Shown: positions 1 through 64,000 of the stretch, piece by piece
Layout of the letters: each line of letters opens with the position of its first letter
Numbering within the stretch: the stretch's first letter is position 1
NCBI GenBank assembly: GCA_030141605.1
Contig: JAQGDQ010000119.1
Location: 491,005 to 555,004, forward strand
DNA from: Tubiluchus corallicola
Lineage: Eukaryota; Animalia; Priapulida
Reading direction: 5' to 3'
DNA: 64,000 nucleotides
Notes under the pieces: generated by a model
The model's input: only the letters and a program-made list of their open reading frames with translations
Databases searched by the model: none
Told to the model about the DNA's origin: nothing
Position numbers and translations under genes: made by a program

Positions 1-801
1 AAATTATACATTCTTAACACCAATAATACTGCAAAAGCATTTCTGATAATTAAATAATAGATTAAAATCTTAATTAATGGTGGGCGATTAATGGCATAAA
101 AAATGAACAAACATTCCAACAACATGTTACATGTGTTTGCAAAAGAAGTTTGCAGTACAGTGCTACTAAAAGAGATTCATTATGTTGTACTAAAACTCAG
201 CAGGTTTTTTATAAAAATTCAAATTTCAAGTTTACCGCTGTGCTCACGCATGAGCTGCCGAATGTGCTTACTACGTCACAAACAAACACCACTGAACTGA
301 ACTGTGTTGCAAAAGAAACGTGCACTAAAAATCTTATGTTAAAACATATAAAAATAATTAAGCATTGTCATAACAAGTTATACTAGTTATATGGTAGGAA
401 AACTGGGACAATAATGAGACAAATATAATATTATTTTATGTCACTATGGTGCCACAATGCAGAAGTCCTGGTTCACTTTGCCATACATGTCATAATAATC
501 TACTTCACTGCTTCCTTTGGGATACTCTGATCTAGACACTGTTAGGAAATAACACTCATCAGCTTTGCTAGACATCTCCAAGTCCTTGCTGTCTTTAATT
601 TTATTCAGTTTTAATTCATTTCAACATTTAAAAATTTTAACCCGACATCAATTGACAAGTTTCAAAGAATTATGCAATTCAAGTAGGAACAAACACCTGT
701 GTACTCTGGAACCCAGAAACCATTCTTTATACCCAGAAACATATCAGACCAAAATAATGGCTGTATGTATATTGTGGAAGTTCATAATGGTGAAAACAAA
801 C

Positions 802-1692
802 CTTTTATCTCTTGATATTTTCAGTAATCGTCGCTGACATTTCTTCAATTCTTCTTGAAATGAAATATTTTCCTAGAAAAATATCGTAGTCTTGTTCAAT
901 GAATGATTAACTGACCACAAACACAAGATTGTGTGGAGCTGGGGCACAAAAGAGCTCCAAGTTACCTAAGTTTGGGTTGCCTAACTCCCTACATTTTCTG
1001 AGTTGTAACAGATCTGAAATCTTGAACCACCCAATTAAAACTGCTGGCCATACAATACCACTAAAGGGTACTGATTGGCTAACTGAAGCTCGTCCCCTGT
1101 CTGATATAAGAAGGACTAAATGGTTGACTGTCCTGCATTATTTTTTTAAGGTGTATGTGACACATAATCTTAAACCAGTGTCTCACAGTCAACAGCATGT
1201 CCAATAAGATATATCCGCCATTTGACAATATAATAACTCAAGTCCTTTCATTAACACATGTTTTGAATCTGTCCACCACCTGGTATTACAAGAACCCAAA
1301 GTTTGGTTTATACATATAAACCACTTGTAGTTTCATGTCGCCTTATTAACCAGTCTGACTTCCTGGCTTGCAATTGGAAAGTATTCACTAACAAGATAAA
1401 CTGAGAAGATAGCACTACTGAGCGATTAAAGTATAATTCATAGGCGATCATGTTTAGTTCCATTTATCCATTTATAATATGAATGGCATCTAAGTACAAA
1501 CAATTAAAGTAACTTTTGAGACGCTCTTTGAGGCTTTTAACAATTCCAGCAATACAAAAGTATCATTTGACGGGAATATCATGGTAAAGCGTTGGACATA
1601 CTTACATAAACTAAGAACTTTAACTTGGTCTTTAGAGTTTTGTACTTATGTTTGTAGTTGACCTCTTCAGTCATTGAAGCTAAGTTTGACAT
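802..1692 (-). CDS. INO80E: INO80 complex subunit E, 5' coding exons 1-2 (gene continues beyond the left edge)
   Basis: Minus-strand exon 1692-1606 (MSNLASMTEEVNYKHKYKTLKTKLKFLVY, donor gtaagt) and exon 872-802 (ENISFQEELKKCQRRLLKISRDK+AG, acceptor tttctag, donor gtttgt) join in frame. They match the INO80E N-terminus as recalled for human ([42 protein letters not shown]). Absent from the ORF track. Confidence 0.9.
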
Positions 1693-3079
1693 GATATTAG
1701 AAGATGTCCAGCAAAGCTAAATAGCAAATGAAAAACTAATAAGATTGCGACATTGACGGCATCAGCTGCAGAATCTGAAACTCGCAGTACGTTAGTTTTA
1801 TAGATATGGTTGATGATCTCTCGTATGCTAAAAAACTTAAATCTTATCAAGAAGTAAATGCGGTTGTTTAACTGAAATATGTGACTTCAATTTGCCAATA
1901 TTTATCTTTCCATTTTTCTCTTTTAATCAATACCCAGGCACATACTAGAGAACACATAAATAATAAGCCTATTTTTAAACAATGATTAAACATTGATATG
2001 CTATCATTTTAAGTTTTTGATTCTGAAATTGGCCAGTGAAATATGCTCTACCTACAGATTTGTGCTTTATTTTTAAAAAAAGCTCAATAGTAATCTGCTC
2101 TTAATCTTAAAGAGATTTTTTTGGCTTCCATAACTTACTGAAGTTTAAGTAAACCTATGGTGGCAATCAACATGGGCTGACAAAGTAATTCATGTTCTGG
2201 ATTATGATTTTACCTTACAATTTACTTTTTATAGTGACCTAAAACTGAACTCGGTTGTGACCTTTCTCACAGGTGCCTTAGCCTTAAGCAGTTGAATGAT
2301 GGTGCATCTATGGTTGCTATTGGAAACCTACACCACGGGTTCACAACAAGGGAGACAAAAAACGGGAATGGATGTTGGTTTGAAAATAAAGAACAGATAG
2401 TTTTGAACAATGTCTATGAGGACTCAAGAAAAGAAGATATCTTCCTGTAAAACTAGTTAAGCCCTTGATGATTTTAAAACAATTAATGAGATCAACAGCT
2501 TTCTGTCGCTGTTCCAGGGTAATTACAGTGGACTGGTCAATGTTGTTTGTTAATGGCAAAGCTTTAGTATGCAAAATTGAAAAATTAATTGATTATTTCA
2601 TACCATAGAGGCTAGCCTGAAATGTAAAATCACCAGGCTAGCTGAATACCTGATATGGGTAGCGCTAGCGATGTGAGAAATCTTTGAATTTGATAGAGAA
2701 AGTCGCCAGCACTTCTCACTGTGCAAGTACACTGTCGGCACAACAGTCAGCCCAACATGTTTGTTACTGAGGCACGAGTGGGGAAAACGACAAAAGTTTG
2801 TTGACGTCAAGTTGATGTCCTAAGCTACAGGCTAGGAGACACTCACACTTACTCGACATCACCACGCACAGCCTTGTTAAGATACTAGTCAATCTCAATG
2901 GTTTGGGCCTCACTTTTCTACCTGCCTCGCTGTGTACTACATAGCCTTGTTTTTACTGCCATGTAGCACCTTGCCATGTACTCCAACAGCATGTTGTCAT
3001 AAAGCGGTACAAGGCACTACACAGTGAGATGGCACATGGTGCTATGGTGCGAGGGGAGACGTTCGAATGTGTGCCATAT

Positions 3080-3127
3080 TAGTAGTAGTAAAAATTTTAT
3101 AGACAACTAAAAGTTTTACTACTACTA
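3080..3127. repeat. Near-perfect palindrome (20-bp arms, 8-nt loop)
   Basis: tagtagtagtaaaaatttta-tagacaac-taaaagttttactactacta has one mismatch between the arms. It lies in a CpG-richer patch (about 2860-3220) that is probably a transposon remnant. Confidence 0.7.
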
Positions 3128-4338
3128 GTACTAATGACTAGTAATGTGATACACATGGCGACGGTACGTGGCACTGTTATATATAGGAAAGTCCAGTAAG
3201 CGCGAACGACGGACGTAGTGTTATTATATCATACAATTATAACATTAATAATACACTGAACAGGTAAAGCTTTTAGTTTTGTTACGACATTGTATAAAGA
3301 CGAATGCCTATCCAACAACCTTATTTGGTGAAAGCGGTGGTTGCTCATTAGTCAGCCACTAGAGTTTCGACTCCCCTACCTTGGAGTGTAACTCGCCTAC
3401 TAATTTCGCAGGAAGTGATATTTTTAGAAAAAAAGAAAAAACAACGTTTAACCTGAAACTTGGAATCTAAATCTTATACTTCGCTCTGCACACGAATAAC
3501 AATATGGACTATCTTTAACTTTGTACGCAGGATATGGCAAGAACTTGCCGAAGCAATGCCTCACGGGATATCTTCCTCTTAACCAAAGGCTGCAGCGAAG
3601 TATGAGTATTTTTAGTTTCTGTAGATATAAATCTATAGTCATCGTTCTTATAAAGCGATATTAGCGTAATTTCTCACTGAAAATAAGTTTATGATTTCTT
3701 CATAATTTGTGAGCGTGATACAGTATTTCACTTTAGCGCGGTTTATTAATACTGTGTTGTAGGTTTTTTAGAACTCAAAATAGCATAAAAATTATAAGGT
3801 CTTGTGATTTGGACCATCGACATTTCATATTATTTAAATTTTATTCATGTTTGCGTATGTGTTTTGGTACAGCCGTTGTTTTTTGTAAAAGTTGTTGTAA
3901 AGGGGTATAACTGTTAGGACTTAGGACTGTTAATAAAAAATTAATACGTCCTCTGTTAACAACAAGAGATGCTAAGGCATTGAATTTTGCTTTAAACATT
4001 GAGTTGTTTACCTGTTACATTAACCAAAATACTGAGTGGTTTTAACTTTGAAATTTTTTTTAAATGCATTAACTTTAATAAAAGGTATAAATAAGCACCT
4101 ATTTTCAATATGTACATGTAAGTTGTCACATATTACTTTTTAACCGTCCTTATCATTTACAGTATAAATGAAATTTATAAACAAACAAAAGATTAACGGT
4201 AAAATAAATAAAATTAGTTTGTTTTCATTTGGTCGCAATGTATATATTGAATATTCATGTAAGATTAGATGTATAATCTTTATGGGTGTTAAAGATAAGG
4301 TTTTTGGAAATAATAAAAGTTGTGCACATGTTAATATA

Positions 4339-4350
4339 CTCTTTTTTTTC
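4339..4350 (+). promoter_or_regulatory. Candidate 5'TOP/TCT pyrimidine initiator of RPL6 (alternatively the polypyrimidine tract of an acceptor at 4362)
   Basis: ctcttttttttc lies 15 nt upstream of the RPL6 ATG. Ribosomal protein genes typically start at a C followed by a pyrimidine run. Confidence 0.45.
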
Positions 4351-4365
4351 TGAAACTCAAAGGCC

Positions 4366-7300
4366 ATGGCGACGGAAACAAAGACAAGGAAGCCTCGGAA
4401 TTACAGGCTCCCAGGTGGAGTGATGCGTTTCTCACGGAGCCGAATGTATAAGAAACACGCACTGTACAAAAAGAACCGTTCCCATCCACCCAGGGAAAAG
4501 CCGAAGCGAGAAGCTGCTATCGTTACAAAAAAAATTGGCGGAGACAAAAATGGTGGTGAAAGAAAAGTTAGGGTGCACAGAATGGTAAGTATTAGTAACC
4601 TTATCAAATAGAGATTAATAGGATTTTTGTATGTGCAACTGCGCGTATATATGTAAGCAGGCAGAGATTATGCAAAAACTTTTTTCCTTTTATGCAGTGT
4701 AGTAAACATCTTTTGCCAAAACTTAATCTTTTAATTGACCAAATTGGTAAACATAAAAAAGATTCCAATGTTTTGTACATTTTGGCTCAATGCATGTACT
4801 TGCAAATTACAAATATTTATGTTTAAAGCCTAGATATTATCCCACTGAAGACAAGCCCAGGAAACCTAAAACAAGGAAGACATGCTTCAGTAAGCATGTA
4901 CGCAAACTTCGCCCCTCCATCAAGCCTGGCACCGTTCTCATTCTGTTGGCGGGGCGCCACAAAGGAAAACGTGTCGTTTTTCTAAAGCAGTTGCAGAGTG
5001 GCCTCCTACTTGTAACAGGTAGGTAGACTTGTTCCTTGTGCCATTTAATTGTCAATGTACAAGTACAGGTGCAACATTTTGAGCTTTTTCTCTTGAATTA
5101 TTATTTTCTGAAAATTCCGCTGCTTCAAACTACAACATGTTAAGGAGAATTTTATTGTTTCTGTTAAAGTAGAACTAATTTCCCAGATAAAGCTTTTCAT
5201 AGTCATTATCATCGTTCTCCTTACTAAAGCTCTTTCAGCTCTAAATTCGTTACCAAAAATTATCGTATAAAGTCTTATCAGATTAGTAATTATACTAGTA
5301 TGAGTAAGTTCGAGCTTGGTAATGATAGGTTAATTGGTGATTTACTTAGGATGGAGTGCAGGCTTACTCATTAACTGAATTGTAATGGTTTGTGTGTTTA
5401 GCAACCCAGGTTAAGCAGTACCAAGTTTGATCATTAAATGGAGAGACTATTATAATGGTAAAAGTTACCAGCGTTTGTGTTTTTATCACTTGTGTGAAAT
5501 CTTTAATGGTGTGTTAAGCAAAATGCCTTTTAAGGACTGAACAAATAGTCTTTTTTTGAGTGCATATATTAATACTTTTGTTCCAAATGCTAAAACTTCT
5601 TTATTCATACATAAGAGAATGAAACGCTGTTTGTCCTTTTTTACTCATCTAAATACGTGACATTTTTACTGTTTCAGGACCTTTTAGAATTAACGGTTGT
5701 CCACTTCGCCGGATTAACCAGATCTATGTAATTGCAACGCAGACTCAAATCGACATCAGCGATGTGGCGATTCCAGATCGCTTAACTGACGACTATTTTA
5801 AGCGAAAAAAGATAAAGAAGCCCAAACATGCAGAGGGTGATATATTTGAAAAAGCTACAGAGGTATGAGTGAGTTTCTATTTTGCAACATTTGCTTTTGC
5901 AACTGAGTGGTTTTCAGTTTTTCTATTTTGTCACACAAGCTTTGCAACCGAGTGATTTTCAGTTTTACAAATAATTTGCTTATACAGTAGCTGCCGCTTA
6001 ATAGACTCACTTTGGAACCGGCGTGTTTTGACGCAATTAACCTACTGAACATATTAACCGATGGGTATTACAGGTACAGAAGTATGATTCATTAGCTTAC
6101 TATGCACTGCAAAGATTTTTAATGAATTTTGGAAGTGAAGTAATGCCTAAGTTCCTTTGTGCAGTTAAAAATTAGAAAAACATAGAAAAAACACAAAAGT
6201 GAATAAGCAATAAATTAAAAGTATACTTTTCTAAATCACAGACTTTTCTAAGTCTGTTTATTTGCAAAAATTACAAAAATTCCTTCAAAGTCAGCTGCTT
6301 CATTTTCTCGCTCAGAAGTTAGCCCACAAAGTGCTCGTAATTATGAAAATGTTGAAAATCTGTTGCTGTGCGTGACTAAAACAGTTCTGAATCGTCTGCT
6401 CACTTACATTGCTCTTACTTGTTGAACGATGTTTACTCTTGTAAGTCACAAGGAATACCGGCTGATTACTGTACCTGCATCTTTGACTGTTAACTCATTA
6501 AGCCTAAAAGCATGATTTGCAACGAGAGCATCAAAAGGAAACCGCAAGACAAGTGATTAAATGTTTAGCTTCCAGAATTCTTTGGGCAACAGTGGGTGAG
6601 CAGTTAACAGATTCAAAGCAAAACCGCTACGCTAGCGTATTAGCGCATGGTAAACGTACCTGCTTACAAACAAAACAGTACTTAACATGGTTGTTTCTGC
6701 ATACATAGTGCACAAAAGGGAAGTAAAGATGACTAGGTGAAGGAAAAATATTGAGTCAATTATGCGGAGTTATTTGAGTCAGTTACCGATAGTTTTTATG
6801 TATATTTATATATTTTTGAATAGGAGCGGCCCGTTCCAGGCATTTTTAAGTCAATTAAGTGATTGAGTCTATTAACCATGTGCCTATTAAGTAGCGCCTA
6901 CTGTAGTACTTGATTTGGTCTGCTGTAGGTTACCAGTATGTAAGGTGTGCACATGTATAAGGGTATATGTTACAATACAGCACACTGTGCTCACAGCAAT
7001 GTATTGCTGAAAGATATTGTAATATCAGTGAAAGATTTTCAATGTTCTGTTAATAATTCTCTCATTGTTTTCCTGTAATTACTTATTTTACATAACATAC
7101 AAGACATTGTTCTCACTGCAAGGGATTTCTTTGTGCAGTGAATGACACAAAGCTGTTGTGCTCCTGGAATGTAGCTAAACTTATTTAGTTGTTGTAGCTA
7201 AACACTGATTATACATTTGTACTTGAGTTTTGGTTCAGTTTTCCAACCGATTATAAAAACATATTGCATTCAGTGCATTTTATAGTAACCAAAGAAAATG

Positions 7301-7835
7301 ATAACTAATGTGCCAAATAAAAAGTTTTTAATCATTACATGCAATTAAACTTGAACAAGCCATGTTTACTCAAATGTGTTTTTTACAAGTGTTTAACAGA
7401 AATAGGATTAGTTAGTTGAATTCTGACCAGTGACCTGTACTGGATTGCCTAAGGAAGTAGCTAACTGCATAAACTAAGATAAAAATCTGTGTCCTTAAAC
7501 TACCTTCCGTAAAACTAAAGGTTAATCAAATAAACTCATGAAAACAGTACTAAATTAGAACGTTTGAAAAAAATTTGCAGGACCGCTGGGTCTTCACCCA
7601 ACACTTACGACCTTTTGGGCAACTGTGCTGAGATAAATATTTGTGTTGACAGGTGATTGTATCTTTTTTTCAGAAATATGAAGTAACTGATGAAAGAAAG
7701 GAAGACCAACGAACTGTTGATTCTGCACTGCTGGATGCCATTCGCAAACACGAAGACAAGAAGCTTCTGTTTGGTTATCTTGGAGCTATGTTTTCATTGA
7801 AAAACCATCAGTATCCCCATGCAATGGTATTCTAA
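4366..7835 (+). CDS. RPL6: 60S ribosomal protein L6 (eL6), complete, 4 exons
   Basis: Exons 4366-4584, 4829-5018, 5678-5862 and 7674-7835 are all GT-AG with consistent phases (0,1,0). Motifs: [65 protein letters not shown] follows at about 7867. Confidence 0.97.
5985..6903. mobile_element. Non-autonomous Tc1/mariner-pogo-type element (MITE) in RPL6 intron 3
   Basis: Structure TA|CAGTAGCTGCCGCTTAATAG ... CTATTAAGTAGCGCCTACTG|TA, with imperfect TIRs starting CAGT, a TA target duplication and subterminal ttaatagactca/tgagtctattaa repeats. Confidence 0.8.
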
Positions 7836-8135
7836 GCCACATTGCTGTATAGTTTATTCTGTATAAATTAAAGGTTGATGCAGAGAGAATGGATGTTAGA
7901 GTTTTTTTGTGTGTTGTGTTTTGCATTTCTACAGTTGGTTTATAATGTGTGTTTGCATATTTTGTGCTACCGAGTTGAATTAATTGCTGGGTAACAAAGG
8001 TCTAGCATAAATACCATGACACTGAAGAGCAATATCCTGTTTGTGTTAAGAGCATTTATTCTGTTAATTTTTCAGTTTTTTCAGATACATACAAATGCAT
8101 GCTTGTGTTAGTGCAGTTATACAATTTTAGTTTAA

Positions 8136-8664
8136 AGGAAAACTGGACGATTGTTTAGACTCAATCTCATATTAATTTACTGTCAAAATATACATTTTCT
8201 TGCCTATAAAAGTTAACAATTGTTTCTTATATTTGAATAATTAGCTTAGAAAGTTAACTAACAGCAACCGAACACGGCTATTGCTTACGTCAGACACTAA
8301 CCATAAATTGTCCAATGCCTGGCATCTTCCCTTGCGTGTCAAGCATGTTTGCATAAGTGTTACTGCTTAAACGCGTGATGTCATGAAAATGCGCTCTATG
8401 TCATATGACGTCAGAAACTAACACTGCAGTTTGTGATCATGGTTATCACAGTAACGCCTTCTATTTGACGGCCACACGAATGTGTCGAAAAGGCGCTGTT
8501 GCCAATCTTAGTAGATTCATTGAGCCGCGCAAAGTTTAACAAAATTTGAGTACTGAGATAATCACTATTTAATCTAATGTTTGATTTTAAAAAAAGCTAT
8601 TGTAATTTTCATATTTTACAGCATTCATTCTGAACTAATTTTTACACAATTGTCCGGTTTTCCT
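8136..8664. mobile_element. Kolobok-type MITE
   Basis: Structure TTAA|AGGAAAACTGGACGATTGT ... ACAATTGTCCGGTTTTCCT|TTAA: 19-bp TIRs with 2 mismatches and a TTAA duplication. Purine-purine termini favour Kolobok over piggyBac. Confidence 0.8.
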
Positions 8665-11398
8665 TTAACAACAAGGATTTCCTTGGATTACTTGAACTAT
8701 GAGAGGAGAAATACTCATTCACAAATGCAAAGTAGCAAGAAATGATAATAAAATTCAAATCATGTAATATTTGAACACTTACAGATTCAGTAAAGCCATA
8801 ATAGGTCATAAAAGCAATTCAGATAGATTTGTAACGCGAAAGTTAAGATGTAACAAATTTTAAACCTGTTGCATAGAATAATTCAGTGGATCTTTCTTGG
8901 TGCAATTATATGAGTAAATTTATTTATCTTGCTGAATTTCCAAGGTGTTTTACTACTGTTTCAGCATATCAGAAGTGTACTATACAATCTTTTTACTTGT
9001 CTGATTTTCTAGTTCCTGTTTTCAGATGGTATTATTTGCTCTTTAATGATAAGATGAAAAAGTGGAAAGAAGATATGCTTTGGATTGTCTTTAAAAACAT
9101 TAGTTAAAGGGTATGAACAGAGCTTCAATAGGATGAGAATTGAACTTAAGATCCTGCTACGCATTCTGCGTGTGCTCATAAGCTTGCCTTTTGAATCCCC
9201 AGCAATGGGATGGTTTTGGGTCGTCTTAGTCTCCACTCTTTCTCTTCGTATTGATCCAGTGTGTTTGGCAAGGTTGATGTGGCATGAATTTCCATGCTAT
9301 TAAGTTTGATCTGCTCCGATCACAACTCTCAAGTTTACAGGCCTTCCAGCTTTCCACACAAATGTTGAGAACATGCTTAATTCTCGATTAATTCAGCAAT
9401 ACTTTGATGCAATAAATTGTTTTGTATTATTACTTTTGCACTTCCCCAGTAAAAGGCTATGTTACCCTCATCGCCTGTAAATTTGGTACAGGGTGCCTCA
9501 TTAGTTGTTTCCTCGGTGTCCACTCTATCTGGTTAGATAGGCACAAATGAATGTCACCGTGCAAGACACAAGTAATGTAATCAACCTTGATGCTTATAAA
9601 CCGTTTATGATTATTATTGTTTTGAATAAATTTGCAGTACGACACCTCTTCTTTTCAGTTTCCATTGCTATTTGAACAAATTCCACCAACTGCTTTGCTA
9701 TTTGTGGGTCTTCTGACTCAATCAGATTTTGGAAATTTACTTCTGTAATTGGTAGCACATTTCTTATCACCATACAGTTGAATAGATGCTCTGTCGTATC
9801 TGCTTCTTTACCACATAGTGGGCACCATAGATCTCCTTTAAACTTACTTCTATAATTACATTTTAGTGGTAGCATATTGAGCTTTATCTCTAAAACCCTT
9901 TTTGTCTGTTCTGGTGTTAACTCAGTTATATACTGCTTGGGTTTATCATGCACATAAGTTAAAAACCTTAACTTTGTGTCCGTGTATATCTGGTGATGTG
10001 CAGTAACTTTAATAAATTTCCTTGTGTTTTCTTTTACATCTTTCTTCCAAACTGACTTTTTAAGAGTCTTTATATGCCCAAACAGTATACCTATATCATA
10101 TTTCTCACTAAGACTTCTAACTTCTTCTGTCCATCTTCCTTCTATTTCTTTGCTCCACAAACTTTCCATCAGTTTCGTGCATCTCTGGACTCACTTGATT
10201 TTACTATATTATGTAAAAGCATCAGTCTCTTGTAATCTATTCTTTGTTCAATCGGCCACACACGTATTTCTATTAGCATACCCCATTAACTAGTTGACCT
10301 TCTGTGACAGTAGTTTTTGTAACGTATCCTTCTGAATTTTTTCCATCCTGCCCATTTCTACTTTTGTTACTACACTCCATGTTTCTGTATTGTAAATCAC
10401 TCCAGGTATCATAATTGATGTATCCGCCTTATCTCCACTGCAAATCTACCAACTTTGTTTGTATCACTCCAATTTAAAACATCCGTCACCGTACATCACA
10501 CTTTTTCTTCTCTTTTAGAAATATTTACATCTTTTTTTTCATTCTCTTGTATATAATCCCCTAGATATTTATACTATGTGGTTCCATTGATCTGTCCTTT
10601 TTAACTCTTACCCCAGTATTATATTGAATAGTTTGGCTTCTTTTTTTGTTGTTTCCTATTCTTAGTATCTGTGATTTTTTGTGCTAAAAGTCATTTTTTG
10701 ATCTTTCAAAGAACCCACAATTATGCACCTCATTATGTCTTTGCTCATCGTTGCCCATACCTGCAATGTCATCTACATATACTCTTGCATTTATTCTTAA
10801 GTTAGGTCCTACTGCAACTTCTAGACTCCTTCCAACACTGTTAATTCTGTCAGTTATTACACTACACATTCTAGGACCCCATACTGTTCCTTGATACACT
10901 ATTTCACCAAGTTCTAACCAGTTAGTTTCTCCCACAGGTGTTTCTATTACTGCCCAACCTTTCTTATTCATTTCATAAATCTGACAAATGTCTTTCATCC
11001 AATTTCAATCAAACAGTCTCTTAGCCACAGTTTATCAAAACATTTCTCTGTATCAAGGAAAACTAGTTTTAGCACTTGGCCTACCCATTTGTAATATTCA
11101 ATTATTCAGTAATTTGTAAAGATATGGTCAGAAGTTCCTCTTTTTCGCCTCCCACCGCATTGACTTTCTGTAATCTCGTTTTCTAAAAGTTTTTCGTTTC
11201 TTTTCTAAAATATCCTTCCATATAATTTCATCAGTGTATTTGTTAAAAATACTCCTCTTCTGTTGGTAATATCATGTCTGTTAAAACCTCTTTTTTATTG
11301 ATTTTATTTTCATTTGTTTCCACTGATCAGGAATTTCAAATTCCTTAACTTGGTTCAACATTCTTGCTATACTTTTAAATCTTTGCCTGCATATGTTA

Positions 11399-12269
11399 AC
11401 TTTGTGACCACAGTTATACAAATCTGGATCCAGAAAAGCTACTGTCATGAATAGAATTAGAGCGCAATTATGCTAATAAAACGAAATTCCCTACAACTAT
11501 AGACTTGGAATATGCCGTTGATATTGCACGGATAGCAAGAACCAAAGATGATATCAAAATCAAAGTAGAAACAAAATTTAGAGAAATGGATCTCATACTA
11601 AATAAATGTAAAATAGAAGAGTACCACATAAAAAGGAATGGAGATGATGTGTGGAAGAAATATAAATACTTAGGCAGTCTTCTAGCAACAGATGAAGATA
11701 TATCAAGCAAAAAAATCTTAACACTAGCTGCATATTCCAAATTAACAAAAATTTTTGAAAGTAAGAGGATCAGTCTAGATGCAAAATCAAGAATCTTTGC
11801 TGCACTTGTGGAAACTGTGTTTCTCTATAACTCAGAATTATGGACAATTAAAGCACAACACACATCTGAAATTGATGCATTTCAAAGAAGAAACTACAGG
11901 AATATTCTGTGAATAAAATGGCCAAAGAAAATATCAAAGCAGGATCTGTACAATAAACTCAAGACAGAGGAATGGACAATTAAAATCAAAAGGAGAAGAT
12001 TAAGATGGATAGGACATATTATGCAAATGCCAGTTGACAGTCCACTAAAGGTACATAAAGTTTCAAAGAGCATTACATAAAGAAAAGAAACCGAAAGAAG
12101 GACAGCTGCTGACTTACATCAATTTCATCCAAAAGATCTTATCAACACCCCGTTAGATATCAAAAATACAGAGACATGAGAGGATGCGAGTGATGATAGT
12201 ATGCGAGTATGGAGTAAAGTGATCAGGGGGGTCATGTGAAACGACGTGTGACTCCAGAGATGATGATGA
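11399..12269 (+). mobile_element. 5'-truncated RTE-clade LINE inserted in the host LINE ORF2
   Basis: Encodes LEYAVDI (degenerate YADD), KYKYLGS, FLYNSELWT, IDAFQRR..RNIL and RRRLRWIGHI, and ends in a (GAT)n tail at 12259-12270. Removing it rejoins the host reading WSNEMI|TYAGKD with a 3-bp TTA overlap. Confidence 0.85.
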
Positions 12270-14364
12270 TTATCATTTCATTGCTCCAGCCCTGAAGGTT
12301 ACCAGCATTTCGTTTTTTAATCTCTTATTACTTCATGCACATCTTCTACACTTATTTCCTTTATTTTCCTCTTTTTACATATCTCTCTAATTTGGCTGAA
12401 AATTTTATTGACTTTTTCTTCTGCTTCAAATTCTGCCTCCTCTATTGCAAGTAGTTCTTCATAATATTTCATATCCTTCTCTTTAGTTTGTTCACTGTCA
12501 CTGATCACCCTGCCATCATTTTCTTTAATCACACATGCTTCTTCAAAAATCCCAAAAAAAGGTTAGATCTCATTTTTCCTTAGACACATGAGCATTCTAC
12601 TGCTTTTTTCAGTCTCTTTGCTTAATCATTTTTCTCTTGGTCTACAATATGTTCCATCACGATCTTTATTCTTTCAGCCAATTGACATTTCTGAGATTCA
12701 CTGATGCCTTGACAATTTTGTGTTTGTTTTAATGTTCTAATTCTCATTAATTATTTATCATTTTTGACTTGCCTTTCTTTTTCTTGACATTTTTAGTTAT
12801 ACTCTCCTTTACTCTTAATACTTCTCGGTTCCATGTGTTATATTTTTCTTGACAACTCTCTTCTCCATCCCAAATCTTTGCTAATCCCCCTACTTCTGTT
12901 AAGTTTTCAAACAATTTTGCATCTTTTTCCTTTAATTTATATTTTGCTTTTCTTTTATCAGCATCTCTTTCATTTTCGACAACAAAAGCTTCTCTCCAAT
13001 TTAATGTTACTATTTTAGTGTTATGGTCAGAATATAACACTTCACCTTCACCTCTCTCACGAGCTGTTTTATATACACCCCATATCTTTGCTTCATCAAT
13101 AATTATTTCTTCTACAATGTGCGCATCATTTTTCTTTATTACTGCATAATCAATTACTGATTTAGATTCATTTTCCACCCTAGTTCATAGCCATGAGCAG
13201 TTATTAGCAGCATTTATCATTTCCAAATTGTTCTTATTGATTAAATTAATCAACAATTTACCAGCTGGGGTAACTTCTTCTCTAGTTTCTTGTATCATAC
13301 TTCCTACTTTGCAGTTGAAATCCCCAATCAACATAATTTTTTCACCCTCTCTTTCAGCTTCTTCTAAATATTTTTCGACGTGCTTGCACATCAGTTTTAA
13401 TTGTTGAACTTTTGTCCTTCCGTTCTGTGGTCCACATATATAGCCAATTCTCACTTTAATTCTACCATTGTTGATTATCATCCAAATCCCTTCATAATTT
13501 TCGTTTACTTTTTCTAATATATAAGTTACTCTAGCTAATTATTTTTTTTTAATAAAATCATTATTTCTCCTTTTTTGCCATTTCGATTATTAACGACTTT
13601 ATCGTATTCGCTATGTTTTGTTTCAGAATTAAATTCTTCATTTTCTTCCTCTCCATCATTTAAAAAAGTTTCAAGAATACACACAGTTTCTAGATCTTTT
13701 TCTTTTAATATTAAATTAACACTTTCTTCTTACTTTTTTAAACCCAAGTTTACGTAACCTATTTTAAAATTTTTGTACAATTTTTTATTACTATTCCCCT
13801 TCCTACCTTTCGTTTTAGCTCTTTGTTTATTTTTTAGTTTTTACCACCTCTGATTCATTTGAAATGAGATCTTTTGCACTTGTTCTCTTAAAAAATGTAA
13901 ATGTTGTTCCATATCTTCCATTTGTTTGCCTCTCTCTCTTACCTCTTTTGACCAGGTCATGTTACTATTGTTTTCACTCTCATATCCTCTCATTCAATAG
14001 TCTCTCTCCCATTCAGTATTTCGACCATTCCTTTCTGTTTCCCACCTTCTGTTTACTTTTTTGCTCTCTTGTTCTAAACTTTTGTCCTAAACTTGTCCTA
14101 CATTCACCTCTAAATGGGCATTGCCTACCTTCTCTGAAGTACCTGCACACAGTAATCATTTCTCCGAACTTCACATGCTTGTATCTACAATTCTCACCGA
14201 ACTAACACTTCAAGCCCTTGTGATGATATTTACAAATTATATCAGGCTTATCATTATTGCCGATTTGTTTGCTGGCTACTCCTTTATTATTTGCTAGAGG
14301 CTCATTTTTCGTTTCTTAATTGCTCCAGTTCTCTCTCATTTTTATCAAGTTCTTTTTCTAGTTC

Positions 14365-16210
14365 AATTCAATTTCAATTCAATTCAATTATTTATTATCT
14401 CCGTTAGAACGATAAAAATACAGTATAAAGAATACATGGAATATTTTAAAGCAAAGGAGAAGGGCAGCGAAGAACCCGTAGGTTATCAAGTCAGCCACCC
14501 TTAAATAGTTATGATTAAATAAACTTAATTATGGCGTCGTTATCAATTTAAATTTGTATTCGGTTGATGTGTGTTAATTTGGCAATTGAATGATAGGTAT
14601 CGTAATACTGTAGAACATATAGTTTAAATAACGAAAGATTTACAATTCTAAAATACTATGAATCATGCTAAGCAAACACAATAAAAATAACTTGAGATTT
14701 TTAAGATAACAGAATATGCATAATTTGAGCATTAACTAAAAAATCCGGCAAAAAAACAAAACAAAAAAACAGTAGAATGATCAACCAAAGCTGTCGAGAA
14801 AAAAATATAATAGATTAAACCAAGGAAAAATAAGGCAAATATAAATCATACAAAACAAAACAAGAAACAGAAGCAAATAAGAAAAACAAAACTGAAATGT
14901 TGTAATAATAACATCAATGACTGAATTTGTCGAGAAAGAAAATATAATAAATTAAACCATCGAAAAACTATTTCAACTGTAAATCAGACAAAATGAAATC
15001 AAAATATAACAAAAACTTAAACAAAATCTTTAAGTGTCGTAGCAATGAAAAAAATATGTATAGTATTACAAGTATATAAGCAAAATGTCTCATTTATTTG
15101 TATCCTGCAATAAGTTGTTTTTTATAGTTTAAAATTAACTTTTTGTAGTTACTGGACTTTAACTGGTCTGGTAATGAATTCCACAGCAAAGATCCTTGGT
15201 GTTTTAAAGAATTCTGGCCTTTAGATGAGTTAAATCATTCAATAAAATAAAATTGGGTTGTAGCAAACCTAGTAGAGTGGTGATGCATGTGACATGCTAA
15301 AGTATAATAATTGCTGAAGAGATCTGGAAGTGAATTATTTTTGAATTTATGTACAAACTTGAGCAATTCTAATTTATACAGATCATGAACTTTTAGTAGA
15401 TTTAGTTGCAAATACAAAGGTGTTACATGTTCCCTTTTGCTAGTAAATGTTGTAAGTTTGATAATCTTGTTTTGTTTAGAAACCAATGATTTTAAGACCG
15501 ATGCTGAAGCACTACCCCAGGCGAGAATGCCATAACTCAGATATGGCATGACAAGAGAAGAATATAAGAGCCGTAGTGCATCTACATTTATGTAGTGTCG
15601 TATTCTAGCTAATACTCCACTTAATTTGCTAATTTTGTTGACTATATGCTGAACATGTGTTTTCCAAGTAATTCTACTATCTATAAATATACCAAGATAT
15701 TTGATTTCTTGTGTAGATTGAATAGTACAACATCCCATATTTATGTTTAAACTATTGTTATGTTGCTTGTTTCCAATTAACATATATTTTGTTTTTTTAT
15801 AATTTATCGATAGCTTATTTGCTTGCATCCATTTATTAATATTGTCCAGCTCCACATTTACTGAATGTTCTAATGTTTTGATATTTTGGTGTGATAAAAA
15901 TAAGTTTGTATCGTCTGCAAACAATCTGGTGTTAAATTGCGAACAAGATGGCAGATCGTTAATATATAAAAGAAATAACAATGGACCCAATGTAGAACCC
16001 TGTGGGACACCACAGGTTATATCAGCAAGTTTAGATTCCGATGAGTCAATAGACGTAAACTGTTTCCTATTAGTAAGGTAAGACGTGAAAAGCGCAAGAG
16101 GACGTCCCCTGATACCATAGTATGATAACTTATATAACAAAATGTCATGTTGTACCGTGTCGAATGCTTTCGATAAATCTAAAAATATAGCACAAGTAGT
16201 TTTCCCCTTA
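14365..16210 (-). mobile_element. 5'-truncated CR1/L2-group (Crack/Daphne-like) LINE inserted in the host LINE ORF1
   Basis: RT motifs FLDLSKAFDTV, GVPQGSTLGPLLFLLYINDL, LFADDT and KYLGIFID. The 3' UTR ends in AATAAA plus a (TTGAA)n tail. A 6-bp target duplication TAGTTC flanks it at 14359-14364 and 16211-16216. Confidence 0.9.
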
Positions 16211-16339
16211 TAGTTCCTTGACTTTATCACCTGTTTCTCTTGCCTTTTTGTTGTTTTCTTCATCAGTTTTACTTTTTCGAACTTTTCCTTAGTTGTTTGA
16301 CATATTCTTGTGCCAGAATGTACTTATGTCTAGTTTCGA

Positions 16340-16343
<4 letters not shown>

Positions 16344-16399
<56 letters not shown>
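16344..16399. repeat. (CT)n/(AG)n microsatellite
   Basis: Pure ctctct run inside the host LINE ORF1 region; it produces the spurious SL/RE ORFs. Confidence 0.95.
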
Positions 16400-16405
<6 letters not shown>

Positions 16406-16899
16406 AGTTTTTGCCAGGTTTGTTTTATAATCACTCATCTCTTTCTTTAGTTGCCTCTTTTCTGCTTTTTTCTTTGATTTTCTCATTTTCAGTTTCATCA
16501 GTATTTACTTCCTTATTCTATTCTCTATTATTTCTTTCAAAGTTTTTTCCAACTCCAACTTTTCCTTCGTCGACCTTTCTTGTTGTTGTTTATAAACCTG
16601 GTTATAGGGTTATAAATATGTAAGGTTATAAACGTGTTTATAAGCCTCAAGTTTGGGCGGCTGTGGTCGTAAATAATTCCCAACACATTTCGTAAAACCG
16701 GGGCGTTCCGTATCGTAGGTTGCAAGTTAGTGACGATAAAATAAATTTTGGTGGTTGAAGTTAGAAGTCGAACGTGAAGGGTAGAGTCTGAAGGCTGTTG
16801 ACTGATTGCCATGTTTGAGGGCCTTTTGACATTCGTCGTAATTTGCGCTGTCAATTAGGGTTTCCTTGGTATTTTGGTAGACAGCAATTTTGTTTATTA

Positions 16900-17420
16900 C
16901 TTTAAATCAAAATTATTTATTTTTCATTTCAATAACAATAATCAATACATAGAAAAATAGGTATAAATAAAAAAACCAAAGAAATGCTAAATCGAATCAG
17001 CCACTTACATGATTAATGATTTGTAATGTATCTGACATTACAAATCATGTCACGAGAATTATGAACTTTGACAATAATAGAGAAAAATAAAACTTTAAAA
17101 GTCAATTAAAAAAACAAGGAACTTTGACTATTTAGAAAAAAACGTATATTTCACAGAACCAAAATATTTTTTTAAAATTGTTAATCAGTTAACACCATTG
17201 TATTTTTTTGAAATATTGCCAACAGAAAATAGTGACCTACTTGATTATTTATTACGTAACAGATATGATTTTGCTTTGTTTCGTACTAGTTGATGCAACT
17301 GTTTTAAATACTCATTCTTTCATGTGTCCGTGACTGAATGGAACAATTTGCCAAATTTTATAAAAGACTTGTTCCGTCAACACATTTTGCAGCAGGTACA
17401 AACAGTATCTTTTTTTTTTT
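16900..17420 (+). mobile_element. Highly decayed CR1-like LINE 3' fragment
   Basis: Residual peptides KIVNQLTPLY and YSFFHVSVTEWNNLP resemble the CR1-group ORF2 C-terminus. Boundaries approximate. Confidence 0.45.
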
Positions 17421-17959
17421 AACCGACCTACATATTATACACATGGTTCTCATCCAGGAGCAGTTCCACATACTCAAATGAGAGTCGGCTTTTCTCAGTT
17501 AAATCAGGATCTCAACAGTCACTGATGCAGAGATAAAACTGGGAGCATAGTTCAGCCAAATTGTACTTGAGGCTTATCGAGTGGCTCAACAGTACATCAT
17601 TACATGCTCGAGTGTCTCCTATATACAGCTAGTAGAACGAACCTTGAGGAAAACTAACCCAGCTATATCAACAATATGTTTTCCCATTTAATTTAAATAA
17701 CTTGAGTAATCAACTGAAAATTTCAACATTTCTATTCGGATCCTCTCAACTAAACCACAACCAAAATGTTACAGTCTTTCAAACTATCCAAGACTACATA
17801 AAATCTACGCACCGCTTTTCATCAATTGATTGTATGTAGTATTACTAATTTAACGTCAATATTACTAATTTAACATCAATATTTATTTAACCCATTACTA
17901 ACACATATTTCTTTTGCAATACAGCCTAAGGTATTATTAATCAGTTTGTGCATAACTGT

Positions 17960-18480
17960 ATACAAAATGTTATGACTAAACAAGTATATGTTGATCTGTG
18001 CGTTCGTACAGGTGAGTGGTACAGCAGCTCAATCATCTTCTGTAAAAACACTAATGAAATATTCGTTAAGTAGTTCAGCTTTGCGTGCATCATCACTAAC
18101 TTCCTCTCCATTTTCCTTTAATGTAGGGACCTTGTCGCGTTTCATTGAAATGTGGTTGACATACTCCCAGAAGCATTCGGAATGCAATTTTATTGACATT
18201 ACTTGTCATTTTTCGCAATTTTTCTTGGCTTTCCTAATAGTTCGAGTGGTAGTATTTCTTTATCGAGCATACAAGTTGAAACTAGTAAGATCTTGCCTAG
18301 CACAGTTTAATCTCCATTTATTATGTTTGGATTTTATAGCTTGAAGAGCTTCTTTTGTCTTCTAGGCTGATTTGAGTTTACCGGTTTTACTCGACATAGT
18401 TTAGTTACAGGTGTAAACTGGTTCATTGTTTCTGTAAATTGGCAAATGAAGTAGTCCCAGGTTTGTTTGGTGGGCTTATA
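17960..18480 (-). mobile_element. CR1-like LINE ORF2 fragment (endonuclease-RT linker)
   Basis: The minus strand reads VPTLKENGEEVSDDARKAELLNEYFISVFT, matching the K/RAELLN.YF.SVFT motif typical of CR1 ORF2. Interrupted by stops. Confidence 0.65.
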
Positions 18481-19712
18481 CATTAATGCTTCCTGCCAAT
18501 TTGATTGTAGGAAAATAACAAGTGTTTACAAAGTAACAAGTACATCAGCATGAACAAACAAATGAGACAGAATCATAATGCAGAAGACATTATTAACAAA
18601 ATGAAGTAGAGAAGCAAAACAAAATAGAAAATAATTTTCATGCGGACGTATCTTAGTTTTTGATAACTTTTGTTACCTAAAACTTTTGACGATATTGCTT
18701 CTTTAGTGGGCGTTTTAGCGAGTGTATCAGTTCACTGCTCATCTACTGGTGACTAATTTACCATCAGTATGCACTTGAAATTAATTCCATTTTGTTTAAA
18801 ATAATTGTCGGAACACCTGTGTACCGTATTATTCAGTTTAATTCCCAACTATCATTTCAGTTCACAGTTGTCTGAATTTCCATGCCATCTATCACTGTAG
18901 AGGGTAACTTGCGAACAGATATATCCTGTGCCCATGGACTGTAGTGTATAATTAAAACAAAATGTAGGTAAATGCTATTTAACACCCAATTCTGATTTGG
19001 CAATAGCCAAATAGGTTTTAGCACCCAAGTTCGGCTTGGAAATAACTAAAATTTAATGGGTTTTAACATCCGTGTCCGACTGGAAATAAATATTTCTGTT
19101 TACCTGACTGAAATTTCATAACTATTTTCTTTTGTAATAAAACGAAACTTGATGAAAAGCTTAGCTGGCTGAACTGATGCAGTATGCATGTAGCATTTTT
19201 AAATGGTTACCCAAAAGCATTTGAGATGGCAAATAATTTCCTTAATAAGTAGGCTAATAAATGAGTGATAGTAAGTGTGAACAATCCATTTAGCTGGTGT
19301 GTGAAAATACTACATGGGATGTTCACGCTTGCTGGACATCCCCATGTACTGCAGCACCATGTGATATCAGATCTCAGTTTTATTTGCAATAATGGGTGAG
19401 AAGTGTCCATTAAATTTACGGATTTTTTGCCTGTGGTTTCTCCCAGACATCCCGAATTGAAAAGTGAGCCCCTATGGTACCATGGAGGATGTTTGTTATG
19501 TTTTGTTTGATATGTCATGATAACAAATGTTATTATATGTCAGTAGTTGCAGCTAAAATGGCATATCATATATATCAGTATATCAGGCATATCAGTATAC
19601 CTGGAGAATTAATAGTATTAGATTATTATTATCCAGCTACACCCTATGAATAAAGATAGTAAATTTATATATACGTTTTTAATTAGGCCGAATTTCCCTT
19701 CCCCATTAAAAC

Positions 19713-19736
19713 ATGGCATCGACATCGGCTGCATAG
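19713..19736 (+). promoter_or_regulatory. Candidate upstream ORF (MASTSAA*) 8 nt before the racemase ATG
   Basis: aaacATGg context; ATG GCA TCG ACA TCG GCT GCA TAG; out of frame with the main ATG at 19745; downstream of a putative acceptor (aattag, 19686). Confidence 0.4.
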
Positions 19737-19744
19737 CGTAGAAG

Positions 19745-22700
19745 ATGGAGACTGATTCACACAGTGTGTTCAAGCTAATCAATGGATCAGCTTATATAAA
19801 AATAAATCTTGATGCTGTTACTAAGAATGTGAATATTTTGCGTTCTTCAGTGTCAAATCGCACAGGTAAGCAAATGTATAGACTAATAAGCCTGCATGTT
19901 TTAATCATGTTTTAAGTTATTTGACTGCAACGTAATGTATCCAGACTCACCCTGGCATTGCCCATTGTCTGGTAATGCTGTATTGAGCTTCATTTGAAAT
20001 TAAAAACTACCAAAACCGGCTAAACAGTCCAGCTGTGTACATTTGTTTTAAAAGTATATGTATAATATGACAGATTTTGGTCTAAGGATTTTAAACAAAG
20101 TATTTAAATTGTTTAAACTCTGCAGAGAATGTTACCTTATTAATTGTTTGTGGGCAGCCAAGAAACTGTTGGAAATAGCTTCGATATCACAAAATATAAA
20201 TTAACCCAAAACAGTATTGGATCACTATAAAAAAAATATCAACATTTTTGTAGATTTATTGAAATTAAAGCTGTGTTCATATCATAAAATTCAAAGGCTG
20301 TAAATCACAGTTGTTTTTGTTGTATAATAACAAAATAAAGCTTTTAATGCACTGATAAAAATGGTTTTCTAATCAGCATTTATACAGTTAATTTATGAAC
20401 AATATACAGAATGTGCACAAGGTAAAGTCTCATTCCCAAGTAAGAAGTAAGATAGGCAAGTTAGTGGGAGGCACCTTAGACTGTAGTTCACCAGCAGGCC
20501 TGTGTCTTTTTACTAGCAAATCCCAAGCTTCACTTCAAGTTATATATAGTATAGTATATATAGTATACACTTCAAGGAAATATAGTAATGATACGTCTTA
20601 CTGGCAACTCCAGCTCTGCACAGAATAAGTCAGACTCTGTGTATATATATATATATGTTTATTGACTGATTAAGAGATAGTCGAACATTTGGTTCAGTCC
20701 ATAGATCATTACAAAAAAAGGACTTTTGATCATATAACATGATCATTCCTGTCAAAAAAAAATAACTGAAGAATTATTTACACATTCTCACTACACACTT
20801 ATTATCGCCTAACATGATCATTACTGTCAAAAAAAATAACTGAAGAATTATTTATACATTCTCACTACCCACTTATTATCGCCTAACATGATCATTACTG
20901 TCCAAAAATCGCTAAACAGTTATTTACAAATTCACAATATGAGTTTGGGTTTCCATTGAAAAATTCATGCAAAACGTTGAAGCTCAGTTCAGTGTTATCT
21001 TCACGAAGGTGATTAGTAAGTGGACAAAAACAGATAACATGCTCTTCTGTTTGAATGTTTAAGCCAGAACAGGAGCATAGCCTGTCCTCTCTTTTTATCC
21101 TTGCCCATCTTCCCGTCTCAATAGCTAGGTTATGTGAGGAGAGGCGTAACCGAGATGTTTTAATCCTATGGAGCTCATTTACTTTAACGCTATACATTGC
21201 ACTGACAGATAGTTCGGGATTCAGATAGAGATAGGTGCACAGTTTAGTTCTCTCGGAATCCCTGTTATGTTGTTTTGTGTTCACGAGGTCGTCAGAGATA
21301 ATATCCGTTTTACGAAGGATAGCTTTCACATATTGTACACATGGTGTGTTCGCTTCTGAGCACAAATTCCATACTATTGAAAATGGGTCGTCGGGCTCGT
21401 TGGCCCTCGATTCGATTATCCGTCTAAAGAACTTTGATTGCACGTTTTGAACGTACGCTTTGGCAGAAGGTAATCCTAGCTCGACTAAACATAAGTCATT
21501 AGCGGTTGTCTTCCTGACGCCAAGCAATGCTTTAATCACAGAATTGTACATCACATTTATCGGTTTAAGATTGCCAGTCAACCAAGATTCACAGCTGTAG
21601 AAAATAGATGATAGCAGGGCCGCGTCCATCACTTTTTTCTTAACCCAGAATGGGAATAGTGAGTTTTTGTTCACAAATGATACATATTTAAGAACATGGG
21701 TAAACCTTTCTTCGCAATGTTTTTCCAGTGAGGGCTGTAACTTTCCTGAAGCACTGGTTCAAATGTACATCAACACTGTTTCAAATGACAATCGTTTGCA
21801 TATCAAAATACGACTTTGCACCTCAAATTGATGTATATATGATAGTTGACTTTGACAGTGAGTCTAGTCTACCTACGTCACAAACTACAGCTGCATCAGG
21901 CTAACCATTGTCGGTTCCAAAATTTTTTTTTTTCATTTTTATGTTGTTACCAACATTCATTCACTGCTTTTTATACACATGGCTGCTTTTAACATCCACA
22001 TGCCAGCTGCTCTCTACCTGAACTAACTTTGTTAGATCACCTGTTCTGGCTTCCACTCATGCAGATGTGCAAAACAAAATATGAAGGTTACTTGAAGATA
22101 CACATTTCTTGGTATTAGAATAGGAAACTAGCTGAATCGCTTGAAAATTCATACACTGACATGACATTACAGACGTTTATATATGAACACCAAAAATTTT
22201 AGGTCATTCTCCAAAGACACAGAAATATTAAATCGGTAAGTCAAAAAAATAAATGCCTAAAAAAATTTTGTGTCGCTATTGTTGAAATTTACAGCAAGTG
22301 CTTTGAATGTCCATCATTTTTACTGAAAACTAGAAAGTTTTTTCCAACAGTTGACATAGTTTCTCAGTTCTTTAAGGGGTAGTTGGTCCCGACATTCAAC
22401 AATTTTTTTATTCCCTGCCATTATTGTACTCTAAACTTTGGCACATTTTTTCTGCACCACCCAATATATGGGTATTTTGTGGATTAAGATTTGTCTGTAG
22501 TCTGTCGCATGGCAGATGCGCTTTTGCTTACATTTCCTAAAGCAAACTACATCGTGCGGCTCTGTTTTAAATGTGGGATGTATGAGTTCTTGAAGCCAAC
22601 ACACAGTGAATTTCCCTCTGCTGTGCTAAGTGTTAGGGCAATGTTTCAAGAATTTACAAAATTTCACACAAATATTTACTTTTGAATGTGGGATTTTTAG

Positions 22701-25700
22701 CAAATTTTACCAGAGAATTTTTGAAAAATTGTTACTTAATGACATTTTGCATCTTTTACTTCCCATTTTGGTTTTCTCTACAAACCTCAACAAGTTTATC
22801 TCCTTGGGCTCGATAGTAAGCATTTGCAGTTTGCATTGTATCTATACATAACTCATTGTTATATTCTTAGTAAAGCATTTTGGAAAGTAAACGAAAAATT
22901 AAAATAAAAAGCAGACTGATGTTACGTTGTTGAAATACACTGACGATGTTGTCACTTCTCACAGGAATGATAGGTGTCGTGAAAGGAGGCTGCTATGGTC
23001 ATGGAGGCATTCCGGTATCACGTCACTTGAAATCACTTGGAGTGGAAGAGCTCGCCGTTGCCACTATTGGGGAAGGCCGATCCCTTCGACAAGCCGGCAT
23101 ATCAGGGAAAATACATGTGTTAGGTGATTTTTGTGTTTCCTGTGTTTTCAACGGAGGGAGAGGCTGGTAGCTTTGTTATGAAACAGTGACACCCTATCGA
23201 CACTATTTACAGTGCTTTTCAACAATTAGTTAGACCTACTATAAAAACTTTCTGTAGCAGTTCTGATTAAGCTTAGTAAACCGACCATTAGCTTTACATA
23301 GCTACGTGGTAATATTTTTGCAAATGGAAAAGGCTGTTATTGTTACTTTTTTCATTTTGTTGCCAAACAGCAACATATATGTAAATGGCTGAAGTCTTAC
23401 AGTATATAAATCCTCCACAAAATTGTCTTGATGTAGAAAGAGTAGTGGTAGCTTCATGAAATTTTAACTTTTTGGTGTGACACTTTTACTGTCAAAATGA
23501 TGTTCCTGTTGCCTTTTAATATACACTCAAACCTTTTTATACCCTTCACTTTTGGACCTCATACAGTTGGCGTTATAACAAGTTTGGGATTATAACGAAG
23601 TACATTAATGCATACATGTCTGTGCAAATATAGTTATTGTGTTTTGCTAAGAATTTGGGCGTTAAGCAAAGTTGGCATTATAAAGGGGCATTATAACAAA
23701 GTTTTACTGTAATGTTATTAGATATACAAATATAATTTTTGCCATTGTAAAAAGCAATGGCATTTCTTTTGGTTATTGTTTTAAGCATGCAAAAACCCAA
23801 ATGAATAAAGATATTTTCGGAAAGACAAGAGTTGTTTGTAAGATAAGCAAGTACCTTGGGAAATACAGGACGGTTGACGTAAACACTGACATAAACTTCT
23901 GGTTAAATAGTGATGGAATACATTAGAGATTGCATTCAGTTTATTATCAATGATTGCGCAATAGGGTGACATTATCGAACAAAAAGAAGCATCCCTTGCT
24001 TGCCCGAACTCATAGTTGGAAAAGCGAAAAGAAGAAGTTTAACTACCAAATTTGGAGTAAATAAGCCATTACAAATCATTTGATCAGGTGTATAATATTG
24101 TAAAAAATGAATCACTGAAGAATTTTTTGCTTAGTGATTAATCTGTTAGAGGAAGAGAGTTTTCATCGTTGGAATTGTCTATCAAGGTATTCACTAATAT
24201 TTTTTTTGTTTTAAGCCAATATGCTGCCCGAAGAGTTTGATGCGGCTATGAAATATGACCTCATTCCGACAGTTTGTTGGGATCGAAGTTTGAAAGCTAT
24301 AGGAAAAGAGAGGCTACAACATAAGGTATATAATGCTGTTGCTTGAATCACTGCTTGTCGATTGAACAAATGAAGATTTTGCACATTGTTTGAAACTTTC
24401 AGACGTTTGTGGTTTACAACCTGAATTCACAAGTAGTGCCGACAAGCCACTGGCATAGCAGTGTCTAGTTTTTTGCTAGATTACTGCTGTGTTTACCTGT
24501 CTAATCTGAACATGTCGTGTTCTTCTAATGAGTTTTAAAACGTCCTCCAACTTCAGAAGTTTTGAAATTATGATGGCCTAATGATGATAAGGCATAACTT
24601 TCCTTTCAGAATGGAAATCGTTTAAAAGTGAACATTAAGGTTGATTCGGGCATGGGTCGCTATGGAGTGCAAAGTGAAGATTTAGATGATTTAGTACAGG
24701 TAACATATTCTATCTTAAAACATGTTCTATACAATAAGCACTGTACCAAATGAGCTATTTACAATACCAAAATACAAACTTATCAAGTTCGGTGTTTCAT
24801 TGTTATTGCCATTTACATCTCTTAGAACCGTGTTATGTTATGCAAGCCGATCTTGTCTGCTTATTTATAAATTTATTTGCTCTTCATTACCAAGTGGCTA
24901 CAAGAAATGAAGTTTTGTATGAATGGTACTTGGGAGAAGAGGAAAGTGGAGAGCTAGAGAGAGAGATGTGAGCAAAGCTAGGCAAAGAGAGGGAAGGAGA
25001 GAGAGAGAGAGAGAGAGAGAGATAGGGTAAGCGAGCGAGCTGGTGAGGAATGAAAGAAAGAAAGTTAAGAGATGAGCAGTGATACAAAAGTAAAGGCGAG
25101 CAAAGCTTGCTCGCTTTTGTTGCTATTACTTATTATCAAAATCAGTTGTGGCCTTAAAAATTATATCATCAAAATGCATTAATTAGCATTGTCTCACCAT
25201 TAGAATTCTTTGGCAAACTGGAACTTTTGAATGACTAATAAGCTTTTTCACGGTCTCGTTGTGCACACGCGTTGGTCAAAAGTTAAGTGTACCACAGCAA
25301 CGAGTCTTTGACTACAACTGTCACGTGACATGGATAAAACAAATCTGTCTGCTGCATCAGTTCAGTAACTTCAGTTGTTTTGCCTAGACTTTACTTAATT
25401 ATTGTAAGATTCTAGCTAGATGTTAAATCTGTTACTATTACAACAGTATGGACTGCGATGTCATGGATGTCAAGTATACACTAATGCGTCATCTGGTACA
25501 CCTAACTTTTGACCTTTTCAGGATCATCATTAATCGCTGGAACTATGAAAACGCTTATTAAGGTAGACAGATGTCAAATATTACTTCGAAACGTTACTGT
25601 ATTTTTATAGTCCTTGGATGCCATGGACGTTGGAATAGAAGGCATATTTTCCCATCTTGCAGGAGGCATTATGGATCGCGAAGGAAACGGAAAACAACTT

Positions 25701-28700
25701 GATACGTTTCTAGAGGCTACTGATCCTTATTGGTATTGTGTTTTCTATTACAGCTGCTGAATATAATTGTTTACCATCTTATTTTTTACCAATGCTCAAG
25801 TTTGTCTTGTGTCCGCTTACGACTGATATTTTTTTTTGTCTTGAACATAAATTGAAGCTCTACTAACCATGTTCTACACGCTGCTGCAAAACTTTTCCTT
25901 GCGCTCAAATTTTGCATGAAATAGTTATTTTTTGGCTTCCTCTGTGTGACCTTTGACCTCTCGTGACTGGTTGCACAACACAAGACTAACATATTTTTGG
26001 AACTTAGCCTTTGAGCATTCTGTTTAGTTACTCAAACCTTTTGTGCTCGAATTTTGCATAAGCTTCTTTGGGTTTCCTGTCTAATATTGTATTCAAAGTG
26101 AACAAATTGTGGCAGAGTGGAAGGAGACAAATGATAGCATTATGTTGAAACATACGAGACAAATGATAAAATTGTGTCTAAACAGTCGCATTTCACAACT
26201 ATATTTAATTTTGAGCAAATGTCCTATTGCATAAAAGTTGTAAATGGGTTTACACCAAAAAATTCTGACATCAATTTGTGCCTGTTACCAGCTTGTAATA
26301 ACAAACATGTAGTACGACTTCTGTATTGTGACATAAGTAAAAGTTATACACGTTCGTGATAGCACGTTTTTACTTTGGAAATTTGGTTAAATTGCTAAAA
26401 CTATACTGCGCAGCGTGTTTACTACTGACTTGTTAGTTGTTTTAAACGTACACTAGTTTATTATATTTTGATAATATTTTTTGTGTCATGGCTCAGAGCA
26501 TTTCAAGCAGCAAGTATTCCTGCATGTTATATCTTCCACAAGGCATGTGCTGTCCATCTACAAAAACAAGAGAAATTGGTTTGTTTCTTCAATGAATTTT
26601 GTTAAGCTAGATTAAAGTAATTCCTGCTCATTTTGTGTTTTTAGTGGTAAGAACGTTGTACGACATATAGCAGCCACGACTGGTGTCTGTCAGGAATTTG
26701 GAATTGATTTAGATTTCATACGACCAGGTGGATCACTCTATGGAATGTGTTCAGGTAAGCGGCGAAGAGCTAATTAGTAGTAAATAAGAATGTCTAATAA
26801 GCCGTTTCGCTATGTGCGTACACGTTTGCTGTAGGTCAAAGGTTAAGTGAACTCAGCACGTCTTACTTTACTACAACTGTCACTTGACCTTATGCATTTA
26901 ACTACATGTAGGTGAAATGGGTGAAACACATTGTTACTTTTATTACATACTATGTGTGTATAGTTCTAAACTAACAAGTTATTCTTATCAGAAAACAGCT
27001 ACAAAATAACAGCAGCTATCCACATAAAATGAAATGACTGAAGTGAAAATTAATGCCAAGAACTGTTACTATTACAAAAGCATGGGTCTCGAGGCATTTT
27101 CAAGTGTAAATAATGCGTTGTTTGGTTCAGGTAATGTTGTTATGTTCACTTAGCCTTTGAACTTTTCACGGTCATCATCAATCGCTGGAACTGTGAAATG
27201 TTTTATTGTCATAAAAGGATGGGATAAATCATGTGATTAATCGGTAGGGGTAAAGGACTCGTGTTGAACATTTCATTGTGAGAAGGTAGAGAATGATATA
27301 TATTCGGCGAAACCCGAATCCTGATCAATCCTGGTGATATCTCTGGGTGTTGTGTCACTATGTATGGTGTAAATAATGTGTGTTGTCTTGACAAGTCTGC
27401 GCCTCTTTTTGATTGCACACTAGACGTATTTAGATGTTTGATAGCTTTCTGTGCAAGTTTTGCAAAGTAAGGCCAACAAAATAGTAACAAAGTCCAAATC
27501 ATTAAAACTGGTCTGAACCGTTAGCAAAAATTTGTTATTTCCATAGAATCAGTTAAATTTCTTCAGAACCAATGAAAAAAAGAAAAAAAGCGTGAAAGAT
27601 TTGTCCCTGAGTGGGTGATGCCAACCGAGTTCTGGAAAATAAGTGAAAAATACCTCTATTTTTATTATTTTGAGGCAGTTTTCATTTTATTCAAGGTACT
27701 TTTGTTTGAGAAGCCATTTTGATGTTTTTTCACTATTTATGTCTTCTCACATATCTGGGAAATTTAGCTAATTGTGTTTAATCAAATGTTAGAGATATTC
27801 CATGATATATTTGTTAATAGTTGTCATTCCTTCAAATTTCTAGGCAACGATTTACCTGGATCGAAAATTTTCCAGGATAAGGGATTTCAACCAGCAATGT
27901 CTGTCATTGCCAAGCCTACATTTTACAAACTTCTTGGCAAAGGGCGAACTGTCGGTGAGTGTGCTTACATTGCATGTAAAGATTAAGTGCTTTGATTATG
28001 TCAGATGTGTCATTGGTGGGATGAACTTAATTTATTTTCACAGAAATATTTATTACATAACACTTGTGTTAGATATTGTAATATGGACGACAGGGCTAAT
28101 AATTAGTGCACTAAAACTAACATTATCTAAACTTAACAATATGGTAAGTTCTTCTACTTTAGAAACATTATAACTGCAGTACATTGTGCAAGAATTTCAG
28201 CACTCTTTTTGTAACTACACTCATAACTCGGTATGCTGGACCACGTTTTTACGGATATCAGAAAAATCAGACAAAATCTGGACCATTAAAAGCCTCATAC
28301 TACGGACACAGTCCATTGTTTCACGAGTTGACCACTAGTTGGCAGGCCATCACTTTGTTTACATCATTGCATCAGTGCAAAGTGCAACCAAGCAGTGTGT
28401 AACTATGCGTGTGTATCTTGTATGTCAGGAGCAGCCTGCACTAAATGTTTTTGAGACAATTAAGCAATTGATTCTACATTGCCATGAATGTAATGCATGG
28501 TGCCTGCTGTATTAGCTATTAATTAGTATCGGTAAATACGGACAATCGGCAAATTCGCTTTTGTCCAGCATACCCAGGTGTGAGTGTATATTGGAAATTG
28601 TTTGACTCATACGTGATTTATTTACAAGTTAAAATGGATTAGTTAGACAAAATTTGTGCTGTACAAAATGTTGCAGGATGTCGGCAAAAAATACACAAGA

Positions 28701-31347
28701 ATGCCTTTGATTTGACTGAATCTTGTGAATTACCATTAATTGATTTCTAGTTTCATTGTTTTCATTAGAAGACATTAGTATCTGAAGTTTACATTCTGGA
28801 ATAGTACTAAGTAAACTTATCCAAATTTATCCTGGGAGTTGTTGTAGATTTTTACTCAGCAATTGAGAATTTTTTCAATCTACATTTGAAGTTGTTTGCC
28901 TTTCTCTTCTACCGCAACGTTAACTTTAAAGCAGATGAGCAAAATTGCTGCATGGCTGTACGGAAATACGGGTGCGGTATATACTGGTAAAATCGCGGCA
29001 GTGAACTTGATGAAGTCGTGTGTGATGCCGCTGGCTGAAATTCTCATGAATCGTACAGTCAACAACTAAATTGTCTTTTTTCCCTGTTGTAATTATTATT
29101 AATTTTTGCTATTTTTTAAAAATAACGATATACTTTTGAAATGCTTTGTACTTGTGTTTTAGTAAAAACATAAATTGTGCAGATTGACCAAAGGTGGCTG
29201 TAATTTATTATTTTTCCTATAGGCTATGACAGAACTTACGCAACACAGAAAAAGGAATGGATAGCAAACCTTGCAACAGGTTGGAGTGACGGTTTTAAGC
29301 GACTTCTTAGTGGAGAATTAGGAGCTGTGAAGTGTAATCGTACTGGTAAGCCTCGTGTAGGGTTTTGATCCTGTAGTTGGCATTTTACATGCTTCGATCT
29401 TTGTACATTCTTGAAAATAAGGTATTCTGCTATCATTTGTTAAAAAGACCTACACTATTCTAATGTACAAAAATATATAACAGGATTTTTATTCTAACGC
29501 ATTTCAGCAAAATGCAACGTTAAGTAAAATGTCATTAAATAAAACCCAGACTTCTGTAGAAACTAATGTAAAAGAATAGATAGATCGCAAGCCGCATTTA
29601 GTCCCGTCAAACTTGATGACGTAACACACATTCTCACAAACTCCCTTGCTGTAAGTGCAGCATGTAAATAAATGAAAAACGTGGAAAAATTTGGTACTGG
29701 TAAGTTTGGTACGAGGAAATTTTGGAACTGGGAAAATTTGCTGCTATGAATTTATAGTACAGCAAAATTTTACCTCTCGGAACATTGGGTACAGGAAAAG
29801 GGAAATTGGTACTGGGAAGATTTAATACAGTACTGGCAAACATTGGCAAGCATTTTTGGTACAAGTAAGTCCAGTACAAGGTAAAAATGGGACGGAACAC
29901 GTTTGGTGCTAGAAACGTTTAGTACCGAAAAAGTTTAACTTGTACTGGGAAAACATGGTACAAGGAAAGTATCTTTTATAAAATCTACAAAATGATCATA
30001 CATCATATTAAACATTATGAATGATCAGTCTTAAAGACTTATATAAGCAATATTATAGTTAAAATAATATAAGTTAATTACCCAATTAAACAGTGAATAA
30101 CTAATAAGAGGTCTGTCAAATACTGGATGTTTTTAATAAACATTAATGCAAACATTTGGCAATCTCTTGTAATGGCATAAAAGCTTTAATTAAAAAAAAA
30201 TTAGAAACTAATTACCTTAAGACAAACAGCGTATTTATTAATTTGACGGCTCACCTCATGTTATATACCTAGCTGGGAGAAATTTTTTCATGCGACTGAT
30301 TTGTTTGAGTTTTTGGCTTGGAGAAACTGATGAATCTTACTGTTTCTAATCTTTCCAGGCACCACACATCTACATAATTATTACTCAACCATAATGTTTC
30401 ACCACTATAATTTCTCTGTACTACTGCTAATTGGCAGTCACTAGGAGGACCTCAGCTAGTTGACTGACGTTTTGCGATCTATGTATTGAGATATGTTCCA
30501 AAGGCAAAAATCAGTGTTGCTTGATTCATGTAAATTAAACATTTTATGACTTATCGTCTAGCTACCGATTGCTATAGCAACAGGTTGGAGGCAAAATTTC
30601 TTCACATGAAAGTTTGCACCTAAGTGCCTGGACATGTATCAATCGAAAATTATTTCGTTTGTTACAAACTACTAGCATTTAGTAGTCAGTTGGGTAGCAA
30701 AAACATAAATAACATTTGTACTGTTTTACATTACTAGTGAGTTTTTAGAATAGAATAGTGCAATATGTGCTGTTTTAGTACTTCAAATTAGGTAAAAAGT
30801 AAAAAAGTCACCATTAAAATGAAACGTGCATCATTAAGTAAGAAAGGTATCAAATTTTTAACATATTATTATGATCACACAAAGAATCACAAAGAACTTA
30901 CATTTATTTTCTATAAAACAATATTATAAATTAAAGCACTCAAACTTTTGTTTCTGATTCAGAACGCTCTTGCCGTGAAGTCCGCCGTGTTCACTGTTCT
31001 GTCGCGAGTGCACATGAATTACGCAATCTGTGCGTAAAGCTTAACTGATTAAGCATAAGTCTAATAACGATAAGAGCAAAATAAATCATTTCTCATTTTC
31101 AAAATGTGACCTTTGGCGAAGCGAAATTGCTGACTACTTTTACACTTGAGTCTGGTAATGATGGAACTACATTGGAATAACTGGAAAATAGTAAATAGCA
31201 TCCAAAACATGAAAATATATAATTTTGGTATCTAAAATTGCTGTTAAAACGAAATGTCGCTAAACGGGGAGTGTTGTTAAGCGAGGACTTGCTGTAATAG
31301 TAAAACCTCTATTTTACTTTCAAAGTAGAATTTATGCTTAGCTATGC

Positions 31348-31378
<31 letters not shown>

Positions 31379-31765
31379 CGATTTTCTGCATTTGGAATGG
31401 CATAAGTTAAAATTGTTAATGAGTAATGAGCTTTGAACTAATTAAAATTTTCTTGAATATTTTGATTCCAGCTTCACCATACAGATTTTATTCATTATCA
31501 TTGTCTAGGAGAGCTTTGTCCAGTTGTCGGCAGGGTGTCCATGGATTCAATCACCATTCGGTTACATAACCCACAGCAGGGAAATGATACGTTCTCTGTA
31601 ATGACCGATGACTATGCAGAGAAAACATCTTTAGCGGCCATTGCTCGATTGGTAGGTGGAGCTAACTACGAGATTGCTGGGATGTGGTCAACACGACTTC
31701 CTCGCATTTACTTTAAAAATGGTCAGTTGGTTGAGATAATGCATGCTGTTGATTATTGTAATTAA
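19745..31765 (+). CDS. alr: Alanine racemase-family PLP enzyme (fold type III, bacterial-type), complete, 9 exons, 400 aa
   Basis: Exons 19745-19865, 22965-23123, 24216-24325, 24610-24699, 25611-25732, 26645-26754, 27844-27954, 29223-29345 and 31509-31765 total 1203 nt. All introns are GT-AG, phases are consistent and there is no internal stop. Motifs in order: AYIKINLDAVTKN, GVVKGGCYGHG (PLP Lys), LAVATIGEG..LRQAG, NIKVDSGMGRYG, EGIFSHLA, DFIRPGGSLYG, VGYDRTY (catalytic Tyr), GWSDG, CPVVGRVSMD, NYEI, RLPRIY. Confidence 0.95.
20642..21750 (-). mobile_element. 5'-truncated LINE (RTEX/Proto2-like ORF2 C-terminus) in racemase intron 1
   Basis: ORF 20895-21674 contains SSIFYSCESW, LLGVRKTTANDLCLVELG, RLRLSSHNLAIETGRW and CSC...TEEHVICFCP. 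The 3' UTR has AATAAA and a (TA)n tail at about 20642-20663. Clade call tentative. Confidence 0.8.
20735..20905. repeat. Tandem duplication, 74-75 bp x about 2.3, at the LINE stop/3' UTR
   Basis: Units start at 20735, 20810 and 20884 (taacatgatcatt.ctgtc...cacttattatcgcc). Confidence 0.9.
23523..23711. mobile_element. Degenerate pogo-like MITE remnant
   Basis: The right end tataacaaagttttactg|ta and repeated gttataac-type subterminal motifs are clear; the left end is degenerate. Confidence 0.4.
24930..25075. repeat. Purine-rich / (AG)n microsatellite
   Basis: gagaga run at about 24997-25022 within a degenerate AG-rich tract. Confidence 0.85.
25236..25560. mobile_element. MITE family A, copy 1 (racemase intron 4)
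   Basis: TIR taataagctttttca / tgaaaacgcttatta (14/15) and inner inverted pair ggtcaaaagttaagtgta / tacacctaacttttgacc. Shares actacaactgtcac and catcat.aatcgctggaact with copy 2. Confidence 0.75.
26795..27207. mobile_element. MITE family A, copy 2 (racemase intron 6)
   Basis: taataagccgtttcgc ... ggtcaaaggttaagtgaac ... gttcacttagcctttgaac ... catcatcaatcgctggaactgtgaaatgttttattg; same orientation as copy 1. Confidence 0.7.
29580..30280. mobile_element. Probable non-autonomous element with an internal degenerate ~15-bp tandem array
   Basis: Repeated (aaa)tttggtactgg-like units at about 29685-29965, bracketed by the short inverted pair ccgtcaaa (about 29604) / tttgacgg (about 30242). Superfamily unresolved; possibly Helentron-like. 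Confidence 0.4.
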
Positions 31766-34700
31766 GAAGAATTCTATTTTTAGTAGAACACGTAATGTAT
31801 TATGAACATTTTTGCACAAGGGCTATTCATATAAAAGGTGATTAGTTTGCACAATACTATTATTTTATTACTCTTTCGAATATTTTTATGGTAAATCCTA
31901 ATATTTAAGCTTTGAAATGTTTGCACAAAGCATGTAATCAGGTGACAATTTTCTTATCGCACTACATTGCTGCTGCCACTTGCTGACTGTATTTACAGTT
32001 AAACAGTTGCTTAAAAACACTGTGCAATTTGTGCACATTGAAATTATTCACCTTCCAATTAAAAGGACTTGACTGGTTGTGATTTTTATTAGCTTTATTG
32101 ATGCTTCTATTACCTCAACGAATGGAATACATTGTATACAATAATACACTTAGTCATCGTGCGAATAATCGGGTATATTTAAGTTGTTTAGAATTGTGTG
32201 TCATATCATAGCTAATCAGTTGAATTAGCCAGTTTAATCCCTTAATGGAAAAATGTTATATGTTAATTGATAATTTTACACTTTTTTACAATTTACATAG
32301 TTTTTTACTGAATGATTCGAATAGATCATAATAACCAGTATGTTGTTAGACCAAAGTCATATTTGTTAGTACTGGAATAAACCAAATTGTTCTGTACGTT
32401 AATGATTTTTAAATAGGCGTCATTACTTAAACAGGGAATTGAACGTTTTTGTTTTCTTTTTACTTGTATAAATTCATGTTTAGTTCAATTGCTGTTGATT
32501 GCTTGTTGAATCTATGTGTTACCTTTATATTAAACAAATTTTTTGTTATCAGTTATGTGTCCAGATAAATTTAACCTAGTCCCGGTAATTATTTTATTAC
32601 AGATATTTTGTGAATTTAAAGTTTTTTTGTAGAAACTGTTAGAATAGAATAAATATTAATATCACTATAAGTAGTGCTAAATAATGTCATATTATAATAC
32701 AGTGTAATCCTACTGAATGTGCATGCCCTATGTATTTTGACAGTATTAAAGTATTACCATTTGTTTTCTAGTTTTTATTCATTGTATCTTTACCTTGTCA
32801 GTTTGAAATCATTTAACGAGCTTAACTGTTAATCCAATAATATGTTTATGATGACTGTCTTTTGATATTAATTGATGAACAGAATGCATGTTTCATGCAC
32901 AAACTTTTTGTACATTTCCAGCCCTGTTTACAAGTACCAATTGCATAAATTGCACTATTTTGACACTCATGATGACGATACGCAAAATTATGTTTCACGT
33001 TAAATTATTTTTCATGATACGTATATAATAGTTAATAATTTATGTACAGGGTTGTTTCAAAAGCAACGTAATATAGTGCCGAACTTCTATCAGTACCGTA
33101 ATAATTTAATAGCATACTGTTAATAATTTAATTATAAACAAATAACTGTGACGTGGTAATCTTGTGACAATCTAGTTTACAGATTCAGGTATATTGTACA
33201 AGTTTTAAAGCTTCTGCTGTTTAATTTTACTTGCTCTTATGCGTTTTTGTGACTGTATTTTAACTTTTTGTATCATTTACAACAATTGTTGAATAGTGTA
33301 GAAGTTTGCGTGCAGATTTCTAGGTTTCAGTGCCTTTATTCCGTAAATTTCTACATTTACTCCTTGTACTTACTTGCACAGGATTTTTGTCTATGTGCTG
33401 CTCCATTGTGTACGTCACCTTTATTTGATGTATTCATTACGTAGTGGCTGTCTATTTTTCACAAGTCTATCAAACCTGCCTGCTAGCAGCTGTAGAGAAG
33501 GATGAAGTATCATAATTGTTATAAATAACCTGAATGTTGGACTGTGGAATGTCGTTATACGTTGCACGTCTGTGAAATTTAGGATTATCGCAAAGCCGAG
33601 TAACTGAAGATAAAATATTTCTTGAATACATTCAAATCTTGTCAAGAAAGTGCACGTTGAATTTGTTATGCGAACCTGAAATGCAGGCCTTTATTTTTTT
33701 GCATTAATCTGTGATAGCTTTGTTCACGTTGTGCATTAATCATTGCACAATTTTCCATAAGAAGCATGTATGCCTTATCAACAATCTGAAAGGTGTGATT
33801 TTTATGTTTCTTTCAACATACTATAAAACAATAAAAATGTAAATGGCACAAAACCAAACAATGAGGACACGTACTTATGTATTTGCTTAGATTATGTTAT
33901 ATACACATATTACATGTAATAGGCTGTAGACTTGCTACATTTAGTGACTTGCTACATCTGCAAGTGGGTCTAGCCTTGCTTTGCATTAATCATTTGCTCG
34001 AGCTGTGTTTTGATATTTTAGCATAATTTTGTTGAATAGTTTATAGGTCATTTAATGCAAAGAAGTTTGTACTGATTTTTGCAATGTTATATTAGGCCGA
34101 CTGTAATTTTTAGAATTAGCTAACCATACCAAAATGCTTTCGTTGAATACAAACACCTATCCTTCATTACCTGTTTCTTATAGGAGCAAAGTTATAACTC
34201 AGTTTTAATTTTAGTTGTTAATATTTAGCTAAACTTTCCTGCATTTGGGAAGGTGGCTATATAATAACAAAACATATAATTAATTAATTTTTTCTCAAGA
34301 TTGTTATTCTAAGTAAGTTTCTCATTGCATCTTGCTCTTTTTTCCTTCCTTCCTTGCTACTAATCCTACTAATCTTATTCCTTTTCCATTTCATGTTCAT
34401 TGTAACCAATTATTGTAGTAGGCCCACTTTCAATTTTAGTTAAGACTTGCCTAACAAGCATTAATTATTTGAGCTTCTGAGGTCATATTCTGTGGATGCA
34501 TTAATATTGTGAATGTCTTCAAAATAAAGGATTATTCTATTCAATTATTCTAATAAAAGTTATTGAAATTTAAGTTTTTGTTTCTTCTTGACATTTTATA
34601 GCTTAAATTAGTTCACTGAACTGTGATACGTACATAAATAATATTTATGCACACATATTTATATACACAATATATATGTTTGGATAATAAAAATAATGAA

Positions 34701-35029
34701 TTTTCTCTTTTTTTCAAGCTTGGCGAAAAATAGTTAATTGAGAATGAACTGAATGGTATTTTCCACTGCATCGAGTGACTCACTGCTTCATTGCAATTTT
34801 TCACGAGAGATGGCGGAGACATTGAATAAACAAACGGGTTTTTGGCTGCACGTGGCTGTATTTTCTTTTCGCATAATAATGTTTGTTGTTGAAGATGATT
34901 TGAATTTTCATTCATACAAAATTTAGATGAAAAGTGAGTTGGCTTAAAATAAGGCCCAACTTATCCGTATTATTCCCATTATTGTCTTGGCTTTACCGAT
35001 TTTTTTCTTGAAAATGCCTTGAAAGTTAG

Positions 35030-37390
35030 CTATGAACTATGAATTTTATTTCACACATCAAAAAATACAATATCAAACACATTAATAAACTTTAAATAAA
35101 ATAATCTGAGTAGTGCGAGGTGAGTGTACGCCCATCAGGTCAATAACGCACTCACCTTACTTAAATGAAAAAATGATTATAGTTATGAGTGCTTCTGTAG
35201 ATAACAATGTAAATAAGGATGAAGTAAATGATGTAATATTAAGTAATAATAGCAATGGTATAAGAGCAAGAAACCTGAAAGTTGAGAAAGGAAAACATAA
35301 TATGTAATTACGACTTTGAGTGAGCCTTAAAGAGTGAAATTTTTTTTAAATAGTTACGAATATGAATTATGTGATTATCTGTCAATGTACCACTTACTTG
35401 TAATTGTATTACAATGCACCATATTGCTTACTTGTATATACAATGATATATATACATATATGTTCCCATATTTAACTGGGGGAGAAGAGATTAAAATATA
35501 CATTATACTTATAGTATTAACTATAATTTATAGAACATTTAAATATGATTGATAGTAGTAATATAGCCTTCATAACCATTAAAAATGGGCTATGTGGAGG
35601 GAGGGGGGCAAATTATAAGAATATAAGTGATTCATTAGCAAAATTAATGTGACAATAATACATTCAAAATTTTTTGTATCACTGGTATTTGCTGATTATA
35701 AGCTAAGAGCATTTTCCAAGTGGAAACAGATACAGATATAGGCTGCGATGAATGAATAATTTCATTTTAATTGATTTATACCATTTATTAATAAAGTAAC
35801 AAAAGTCGTAAAGATACCTGTTAGTAAAAGAAAAACATTAGTGCAAAAAGACACACGTGCTCAAAAAAGAGAAAAAAACCCTGGTTTTCTACGCCATTGA
35901 ATATTTACTAATTAAAAATATCTTGTATTGCTTGGTAGCTATTTTTAAAGGAGAGGAAATGATTGTCTTGGGCACACTATTCCACAAAATAACTCCATTG
36001 TGCTGTAAGGTATTTAAGCCATACGCTGTGTTAAATCGTGTTTGAAAATAGTGTCCCATACTGGAAGACCTAGTATAGTGAGAGTGAACATCTTTGATTA
36101 AGGTAAAGTAGTTAGTATATAATTCAGGCAAGTGCCGGTTATTAAACTTATACATGAATTTAAATAATTCAAGATTATAAATATCTTCTATTTTCAATAA
36201 TCTAAGGTGTATGTACGATGGTGTTGCATGGTCTCTATAATTGGCAAAAGTCATGTATTTAACTATTTTATTTTGAACTGTTAATAGTGGCTGTAATAAG
36301 TATTTTTTTGTTTGCCACCAAAACAACACACAGTATTGGAGGTACGGATAGACTAATGCATGGTAGATCATTTTCAAAATAGGCAAATTAATAAAATGTC
36401 TTAACTTTGCAAAAATGCCAGCTGCTTTGTTGCTGTAGAGGAAATGTGGGTAGACCACTTCATATTGTTCCCAAGGTATTTTATACTACTACTTTGTGTT
36501 AGAGTTATGTCGCCAATTTTGAGTTCAAAAGTGGAAGAGTCTTGTTGTGAAAGGTTCCTACTGATTAACATATACTTAGTTTTAGTGTAATTAACAGATA
36601 ATTTATTTGCTTTCATCCAATCATCAATCTTTTTTAGTTCGTTGTTAGTGCGATGTTGTAAAGTTGAATAGTTAGTAGATGTGAGGAAGAGACTTGTGTC
36701 ATCAGCAAAAAGAAGAGTGTTAAAATCAGTAGCAAGAGGTAGGTCATTGATATAGATCAGGAAAAGCAGCGGCCCAAGAGTGGATCCTTGAGGTACACCA
36801 CAGTTTATGTCTAGCAAATCAGATCATGTATTATTAATAGTGGAGAACTGTTGTCAGTTAGTTAAGTAAGATTTGAGGAGATCCAAGACAGGGCCTCTGA
36901 TTCCATAATAATGTAATTTATGTAGTAGAATATCATGTTGGACTGTGTCAAAAGCTTTAGGAAAATCTAAGAATATTGCACAAGTGAATAGTTTTTTGTC
37001 TAAATTTAGAAGCATATTTTCAACAAATTCAGACGTAGCTAACGAAGTGGCGTAAGTTTTGCGAAAACCAAATTGAAATTTTGTTAGTATATAACATGAA
37101 GTGAGAAAATTGTTAATGCGATTACAAATAATATTTTCAAAAATTTTGGAAACTGGTGACAGGAGAGAAATTGGATGGTAATTTGATAGGTTGTTTGGCG
37201 AATCATTTTTATAAAGTGGTTTTACTTTAGCTACTTTTAGACATTCAGGAAAGGTTCCTTCAGAAACTGCCATATTAAATAATCGAGAAAGTACTGGAAC
37301 AATTAAATCAGTTGCTAATTTGTAAAATTTAACCGGGACATTTTCTGGGCCACGTAATTTATTTTCGTTAAGTTTAAGAGACAAATCTGT
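35030..37390 (-). mobile_element. 5'-truncated CR1/L2-group (Crack/Daphne-like) LINE, frameshifted
   Basis: ORF pieces 36854-37384 (NYHPISLLS, QFGFRK, FLDFPKAFDTV), 36401-36817 (GVPQGSTLGPLLFLIYINDL, LFADDT) and 35889-36458. A 3' stem-loop aggtgagtg...cactcacct lies at about 35117-35157, with AATAAA and a (TTCATAG)n-like tail near 35030. Same group as the element at 14365-16210. Confidence 0.9.
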
Positions 37391-39556
37391 CGAATGTTAT
37401 TCCCCACATCCTTTTCTGGTGCCACCCATGTAAACTGCTCGCAATCTCTCCCATAAATCAACTTATACTCATGAGCAGGATTGTCTTTTTACTACTTGTA
37501 ATATTTATATTCTTTATATTTCTCAGTGTTGAAATTTAACAACTATGTAAGCTGCAGTTTTTTGGCAATAATATTCTACCAACTAGTAATACTAAGACTA
37601 AGAGTGGTAAGAAGCTAAAATTAAAGTGGTACTATTAGGTACATACACGCGTACAATAAAAGAGTGGAGGTTAGTAAATAATAGAATGGCGGTGATGTAA
37701 TGAGTGTTGCTAAAGTAAAGTGGATAAACATAGAATATTGTATTTTTTCCAGTGTTGTTTACAGCAATAGTGTCTGTCCAATATTGAATAAATGTAATTA
37801 TGGAGCAGAACAGGGAGGGACCAAAGGATGACTGGTAGCTACTTAATAGCACTAGCACACAAAACTTGTGTTAAACTCCTGTCAATGACTGAATCATTTA
37901 GCATATGATTACTTTTAAGCTAGAGAGGTACAAGATTACAGGTTTTATATCAATAATTTATTGCACACAGGATCAGCCTTAAACAAGCTGGACCAATTTC
38001 TCCCAATTCCTCAGGGATGCCCGCGCTAGAATATATAGTAATCTGTTTTCAGCGTTTTTTATATGCACAACAATGCATTGCAAAGAGTGATTGCAATCTT
38101 TTCTATCAGTTATTGCGCAGCCATTACTGCCATCAGTGTTAATTGTGCATCGTGTGCAGCCATTGGGCCTACGTAACACTTCCCTGTCTTTGCTGCTTCG
38201 ATAAATGTAACTGACACACTTTTGATAATGATGATGATTGCCATCATTGCAGATGACTGCTTTCCAAAGTGACCACAGGTTCTTTTGAATGAAAAGTTCA
38301 GCTTTAATAATTCTGATTCCGTCATAGACGATTTTCTAGAATACAGAGGTCGGATCACTAACACGTTTGTAAGAATTTTCATAGGATTTTTTTGTTTTTG
38401 TAAAGTGACAATCGCATTTAATAACCTTCTTAGGTTACGAAACCTTTGTGAACCCATCATAAGTTTAAGAATGTCGCACGATATTACGAATAAAACAGTT
38501 TGTAAGAAGCTTTTATGAATCTGTCTGCTGATCTGTAGCTAGGCATGATAAAGATCGCATGAGGTTGACTTCAAACAATGGCGGTGTCCGTGTGTAGCAT
38601 GTAGGGTTCAAAGTGAGGGTTTAGTGAAATTCAACCTCTAACTACATGTTAAGCATCCATGCTGGTTTAAGTGTCTTAAAAAAGACTCACATCAACTTGT
38701 AATCCAACTTTTTCTTCTTCCTATAACTATAGAGCATTCTCCAAGATCTCCATGAAGTGTCTTCACAATGATTTTCGTATGCACTGTTTGGTCAAAATTT
38801 CGAAAGGATTTGGTAGGGCAGCAGCCCTTTAGCGAAACCAAACTATATCTATTGCACCCTAAGTTGCAAGGTTTTTCCGGTGGTGTGTAGCACTCCTTTC
38901 TTGTGATCCAATTTTGGTTTTATTTAGATTTCGCTAAACTTGAGTAAAAATGCCCATTTTTAGGGGTTTTTCGCCTGCCGTTCCTCCTGAACGACCCGGA
39001 TGTAAAAACGAAGGAACCCTTATGGGAACATGGGATGTATTTATATAAAGATTTGACCAGATTTTTACAGCAAGGGACAAAAATATATTTTATAAGACAA
39101 ATGTGTTTAGGACCCCCCACTTGACTTGTGCATGTTATATTGCACACCTTATTTCTGTAACAGTAATGACAAAAGTAATTATTCATATAACTTTAAAATG
39201 CTCATAGTAAATTTTTACAAGTGTTTTAAGCTCTGTTACTATCCTATTTACATACAAGAAAACCTTGTTAATAACAGGGCTGAGCAATTTTAAAGACATC
39301 TTGGCATTTGGCAGATTTTTTCTCATGCATTTTCCACGTTCTGTAGAGAATGACCCATATCAGTCCATATAAATGAATACACTTGAAGAATTAGCAACAT
39401 TAGATAGTGGTCATAGTGATCAGCTATACTTTTTTGCTTTTTTGCCCGTGGATTAAAAGCTGAGTCTCAGAGATGAATGTCTCGGATAAAGGTGTCAGAT
39501 TTTAATATACGTGCAATAAAAATAACTGTAAATATATTTATATAAAACCTCCTTAG

Positions 39557-39917
39557 TAGGACTGAGCATCGAACGTTCGAATTCGATTTGAACGAGTGTT
39601 TTAGTCACAAATTTTAGAACTTCATTCACATTTGTCATCAAAACGATTGAAACATCATGCAATTAACATAATTTAGCTATGATTTCTGTGCACAATTTTA
39701 AGCAAATTATTAGTATTTTTACAGCAATACAAAATCGAGTAATACGCGTGATCTTTGCAAGACTAATCTTTACTGGTGGTTCAAAAACTCGTTCGAAAAT
39801 CTGTCAATCTCAATTCAATTTCGATTCGAATTCGAAATACTGAAGTTCGATTCGATTCGAAAGTCACATATACGATTTGATTTGAATTCGCTTTCTGGTA
39901 GAAAATGCTCACCCCTA
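39557..39917. mobile_element. hAT-type MITE
   Basis: TIR taggactgagcat / atgctcaccccta, a perfect 8-bp target duplication CTCCTTAG (39549-39556 and 39918-39925) and subterminal TTCGA repeats. Confidence 0.88.
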
Positions 39918-40674
39918 CTCCTTAGTAGTTTTAAATGAATTTTCATGAATTATGATTGTCAACTCGGCACTAAAAGTTAGCAATCATTCACATTTATCAT
40001 TTGTTGTAGTGTAATCATTGTACTTATTGTACAGTATTGTTGGTCATATTAGTTGTATAAGTAATGAAACAAATGTTGCAAGTATTTTACATTGACGTGA
40101 AATCAATTTTACACACACGTATAAAAAAGGCACCATGATGCATACCAAACAATTTTTAATGCATTGATTATGCATTTTAATTTTGTGTTTAAAGTCAAAT
40201 CATGCTGAAGATACCATTTTAAAGGGAGTACTTACATAATCATTATTTTGTATAAAAACACATTATTAATTAGTTTTACAGAGAATGCTCATGAATCTCA
40301 AAACATAATAAGAATGTGTGTGCATTTTAAATGTAAAATGACGCATAATGTGAAAAATAACACCCTCATAATAAAATGTAAAGACACTGAAACTTGCCTT
40401 TGCAATATATCAGTAGGCCTACTACTAGACAATCGTGTTGAGACAATCTAGACAATGAGTTGAGTAAATGCACACTCATTTCAAAGCATGTTTGGTAGGT
40501 TGATCAAATAAAGTAATTACCCCAGAAAATTCTTCCAAGGCCATGCAGTTAAAAAAAGACTCGACTTTTGTAGCACAAGTGACTAAAGAGTTAAAAAATT
40601 GTTCAGAAGGTGCCAATTGAAAAAATGTGCTTGGGGGAGCGGCTGCTCCCCTATTAGTTGTGGCATTGTTACTA

Positions 40675-40718
40675 ATACTGCTGCTTCTGCTACTGCTACT
40701 GCTACTACTACTACTGCC
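40675..40718. repeat. (TAC/TGC)n trinucleotide repeat
   Basis: tactgctgcttctgctactgctactgctactactactactgc. Confidence 0.8.
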
Positions 40719-40826
40719 TTTAACTCGGTAATCTTGTTTTTTTACTTCAGAACTAATGGGAGCCCTAAGATTTTCAGGCTTCACAGTAACTGATGTAAAA
40801 GTCTGACGAGAATTAATAATTGTGAG

Positions 40827-43800
40827 ATGATGCAGGACCACAGTAGTACCACTCTACAACAGGAATGGGATGATCTCAAAATAGAGTACAAAGCTTTAGA
40901 GGTAAGGGTTAGTGGGAAGTAGGGACATTTGTTTGTACCTACTTATTACTGTGTGTACTTTGCAAAGGCTTACATCAAAGACAGTTAGTTCAAGCCTATG
41001 ATGCCCCAAAGCTGGTGAACAAATAGGAAGACCTGAAAGAGTTTACACCATCCGCTGCCAAAATATTTGGTTTCATCACTCATGCGTTCTTTCTGGCTTC
41101 CGGATGCGGATGGTAGACGCTAGTATCATTAATTAAATTATTAAATGACGTGCTGCCATATCTTTTTTATACAATGACCCTAATGTCCAAAAACAGTATA
41201 TTTGCAGGTATTGGTCCTGAATGGGCTGTACTCATTTTTTTGTAAATACTATACTTAGTTACTAACTTACTTACGCCAATTTATTTCAGAGAAAATAAAC
41301 TTAGGGCTGAGATCATTGCTCTAGTTTTACATGTCAAGACTTATAAACATATAGTGATTAAAATATATCAGAAACTGTTCAAGAATTTGCAGTCAGTGAC
41401 TTCAGAGTTGCACTGTCTCTAGACTTTTGGCAGTTGCTAGCAATCCAAAATCAGTAAAGTCAGCGTACTTTTATTACAGTAAGTTAGTGATCTACACACT
41501 GCAAGTCTTTACCTAGTTTTCACAGGACTTGCTTTCATGTAACAAAATGTATTGCATTAAATGACGCACGTTAGTAGGTGCTAGGTGGTGTGACTTTAAT
41601 TATCAAGTTTACATAGCGCTACTCAAACGATGAACATTAAAGTTACATAGCGCTACTCAAACGATGAACATTAAAGTTAGACGCAGTTTTTGACCTGCAT
41701 ATGAAAATTTCCGATGTTGTCCTTTTAAAAGGAACTACTCTCCTTGCTGCATGTTTGTCAAGAACCTTCCCTATATTAGATGTCTAAAGCATTATTCATA
41801 CTGCAGAAAAGATACACGACACCTCCTGGATTTTGTTAATCCCTTTTGCGCCTTTAATGTCTTCTTGTCTATTAAATATATAAATGACATTAGCCACTTA
41901 TAACCTATTCACTCTACATATAAATATCTGAACTAATTTTGCCTCAATGTTAAAGGCACTGTCAGAGCCTCCCCCACAGACAATGAAAAGTGGCTGGTTG
42001 GGGCTGTGCTGTGTCAGCGGAGCGTAGCGGAAACATACGTGACGGGTATGTGTCCTGTTTACATTACCAAACTAAGCCGGGTCATGGCTATGAGGATCTT
42101 CTATGACTACATACGGGAGGTAGTCATGAAAAAGTTCACTAGGTGTAGTGTTCTCTTGACTGTCAGGCTGTTTACATTTTATCCAGACCAGAAAGGTCCA
42201 CCAAGGTAGAATATTTTCTGCCCAGTATAAATGGAATTAAAGAAAATCCCACAATTATCCGGGAAAATAAAGAGCAATTCGAAGTACCCGACTAAACAGT
42301 AAGCAAAATAAACAATAATATCTGCTAAGATATATTCAGTCATCACATTCTTTCTTTTATTGGCAGTATCCCAAGCAGAACAGACAGAAACAGTGACTAA
42401 ATGAAAAATATATGTCAGGCATAATGTGACTTAACACACTATGAATGCCAGCTAACACTAGTTTTCAACAAAACAGTGTGATATAGTTTGCTTTCTACCT
42501 TGTAGGTGGCAACACTTTTAATGTGTCAGAATGTGTGTTGGCGAATTAACAAAGACGAACGAATATAACAATAGTAAATAAGTTATTAATGAGCAAGTTT
42601 AATGCAGCAAATTAAACTAAGGTTTTTGCTGTTCAAGAGCTTGTAGCACTCACCAAAATATGTACAAACAACGAAACGCTATACAGGGTAATTATCACAA
42701 TATAATTTTCTGCATTGCCATTAGTTTTGAAGTGAAATATATTTATAAAAAAATAACCTTTTTTGCTTTTTTTCCAAAAGAAATTTCAAAGTAATAAAAA
42801 AAATTGCTGTTTAATAGATGCCAGTACTGCAACATTCAGTACTGATTAATACAACACAGGTAAGCTGTAATATACGTAATTGTTTCAAATAATCATAGAA
42901 CAGAACTTCGGAAATTATTAGAAACTCTGGCATTACACTCTTAATGGAAAACCAGTGTAATGTAAAGTTTACAATTTCACCGTGTGTATAATAGAATGTG
43001 CATTGGATTGACAAGAGTAAATATAAACATTTTCTTTAAGGTAGTATTCGGTTAGCATACAAAAGTTCATAATCAGATAAAGACTCATTAACGCATTGCC
43101 GTACAATCTCCGGAAAATTGTCCAAAGGCTCCGGCTTCTTATTTGAGGGTGGAATGAAATGTGTCGATTTGAGCATATCTTGAAGCCATGGCTCCCAGCC
43201 TTCAAACACGGTCATGTCTTGAATGGGGCAATCAGACCAATCTAACATCGTGTCCACATACCGCAAACCAGTTTTTCTACAGTACTGTTTGATGATTGAT
43301 TCTGAAATGAGTCCATGTATACACGGGATATATAAGTAACAGTAAATATGGTTACAAGTTGTGCAAAAAAACTGTAGAAAAGCAAAACTTCATTAAAGGA
43401 TAAAAGCAAAGATATCATTATGAACTCGCGGATAATTTCAGTACAAGTACTACAATTCAAAACACATGTAAGTATCTATCAGCAGGTCATAAAATTAAAA
43501 AAATAACCTTACAAAATCAGAATTATGCAATTATATAAATTGCAAAATTATTCGATTTTGTACTGAATGACAGCTTTTTTGGGCAAAGCAAAGGTAGCCA
43601 GGATAAGGCAGAGGAAAATATAGCTAATTCACTGTACTTGGCTTTTGGCGTCAGAGTGCACGGGAGTACATACGTGGTGTAACAAATATACACCATGCTA
43701 AACCAGCCTAAGCTACAGGTACTTAGTACATAGAAGTGCAGCGTAAAGTGCGTACTATAGTAACACATAGTCAAGTAGATTGCCAGGTACAGTCTACCGA

Positions 43801-46800
43801 AGTTGTTTAAAAGGAAAGTTACCTGGATGTCTGGCAAGATCTTCGCTGTCAATTACAATAGCTTCTTGTCCCAACACCTTTGTCACGTAGTCATACAGCT
43901 GCTTGATTTCTTTAAACCCGGCTTCCTTTGTATCAAAGTAATCCCATCCTGCAGAATTAGGCAAAACCGTGAATAAGACTACTACCTTACAAACATCAGT
44001 GCCAGAAAAGCATTTGTATTTGACATGATGATATGTTGTACACAGATATATGGACTAGTGTAATTTTGTGAACAGCAATACAGACGCCAGATTCGGATGT
44101 CAAGCAGAAAGACTGTTATGGTATACTATATACAATATAAAGGCTAACTACTTTGCTACCTTATGCCAAGCAAAAGCTTAGTTGAGAAAACATGGTACAA
44201 ATCTCAAACTTGTGTATCTACCTGTTAGGGCTATGTCCACTGAGGCATTGTACATTGATGGAATAGCTTTCCTAGGATCGCGTATTTGAAATGTGTGGAT
44301 GTATCCATCAGGCAACAGCTCCGAATAATTTGCATGCTGCCAAACAGCATACGCCATTTCCTTAACAAATACAGCTTCATTGTCTGCAAATAAGCAAAAC
44401 ATTAATACTTTTATTATTGTGATTCTACTAAACTGGCTGAACATTGCATACTAAAGAGCATAATTTTCATCAATCATGTCTCACCTCACCATGTAGGTCT
44501 GCATTTCCATAAATTTTTAGTTCTAATCAAATTATTTTGAGACTTATGTCTCTTGTTTTTTCACAACTAACTTATTCACATAATATTTATAAAGGCCAAG
44601 TCCAGTTAAGCTGATGATGAAGAAAAAGTTAATTAGCATTAATATTGCGATTTGGTACAGTTTTCTGCAAATTACTCCATTTTTAAAGCAAATGTAGAGT
44701 ACCACGCAGTTTGTTTTAATGGAAAAAATTGAGACTTTTTGCATCACCAAACCTTAGTCTGTTAGACAGCACCTCCAAACCCTAATACTGGGTTGGTGTA
44801 GCTAGGAAGATATCTTTTTAGATAGTATCAGTACTATATCTGTTTACAAACAAATCACAGATTAAAAAAGGTACAAACTTCAAAGAACCCATCTGTTTAT
44901 TTATGGCCTAAGTTACACAGGAACTGCATGCTTTCATATGTCTACCATTCCAAATTATCATCTGATACTAGCTAATAAGTTGTGTTCTTATCTCTTTCAG
45001 CATTTAAGTATAAAAAAAACTATTGCATACATCACAAACTTACGCACTGTATAGGAACTAGAAACCATAACAATTATACATTATTAACAGATGGAACTTT
45101 AAAAATGCTGTACAAACTTCTAAGAAGCAGGTTGAATTTTTTGCTTGGAGATGTTCACATTTTTTGTGCAACCATTAGCCAATTTGAATGTAAAGATTTA
45201 CTATGATTTGCTTACATGAACTGTACATGAACAAAACATCCCACATTAATAATTGGCACACTAAACGACAACTGGACCCTCATGCATAAGATAGTTATTT
45301 ATTATTAATCACAAAAGTGCACTCTTCAATCGAATGTTGCAGCAGCCAGCAGCCTAAGGTTCAATGATGCCACTTTACAGAATTGAAACATGAATTACTG
45401 TTTGCAAGAGAGTGAACTCAAAATGTGGGCAAATTTAATTACCAGTAGCAATTTAACATTATATTTACTCTGTTTAATGTGCAGATGAACCACGTATTGT
45501 ATTTCGACTGGAGTTGGCCTTAGGCATAGAACGCATCTTTCCAAAGCCTCATAGTTCATCTGTTTTTACCTCACACAAATGATCTCCACACAACAACTAA
45601 TCAACTCGATTTTTTCCAATTAATCGTTTAAAAAAAGAAAGTTACACAGCAGTGCACATCTAGAAAACCTCCACGACAACCAAAGTTAATAATATCAAAT
45701 TATTATTGTGATCCAGTGCACCGAAGTTCAGCTTACACCTTAATTTAAATTTTATTAATAAGGTTTCCGAAACAAACAAAATTCACAAAGATAGCTGAAA
45801 AATCCCTAATTTTCTAAACATTAAACAAGAGTGAAGTAGTGGCTTAATGGTATAATGAAAAAAAAATGTGCAAGAATAAGTTGGACACGTAGCAAGTCAG
45901 GAAGGACTTACAAAAAATCATTTAAAGGACATGGGTTAACAGAAGGAAGTATTACTATATTGCGAGTGTGGTGTGGGTATGTGTTTATCTAAATCTGTAG
46001 TTGTATGCCAAAGAACAAACAAAAACGGGATAACTGAACAAATAACAAAGCTAAAGTGTTATTACTATATAAGTGAATGTTAGGCATTCATATTCGATTA
46101 TGATCTTTGAGCAAGTTGTAGAAAAAGTTTAATATTGAAGAAGTTTGGCTGAAGAGTTATGGAAAATTATAAAGTTGCCAACGAACATGAAAGGCAATAT
46201 AATTATAATTCATGTCTACACATGAGGGCTGGGAAAAACCTCAGGGAATTCATGTTCTTATAACTATGATTTCATCCTCCACAATTTTTTTCCAATTGTA
46301 AGTGCACCATAATGTAAAAATTGCTGGAGAGTTGCTAAACAGAGTGAGTCACTTTATAATGGATGCATATGCAGGAGAGCTTAGCTATTATTTCATCTTT
46401 TACAAAATGTTTTTGACTTAATTTTACATACATCATGGTCAGTGTAAATATTGTTGGAGTGTTTCGCTTCTCTGCAAGTTTTGACATAGCCATCAAGGCA
46501 AAAGTTTGAATAACAGAACCTGTTGTGTTTTAGCTATTTTCTTGTAAAATTAACAGTTTATTTTATTTGAAGAAACAGCCAGTACTGCTCTAGGATGTAC
46601 TCTATCATATCACTGCTATCAGGTGACAACTTCGTAATTCTTCATATGAAATAATCATTTGACAAAAGATAACTAAAATTTGAGCTATTAATATATTATC
46701 TTTATATGGGGTCATTATAAAACCATGATTTTTTCAGTTTTCATAATGAAACTCAGTGGAATTAAATTTCTTTCACTTGGAATTTGTAAAAAAAACAAAT

Positions 46801-49800
46801 GTGAGCAAATTTTATCTGTCTAATCTAATGTATACTGGATTTATAAACAATACAAAGCATAAACTGTGGCTATGTTCCAAATTTTTCACATTATATTATA
46901 ACTAAACTCTTGCAGCGAGTAACATTAGGAATATTAGTAAGAAAATGATATTCGTATTATGGTCGGAAAGAGAAAGAAAACGAAAATTGTTTGTGTCAGT
47001 TCTATGACCGCATCTACCGTTATAATTTCCCTCCAACGTCTCTTTAACGCCATCGTAGGTTTGAGTAGTCCATTTTATAGTGCAGCCATTCATGTCGCCG
47101 TTAATTTCGTCATCATATCGACTACTCAGCCTATCTTTTCCGTAGTAATATGGCATAGCGAAAGGTTCAAAGAAGACCTGCCAAGTATTTTAAAATAGTT
47201 ATAATTAAGGAGCAAAAGCTCCTGCATGTACTGTATATTGTTAATATGATGGCATGTTGAAAGTCTTGTAATGTCTTCGATGTTTCTCGTGTCTCCTTAA
47301 AGCACTCATGTTCTAGAAGCAGCTTTCCATTCACCTCGAGATTCGCATTAAAATGACAGATTGTCTAAGTTCATCTGCATTCTGCAGTAAAAGATTTCTG
47401 TTATTATTAATTTCCTTTCCGGTCGGCAGACGTCAGATGACAGCAGGCTGATACATCAATTTTGGCAAAATTTGCAACCTGTTCTAAAAGCGAGCATGCC
47501 ATGTTTCTTGTTAGCCATGCTCAAGCATTTGCAGTGGCTCTGAAATTGCCAAACAAGGTTTATCACTCAAAATTGTGTGAAGTACCATAACGATGTTTTA
47601 CACCTTTGGAAAGTAGACAACAGTTGACCTACACCTGTATTAAATAGAAATACTACACCAATGTCCTGAAAATTCAAAGCTGAAACAAATTATTGCAAAA
47701 ATCGGCCAGTCATGAAACCTTTGTCAGTTACTAGCTAGAATTCAGAGACTACGCATTAAAATAAAATAAAACAATATAAAATATAATTTAAAGCAAATAC
47801 AAATGAAGAATAAATATCTGCGTAATTTAGCAATACACAAACATGTGAAAGGTATATGGGTGATCATAGCAAGACTGAAATCTGGCTCACTGAGGCTAAT
47901 GCAGTAATCCTGTAACATGAGACACTGATCAGAGGTATCTTAGCTCATTCAAATGTGAATAAACAAATTCTTTCAACAAGGTAAACAGCCAGATCTGTAT
48001 GGGGAACAAAACCACCCAAAGCAAGTACTGAACCTAGTGATGGGCGATTTATAGGTAAATCAAATTAATCAAGATTACAAACATGTATAAATCGGTATAA
48101 TCGGCAATTAAGCAGTAATTCAATTAATGGAAAGCAAACTTTGTGTGTTACACACTGACTAAAAGGCAGTGTTTTAGCACAAATAAATGGAATTCTTGCA
48201 TTTATTCTTCCTTTTTCTCACCTTATACAAATTACAGAGTTGCAAACCAGTCATAGAATATTAATGAATGTGTATCTGTCTATAAAAATTAGCTTGCAAG
48301 TACGGAAATGGCAGACAGTGACAAAAATCATGAAGAAGTTTATAGGCTGTATTTCAGTATTGCAATAATTAAAAAATATGGCTAAAACATACACTAAAAA
48401 ATTGCTGCAAAAGCTTAATTGTGATATTGAATTACAAAAACAAGATTGTAATCGTATTACAACGTTTCAAAATCGCCCATCACTAATGGAACCCGTAGTT
48501 GTTACAAATTATTCACTGATTATTCCCATCGCTGAACTTTAGTAACAAACCATATACACCATGACCACTCGGCTATTCTTGCCATCTCACAACTATAAGC
48601 TATACATTGCTCTGTAAAACAAATAAGTATCACATCCTTGTTTATCACATGGATAAATCTCTTCATGCTTATAAGCACTTACCTGATCATAGCCACAAAG
48701 TGCAATTAAAGATTCATATGCGTGATATGTGGAATACTAAATATTTATGCTACCTGTTTGTCTGCTTTTAAGATATACATCTCAATCTGATTGTAGCTCG
48801 TGAAAAAAGGGCATACTAACTTAAAGGCCAGATAAGACAGGTTAACGTACATTAGCCAACTTTACTGGGACACAATTACTGGGCCTTTATTAAGTCACTG
48901 ACCCAAAATGTTCAACAGAATATCTGGTTTGTTTATACAGCCTTTATAAATGTCACCTTAACTAGTGACAGTGCAGCCTCTGATAATGCCAACATGTATA
49001 ATTTTAACTTGTATTTCATATTTTGCACTTTTTTATGTTTAGTTATATTTTGAACGGTTTTAGTACAGTTGACCTGAATGTAAAGGAGGCCCTTGGCTCA
49101 TTCTAGCTATTGAATTTAAATAAAAAGACCTTATCTTATCTCAACCTGTAAAATGAGCAGCAGGAAAATACCAGTCAGCTATGCTGTCGTCCTTGACGCA
49201 TACGACAGTCTTAGACGGCAGCAAGTGGTTATCGGACAATGGTACTGTTTAGTCCTGTTTTAAAAATGATTACACATACTCACAGTCACGTCTCCAGTGT
49301 CAAACCTAGCCTAAGTAAGAGGTCGCGCACCGTGAGACCAGAATAATGATGAGATGACAGAAAACCATTCATACTCAAAAAGTTGCACGAGTGTATGCAT
49401 ATATGTAACTTCAGTAAACAATCTATAAACTATGTAAATTAACTGCGTAGCTAATTAAATGTAGCCTGTTTATTGTCAAACAAATCAAGAGCGAGCAAGG
49501 CGACATTCTTGCACATGTCTAGTATATCAAAAGTGGTACAGTTAACAATATTTGTGACATTAGGATCACCAAGCCAAGTAAGGTAGCCAATAGTAATTTT
49601 GAAGTTTCTAGAAGTGTTTAACTGTTGTCAGAAACAAATCTCTGACATGATGATGAAATACTCATTGTACCGAAGTAGTAAGACTTAAAAGTTGTAGGTC
49701 ATAATCACATGTTATGCTGAGGTCAAGCATGATAACATACCCAAGACTATTTTTGTTTAGTTGTTATGTAGAAAAGTTTTAAGCAGGTACTTTAAATTAG

Positions 49801-52800
49801 CTAACACATACAAGTAACTTTGCTAAGCAGCATGTAATGTTAAAATTTCCAGCTTTCGTTCTGCTAATGACGGCAAACCAGCGGTTACTGTTATCAAAAT
49901 AACAGTTTTATATTTACGATTATAAAAGAAATAACAGAAACTATACTTATTTAATACAGAATAGACTAACTATCCAGAACCTATTATAACGTACAATTTG
50001 CGTTTTATTTTTTCAACATAAGTATACTGTAAGATAACGGTACTTTAAGATCAAACTGCCGGTAAAATAAAAAGTTACAACAACAGAAATGGAACAAAAG
50101 TATAGAAACTCACCTTAGCGTTGTTGTTGGTCATCATGGATCTCATGAATACTGTGGACAGACTCCGTGGTACAGCCCAGTGCATTATTTTTGGTATGGT
50201 TGTCTCCGTAGCCGACATCGTTGGAAGTTTTCTTTTTCGCCTTTTTCCGAATTTTCTTTTTATTCTATCTGAGATCAGTGTTGTCTGTATCTGTACACGT
50301 TCCTGTTACCAACAAAGGCAAGTTGTTTAATAAATAGTAGACACATAAAGTTAATGATGCCTGAAACTGGACATTGCACCGGCGGCTACTCAGGAGAGCA
50401 GCTGGGAGGACGCTCGTGCGACTTGTCGCACCATGAATCACTCGCGGTAATCGATAATAAAGATGCCCGGCAGGTAACTTTGGAACTTAGACAACACTGG
50501 TGTTTTCTGCTTTTCGCATTCTTACACTACTGTCGCTGAATGTCCTTAAAATAGCACACTGCGTAAAATACTGTCCTGTTACTGACTTACTGCTACTCTG
50601 TCACTTTAAATAAGCTGTTTTTTTATCCCTTTGTCGTTTAGTTAGTTAGCTTCTAACTGTTCCCGCCAGCGCCGGTACTTTTCCACGACTTTTCCGTTCG
50701 TTTCATTGCGACTCGTAAAAATTCCTGGGGCGCGAAATAACGTCGAAATGTTTGTTTCATGTGGCAGTTAGTAGAAATTGCTAATCTGGGTTAACCTTGC
50801 TGCCACAGCAAACTGCTAATGTTGACATATTTTTCTAGATTAGCCACTCACTTAGTTGGAATAAGATGGGTGGCTAGGTAATAAATAGCACAGTGTTGGT
50901 CTGCTGTTTAATAACCAAGTTAGAATCAGAATTATATGTTTGTCTTCCAAATAAATACGAAAAATATATAACAATATTTAAAGAAGGGCGGAATAGCAAA
51001 AAACCAAAATGATCATCTAGTCTGCCATCCCTAAACAATGAAACTGCCAATTTTTGCATGGCGCGTGAGCTTAATTTTGGAAAAAAATGAAGAATGTAGG
51101 CAAAGAATTAAAATGATGGCAAGCAATTGTAGAAAATACAATATTATACAAATGACGCAAAACAAATGTGAAAAATAAAAGCAGATCAATATTCAATGAG
51201 CAAGCGTACACATGGTTGTATCCAAATACATTTAAAGCAAATTGATAACAATTTAATCAAGAGAACCATTGACGCGAAGTAGTGTGTACTTGTAAGTTCA
51301 GATTGTTTTTAAATTTACTGAATAAGAGATAAAACCGTAAAAAAGCAAATTATTAGCCTGCTGTTTATGTCTGAAAATTTTGAACTGAACTACAACTAAA
51401 CAGTACCTTGAAGGTGTGAACTGCAATGCATTGGAGCAGTATATGAGTGCATGGTTGCTATAATGTGCAAACTGTTAAATCAACTTGACAATTGTGTTTC
51501 TGACAGGTCAGAAAATGAAAATTTTGCAAAAAATTGTTGAAAATGACTGATGTCAAGTTGTAACTACTAGCATTAAGTCAATAAATCATTTATTTAGCCA
51601 GTCATCTACTTATAATCAGTCTGTCTATCTGCTAAGCAGTTTATCTTGAGTGAGTTACTTAACCAGTCTGTCTATCTCCTAAGCAGTTTGTTACTAGATG
51701 ATTTGGCAGTCGGTTAATTAGTCATTTGGGTATTAATGACTGGCAAACCAATGATCAACCATTCGTTGTGAGTTGCACTGTCAGATGTGCAAGTTACTCA
51801 GCATTATCATTGATAATCATTTAGTTAGCCAGCTGTTCATGTTAGTTAACCAACCATGCATGTTAGTTAGTTAGTTAGTAAGTTGGTCATTAAAGTAGTC
51901 AGTCACTAATAGTTTGGTAAGTTATTCAGCCAGTAATCTAGTCAGTCAGTAAATTGCTCAACTGGTCAGTAAGATAAGATGCCATGTGTTTTGGTTAACT
52001 GGTCATTCATGTCATTTAGTCAGTAAGTCAGTGAATTATGCAGCCATTCGGTCACATAGATGTGATATTTTTTGTATTTGCAATACAGGCCTTCAAGCAT
52101 CATAACAAAAAATAGCACGCAGCTAGACTTTACTGAGCTGACAATTAGTTGGCAAAAGAGTCTTAAGAAGTCCTTGTTATTGTGCAAAACAAGTTGTTCA
52201 ACAGTGTCCTTAATATATCGAACCCAAAGATAATAAACTGAAGATCATAAAGTTTATGATCATAAGATCATAAACTCAAGATCATAAAAGACGTGTTATG
52301 TTTTTATATTTGCAGGAGTTACACCAGGAGTATTTGTCCAGCTTAGAGGCGACCCACCAATTGCAGCAGAAATGCCTCGTCCAACTGGAGCAACAAAAAC
52401 AGCAGCTGGAAGCTGTAATGCAACAAATGCATATGTATGGTATAAGTTTGTATGTAGCATTGTGGCAGAAGCCAAAATGTCTTGCGCCAGTTCTGACCTA
52501 GTTTACTTGATTAGAAATAGCAATTAAAAAGAAGTTACATTGCTGGTCTATGGCATGCAGAATAAACGCTTAAAATTGATTTTCATCATGGAAGCGTTAC
52601 AAATGGCAAAAGTAATGCAGTAATAAACCTATTTCAATAAGACTGCGTCACAATGCGATGAGCTGAGTTTTAATGAGACATTCGATGAATGGCTAGTGAC
52701 GCCATCTGTGTGAAAACAACAAAAACACGTCACGTTTAATACAATTTTGATGCATTTATTTAATGTATTTATATACAGTGAAATGACCTTTCCACATAAT

Positions 52801-55800
52801 AAACTGTCATGCCTTTTGCTAAAGTAAGACATACCTAACCCCATCTTTCAGGATTGGGTAAACTTTATGGTTTTACTCGCTTTAAATGCAGGTAATGCAT
52901 GTACCATCTACACTCCACAGTCATTATGAACTTTATAATATATGTATGAATGGAAATAAAAAATCTTGTAATAATGAAAAACCTTTCCTTTCTTTTCTTC
53001 TCCTCTTTGCTTTTCTTTTCTTTTCTCTTTTTTGTTTCCTTTCTATTCCTCTCTTTCCCTTCCCCTTCCTTTCTGTTCCGTTCCTTTCCTTTGCTTTACT
53101 TTTCTTTATTTTCCTTTTCTTGCCTTCATTTCCTTCCTTTCCCCTCTTTACCTTCCTTTCCTTTTCCTTTTGTTTTCTTTTTATGTGGAATTTTTTACCA
53201 GTTTATTCGTTCTTGTCATTAAGAATAATGTCTACATGTTACGTTATAGTACGTTTTAAAACTATTCAGTAGTCCACATAAACTTGTAGTTCATGTTTAG
53301 ATGTAGATTTAGTATTTCTTCTTTTCAACCGTAATTTTCGTTCATTCCTTTACTATGACTTTAGTTCGTTGTCAAGTCCATTGTCAAGGCAAGGAAGCAG
53401 CATAATAACAGAAGACAGCACCGAAAGTGAAACAGCAGTAAACACGATAAAGAAAGAGATGCTTCTTAGAGAAGTCCAGCTGCAAGACATTGAAGGGACA
53501 TTACCTAGAGAGAGTGGGTAAGCTATTCAGTTAACCGTGGACTTTTGCAAACTCTTAACAGGTAAAAAATGCTTAGAAAGTATTGCTCAATTCTGTTTGG
53601 TTATTTGCTTGTGAAGTAGCCTAATAAGGAGGTCCATTTCGCCATGATGTTTTTGTTATTCTTATAATATGTTTTTGATTGCCTTTAACTGTACATGTGT
53701 AATAAGTGTGACTCTGTCTGCTTGTTAAAGTAGCCTGTTAAAAAGAGCCTCTGTTTCTCCGTGTAGAAGCCCACAAATGTAATTTGATAAAATCACACAC
53801 GCCCTATCTCCAGTTCTGTACGTGGCAATCACAGGAAATGGAGCAAGCGAGAAACCAAATGCTTCATATTCCGGACTAGTTTAGAAAGGGAAAGGAAGGT
53901 GAATTTTTAACACACATCATGAAAAACTGTGTAGGAAAACTATCTAGTAAGAGATATGGTACAACAGTTGCCCAAAAATCAGACCAAATCAATACTTTTT
54001 TGGATTATTTACATCTGTATAACCAGTTTAGTACCTTACACTGCAGAGAATGTGTCACTTAGAATTATTAGCCAAACGATAAATTGATGATCATTTGTAC
54101 TCTTTGCAATGGATTCATTGTTTAATGATACATTCGTTATTTCATTCGATTGATTGCTTTGTTGGTAAACAACTGTATTGCTGCTGTACTAACTGTGAAG
54201 GCGATTAATCGATGGACAGGTGTGAATAATTGATTGACTGTGTGAGACTCACTTATTTGCTTAGTGTCATTAAAAATTTAAAACAGTCTTTGTCCAAATC
54301 TCCTGTCCTTCAGCACTACACTGTTGCTGGCTTCGCTGTGGAGTGTGACATCTTAATTTAATGTCATTTCGGAGGTGGGTCATTGGCCCTTTTATTCCTG
54401 TTTTACAAAAATTGCATAACAAGAACTTTGCTTGGTACTGCAGACAAAATGTGCAAGTAGAAAAATAATCTGAAATATTTGGACGTTTCTTTTTATGTTC
54501 TTATTACGCATTTAATATACATGCTGGTTGAGCAGCTTTGTAAGCATTGCTTTGTAGCAAATTTATTTATATCATGCAGAAGTGCTCAACACCATGAATA
54601 CAGTGTGCCTAAATGCTATTAACAAAACTGAGAATGATGGCTAAGTAAACACAAGTATGAATAAATTATGACATTTTAATTCATTTTAATTTATTTCTGT
54701 AGGAAATATCTCAAAGTTATATTGGGTAATATAAACGTATCTCTTCTTGACAAAGGAAAAAAGTGAGTAATGTATTTAACTCCTGCATTTATTCATTTTT
54801 TATCCTTTTATCCTTACGTGGTCAGATTGTGGTGAATAACCAAGTAGTCATGCGCATTTTATTCGCATATGACGCGATCACCTTGGCAGTTTCATTCACC
54901 ATGTTAACTGTGCTGGAGTGTCTGTTTTAAGGGGTATTTTACACAAGGGCTCAACAAGCAGCTTGAGAGCATTTTGGAGAAACTTTTTGAGGCAATTTTT
55001 GTGTTCTGCAACAACTTACGTTGATTGGGACAAATAAGCTTTCACAATGTTTTTCTAGACTGAATCATTTCTTAAGATGCAATTTAATCAACTTTTTGCA
55101 GATTATGTTCAAAGACGAATTTCTTTTTGTGTCTGTTGCACATTTCATGGCATTTTGAGGGCATCTGAGAGCACTTGATTCAATTTTTTACATGCAATTG
55201 CTTTAACTCTGTTTTTTATCAAACTTGTAAATGATCATACTTTCAAATGAACAAAGTTCACATCACTTTTTAATAAAACGGTAGACAACAGTAAGAATTT
55301 TCGTAAAATAAACTTGCCAGAATAAAGTGTGCTCAATATTAGTTGCAGGGAACAGGTACTGAGATGTTAATCACACTTATCCGTCAGCTAGTTGAACCTA
55401 CGAAGCTATTTCGTACAAGCTGAAAATTCTTAAATCTATATGCAGTGGCTGAAAATAAATAGCACTTTAGCATTGTGACAATATATTTCAAATTCAAGAG
55501 TTCAAAAAAATAATATTGTTCTGACTGAAATTTGATCAGTAACAAGTCTGATGAAAACAGAGTTTAAGTACGTAAAAAATTGAATTTAAAGTGCTCTCAG
55601 ATGAAAGTGGAAAATTACCTACTGTAACACTATTATAAAACTACAGATTGTAGGTGGGCTAAGCGGGAGGGCCTAGGAAGTGTATACCCCACCCAGTTTC
55701 TATTATTAAAAAATGGCCCTGAACTGCAGTTGTTAACGTAATAAAGGGAGGATGTATTTTTTCATGTATTTATTTACTTATAATTATTTACTAAAAGATA

Positions 55801-58800
55801 TTTAATTCTATGAGATTAGTAGCTCGTGACTTAATAAGAATACTAATTAAAGTATCACTTGTAAAAATGGCTTAAAAGTTTGCATTTAAATCAGTATGTA
55901 TGCAAGTATATTGTGTAGTTACTAGTTACAATACAAAACTTTCAAAAGTTTTTCTGTCACTTTGGTTTCCTGTTTTAGTTCTAACCCCAAAGCTGCTTCA
56001 AATACTGCTGTTTGACTGTCTTCCATTACCTTGTACAACATACATGTGAAAATTGTTCTGAAGAAAACAAAGGTGTAAGTTTTGGAAAGAGGGCTGTTTT
56101 AACCCAATGGCATGCTGGGCAGTAGCCAGTTAGGACCACAAACATAATGGCCCCATACTAATCTATGCATGTTGTGTCTTGCTGTTAATAGTTACTGTAC
56201 TATACTAAATGTAAATTGTGTTTATGAGAATTTCCCAGCATTGTAGAAAAAATAATTTCGGATAATTTGAAGTCTGTGTTTCTCGGTGTTGAAATTGCAC
56301 TCAGAGTGTTCATGTGCATGATGGTGACCAACTGTGCAGAAGAACGTTCTCTTTCAAGACTGAAACTTATAAAAAATCAGCTTCATAGCACAATGAGGCA
56401 GCAGCATTCGAACTGGCTTTCATTCATGTGTATAAAAAATGACATTCTGAAGATCATTGACTTTAAGTCGTCAATTATAACATAAAACAATTCTCTACAA
56501 AGAAATTTTGTAAAGTTTTTTGTTAAACCTTTGATTAATACCAAATAATTCATAGTAATTTCATGCTGTGCCATCTGCATCTGTATGTTTACCAACTGAG
56601 TCTCATTTACATGTTGACATTTTTGTTTTTCAAGGCTCATTTTATATTGTTGTTATGTTTTTGTTGATTAATTTATGCTGTATGGTATGTTTTTTGATGT
56701 TTAAACATTGATATCAACCTTTATTATATTATCAACAATATATTGTACTACATTTTTATTCCTGTGAGTGGTTGTGTAGGTAGGGGCCCCCATGCACTGC
56801 TTTGTCTGGTGTCCTATAATGCTGTTAGGACGACTGTTTGGAAACCTACTGTTGTCATTACCGTACCTGGTACAGAGTGGGCTTGTGATTTTCAGTAAAA
56901 TTACCGCATTTTGTTTCAGATTCAAGTACAAGGAAGAGTATGAAAAGTTTAAACTCATTCTAACGATGATCTCCATAGCTGTAGCGCTTCTTACATTTGT
57001 TTTCCCTTATAGGTGGGTTCTTAATGTTGTTATAGTTATTGTAATGGTGTTTAATTTTGATTCGTTTTTGTGATGTTGAGCTGCTTCATTATCATTTATA
57101 CCCTATAGACTGTTGCTGGTGCCTAATCCAGTCTTATGTTACCATATGTTAAAGTGTAAATGTAACATATTAGAAAAATCACAAAATAGCAATATAAAAT
57201 AAGGCCGATGAAAAAGCTTGTGTTCTAGTAACATAACGATATATATATATATTGAAAATAAATGTTGGCGCTTGAAAAAAAATCGATTGTTTTGTTTAGT
57301 TTTCTAGACAATCTAGAAATAAAGCTTAAGCTAGCTGAATCTAGCTTAAACTAGTTAAAACAGCAAGCATACCTGGCTTGTAATTATTTACTATTCTTTA
57401 TATCTTTCTTTATTTTTTGTTGTGTTGTTGACCCAGTTATTAGTTCTAAGAATCATTATAACTGTGGTAGTTTGTGGTAACTCAATTGTGAGTGGCTAAT
57501 TGATATTATGTATAATATCTTAGTTGATATTGACATGATAAATGAAAAAAAGCCTCAGTGACAGTAATTTCTTTGAATGCTTTTCAAAAAATATTATGGT
57601 TATCAAATGAAATAGCACGGGGTGTTCGTGCACTGTTTCAAAATTTAAAAAAAATTACAAAAAATTTCTGTAATGATTTGACAGTCATCAAGAGTGCTAA
57701 TGTCTCGCTGCAGCACAACTTCTGCAGGCTGTTCTGTAAGAGTTTTTTTGTACTATCGTGAGTGAGTTTCAAGTTTGAGGTGATGAACTTTTTATTCTTC
57801 TCTTAATTGTTGTTGTTCATTTTAACCCTAGGTTTTTAGATGCTATCTTCCATTTTCTTCTGGTATGGTACTACTGTACATTAACAATAAGGGAGAGCAT
57901 ACTGCGAGTCAATGGTTCCAGAATCAGGGGCTGGTGGAGAGTCCATCATGTCATTTCCACTGTTGTAACTGGAATCATGATAACTTGGTAAGACGCAAAT
58001 AGAGAGGCTTTTGTTGTATATATCTATTTTTATCAATAAACAGATTTAATAAATAAAATAAATTGGTAAGACATTAATGTGCTACGTTATCTTTGCACTA
58101 TAATCATTAACCAACGAGTTGATTAAAGACTATTCAGTCTAACCCGTTTGACAGTCCATTTTGTTAATTAGAGAACTAATTAATCAGCCTCTGGAATAGC
58201 TGACAATACAAATGACACAAAAAAATGGACCTACTGTTTTCTCTGCCGACCATGTCAGCAGATTTGTGTGTGTAAAAGAGAGTAATTATAGAATGTGTGC
58301 ACTGTTGCTGATCTTGTTGACCAGTTCTCTTCATGTCTGCCCTGTTGCCGATCTTGTTGACCAGTTCTCTTCATGTCTGCCCTGTTGCCGATCTTGTTGA
58401 TCAGTTCTCTTCATGTCTGCACTGTTGCCGATCTTGTTGACCAGTTCTCTTCATGTCTGCACTGTTGCCGATCTTGTTGACCAGTTCTCTTCATGTCTGC
58501 ACTGTTGCTGATCTTGTTGACCAGTTCTCTTCATGTCTGCACTGTTGCCGATCTTGTTGACCAGTTCTCTTCATGTCTGCACTGTTGCCGATCTTGTTGA
58601 TCAGTTCTCTTCATGTCTGCACTGTTGCCGATCTTGTTGACCAGTTCTCTTCATGTCTGCCCTGTTGCCGATCTTGTAGACCAGTTCTCTTCATGTCTGC
58701 ACTGTTGCTGATCTTGTTGACCAGTTCTCTTCATGTCTGCACTGTTGCCGATCTTGTTGACCAGTTCTCTTCATGTCTGCCCTGTTGCCGATCTTGTTGA

Positions 58801-61800
58801 CCAGTTCTCTTCATGTCTGCCCTGTTGCCGATCTTGTTGACCAGTTCTCTTCATGTCTGCACTGTTGCCGATCTTGTAGACCAGTTCTCTTCATGTCTGC
58901 ACTGTTGCCGATCTTGTTGACCAGTTCTCTTCATCAGAATAATGGTGCTACGGATGCATGTTGTGGCTGTTGTTTGAGAAGCACTCTCATTTTTGCTTAG
59001 GCGTTGAGGGCATAGCCTTTGCTGAATAAGCTATTCTTTTTTCCAGAGTCAATGGGAGCTACAAATAGTCTTTGAATTGGGAATCTTAGTGTAATAAAAA
59101 AATTAACACCAATGGTACACTAAACATCAACATTTTATGACCACTCTGCATTATGATCTTGCGACGCATCAGCTTTTTTCTTTGCGAATAAAACAAAAAA
59201 GCAGAAAAATTGCAAGATCATGATATAGAGTGGTAGTAAAATGTTGATGTTTGGTGCACCATTTGTGCTAATTTTTTTCTTTGCTATTTGCTATAGCTAT
59301 TATAGAATCATTGGCACTGTTCAAAGTTTTATTTTTTTAATATTTTTTCTAAATATGTAACATAGTAAAAGAGATGTGCAATGTAGTGAGTCGTATAAAA
59401 TATACTTAAAAATTTATAGTATAATGTTTAAACCTGTCAGCATTTCGTGAGAAATTAACGGTTTAATTTACTTTAGTGTTGACATTACATAAGTTATCAT
59501 TTGCTGTTCATAATTTATTTAGGTTTGTAGGCCATTTTTACCATTTTCTTTATCTTGTGGACAGGGCTGGATTACCCTATAGGCTAGTATAGGCTGCAGC
59601 CTAAGGCCCCTCAAGCTAGGGATGTCCGTACTTTTCATTGCTGAATAATTCATATAACTTAAAATAAAATTTCAACTTTAAAAAAGAGGCCAAGACATCT
59701 GAAAATCCAATTTTAAAGTTGCTCCTCATTTGAGATAAAGGATCTCTGTTTGAGGCATTTTATTTGAGACAAAAGGCCGTTGTTTGGAGCCCTTTATTTA
59801 AAATAAAAAATATTCGAGACGAGTGCGAGCAAATTAAGAGAGTGCATCCGCCTGAGGGAGCCCCATAATTTCATTAACTTAGGGGCCCAAAAGGTCATAA
59901 TCCAGACCTGCTTATGAATTAGTGACTTTGCATTGTAAATTAAACCTTGGTTGTTCTGATACAGAATGAACAGTTTTTAATTGTTTTAGTGATGTTTATG
60001 GAGTTTGTTTATTATTACGTAATCTGCAATTGTTTATTTACATTTACAATTTGGAAGTCATTTTGTTTTTACGTTTTAGGTCAGACGGGGTAATTTATCA
60101 AGAATTTAGACAAGATTTCATACCATTTTGCTTGTATATATGTAAGTGCTAATTATTAAATTAATGTGTAATAACTCTCGCAGTATTTATAGCAAAAAAC
60201 TTTGCATCACCAACACTTTTTAGTAAACGTTGAAAGAACATGTGTTAAAATGATATTCCAATCACTTTTGTAAAATTGTTGAGTAATTAGCTAAATAATT
60301 GCTGGATTTTACTTACACCAGTTGCTTTATACACACAGTTCGGCGATCAGGCGGCCATTCACTGATGACATCACGGCAGGAAACTTGAAAAGACTGACAC
60401 TATTGCTTGTTGCTTTACTACACCTCCCTACATCACAAATTCTGGACATTTTGCACACGCATAACGTCCAAAAAATTACCCAACACAAAACAAATTTCTC
60501 TTCTTTCAACATTTCTACACACGGCAGCTCATCAGCCAGATCTGATATGCCACCACACTAAACACAAGCACAGACATCGCATAATACTTTTTGGTCAATC
60601 CTGCCGTGACATTACCTACTGCACGCATTTAACGCTTGGCGAGTAGAAGTACGGTACCATAAATGTTCGAGTGCTGAGATTTAGCACGTTTTATTAATTA
60701 ATTCACATAATTGCCGTAATTCATATAAAATTTTTCATATTGATAAAAATTTACTTTAAGTTTAGGTGTTTTAGGTCATTGTCCCTTTTTTACAGATAAG
60801 ATCAGAACCTATTAGTGAGTCATCCTGCAATACAAATGCTTTTCTTCTGCTGGAGTGGTGAAAATGAAGTGTTTTTATGTATGCAACCTATGACTATTCT
60901 TTATATGTAGAAACTGACAAAGATGTCTAACTGTAAAAAGAAAATCCATATAATTGTCTTTCATTAGGCTTCATCTTTTTCAGCTATCATTCAGCTGCTT
61001 CAGTATCAGTACCAGAAGGGATGTTTGTATCGCCTAAAAGCTCTGGGAGAGAAGAAGCACACTATGGATGTGACTGTAGGTAGGTAAAGGTCAAGTAATG
61101 AAGGTCAAGGTCAAGTTGAAGCAGTTATCGAACAGCGGTGCTTTTGTAGTCTTACATTTGACATGTGTTTAAGAGTAATTTTTGCAATTGTTTGCCCCAA
61201 GCTTGCCATCTGGCACTTTTTGGAGGATTGTTTGGACAAAATTAGTTAGTTCTTGAATACAACACTTGTACTGAAGTGTTTACAGACGATTTTTGGCAGC
61301 AATATTGGTGATGGTGACTATAAGCTGGCTTTGAATGCTGTGATGTAACTATTATTTCAAGAACAATATAGTAACATAATTTATTTAAGGCTAAAGATTG
61401 GCAAAGAACTGCATTAGGTATGCACCGGATCCTGTTCTGGATTCTGAGGTCCGGATCCGGTAAAAACGTTCGTCGAATTTTGTACTGCTTGTATTTCTAT
61501 TTCTCTATATGGAAGTCTCTAACAATTGCGAAAAAAATTAGAGAGGCTAAGAAAAAATAGATAACCCCTTCAGTCTCCACTGCCATGAGTTTGTGCTTTA
61601 ATCTTACTGACCTAATTTAAACTAATCGATTTTGTTGTTTAGCATATAGTTAAGCAGGTGTCGCTTTTTAGTTTCCTGTTTTAATTCATTTATCGTGCTT
61701 CTGTTTTGCAGATGGCTTTCATCAGTGGATGTGGAAAGGACTCGGTTTCCTGTTGCCATTCCTGTTTATAGGATACGTAAGGATCAACTTCAGTTATTGT

Positions 61801-63073
61801 ATTTGTTACTGATGGGTCAAACACTCGAGCTATTTGACTATTTTTTGCATTTGAGTGCAAAATCAGTTGTCCGATACTCTTTTATACTGTTGCCCGATTC
61901 ACACAGTATAATTTGTTGCACTTTATAAAGTTTGTATAGATGATTTTAATTCAACTGAACCTGCCAAACTTATTAAAATAATTTTTTCATTTTTGCACAA
62001 CACTTCTACTTTCTATCGACTAGAAATGTGATATCTTTGCTGTCTTGTCTGTAAATAATACAGAACTACCCACAACTAGGCCTCTTGGTAATCCCAAGTA
62101 TCAAACTTGATGCTCATCTAATTCGTAGATATTGTAATCTTAAGACTCATATATTCGTATATACAGGTAGCCATCAGTCCATGCCTGTGCGACTTACGAC
62201 TGTTCGACTTTAAGACAGGCAACTTAATTAATTAATTATACAAAATCATGATAACTCATATTGCCTTTTAAACAAATTAACTTTAAACCGCTATCTGTTT
62301 TGGTAAATAGATTGTAGGTGCCACTATACTTACTGTGCATATAGACACAACAGCTTATGTGTAAGGGCGCATCGCTTTAATTGTGGTCTTAAGTCAACGA
62401 CTTGTATAATATTATAATCATGATTTCAAGGCTCAACAAAATTAAAAAATAAATTTAAAATCTTGAAATCAATTAGATTTGATAAATACCAACAACTGCC
62501 TTAGAGGTTTTCACATTTCTAGCATTATCGGCTTCTGCCTTCTTACGTTTTGAAGTATTGTAAGCTTTTTTGAAGATGTTAAAGTTGGCGCTTTTGGGTG
62601 GCATGCTTCAAATCTTTTTTAAACGGCTTTGAAATTTGTTTTATCTACATTAAAACATGCTGTTTGTGTATATATTATATATCAACCTTCTTTTTCTTTT
62701 CTTTCATCTAATGTGGTCACAGAATTTCTAGCTTTTATATCTGCCATTTAATTAGATTTAGTATATGTAATTATGTATATCATTTATTCGCATTTTCATA
62801 ATCACAAATGCAGTAATAACAATGGCACAATAATGTCATGGAAGGAAACTGGCTACACTGCATTACATTAAAATGTAACATCAGTGTTTTGGTTGTTTTT
62901 CTGTTTTCCGCTGTTTTCAAGCCATCTTATTGTCACTTTGAAGCAACCTGTAAATTTGTTGTACAGATCCTAATGTCTAAATGTGGCGGTTTGATTTTTT
63001 GCAGTTTATACAGTTTCGTTGTGCTTATCGTCTGTATACCTTGTGCTTTCACCCTCAGCTTACCGAATGGCAG
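40827..63073 (+). CDS. TMEM120: Transmembrane protein 120 (TMEM120A/B, TACAN family), 10 coding exons; 3' end beyond the window
   Basis: Exons 40827-40901, 52316-52434, 53365-53517, 54703-54762, 56920-57012, 57832-57987, 60080-60141, 60984-61079, 61712-61776 and 63005-63073 are GT-AG with consistent phases. Motifs: [90 protein letters not shown]. Confidence 0.95.
41607..41678. repeat. 34-bp tandem duplication
   Basis: ttacatagcgctactcaaacgatgaacattaaag occurs twice in tandem. Confidence 0.9.
43036..50218 (-). CDS. Sulfotransferase-fold protein (family often annotated 'branched-chain-amino-acid aminotransferase-like', N-terminal domain only), complete, 5 exons, 272 aa, nested in TMEM120 intron 1
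   Basis: Minus-strand exons 50218-50114, 47177-47018, 44383-44222, 43948-43823 and 43301-43036 total 819 nt, GT-AG, phases 0,1,1,1. Motifs: [18 protein letters not shown] (5'-phosphosulfate-binding loop), [27 protein letters not shown] (3'-phosphate-binding motif), EAGF, VIDSEDL..HPE.I...YC...GL....MLDW. Confidence 0.9.
48035..48485. mobile_element. hAT-type MITE
   Basis: Perfect 16-bp TIR TAGTGATGGGCGATTT / AAATCGCCCATCACTA. Flanks actgaacc and atggaacc match at 6/8, a decayed 8-bp duplication. Confidence 0.85.
51590..52040. repeat. Degenerate tetranucleotide (TCAG/TTAG) low-complexity tract
   Basis: Recurrent gtcagtcagt, ttagttagttag and cagtctgtctatct motifs. Confidence 0.55.
52983..53182. 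repeat. Polypyrimidine (TTTC/TTCC) low-complexity tract
   Basis: Almost pure C/T; it produces three spurious F/L/S/P-rich ORFs. Confidence 0.9.
55650..56840 (+). mobile_element. Deleted hAT transposon with a remnant C-terminal dimerisation domain
   Basis: 56267-56485 reads [36 protein letters not shown], the ERSFS.LK..K..LRSTM motif of hAT transposases. GGCCC-rich ends lie near 55660 and 56785. Boundaries approximate. Confidence 0.75.
58293..58934. repeat. 40-bp minisatellite, about 16 copies, in TMEM120 intron 6
   Basis: Unit atgtctgc(a/c)ctgttgc(c/t)gatcttgttgaccagttctcttc, head-to-tail with no spacers and a few single-base variants. Confidence 0.97.
59096..59278. repeat. Foldback inverted repeat (about 69-bp arms, 45-bp spacer), probably a MITE
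   Basis: aaaaaaattaacaccaatggtacactaaacatcaacatttta...gatcttgcga pairs with ttgcaagatc...taaaatgttgatgtttggtgcaccatttgtgctaattttttt, with about 10 mismatches. Confidence 0.85.
59562..59910. mobile_element. hAT-type MITE
   Basis: TIR cagggctggatta / taatccagacctg, flanks cttgtgga and cttatgaa (6/8), and GGCCC subterminal motifs. Confidence 0.8.
60378..60449 (-). mobile_element. THAP-domain N-terminal remnant, probably from a deleted DNA transposon
   Basis: [24 protein letters not shown] fits the THAP start M..C.V..C.......SLF.FP and breaks off after FP. The short inverted pair tcacggcagg / cctgccgtga is nearby. Confidence 0.5.
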
Positions 63074-63229
63074 GTAAAAAACCTTTAGCATCACTGTTGT
63101 TATAATCTCATTGAAAAGGGTGCTGATTTGATGGTCGTATGGTTTTTCACCACCCTTTCTCCATTGCTACTTGTATTTTGGATGCTATCAGTTCACTATT
63201 GTGTTGAAAAAAGAGATAAATACAATCTC

Positions 63230-63237
63230 TTGCTCTT

Positions 63238-63280
<43 letters not shown>

Positions 63281-63372
63281 GTCTCTGTCTGTCTCTCTCG
63301 CTCTGTCTTTCTCTCTCTCTCTCCCTCTCTCTCCCTCCCTCCCTACCTCTCTCCGTCTCTCCATCTATCTAT
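63230..63372. repeat. (CT)n/(CTGT)n microsatellite
   Basis: Long ctctct run with variants. Confidence 0.95.
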
Positions 63373-64000
63373 CAGTTTTTTACCCATACTCAAATAGTAC
63401 AAAATCAAACAGGTCATTTTTGAGTTTTACTACCAACACGTGGAGATCCTCATGATCTTAACAGAATTAGATTTCAAGGATGAAAGGATAAATTGATGTT
63501 TATTTAATTTGCAATTATAAAAGCTGTTATAACAGTAATGCTACATTTAGGTCATTTAATACAAAGGTCATCTGTAGAAGTTATTTTAGCAAAAATTAAA
63601 CCTATTCCTCAAAAACGTGTATTGGAGTAGAGGCTTTGCAGCTGTAGTCACTGTGTTCTTATTGTTTGCCTAGTAGTCTAACACAAGATATAGTAGTTGC
63701 CACTTAATAAAACCACATCGAGACCAGCAGTAAATGGTCTTAATAACTGGCCTGTTGCAAGTGTTTGTATTAGGCAAAGTGCAGTATGTGAACACTTCAA
63801 CTTAATTAAAATTATGATAATTAAACATGGGGCACTTTTCAGCTCCCTTGCATGCCTACAGAATGTTTTGAGCATACAACAGTGATTCAAGTTCATTCAA
63901 AAACTAAAATGTATTTTAGTAGCTGTACATGCAGAGCTGTTATTATGAAACAGTTGACTTTAACTTCAGTGTGACTGACTAAGAAGAAGTGAATCTAGCA

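What the first reader, a model, noticed from the sequence alone, without database searches (positions are those of the whole stretch)
19745..31765. Intact, 8-intron bacterial-type alanine racemase gene in an animal genome
Seen: nine exons splice into an uninterrupted 400-aa protein with the PLP lysine (VVKGGCYGHG), KVDSGMGR, SH, RPG, the catalytic Tyr (GYDRTY), GRVSMD and NYE motifs. The gene sits between RPL6 and TMEM120, and its introns carry host transposons, so it is not bacterial contamination. Established: fold-type III Alr is a peptidoglycan enzyme absent from vertebrates and most model animals. Bacteria-like alanine racemase is known from penaeid shrimp, and free D-Ala occurs in crustaceans and bivalves. 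Inference: this is an old horizontally acquired, fully intronised gene that gives this animal its own D-amino-acid synthesis (osmolyte, signalling or microbiome control), possibly unreported for this lineage.
Basis: partly seen in the sequence, partly recalled or inferred. Interest (0 to 1): 0.8.

Follow-up and report, generated by a model that had tools for sequence, protein, structure and literature searches.

The report
Ancient animal alanine racemase, priapulid worm
This is an intact nine-exon gene, likely from a priapulid worm, for a bacterial-type enzyme predicted to make D-alanine; it is likely the inherited counterpart of an enzyme already studied in prawns and shares six of its eight intron positions with distant animal relatives, so it is an old animal gene rather than a new transfer.

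Summary
Nine exons with eight GT-AG introns give a 400-aa fold-type III alanine racemase with all catalytic residues. One contig of a related run, guessed to be RNA, joins exons 7-8-9 across both introns. The host is likely a priapulid (RPL6 nearest Priapulus). The protein is 63% identical to Priapulus caudatus 'alanine racemase-like' and 53% to the Penaeus japonicus enzyme. It nests with Priapulus (100/97), Malacostraca (100/100) and annelid, nemertean and mollusc homologues (97/96). Six of eight introns match relatives in position and phase. The gene is therefore likely inherited since at least the protostome ancestor, not a lineage-specific transfer. A Deinococcus-Thermus-related origin of this family was already flagged in a 2016 supplement. 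Not found in my ten paper searches: the priapulid member, and two choanoflagellate proteins as sister group (99/93), with a jakobid next. That hints at a pre-animal origin, which the AU test does not establish (p 0.07). Activity is untested. The scan noted an unrelated Naegleria racemase before. Verdict: new member of a known kind; modest interest.

The parts
19745..19865 (+). Alr exon 1 (Met1-Thr40; intron 1 phase 1)
   Evidence: intron 1 shared with L016
22965..23123 (+). Alr exon 2; PLP-binding Lys47 and Tyr51
   Evidence: Pfam PF01168 E 3.4e-11; intron 2 shared with L013, L016
24216..24325 (+). Alr exon 3 (intron 3 phase 0, in a variable loop)
   Evidence: aligns to homologues; intron 3 absent in L016
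24610..24699 (+). Alr exon 4; Lys140 (often-carbamylated position) and Arg147
   Evidence: Pfam PF01168 E 3.5e-06; intron 4 shared with L013, L014, L015, L016
25611..25732 (+). Alr exon 5; His175
   Evidence: intron 5 shared with L013, L014, L015, L016
26645..26754 (+). Alr exon 6; His208, Arg227 (RPG)
   Evidence: Pfam PF01168 E 0.0086; intron 6 shared with L013, L016
27844..27954 (+). Alr exon 7 (domain linker)
   Evidence: 3' end joined to exon 8 in an X2 contig
29223..29345 (+). Alr exon 8; catalytic Tyr276 and Trp295
   Evidence: Pfam PF00842 E 8.2e-06; joined on both sides in an X2 contig; intron 8 shared with L012, L013
31509..31765 (+). Alr exon 9 to the stop codon; GRVSMD and Tyr369
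   Evidence: Pfam PF00842 E 1.5e-10; joined to exon 8 in an X2 contig
20898..21758 (-). 287-codon open frame inside intron 1, likely a retroelement remnant (the likeness to a LINE tail is recalled)
   Evidence: no Pfam hit at E 0.01; multi-copy depth in X1
4366..7835 (+). RPL6 gene (4 exons), used only to place the host
   Evidence: Pfam L6e; spliced; 73% to Priapulus caudatus, sister to it at 87/77

Best explanation
This is an intact nine-exon gene for a fold-type III alanine racemase, likely the vertically inherited priapulid orthologue of the prawn enzyme, and predicted to convert L-alanine to D-alanine in the worm's own cells. Shown: the gene structure, the family, the residues and the place in the tree. 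Inferred from the known mechanism: PLP is bound to Lys47 in the alpha/beta barrel, two subunits pair head to tail, Lys47 and Tyr276' of the partner act as the two acid/base residues, and Arg227 with His175 tunes the cofactor. There is no obvious N-terminal extension, so the enzyme is likely cytosolic. The most likely role, by analogy with crustaceans, bivalves and polychaetes, is to build a free D-alanine pool that serves as an intracellular osmolyte and stress reserve in sediment life. The intron-bearing gene likely existed in the last common ancestor of Ecdysozoa and Spiralia and was lost patchily. Its closest prokaryotic relatives are Thermaceae, so the ultimate source is likely bacterial.
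For: Open 400-aa frame, 8 of 8 canonical introns. 52.6% identical over 390 aa to Penaeus japonicus B9WYE8 and 62.9% over 256 aa to Priapulus XP_014662282. A profile of 77 bacterial-type homologues scores the spliced protein 280 bits, against 274 for the Penaeus enzyme. K47, Y51, K140, R147, H175, H208, R227, Y276, R324, M327, D328 and Y369 are all kept; their roles come from passages of PMC3245724, and my numbering transfer is by motif and spacing. Careful 50-row tree: window+Priapulus 100/97, +Malacostraca 100/100, all animal rows 97/96. The data do not reject monophyly of the spiralian rows (AU p 0.35) and do reject Ecdysozoa+Thermaceae (p 0.009). 15 of 16 internal introns mapped in five metagenome loci fall at the same column and phase as window introns 1, 2, 4, 5, 6 and 8. 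The X2 contig skips introns 7 and 8 exactly. Of its 17 listed differences, 11 are synonymous, about 0.17 per synonymous against 0.03 per non-synonymous site. An AlphaFold model of the Penaeus orthologue (pLDDT 85) matches solved alanine racemases at TM about 0.8. Papers state that D-alanine acts in osmoregulation in bivalves and crustaceans (passages of PMC10918092, PMC12259925, PMC11850409).
Against: No activity, substrate or tissue D-alanine data exist here for any priapulid (0 papers). Only 2 of 8 junctions have transcript-like support, from a contig about 91% identical, in a run whose RNA status is a guess. 7 of its 24 differences were not listed. The host call rests on one gene with unstarred support (87/77). 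Introns 3 and 7 are not shared: intron 7 is absent in L012 and L013 and lies 4 nt off in L016. I chose the exon ends in those loci among GT/AG candidates beside the tblastn hits, which leans towards agreement. Only L013 and L016 were placed in the tree. The structure model is of the prawn protein, not of this one. An entryway residue differs from bacteria (Trp295 for Tyr284'), though the prawn enzyme has the same Trp.
Confidence: 0.82

Rival explanations
1. Same history, different chemistry: the enzyme is a broader or shifted racemase (for example Ala/Ser), or works mainly to recycle dietary or bacterial D-alanine back to L-alanine.
For: The fold-type III family includes serine, lysine, histidine and broad-specificity racemases, all hit by the same search. 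Several animal homologues vary at the specificity position Y369 (Ser, Asn, Asp, Val). A racemase is reversible, and a sediment feeder or predator would take in D-alanine (inference).
Against: This protein keeps Tyr369 and M327/D328, like the Penaeus enzyme and bacterial Alr. The best NCBIfam model for the Penaeus orthologue is TIGR00492 alr (221 bits, cut-off 168), and the VanT and DadX models stay far below their cut-offs.
Confidence: 0.13
2. A recent or lineage-specific horizontal transfer from a bacterium into this animal, intronised afterwards.
For: The nearest prokaryotic relatives are Thermaceae. Named animal homologues are patchy: none of 39 named rows in the animal clade is a deuterostome, cnidarian, sponge, insect or nematode.
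Against: The protein nests inside a starred animal clade next to Priapulus and crustaceans. Six intron positions are shared with loci of the annelid-rich subclade. AU rejects even Ecdysozoa+Thermaceae (p 0.009).
Confidence: 0.02
3. A decaying or catalytically dead copy, like the second Priapulus paralogue.
For: Priapulus XP_014674082 has Arg for the PLP lysine and lacks the catalytic Tyr and Arg147 equivalents, so dead copies occur in this group.
Against: The window protein keeps every catalytic position checked and has an open frame. Differences to the X2 contig are mostly synonymous.
Confidence: 0.03

Closest known systems
Penaeus (Marsupenaeus) japonicus alanine racemase, UniRef B9WYE8; cloned by Yoshikawa, Okada and Abe 2009 (seen only as a reference-list entry in PMC12259925)
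   Same: 52.6% identical over 390 aa; same two Pfam domains; sister clade at 100/100; shares Trp at the Tyr284' position and all catalytic residues
   Different: The window protein keeps Lys140, the often-carbamylated lysine, where the crustacean rows have Asn or Glu. It also lacks about 20 N-terminal residues. Activity has not been measured.
Priapulus caudatus 'alanine racemase-like' XP_014662282 (256 aa, partial model) and XP_014674082
   Same: 62.9% over 256 aa to the first; both form the window's sister group at 100/97
   Different: Automatic annotations only. The window model is full length. The two Priapulus copies group with each other (100/96), and the second has lost catalytic residues.
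Lottia gigantea V4B0P7 / Capitella teleta alanine racemase, listed as a transfer from 'Bacteria (Deinococcus-Thermus?)' with a 'close hit in a crustacea' (PMC5169069, supplementary Table2.XLS, part 1 of 2 read)
   Same: The same proteins (P0031, P0243) sit in the window's animal clade, and Thermaceae are again the nearest bacteria
   Different: That row names Gastropoda + Capitella as acceptors and says sampling prevents interpretation. It has no priapulid, no intron comparison, and no choanoflagellate or jakobid relatives.
Bacterial biosynthetic alanine racemase Alr (TIGR00492; PDB 1sft and relatives)
   Same: Fold (TM about 0.8 for the prawn model), PLP lysine, catalytic tyrosine and active-site network
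   Different: About 27-36% identity; spliceosomal introns; no peptidoglycan role expected; a changed C-terminal segment shared by the eukaryote+Thermaceae clade.

Membership tests
Alanine racemase, PLP fold-type III (Pfam PF01168 + PF00842; TIGR00492) | N-terminal Ala_racemase_N barrel followed by Ala_racemase_C domain | tested here: met
   Exons 2 and 4 pass the PF01168 cut-off, exons 8 and 9 pass the PF00842 cut-off, in the right order
Alanine racemase, PLP fold-type III (Pfam PF01168 + PF00842; TIGR00492) | PLP-binding Lys (Lys39) in the VVKxxxYGHG motif | tested here: met
   Lys47; Lys in 46 of 47 rows with a residue; motif from PMC3245724 passages
Alanine racemase, PLP fold-type III (Pfam PF01168 + PF00842; TIGR00492) | Catalytic Tyr265' and supporting Arg219, His166/168, Arg136/138, Met312, Tyr354 | tested here: met
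   Tyr276, Arg227, His175, Arg147, Met327, Tyr369; numbering transferred by motif and spacing, not by a structure of this protein
Alanine racemase, PLP fold-type III (Pfam PF01168 + PF00842; TIGR00492) | Whole-protein score above the TIGR00492 cut-off | tested here: inconclusive
   The spliced protein was not scanned whole. The Penaeus orthologue scores 221 against a cut-off of 168; on my own 77-sequence profile the window protein scores 280 and Penaeus 274
Alanine racemase, PLP fold-type III (Pfam PF01168 + PF00842; TIGR00492) | Homodimer and measured L/D-alanine racemisation | not testable with these tools
   Needs recombinant enzyme
Animal (protostome) alanine racemase orthogroup typified by the Penaeus enzyme | Nests in the animal clade in an order compatible with the species tree | tested here: met
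   Priapulus 100/97, Malacostraca 100/100, animals 97/96; Spiralia monophyly not rejected, p 0.35
Animal (protostome) alanine racemase orthogroup typified by the Penaeus enzyme | Shared intron positions with other members | tested here: met
   6 of 8 window introns shared; 15 of 16 mapped introns in L012-L016 match. The loci are unnamed; L013 and L016 fall in the annelid-rich subclade.
Lineage-specific bacterial transfer (xenologue) | Nested among bacteria, without older animal orthologues | tested here: not met
VanT serine racemase / DadX / broad-specificity racemases | Score above the curated cut-offs of those models | tested here: inconclusive
   Orthologues and two single exons score far below those cut-offs; the whole window protein was not scanned

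The most novel reading that the evidence does not exclude
The animal alanine racemase is older than animals. One acquisition from a Thermaceae-related source occurred before the choanoflagellate-animal split, or earlier still in eukaryotes given the jakobid Andalucia. It was then kept in some choanoflagellates and marine protostomes and lost in deuterostomes, non-bilaterians, insects and nematodes, so D-alanine synthesis would be an ancestral choanozoan ability. For: Salpingoeca punica and Codosiga hollandica proteins are sister to all animal rows at 99/93 and 97/93, and eukaryote monophyly is not rejected (p 0.32). Against: animals+Thermaceae without choanoflagellates is not rejected either (p 0.07). 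The choanoflagellate proteins come from a transcriptome-style collection and could be contaminants or separate transfers. Many losses are needed.
Probability: 0.4. Interest if true: 0.55.

Novelty: new member of a known kind. Interest (0 to 1): 0.32.

Why it matters
As a gene, it adds a full-length priapulid model to a family known biochemically from prawns, crayfish and clams, and it predicts free D-alanine in priapulids, which is easy to test. The more useful by-product is the history of the family. The tree and the six shared introns tie the crustacean, priapulid, annelid, nemertean and mollusc enzymes to one ancestral intron-bearing gene, which settles the point that the 2016 survey left open for lack of sampling. 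It also supports the host-encoded 'AR-like' genes as the source of bivalve activity, which a 2025 paper calls largely uncharacterised and possibly microbial (PMC12259925 passages). If the choanoflagellate sister group is real, D-alanine synthesis would predate animals. None of this is a new kind of system.

Tried and rejected
No whole genome is held for this window, so copy number and paralogues outside the window are unknown; tblastn finds no second copy inside the window. The run search listed no holder on record as RNA. No listed X2 joint bridged junctions 1-6, which is no evidence either way. The AU test under the mixture model on 50 rows did not finish; I report a 28-row LG+G4 version instead, a simpler model that is more open to long-branch pull. 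Rows left out of the trees: proteins under 230 aa; 220 or more redundant crustacean and bacterial rows. Non-homologous tails of four rows were cut. Indels do not decide whether the eukaryote rows form one clade: motif spacing is 27-33 in eukaryote rows, 26-32 in the Thermaceae group and 25-27 in outgroups. The ESM Atlas look-up of the Codosiga protein returned only alanine racemase clusters. P0041, labelled Ancora sagittata, shares a 90% cluster with Capitella, so I treated it as likely host carry-over. Pfam gave no meaningful name to five exon pieces of the minus-strand neighbour gene. Paper searches with 0 hits: alanine racemase + Priapulus, + choanoflagellate, + Andalucia godoyi, priapulid + D-alanine. 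A search on priapulid anaerobic alanine gave one off-topic listing. The library lacks most subscription journals, where much of this field publishes, so these blanks are weak. The scan's look-ups by sequence and by nearby place were empty.
Full report
1. The observation. Nine exons (19745-19865, 22965-23123, 24216-24325, 24610-24699, 25611-25732, 26645-26754, 27844-27954, 29223-29345, 31509-31765) splice into 400 codons and a stop. All 8 introns are GT..AG, 284 to 3099 nt long. Five of nine exons hit Pfam alanine racemase domains on their own. One 331-nt contig of run X2 runs from the end of exon 7 through exon 8 into exon 9, with net skips equal to introns 7 and 8. The run is only guessed to be RNA, and the contig differs at 24 of 283 letters, so it comes from a relative or a divergent individual. 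Of the 17 differences listed, 11 are synonymous (about 0.17 per synonymous and 0.03 per non-synonymous site), as expected of a protein under selection. Junctions 1-6 rest on sequence and homology alone.

2. The host and the surroundings. The window is 34% GC. RPL6 (4366-7835) is 73% identical to Priapulus caudatus RPL6, the best of 28 named rows, and is its sister at 87/77. The racemase independently falls next to Priapulus. The host is therefore likely a priapulid other than P. caudatus; earlier AI notes on this genome say the same, which is not independent evidence. Retroelement fragments surround the gene (RVT_1 hits at 15.2-16.3 and 36.9-37.4 kb). A further minus-strand gene at about 43-50 kb lies between the racemase and TMEM120. 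Bacterial contamination is excluded by the introns and this context.

3. Relatives. A search with exon 9 gave 8 hits among 137 candidates: 6 named crustacean proteins and 2 unnamed. A search with the Penaeus enzyme gave 156 hits at E 1e-20 or better, 120 listed. A profile search of 1.84 billion representatives listed its best 150. The spliced protein is 52.6% identical to Penaeus japonicus B9WYE8, 62.9% to the partial Priapulus XP_014662282, 35-43% to annelid, nemertean and mollusc proteins, about 36% to two choanoflagellate proteins and to Meiothermus, and about 27-33% to other bacteria. In a 270-row FastTree, 54 rows besides the window form one clade (0.957). 39 of them carry names: 23 Malacostraca, 2 Priapulus, 4 annelid, 1 nemertean, 8 mollusc and 1 gregarine label that clusters with Capitella. 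13 are unnamed and 2 were not looked up. No named row is a deuterostome, cnidarian, sponge, insect or nematode, but clustering at 50% can hide members.

4. Tree and tests. The careful 50-row tree (LG+C20+F+G4) gives window+Priapulus 100/97, +Malacostraca 100/100, all animal rows 97/96, +Salpingoeca punica and Codosiga hollandica 99/93, and +Andalucia godoyi, an unnamed partner and Thermaceae 100/100. The Thermaceae label comes from record titles and names. AU tests on 28 rows under LG+G4: Ecdysozoa+Thermaceae is rejected (p 0.009). Spiralia as one clade (p 0.35), all eukaryotes as one clade (p 0.32) and animals+Thermaceae without choanoflagellates (p 0.07) are not rejected. I named these groups after seeing the first trees. 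Eleven bacterial rows have atypical composition, which the models do not allow for.

5. Introns. A metagenome scan returned 16 loci: 10 uninterrupted, bacterial-type matches and 6 interrupted ones. In five of the six (L012-L016) I mapped 16 internal introns. 15 fall at the same alignment column and phase as window introns 1, 2, 4, 5, 6 or 8; one lies 4 nt from intron 7. L011 shows only an acceptor at the intron 8 site. Intron 3 is absent in L016, and introns in that variable loop in L013-L015 were not mapped. L013 and L016 belong to the annelid-rich subclade (95/97). I picked the splice sites among candidates beside the tblastn hits, keeping the frame open, so the match is not blind; agreement at six sites in both column and phase is still far beyond chance among about 1200 possible sites. 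Several database gene models also break at or near these places: the Hyalella, Lineus and Lottia models near residue 41, Scylla at 131 and Halocaridina at 239. That is only a hint. The intronised gene therefore likely predates the Ecdysozoa-Spiralia split.

6. Mechanism. Passages of PMC3245724 describe the head-to-tail dimer, the PLP lysine (Lys39), the catalytic Tyr265', Arg219 acting through His168, the often-carbamylated lysine and the entryway Tyr284' and Tyr354. The window protein has Lys47, Tyr276, Arg227, His175, Lys140, Arg147 and Tyr369, with Trp295 at the Tyr284' place as in all 8 priapulid and crustacean rows. A model of the Penaeus orthologue matches solved alanine racemases; the window protein itself was not folded. 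Racemisation of alanine is thus a strong inference. The role of the product is a weaker one. D-alanine is described as an osmolyte in bivalves and crustaceans and as linked to hypoxia tolerance in bivalves, and it is found in polychaetes (passages of PMC10918092, PMC12259925, PMC11850409, PMC7700177). An osmolyte and stress-reserve role suits a burrowing marine worm. An earlier AI note reports an anaerobic pyruvate enzyme in the same genome (not checked by me).

7. What is known. Crustacean and mollusc alanine racemases have been purified, and the prawn gene cloned (reference lists and Table 4 of PMC7700177; I did not see those papers). The 2016 survey PMC5169069 (passages, section 17 part 1, supplement file 4 part 1) lists Lottia V4B0P7 and Capitella as a transfer from 'Deinococcus-Thermus?' with a close crustacean hit. 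The Priapulus orthologue has an automatic 'alanine racemase-like' name. Searches for a priapulid, choanoflagellate or Andalucia link found nothing, but the library lacks most subscription journals, and bioRxiv supplements are closed.

8. Verdict. The gene is real and likely functional. It is a new member of a known animal family with an already flagged bacterial origin, not a lineage-specific transfer. The remaining interest lies in the single ancient origin shown by tree and introns, and in the untested possibility of a pre-animal origin (probability about 0.4). Interest 0.32.

Noticed in passing
P0254 (Priapulus caudatus XP_014674082): The second Priapulus copy has Arg at the PLP lysine, a gap at the catalytic Tyr and Met at the Arg147 position, so it is likely a catalytically dead paralogue; it groups with the intact Priapulus copy (100/96).
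   Followed up: partly
P0252, P0253, P0262, P0282: Two choanoflagellate proteins, a jakobid (Andalucia godoyi ANDGO_01088) protein and an unnamed JGI protein are the closest non-animal relatives apart from Thermaceae.
   Followed up: partly
window 43036-50219, minus strand: A multi-exon gene between the racemase and TMEM120, with at least five exons visible. It resembles sulfotransferase-fold 'BCAT-like' proteins (recalled); Pfam gave no meaningful hit on exon pieces.
   Followed up: partly
window 20898-21758, minus strand: An uninterrupted 287-codon frame inside intron 1, multi-copy in run X1 and resembling a LINE tail (recalled); no Pfam hit at E 0.01.
   Followed up: partly
window 9594-16323 and 35889-37396: Several LINE-type reverse transcriptase fragments on the minus strand; a hAT dimerisation fragment at 56228-56485 lies within the TMEM120 region.
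   Followed up: no
L016:3326-3471 and L016:3597-3603: An intron 4 nt away from window intron 7 (a possible intron slide), and a possible GC donor at the intron 8 site.
   Followed up: no
P0041: A protein labelled Ancora sagittata shares a 90% cluster with Capitella teleta, likely host carry-over in that data set.
   Followed up: no
P0264, P0289, P0260, P0266, P0249: The Mya and Dreissena proteins are long-branched and lack the Arg147 equivalent; Batillaria has several copies. Bivalve and gastropod copies may have diversified.
   Followed up: no
window 24940-25060, 16290-16400, 53000-53200, 63200-63370: Simple (GA)n and purine-rich repeats; the first lies in intron 4.
   Followed up: no
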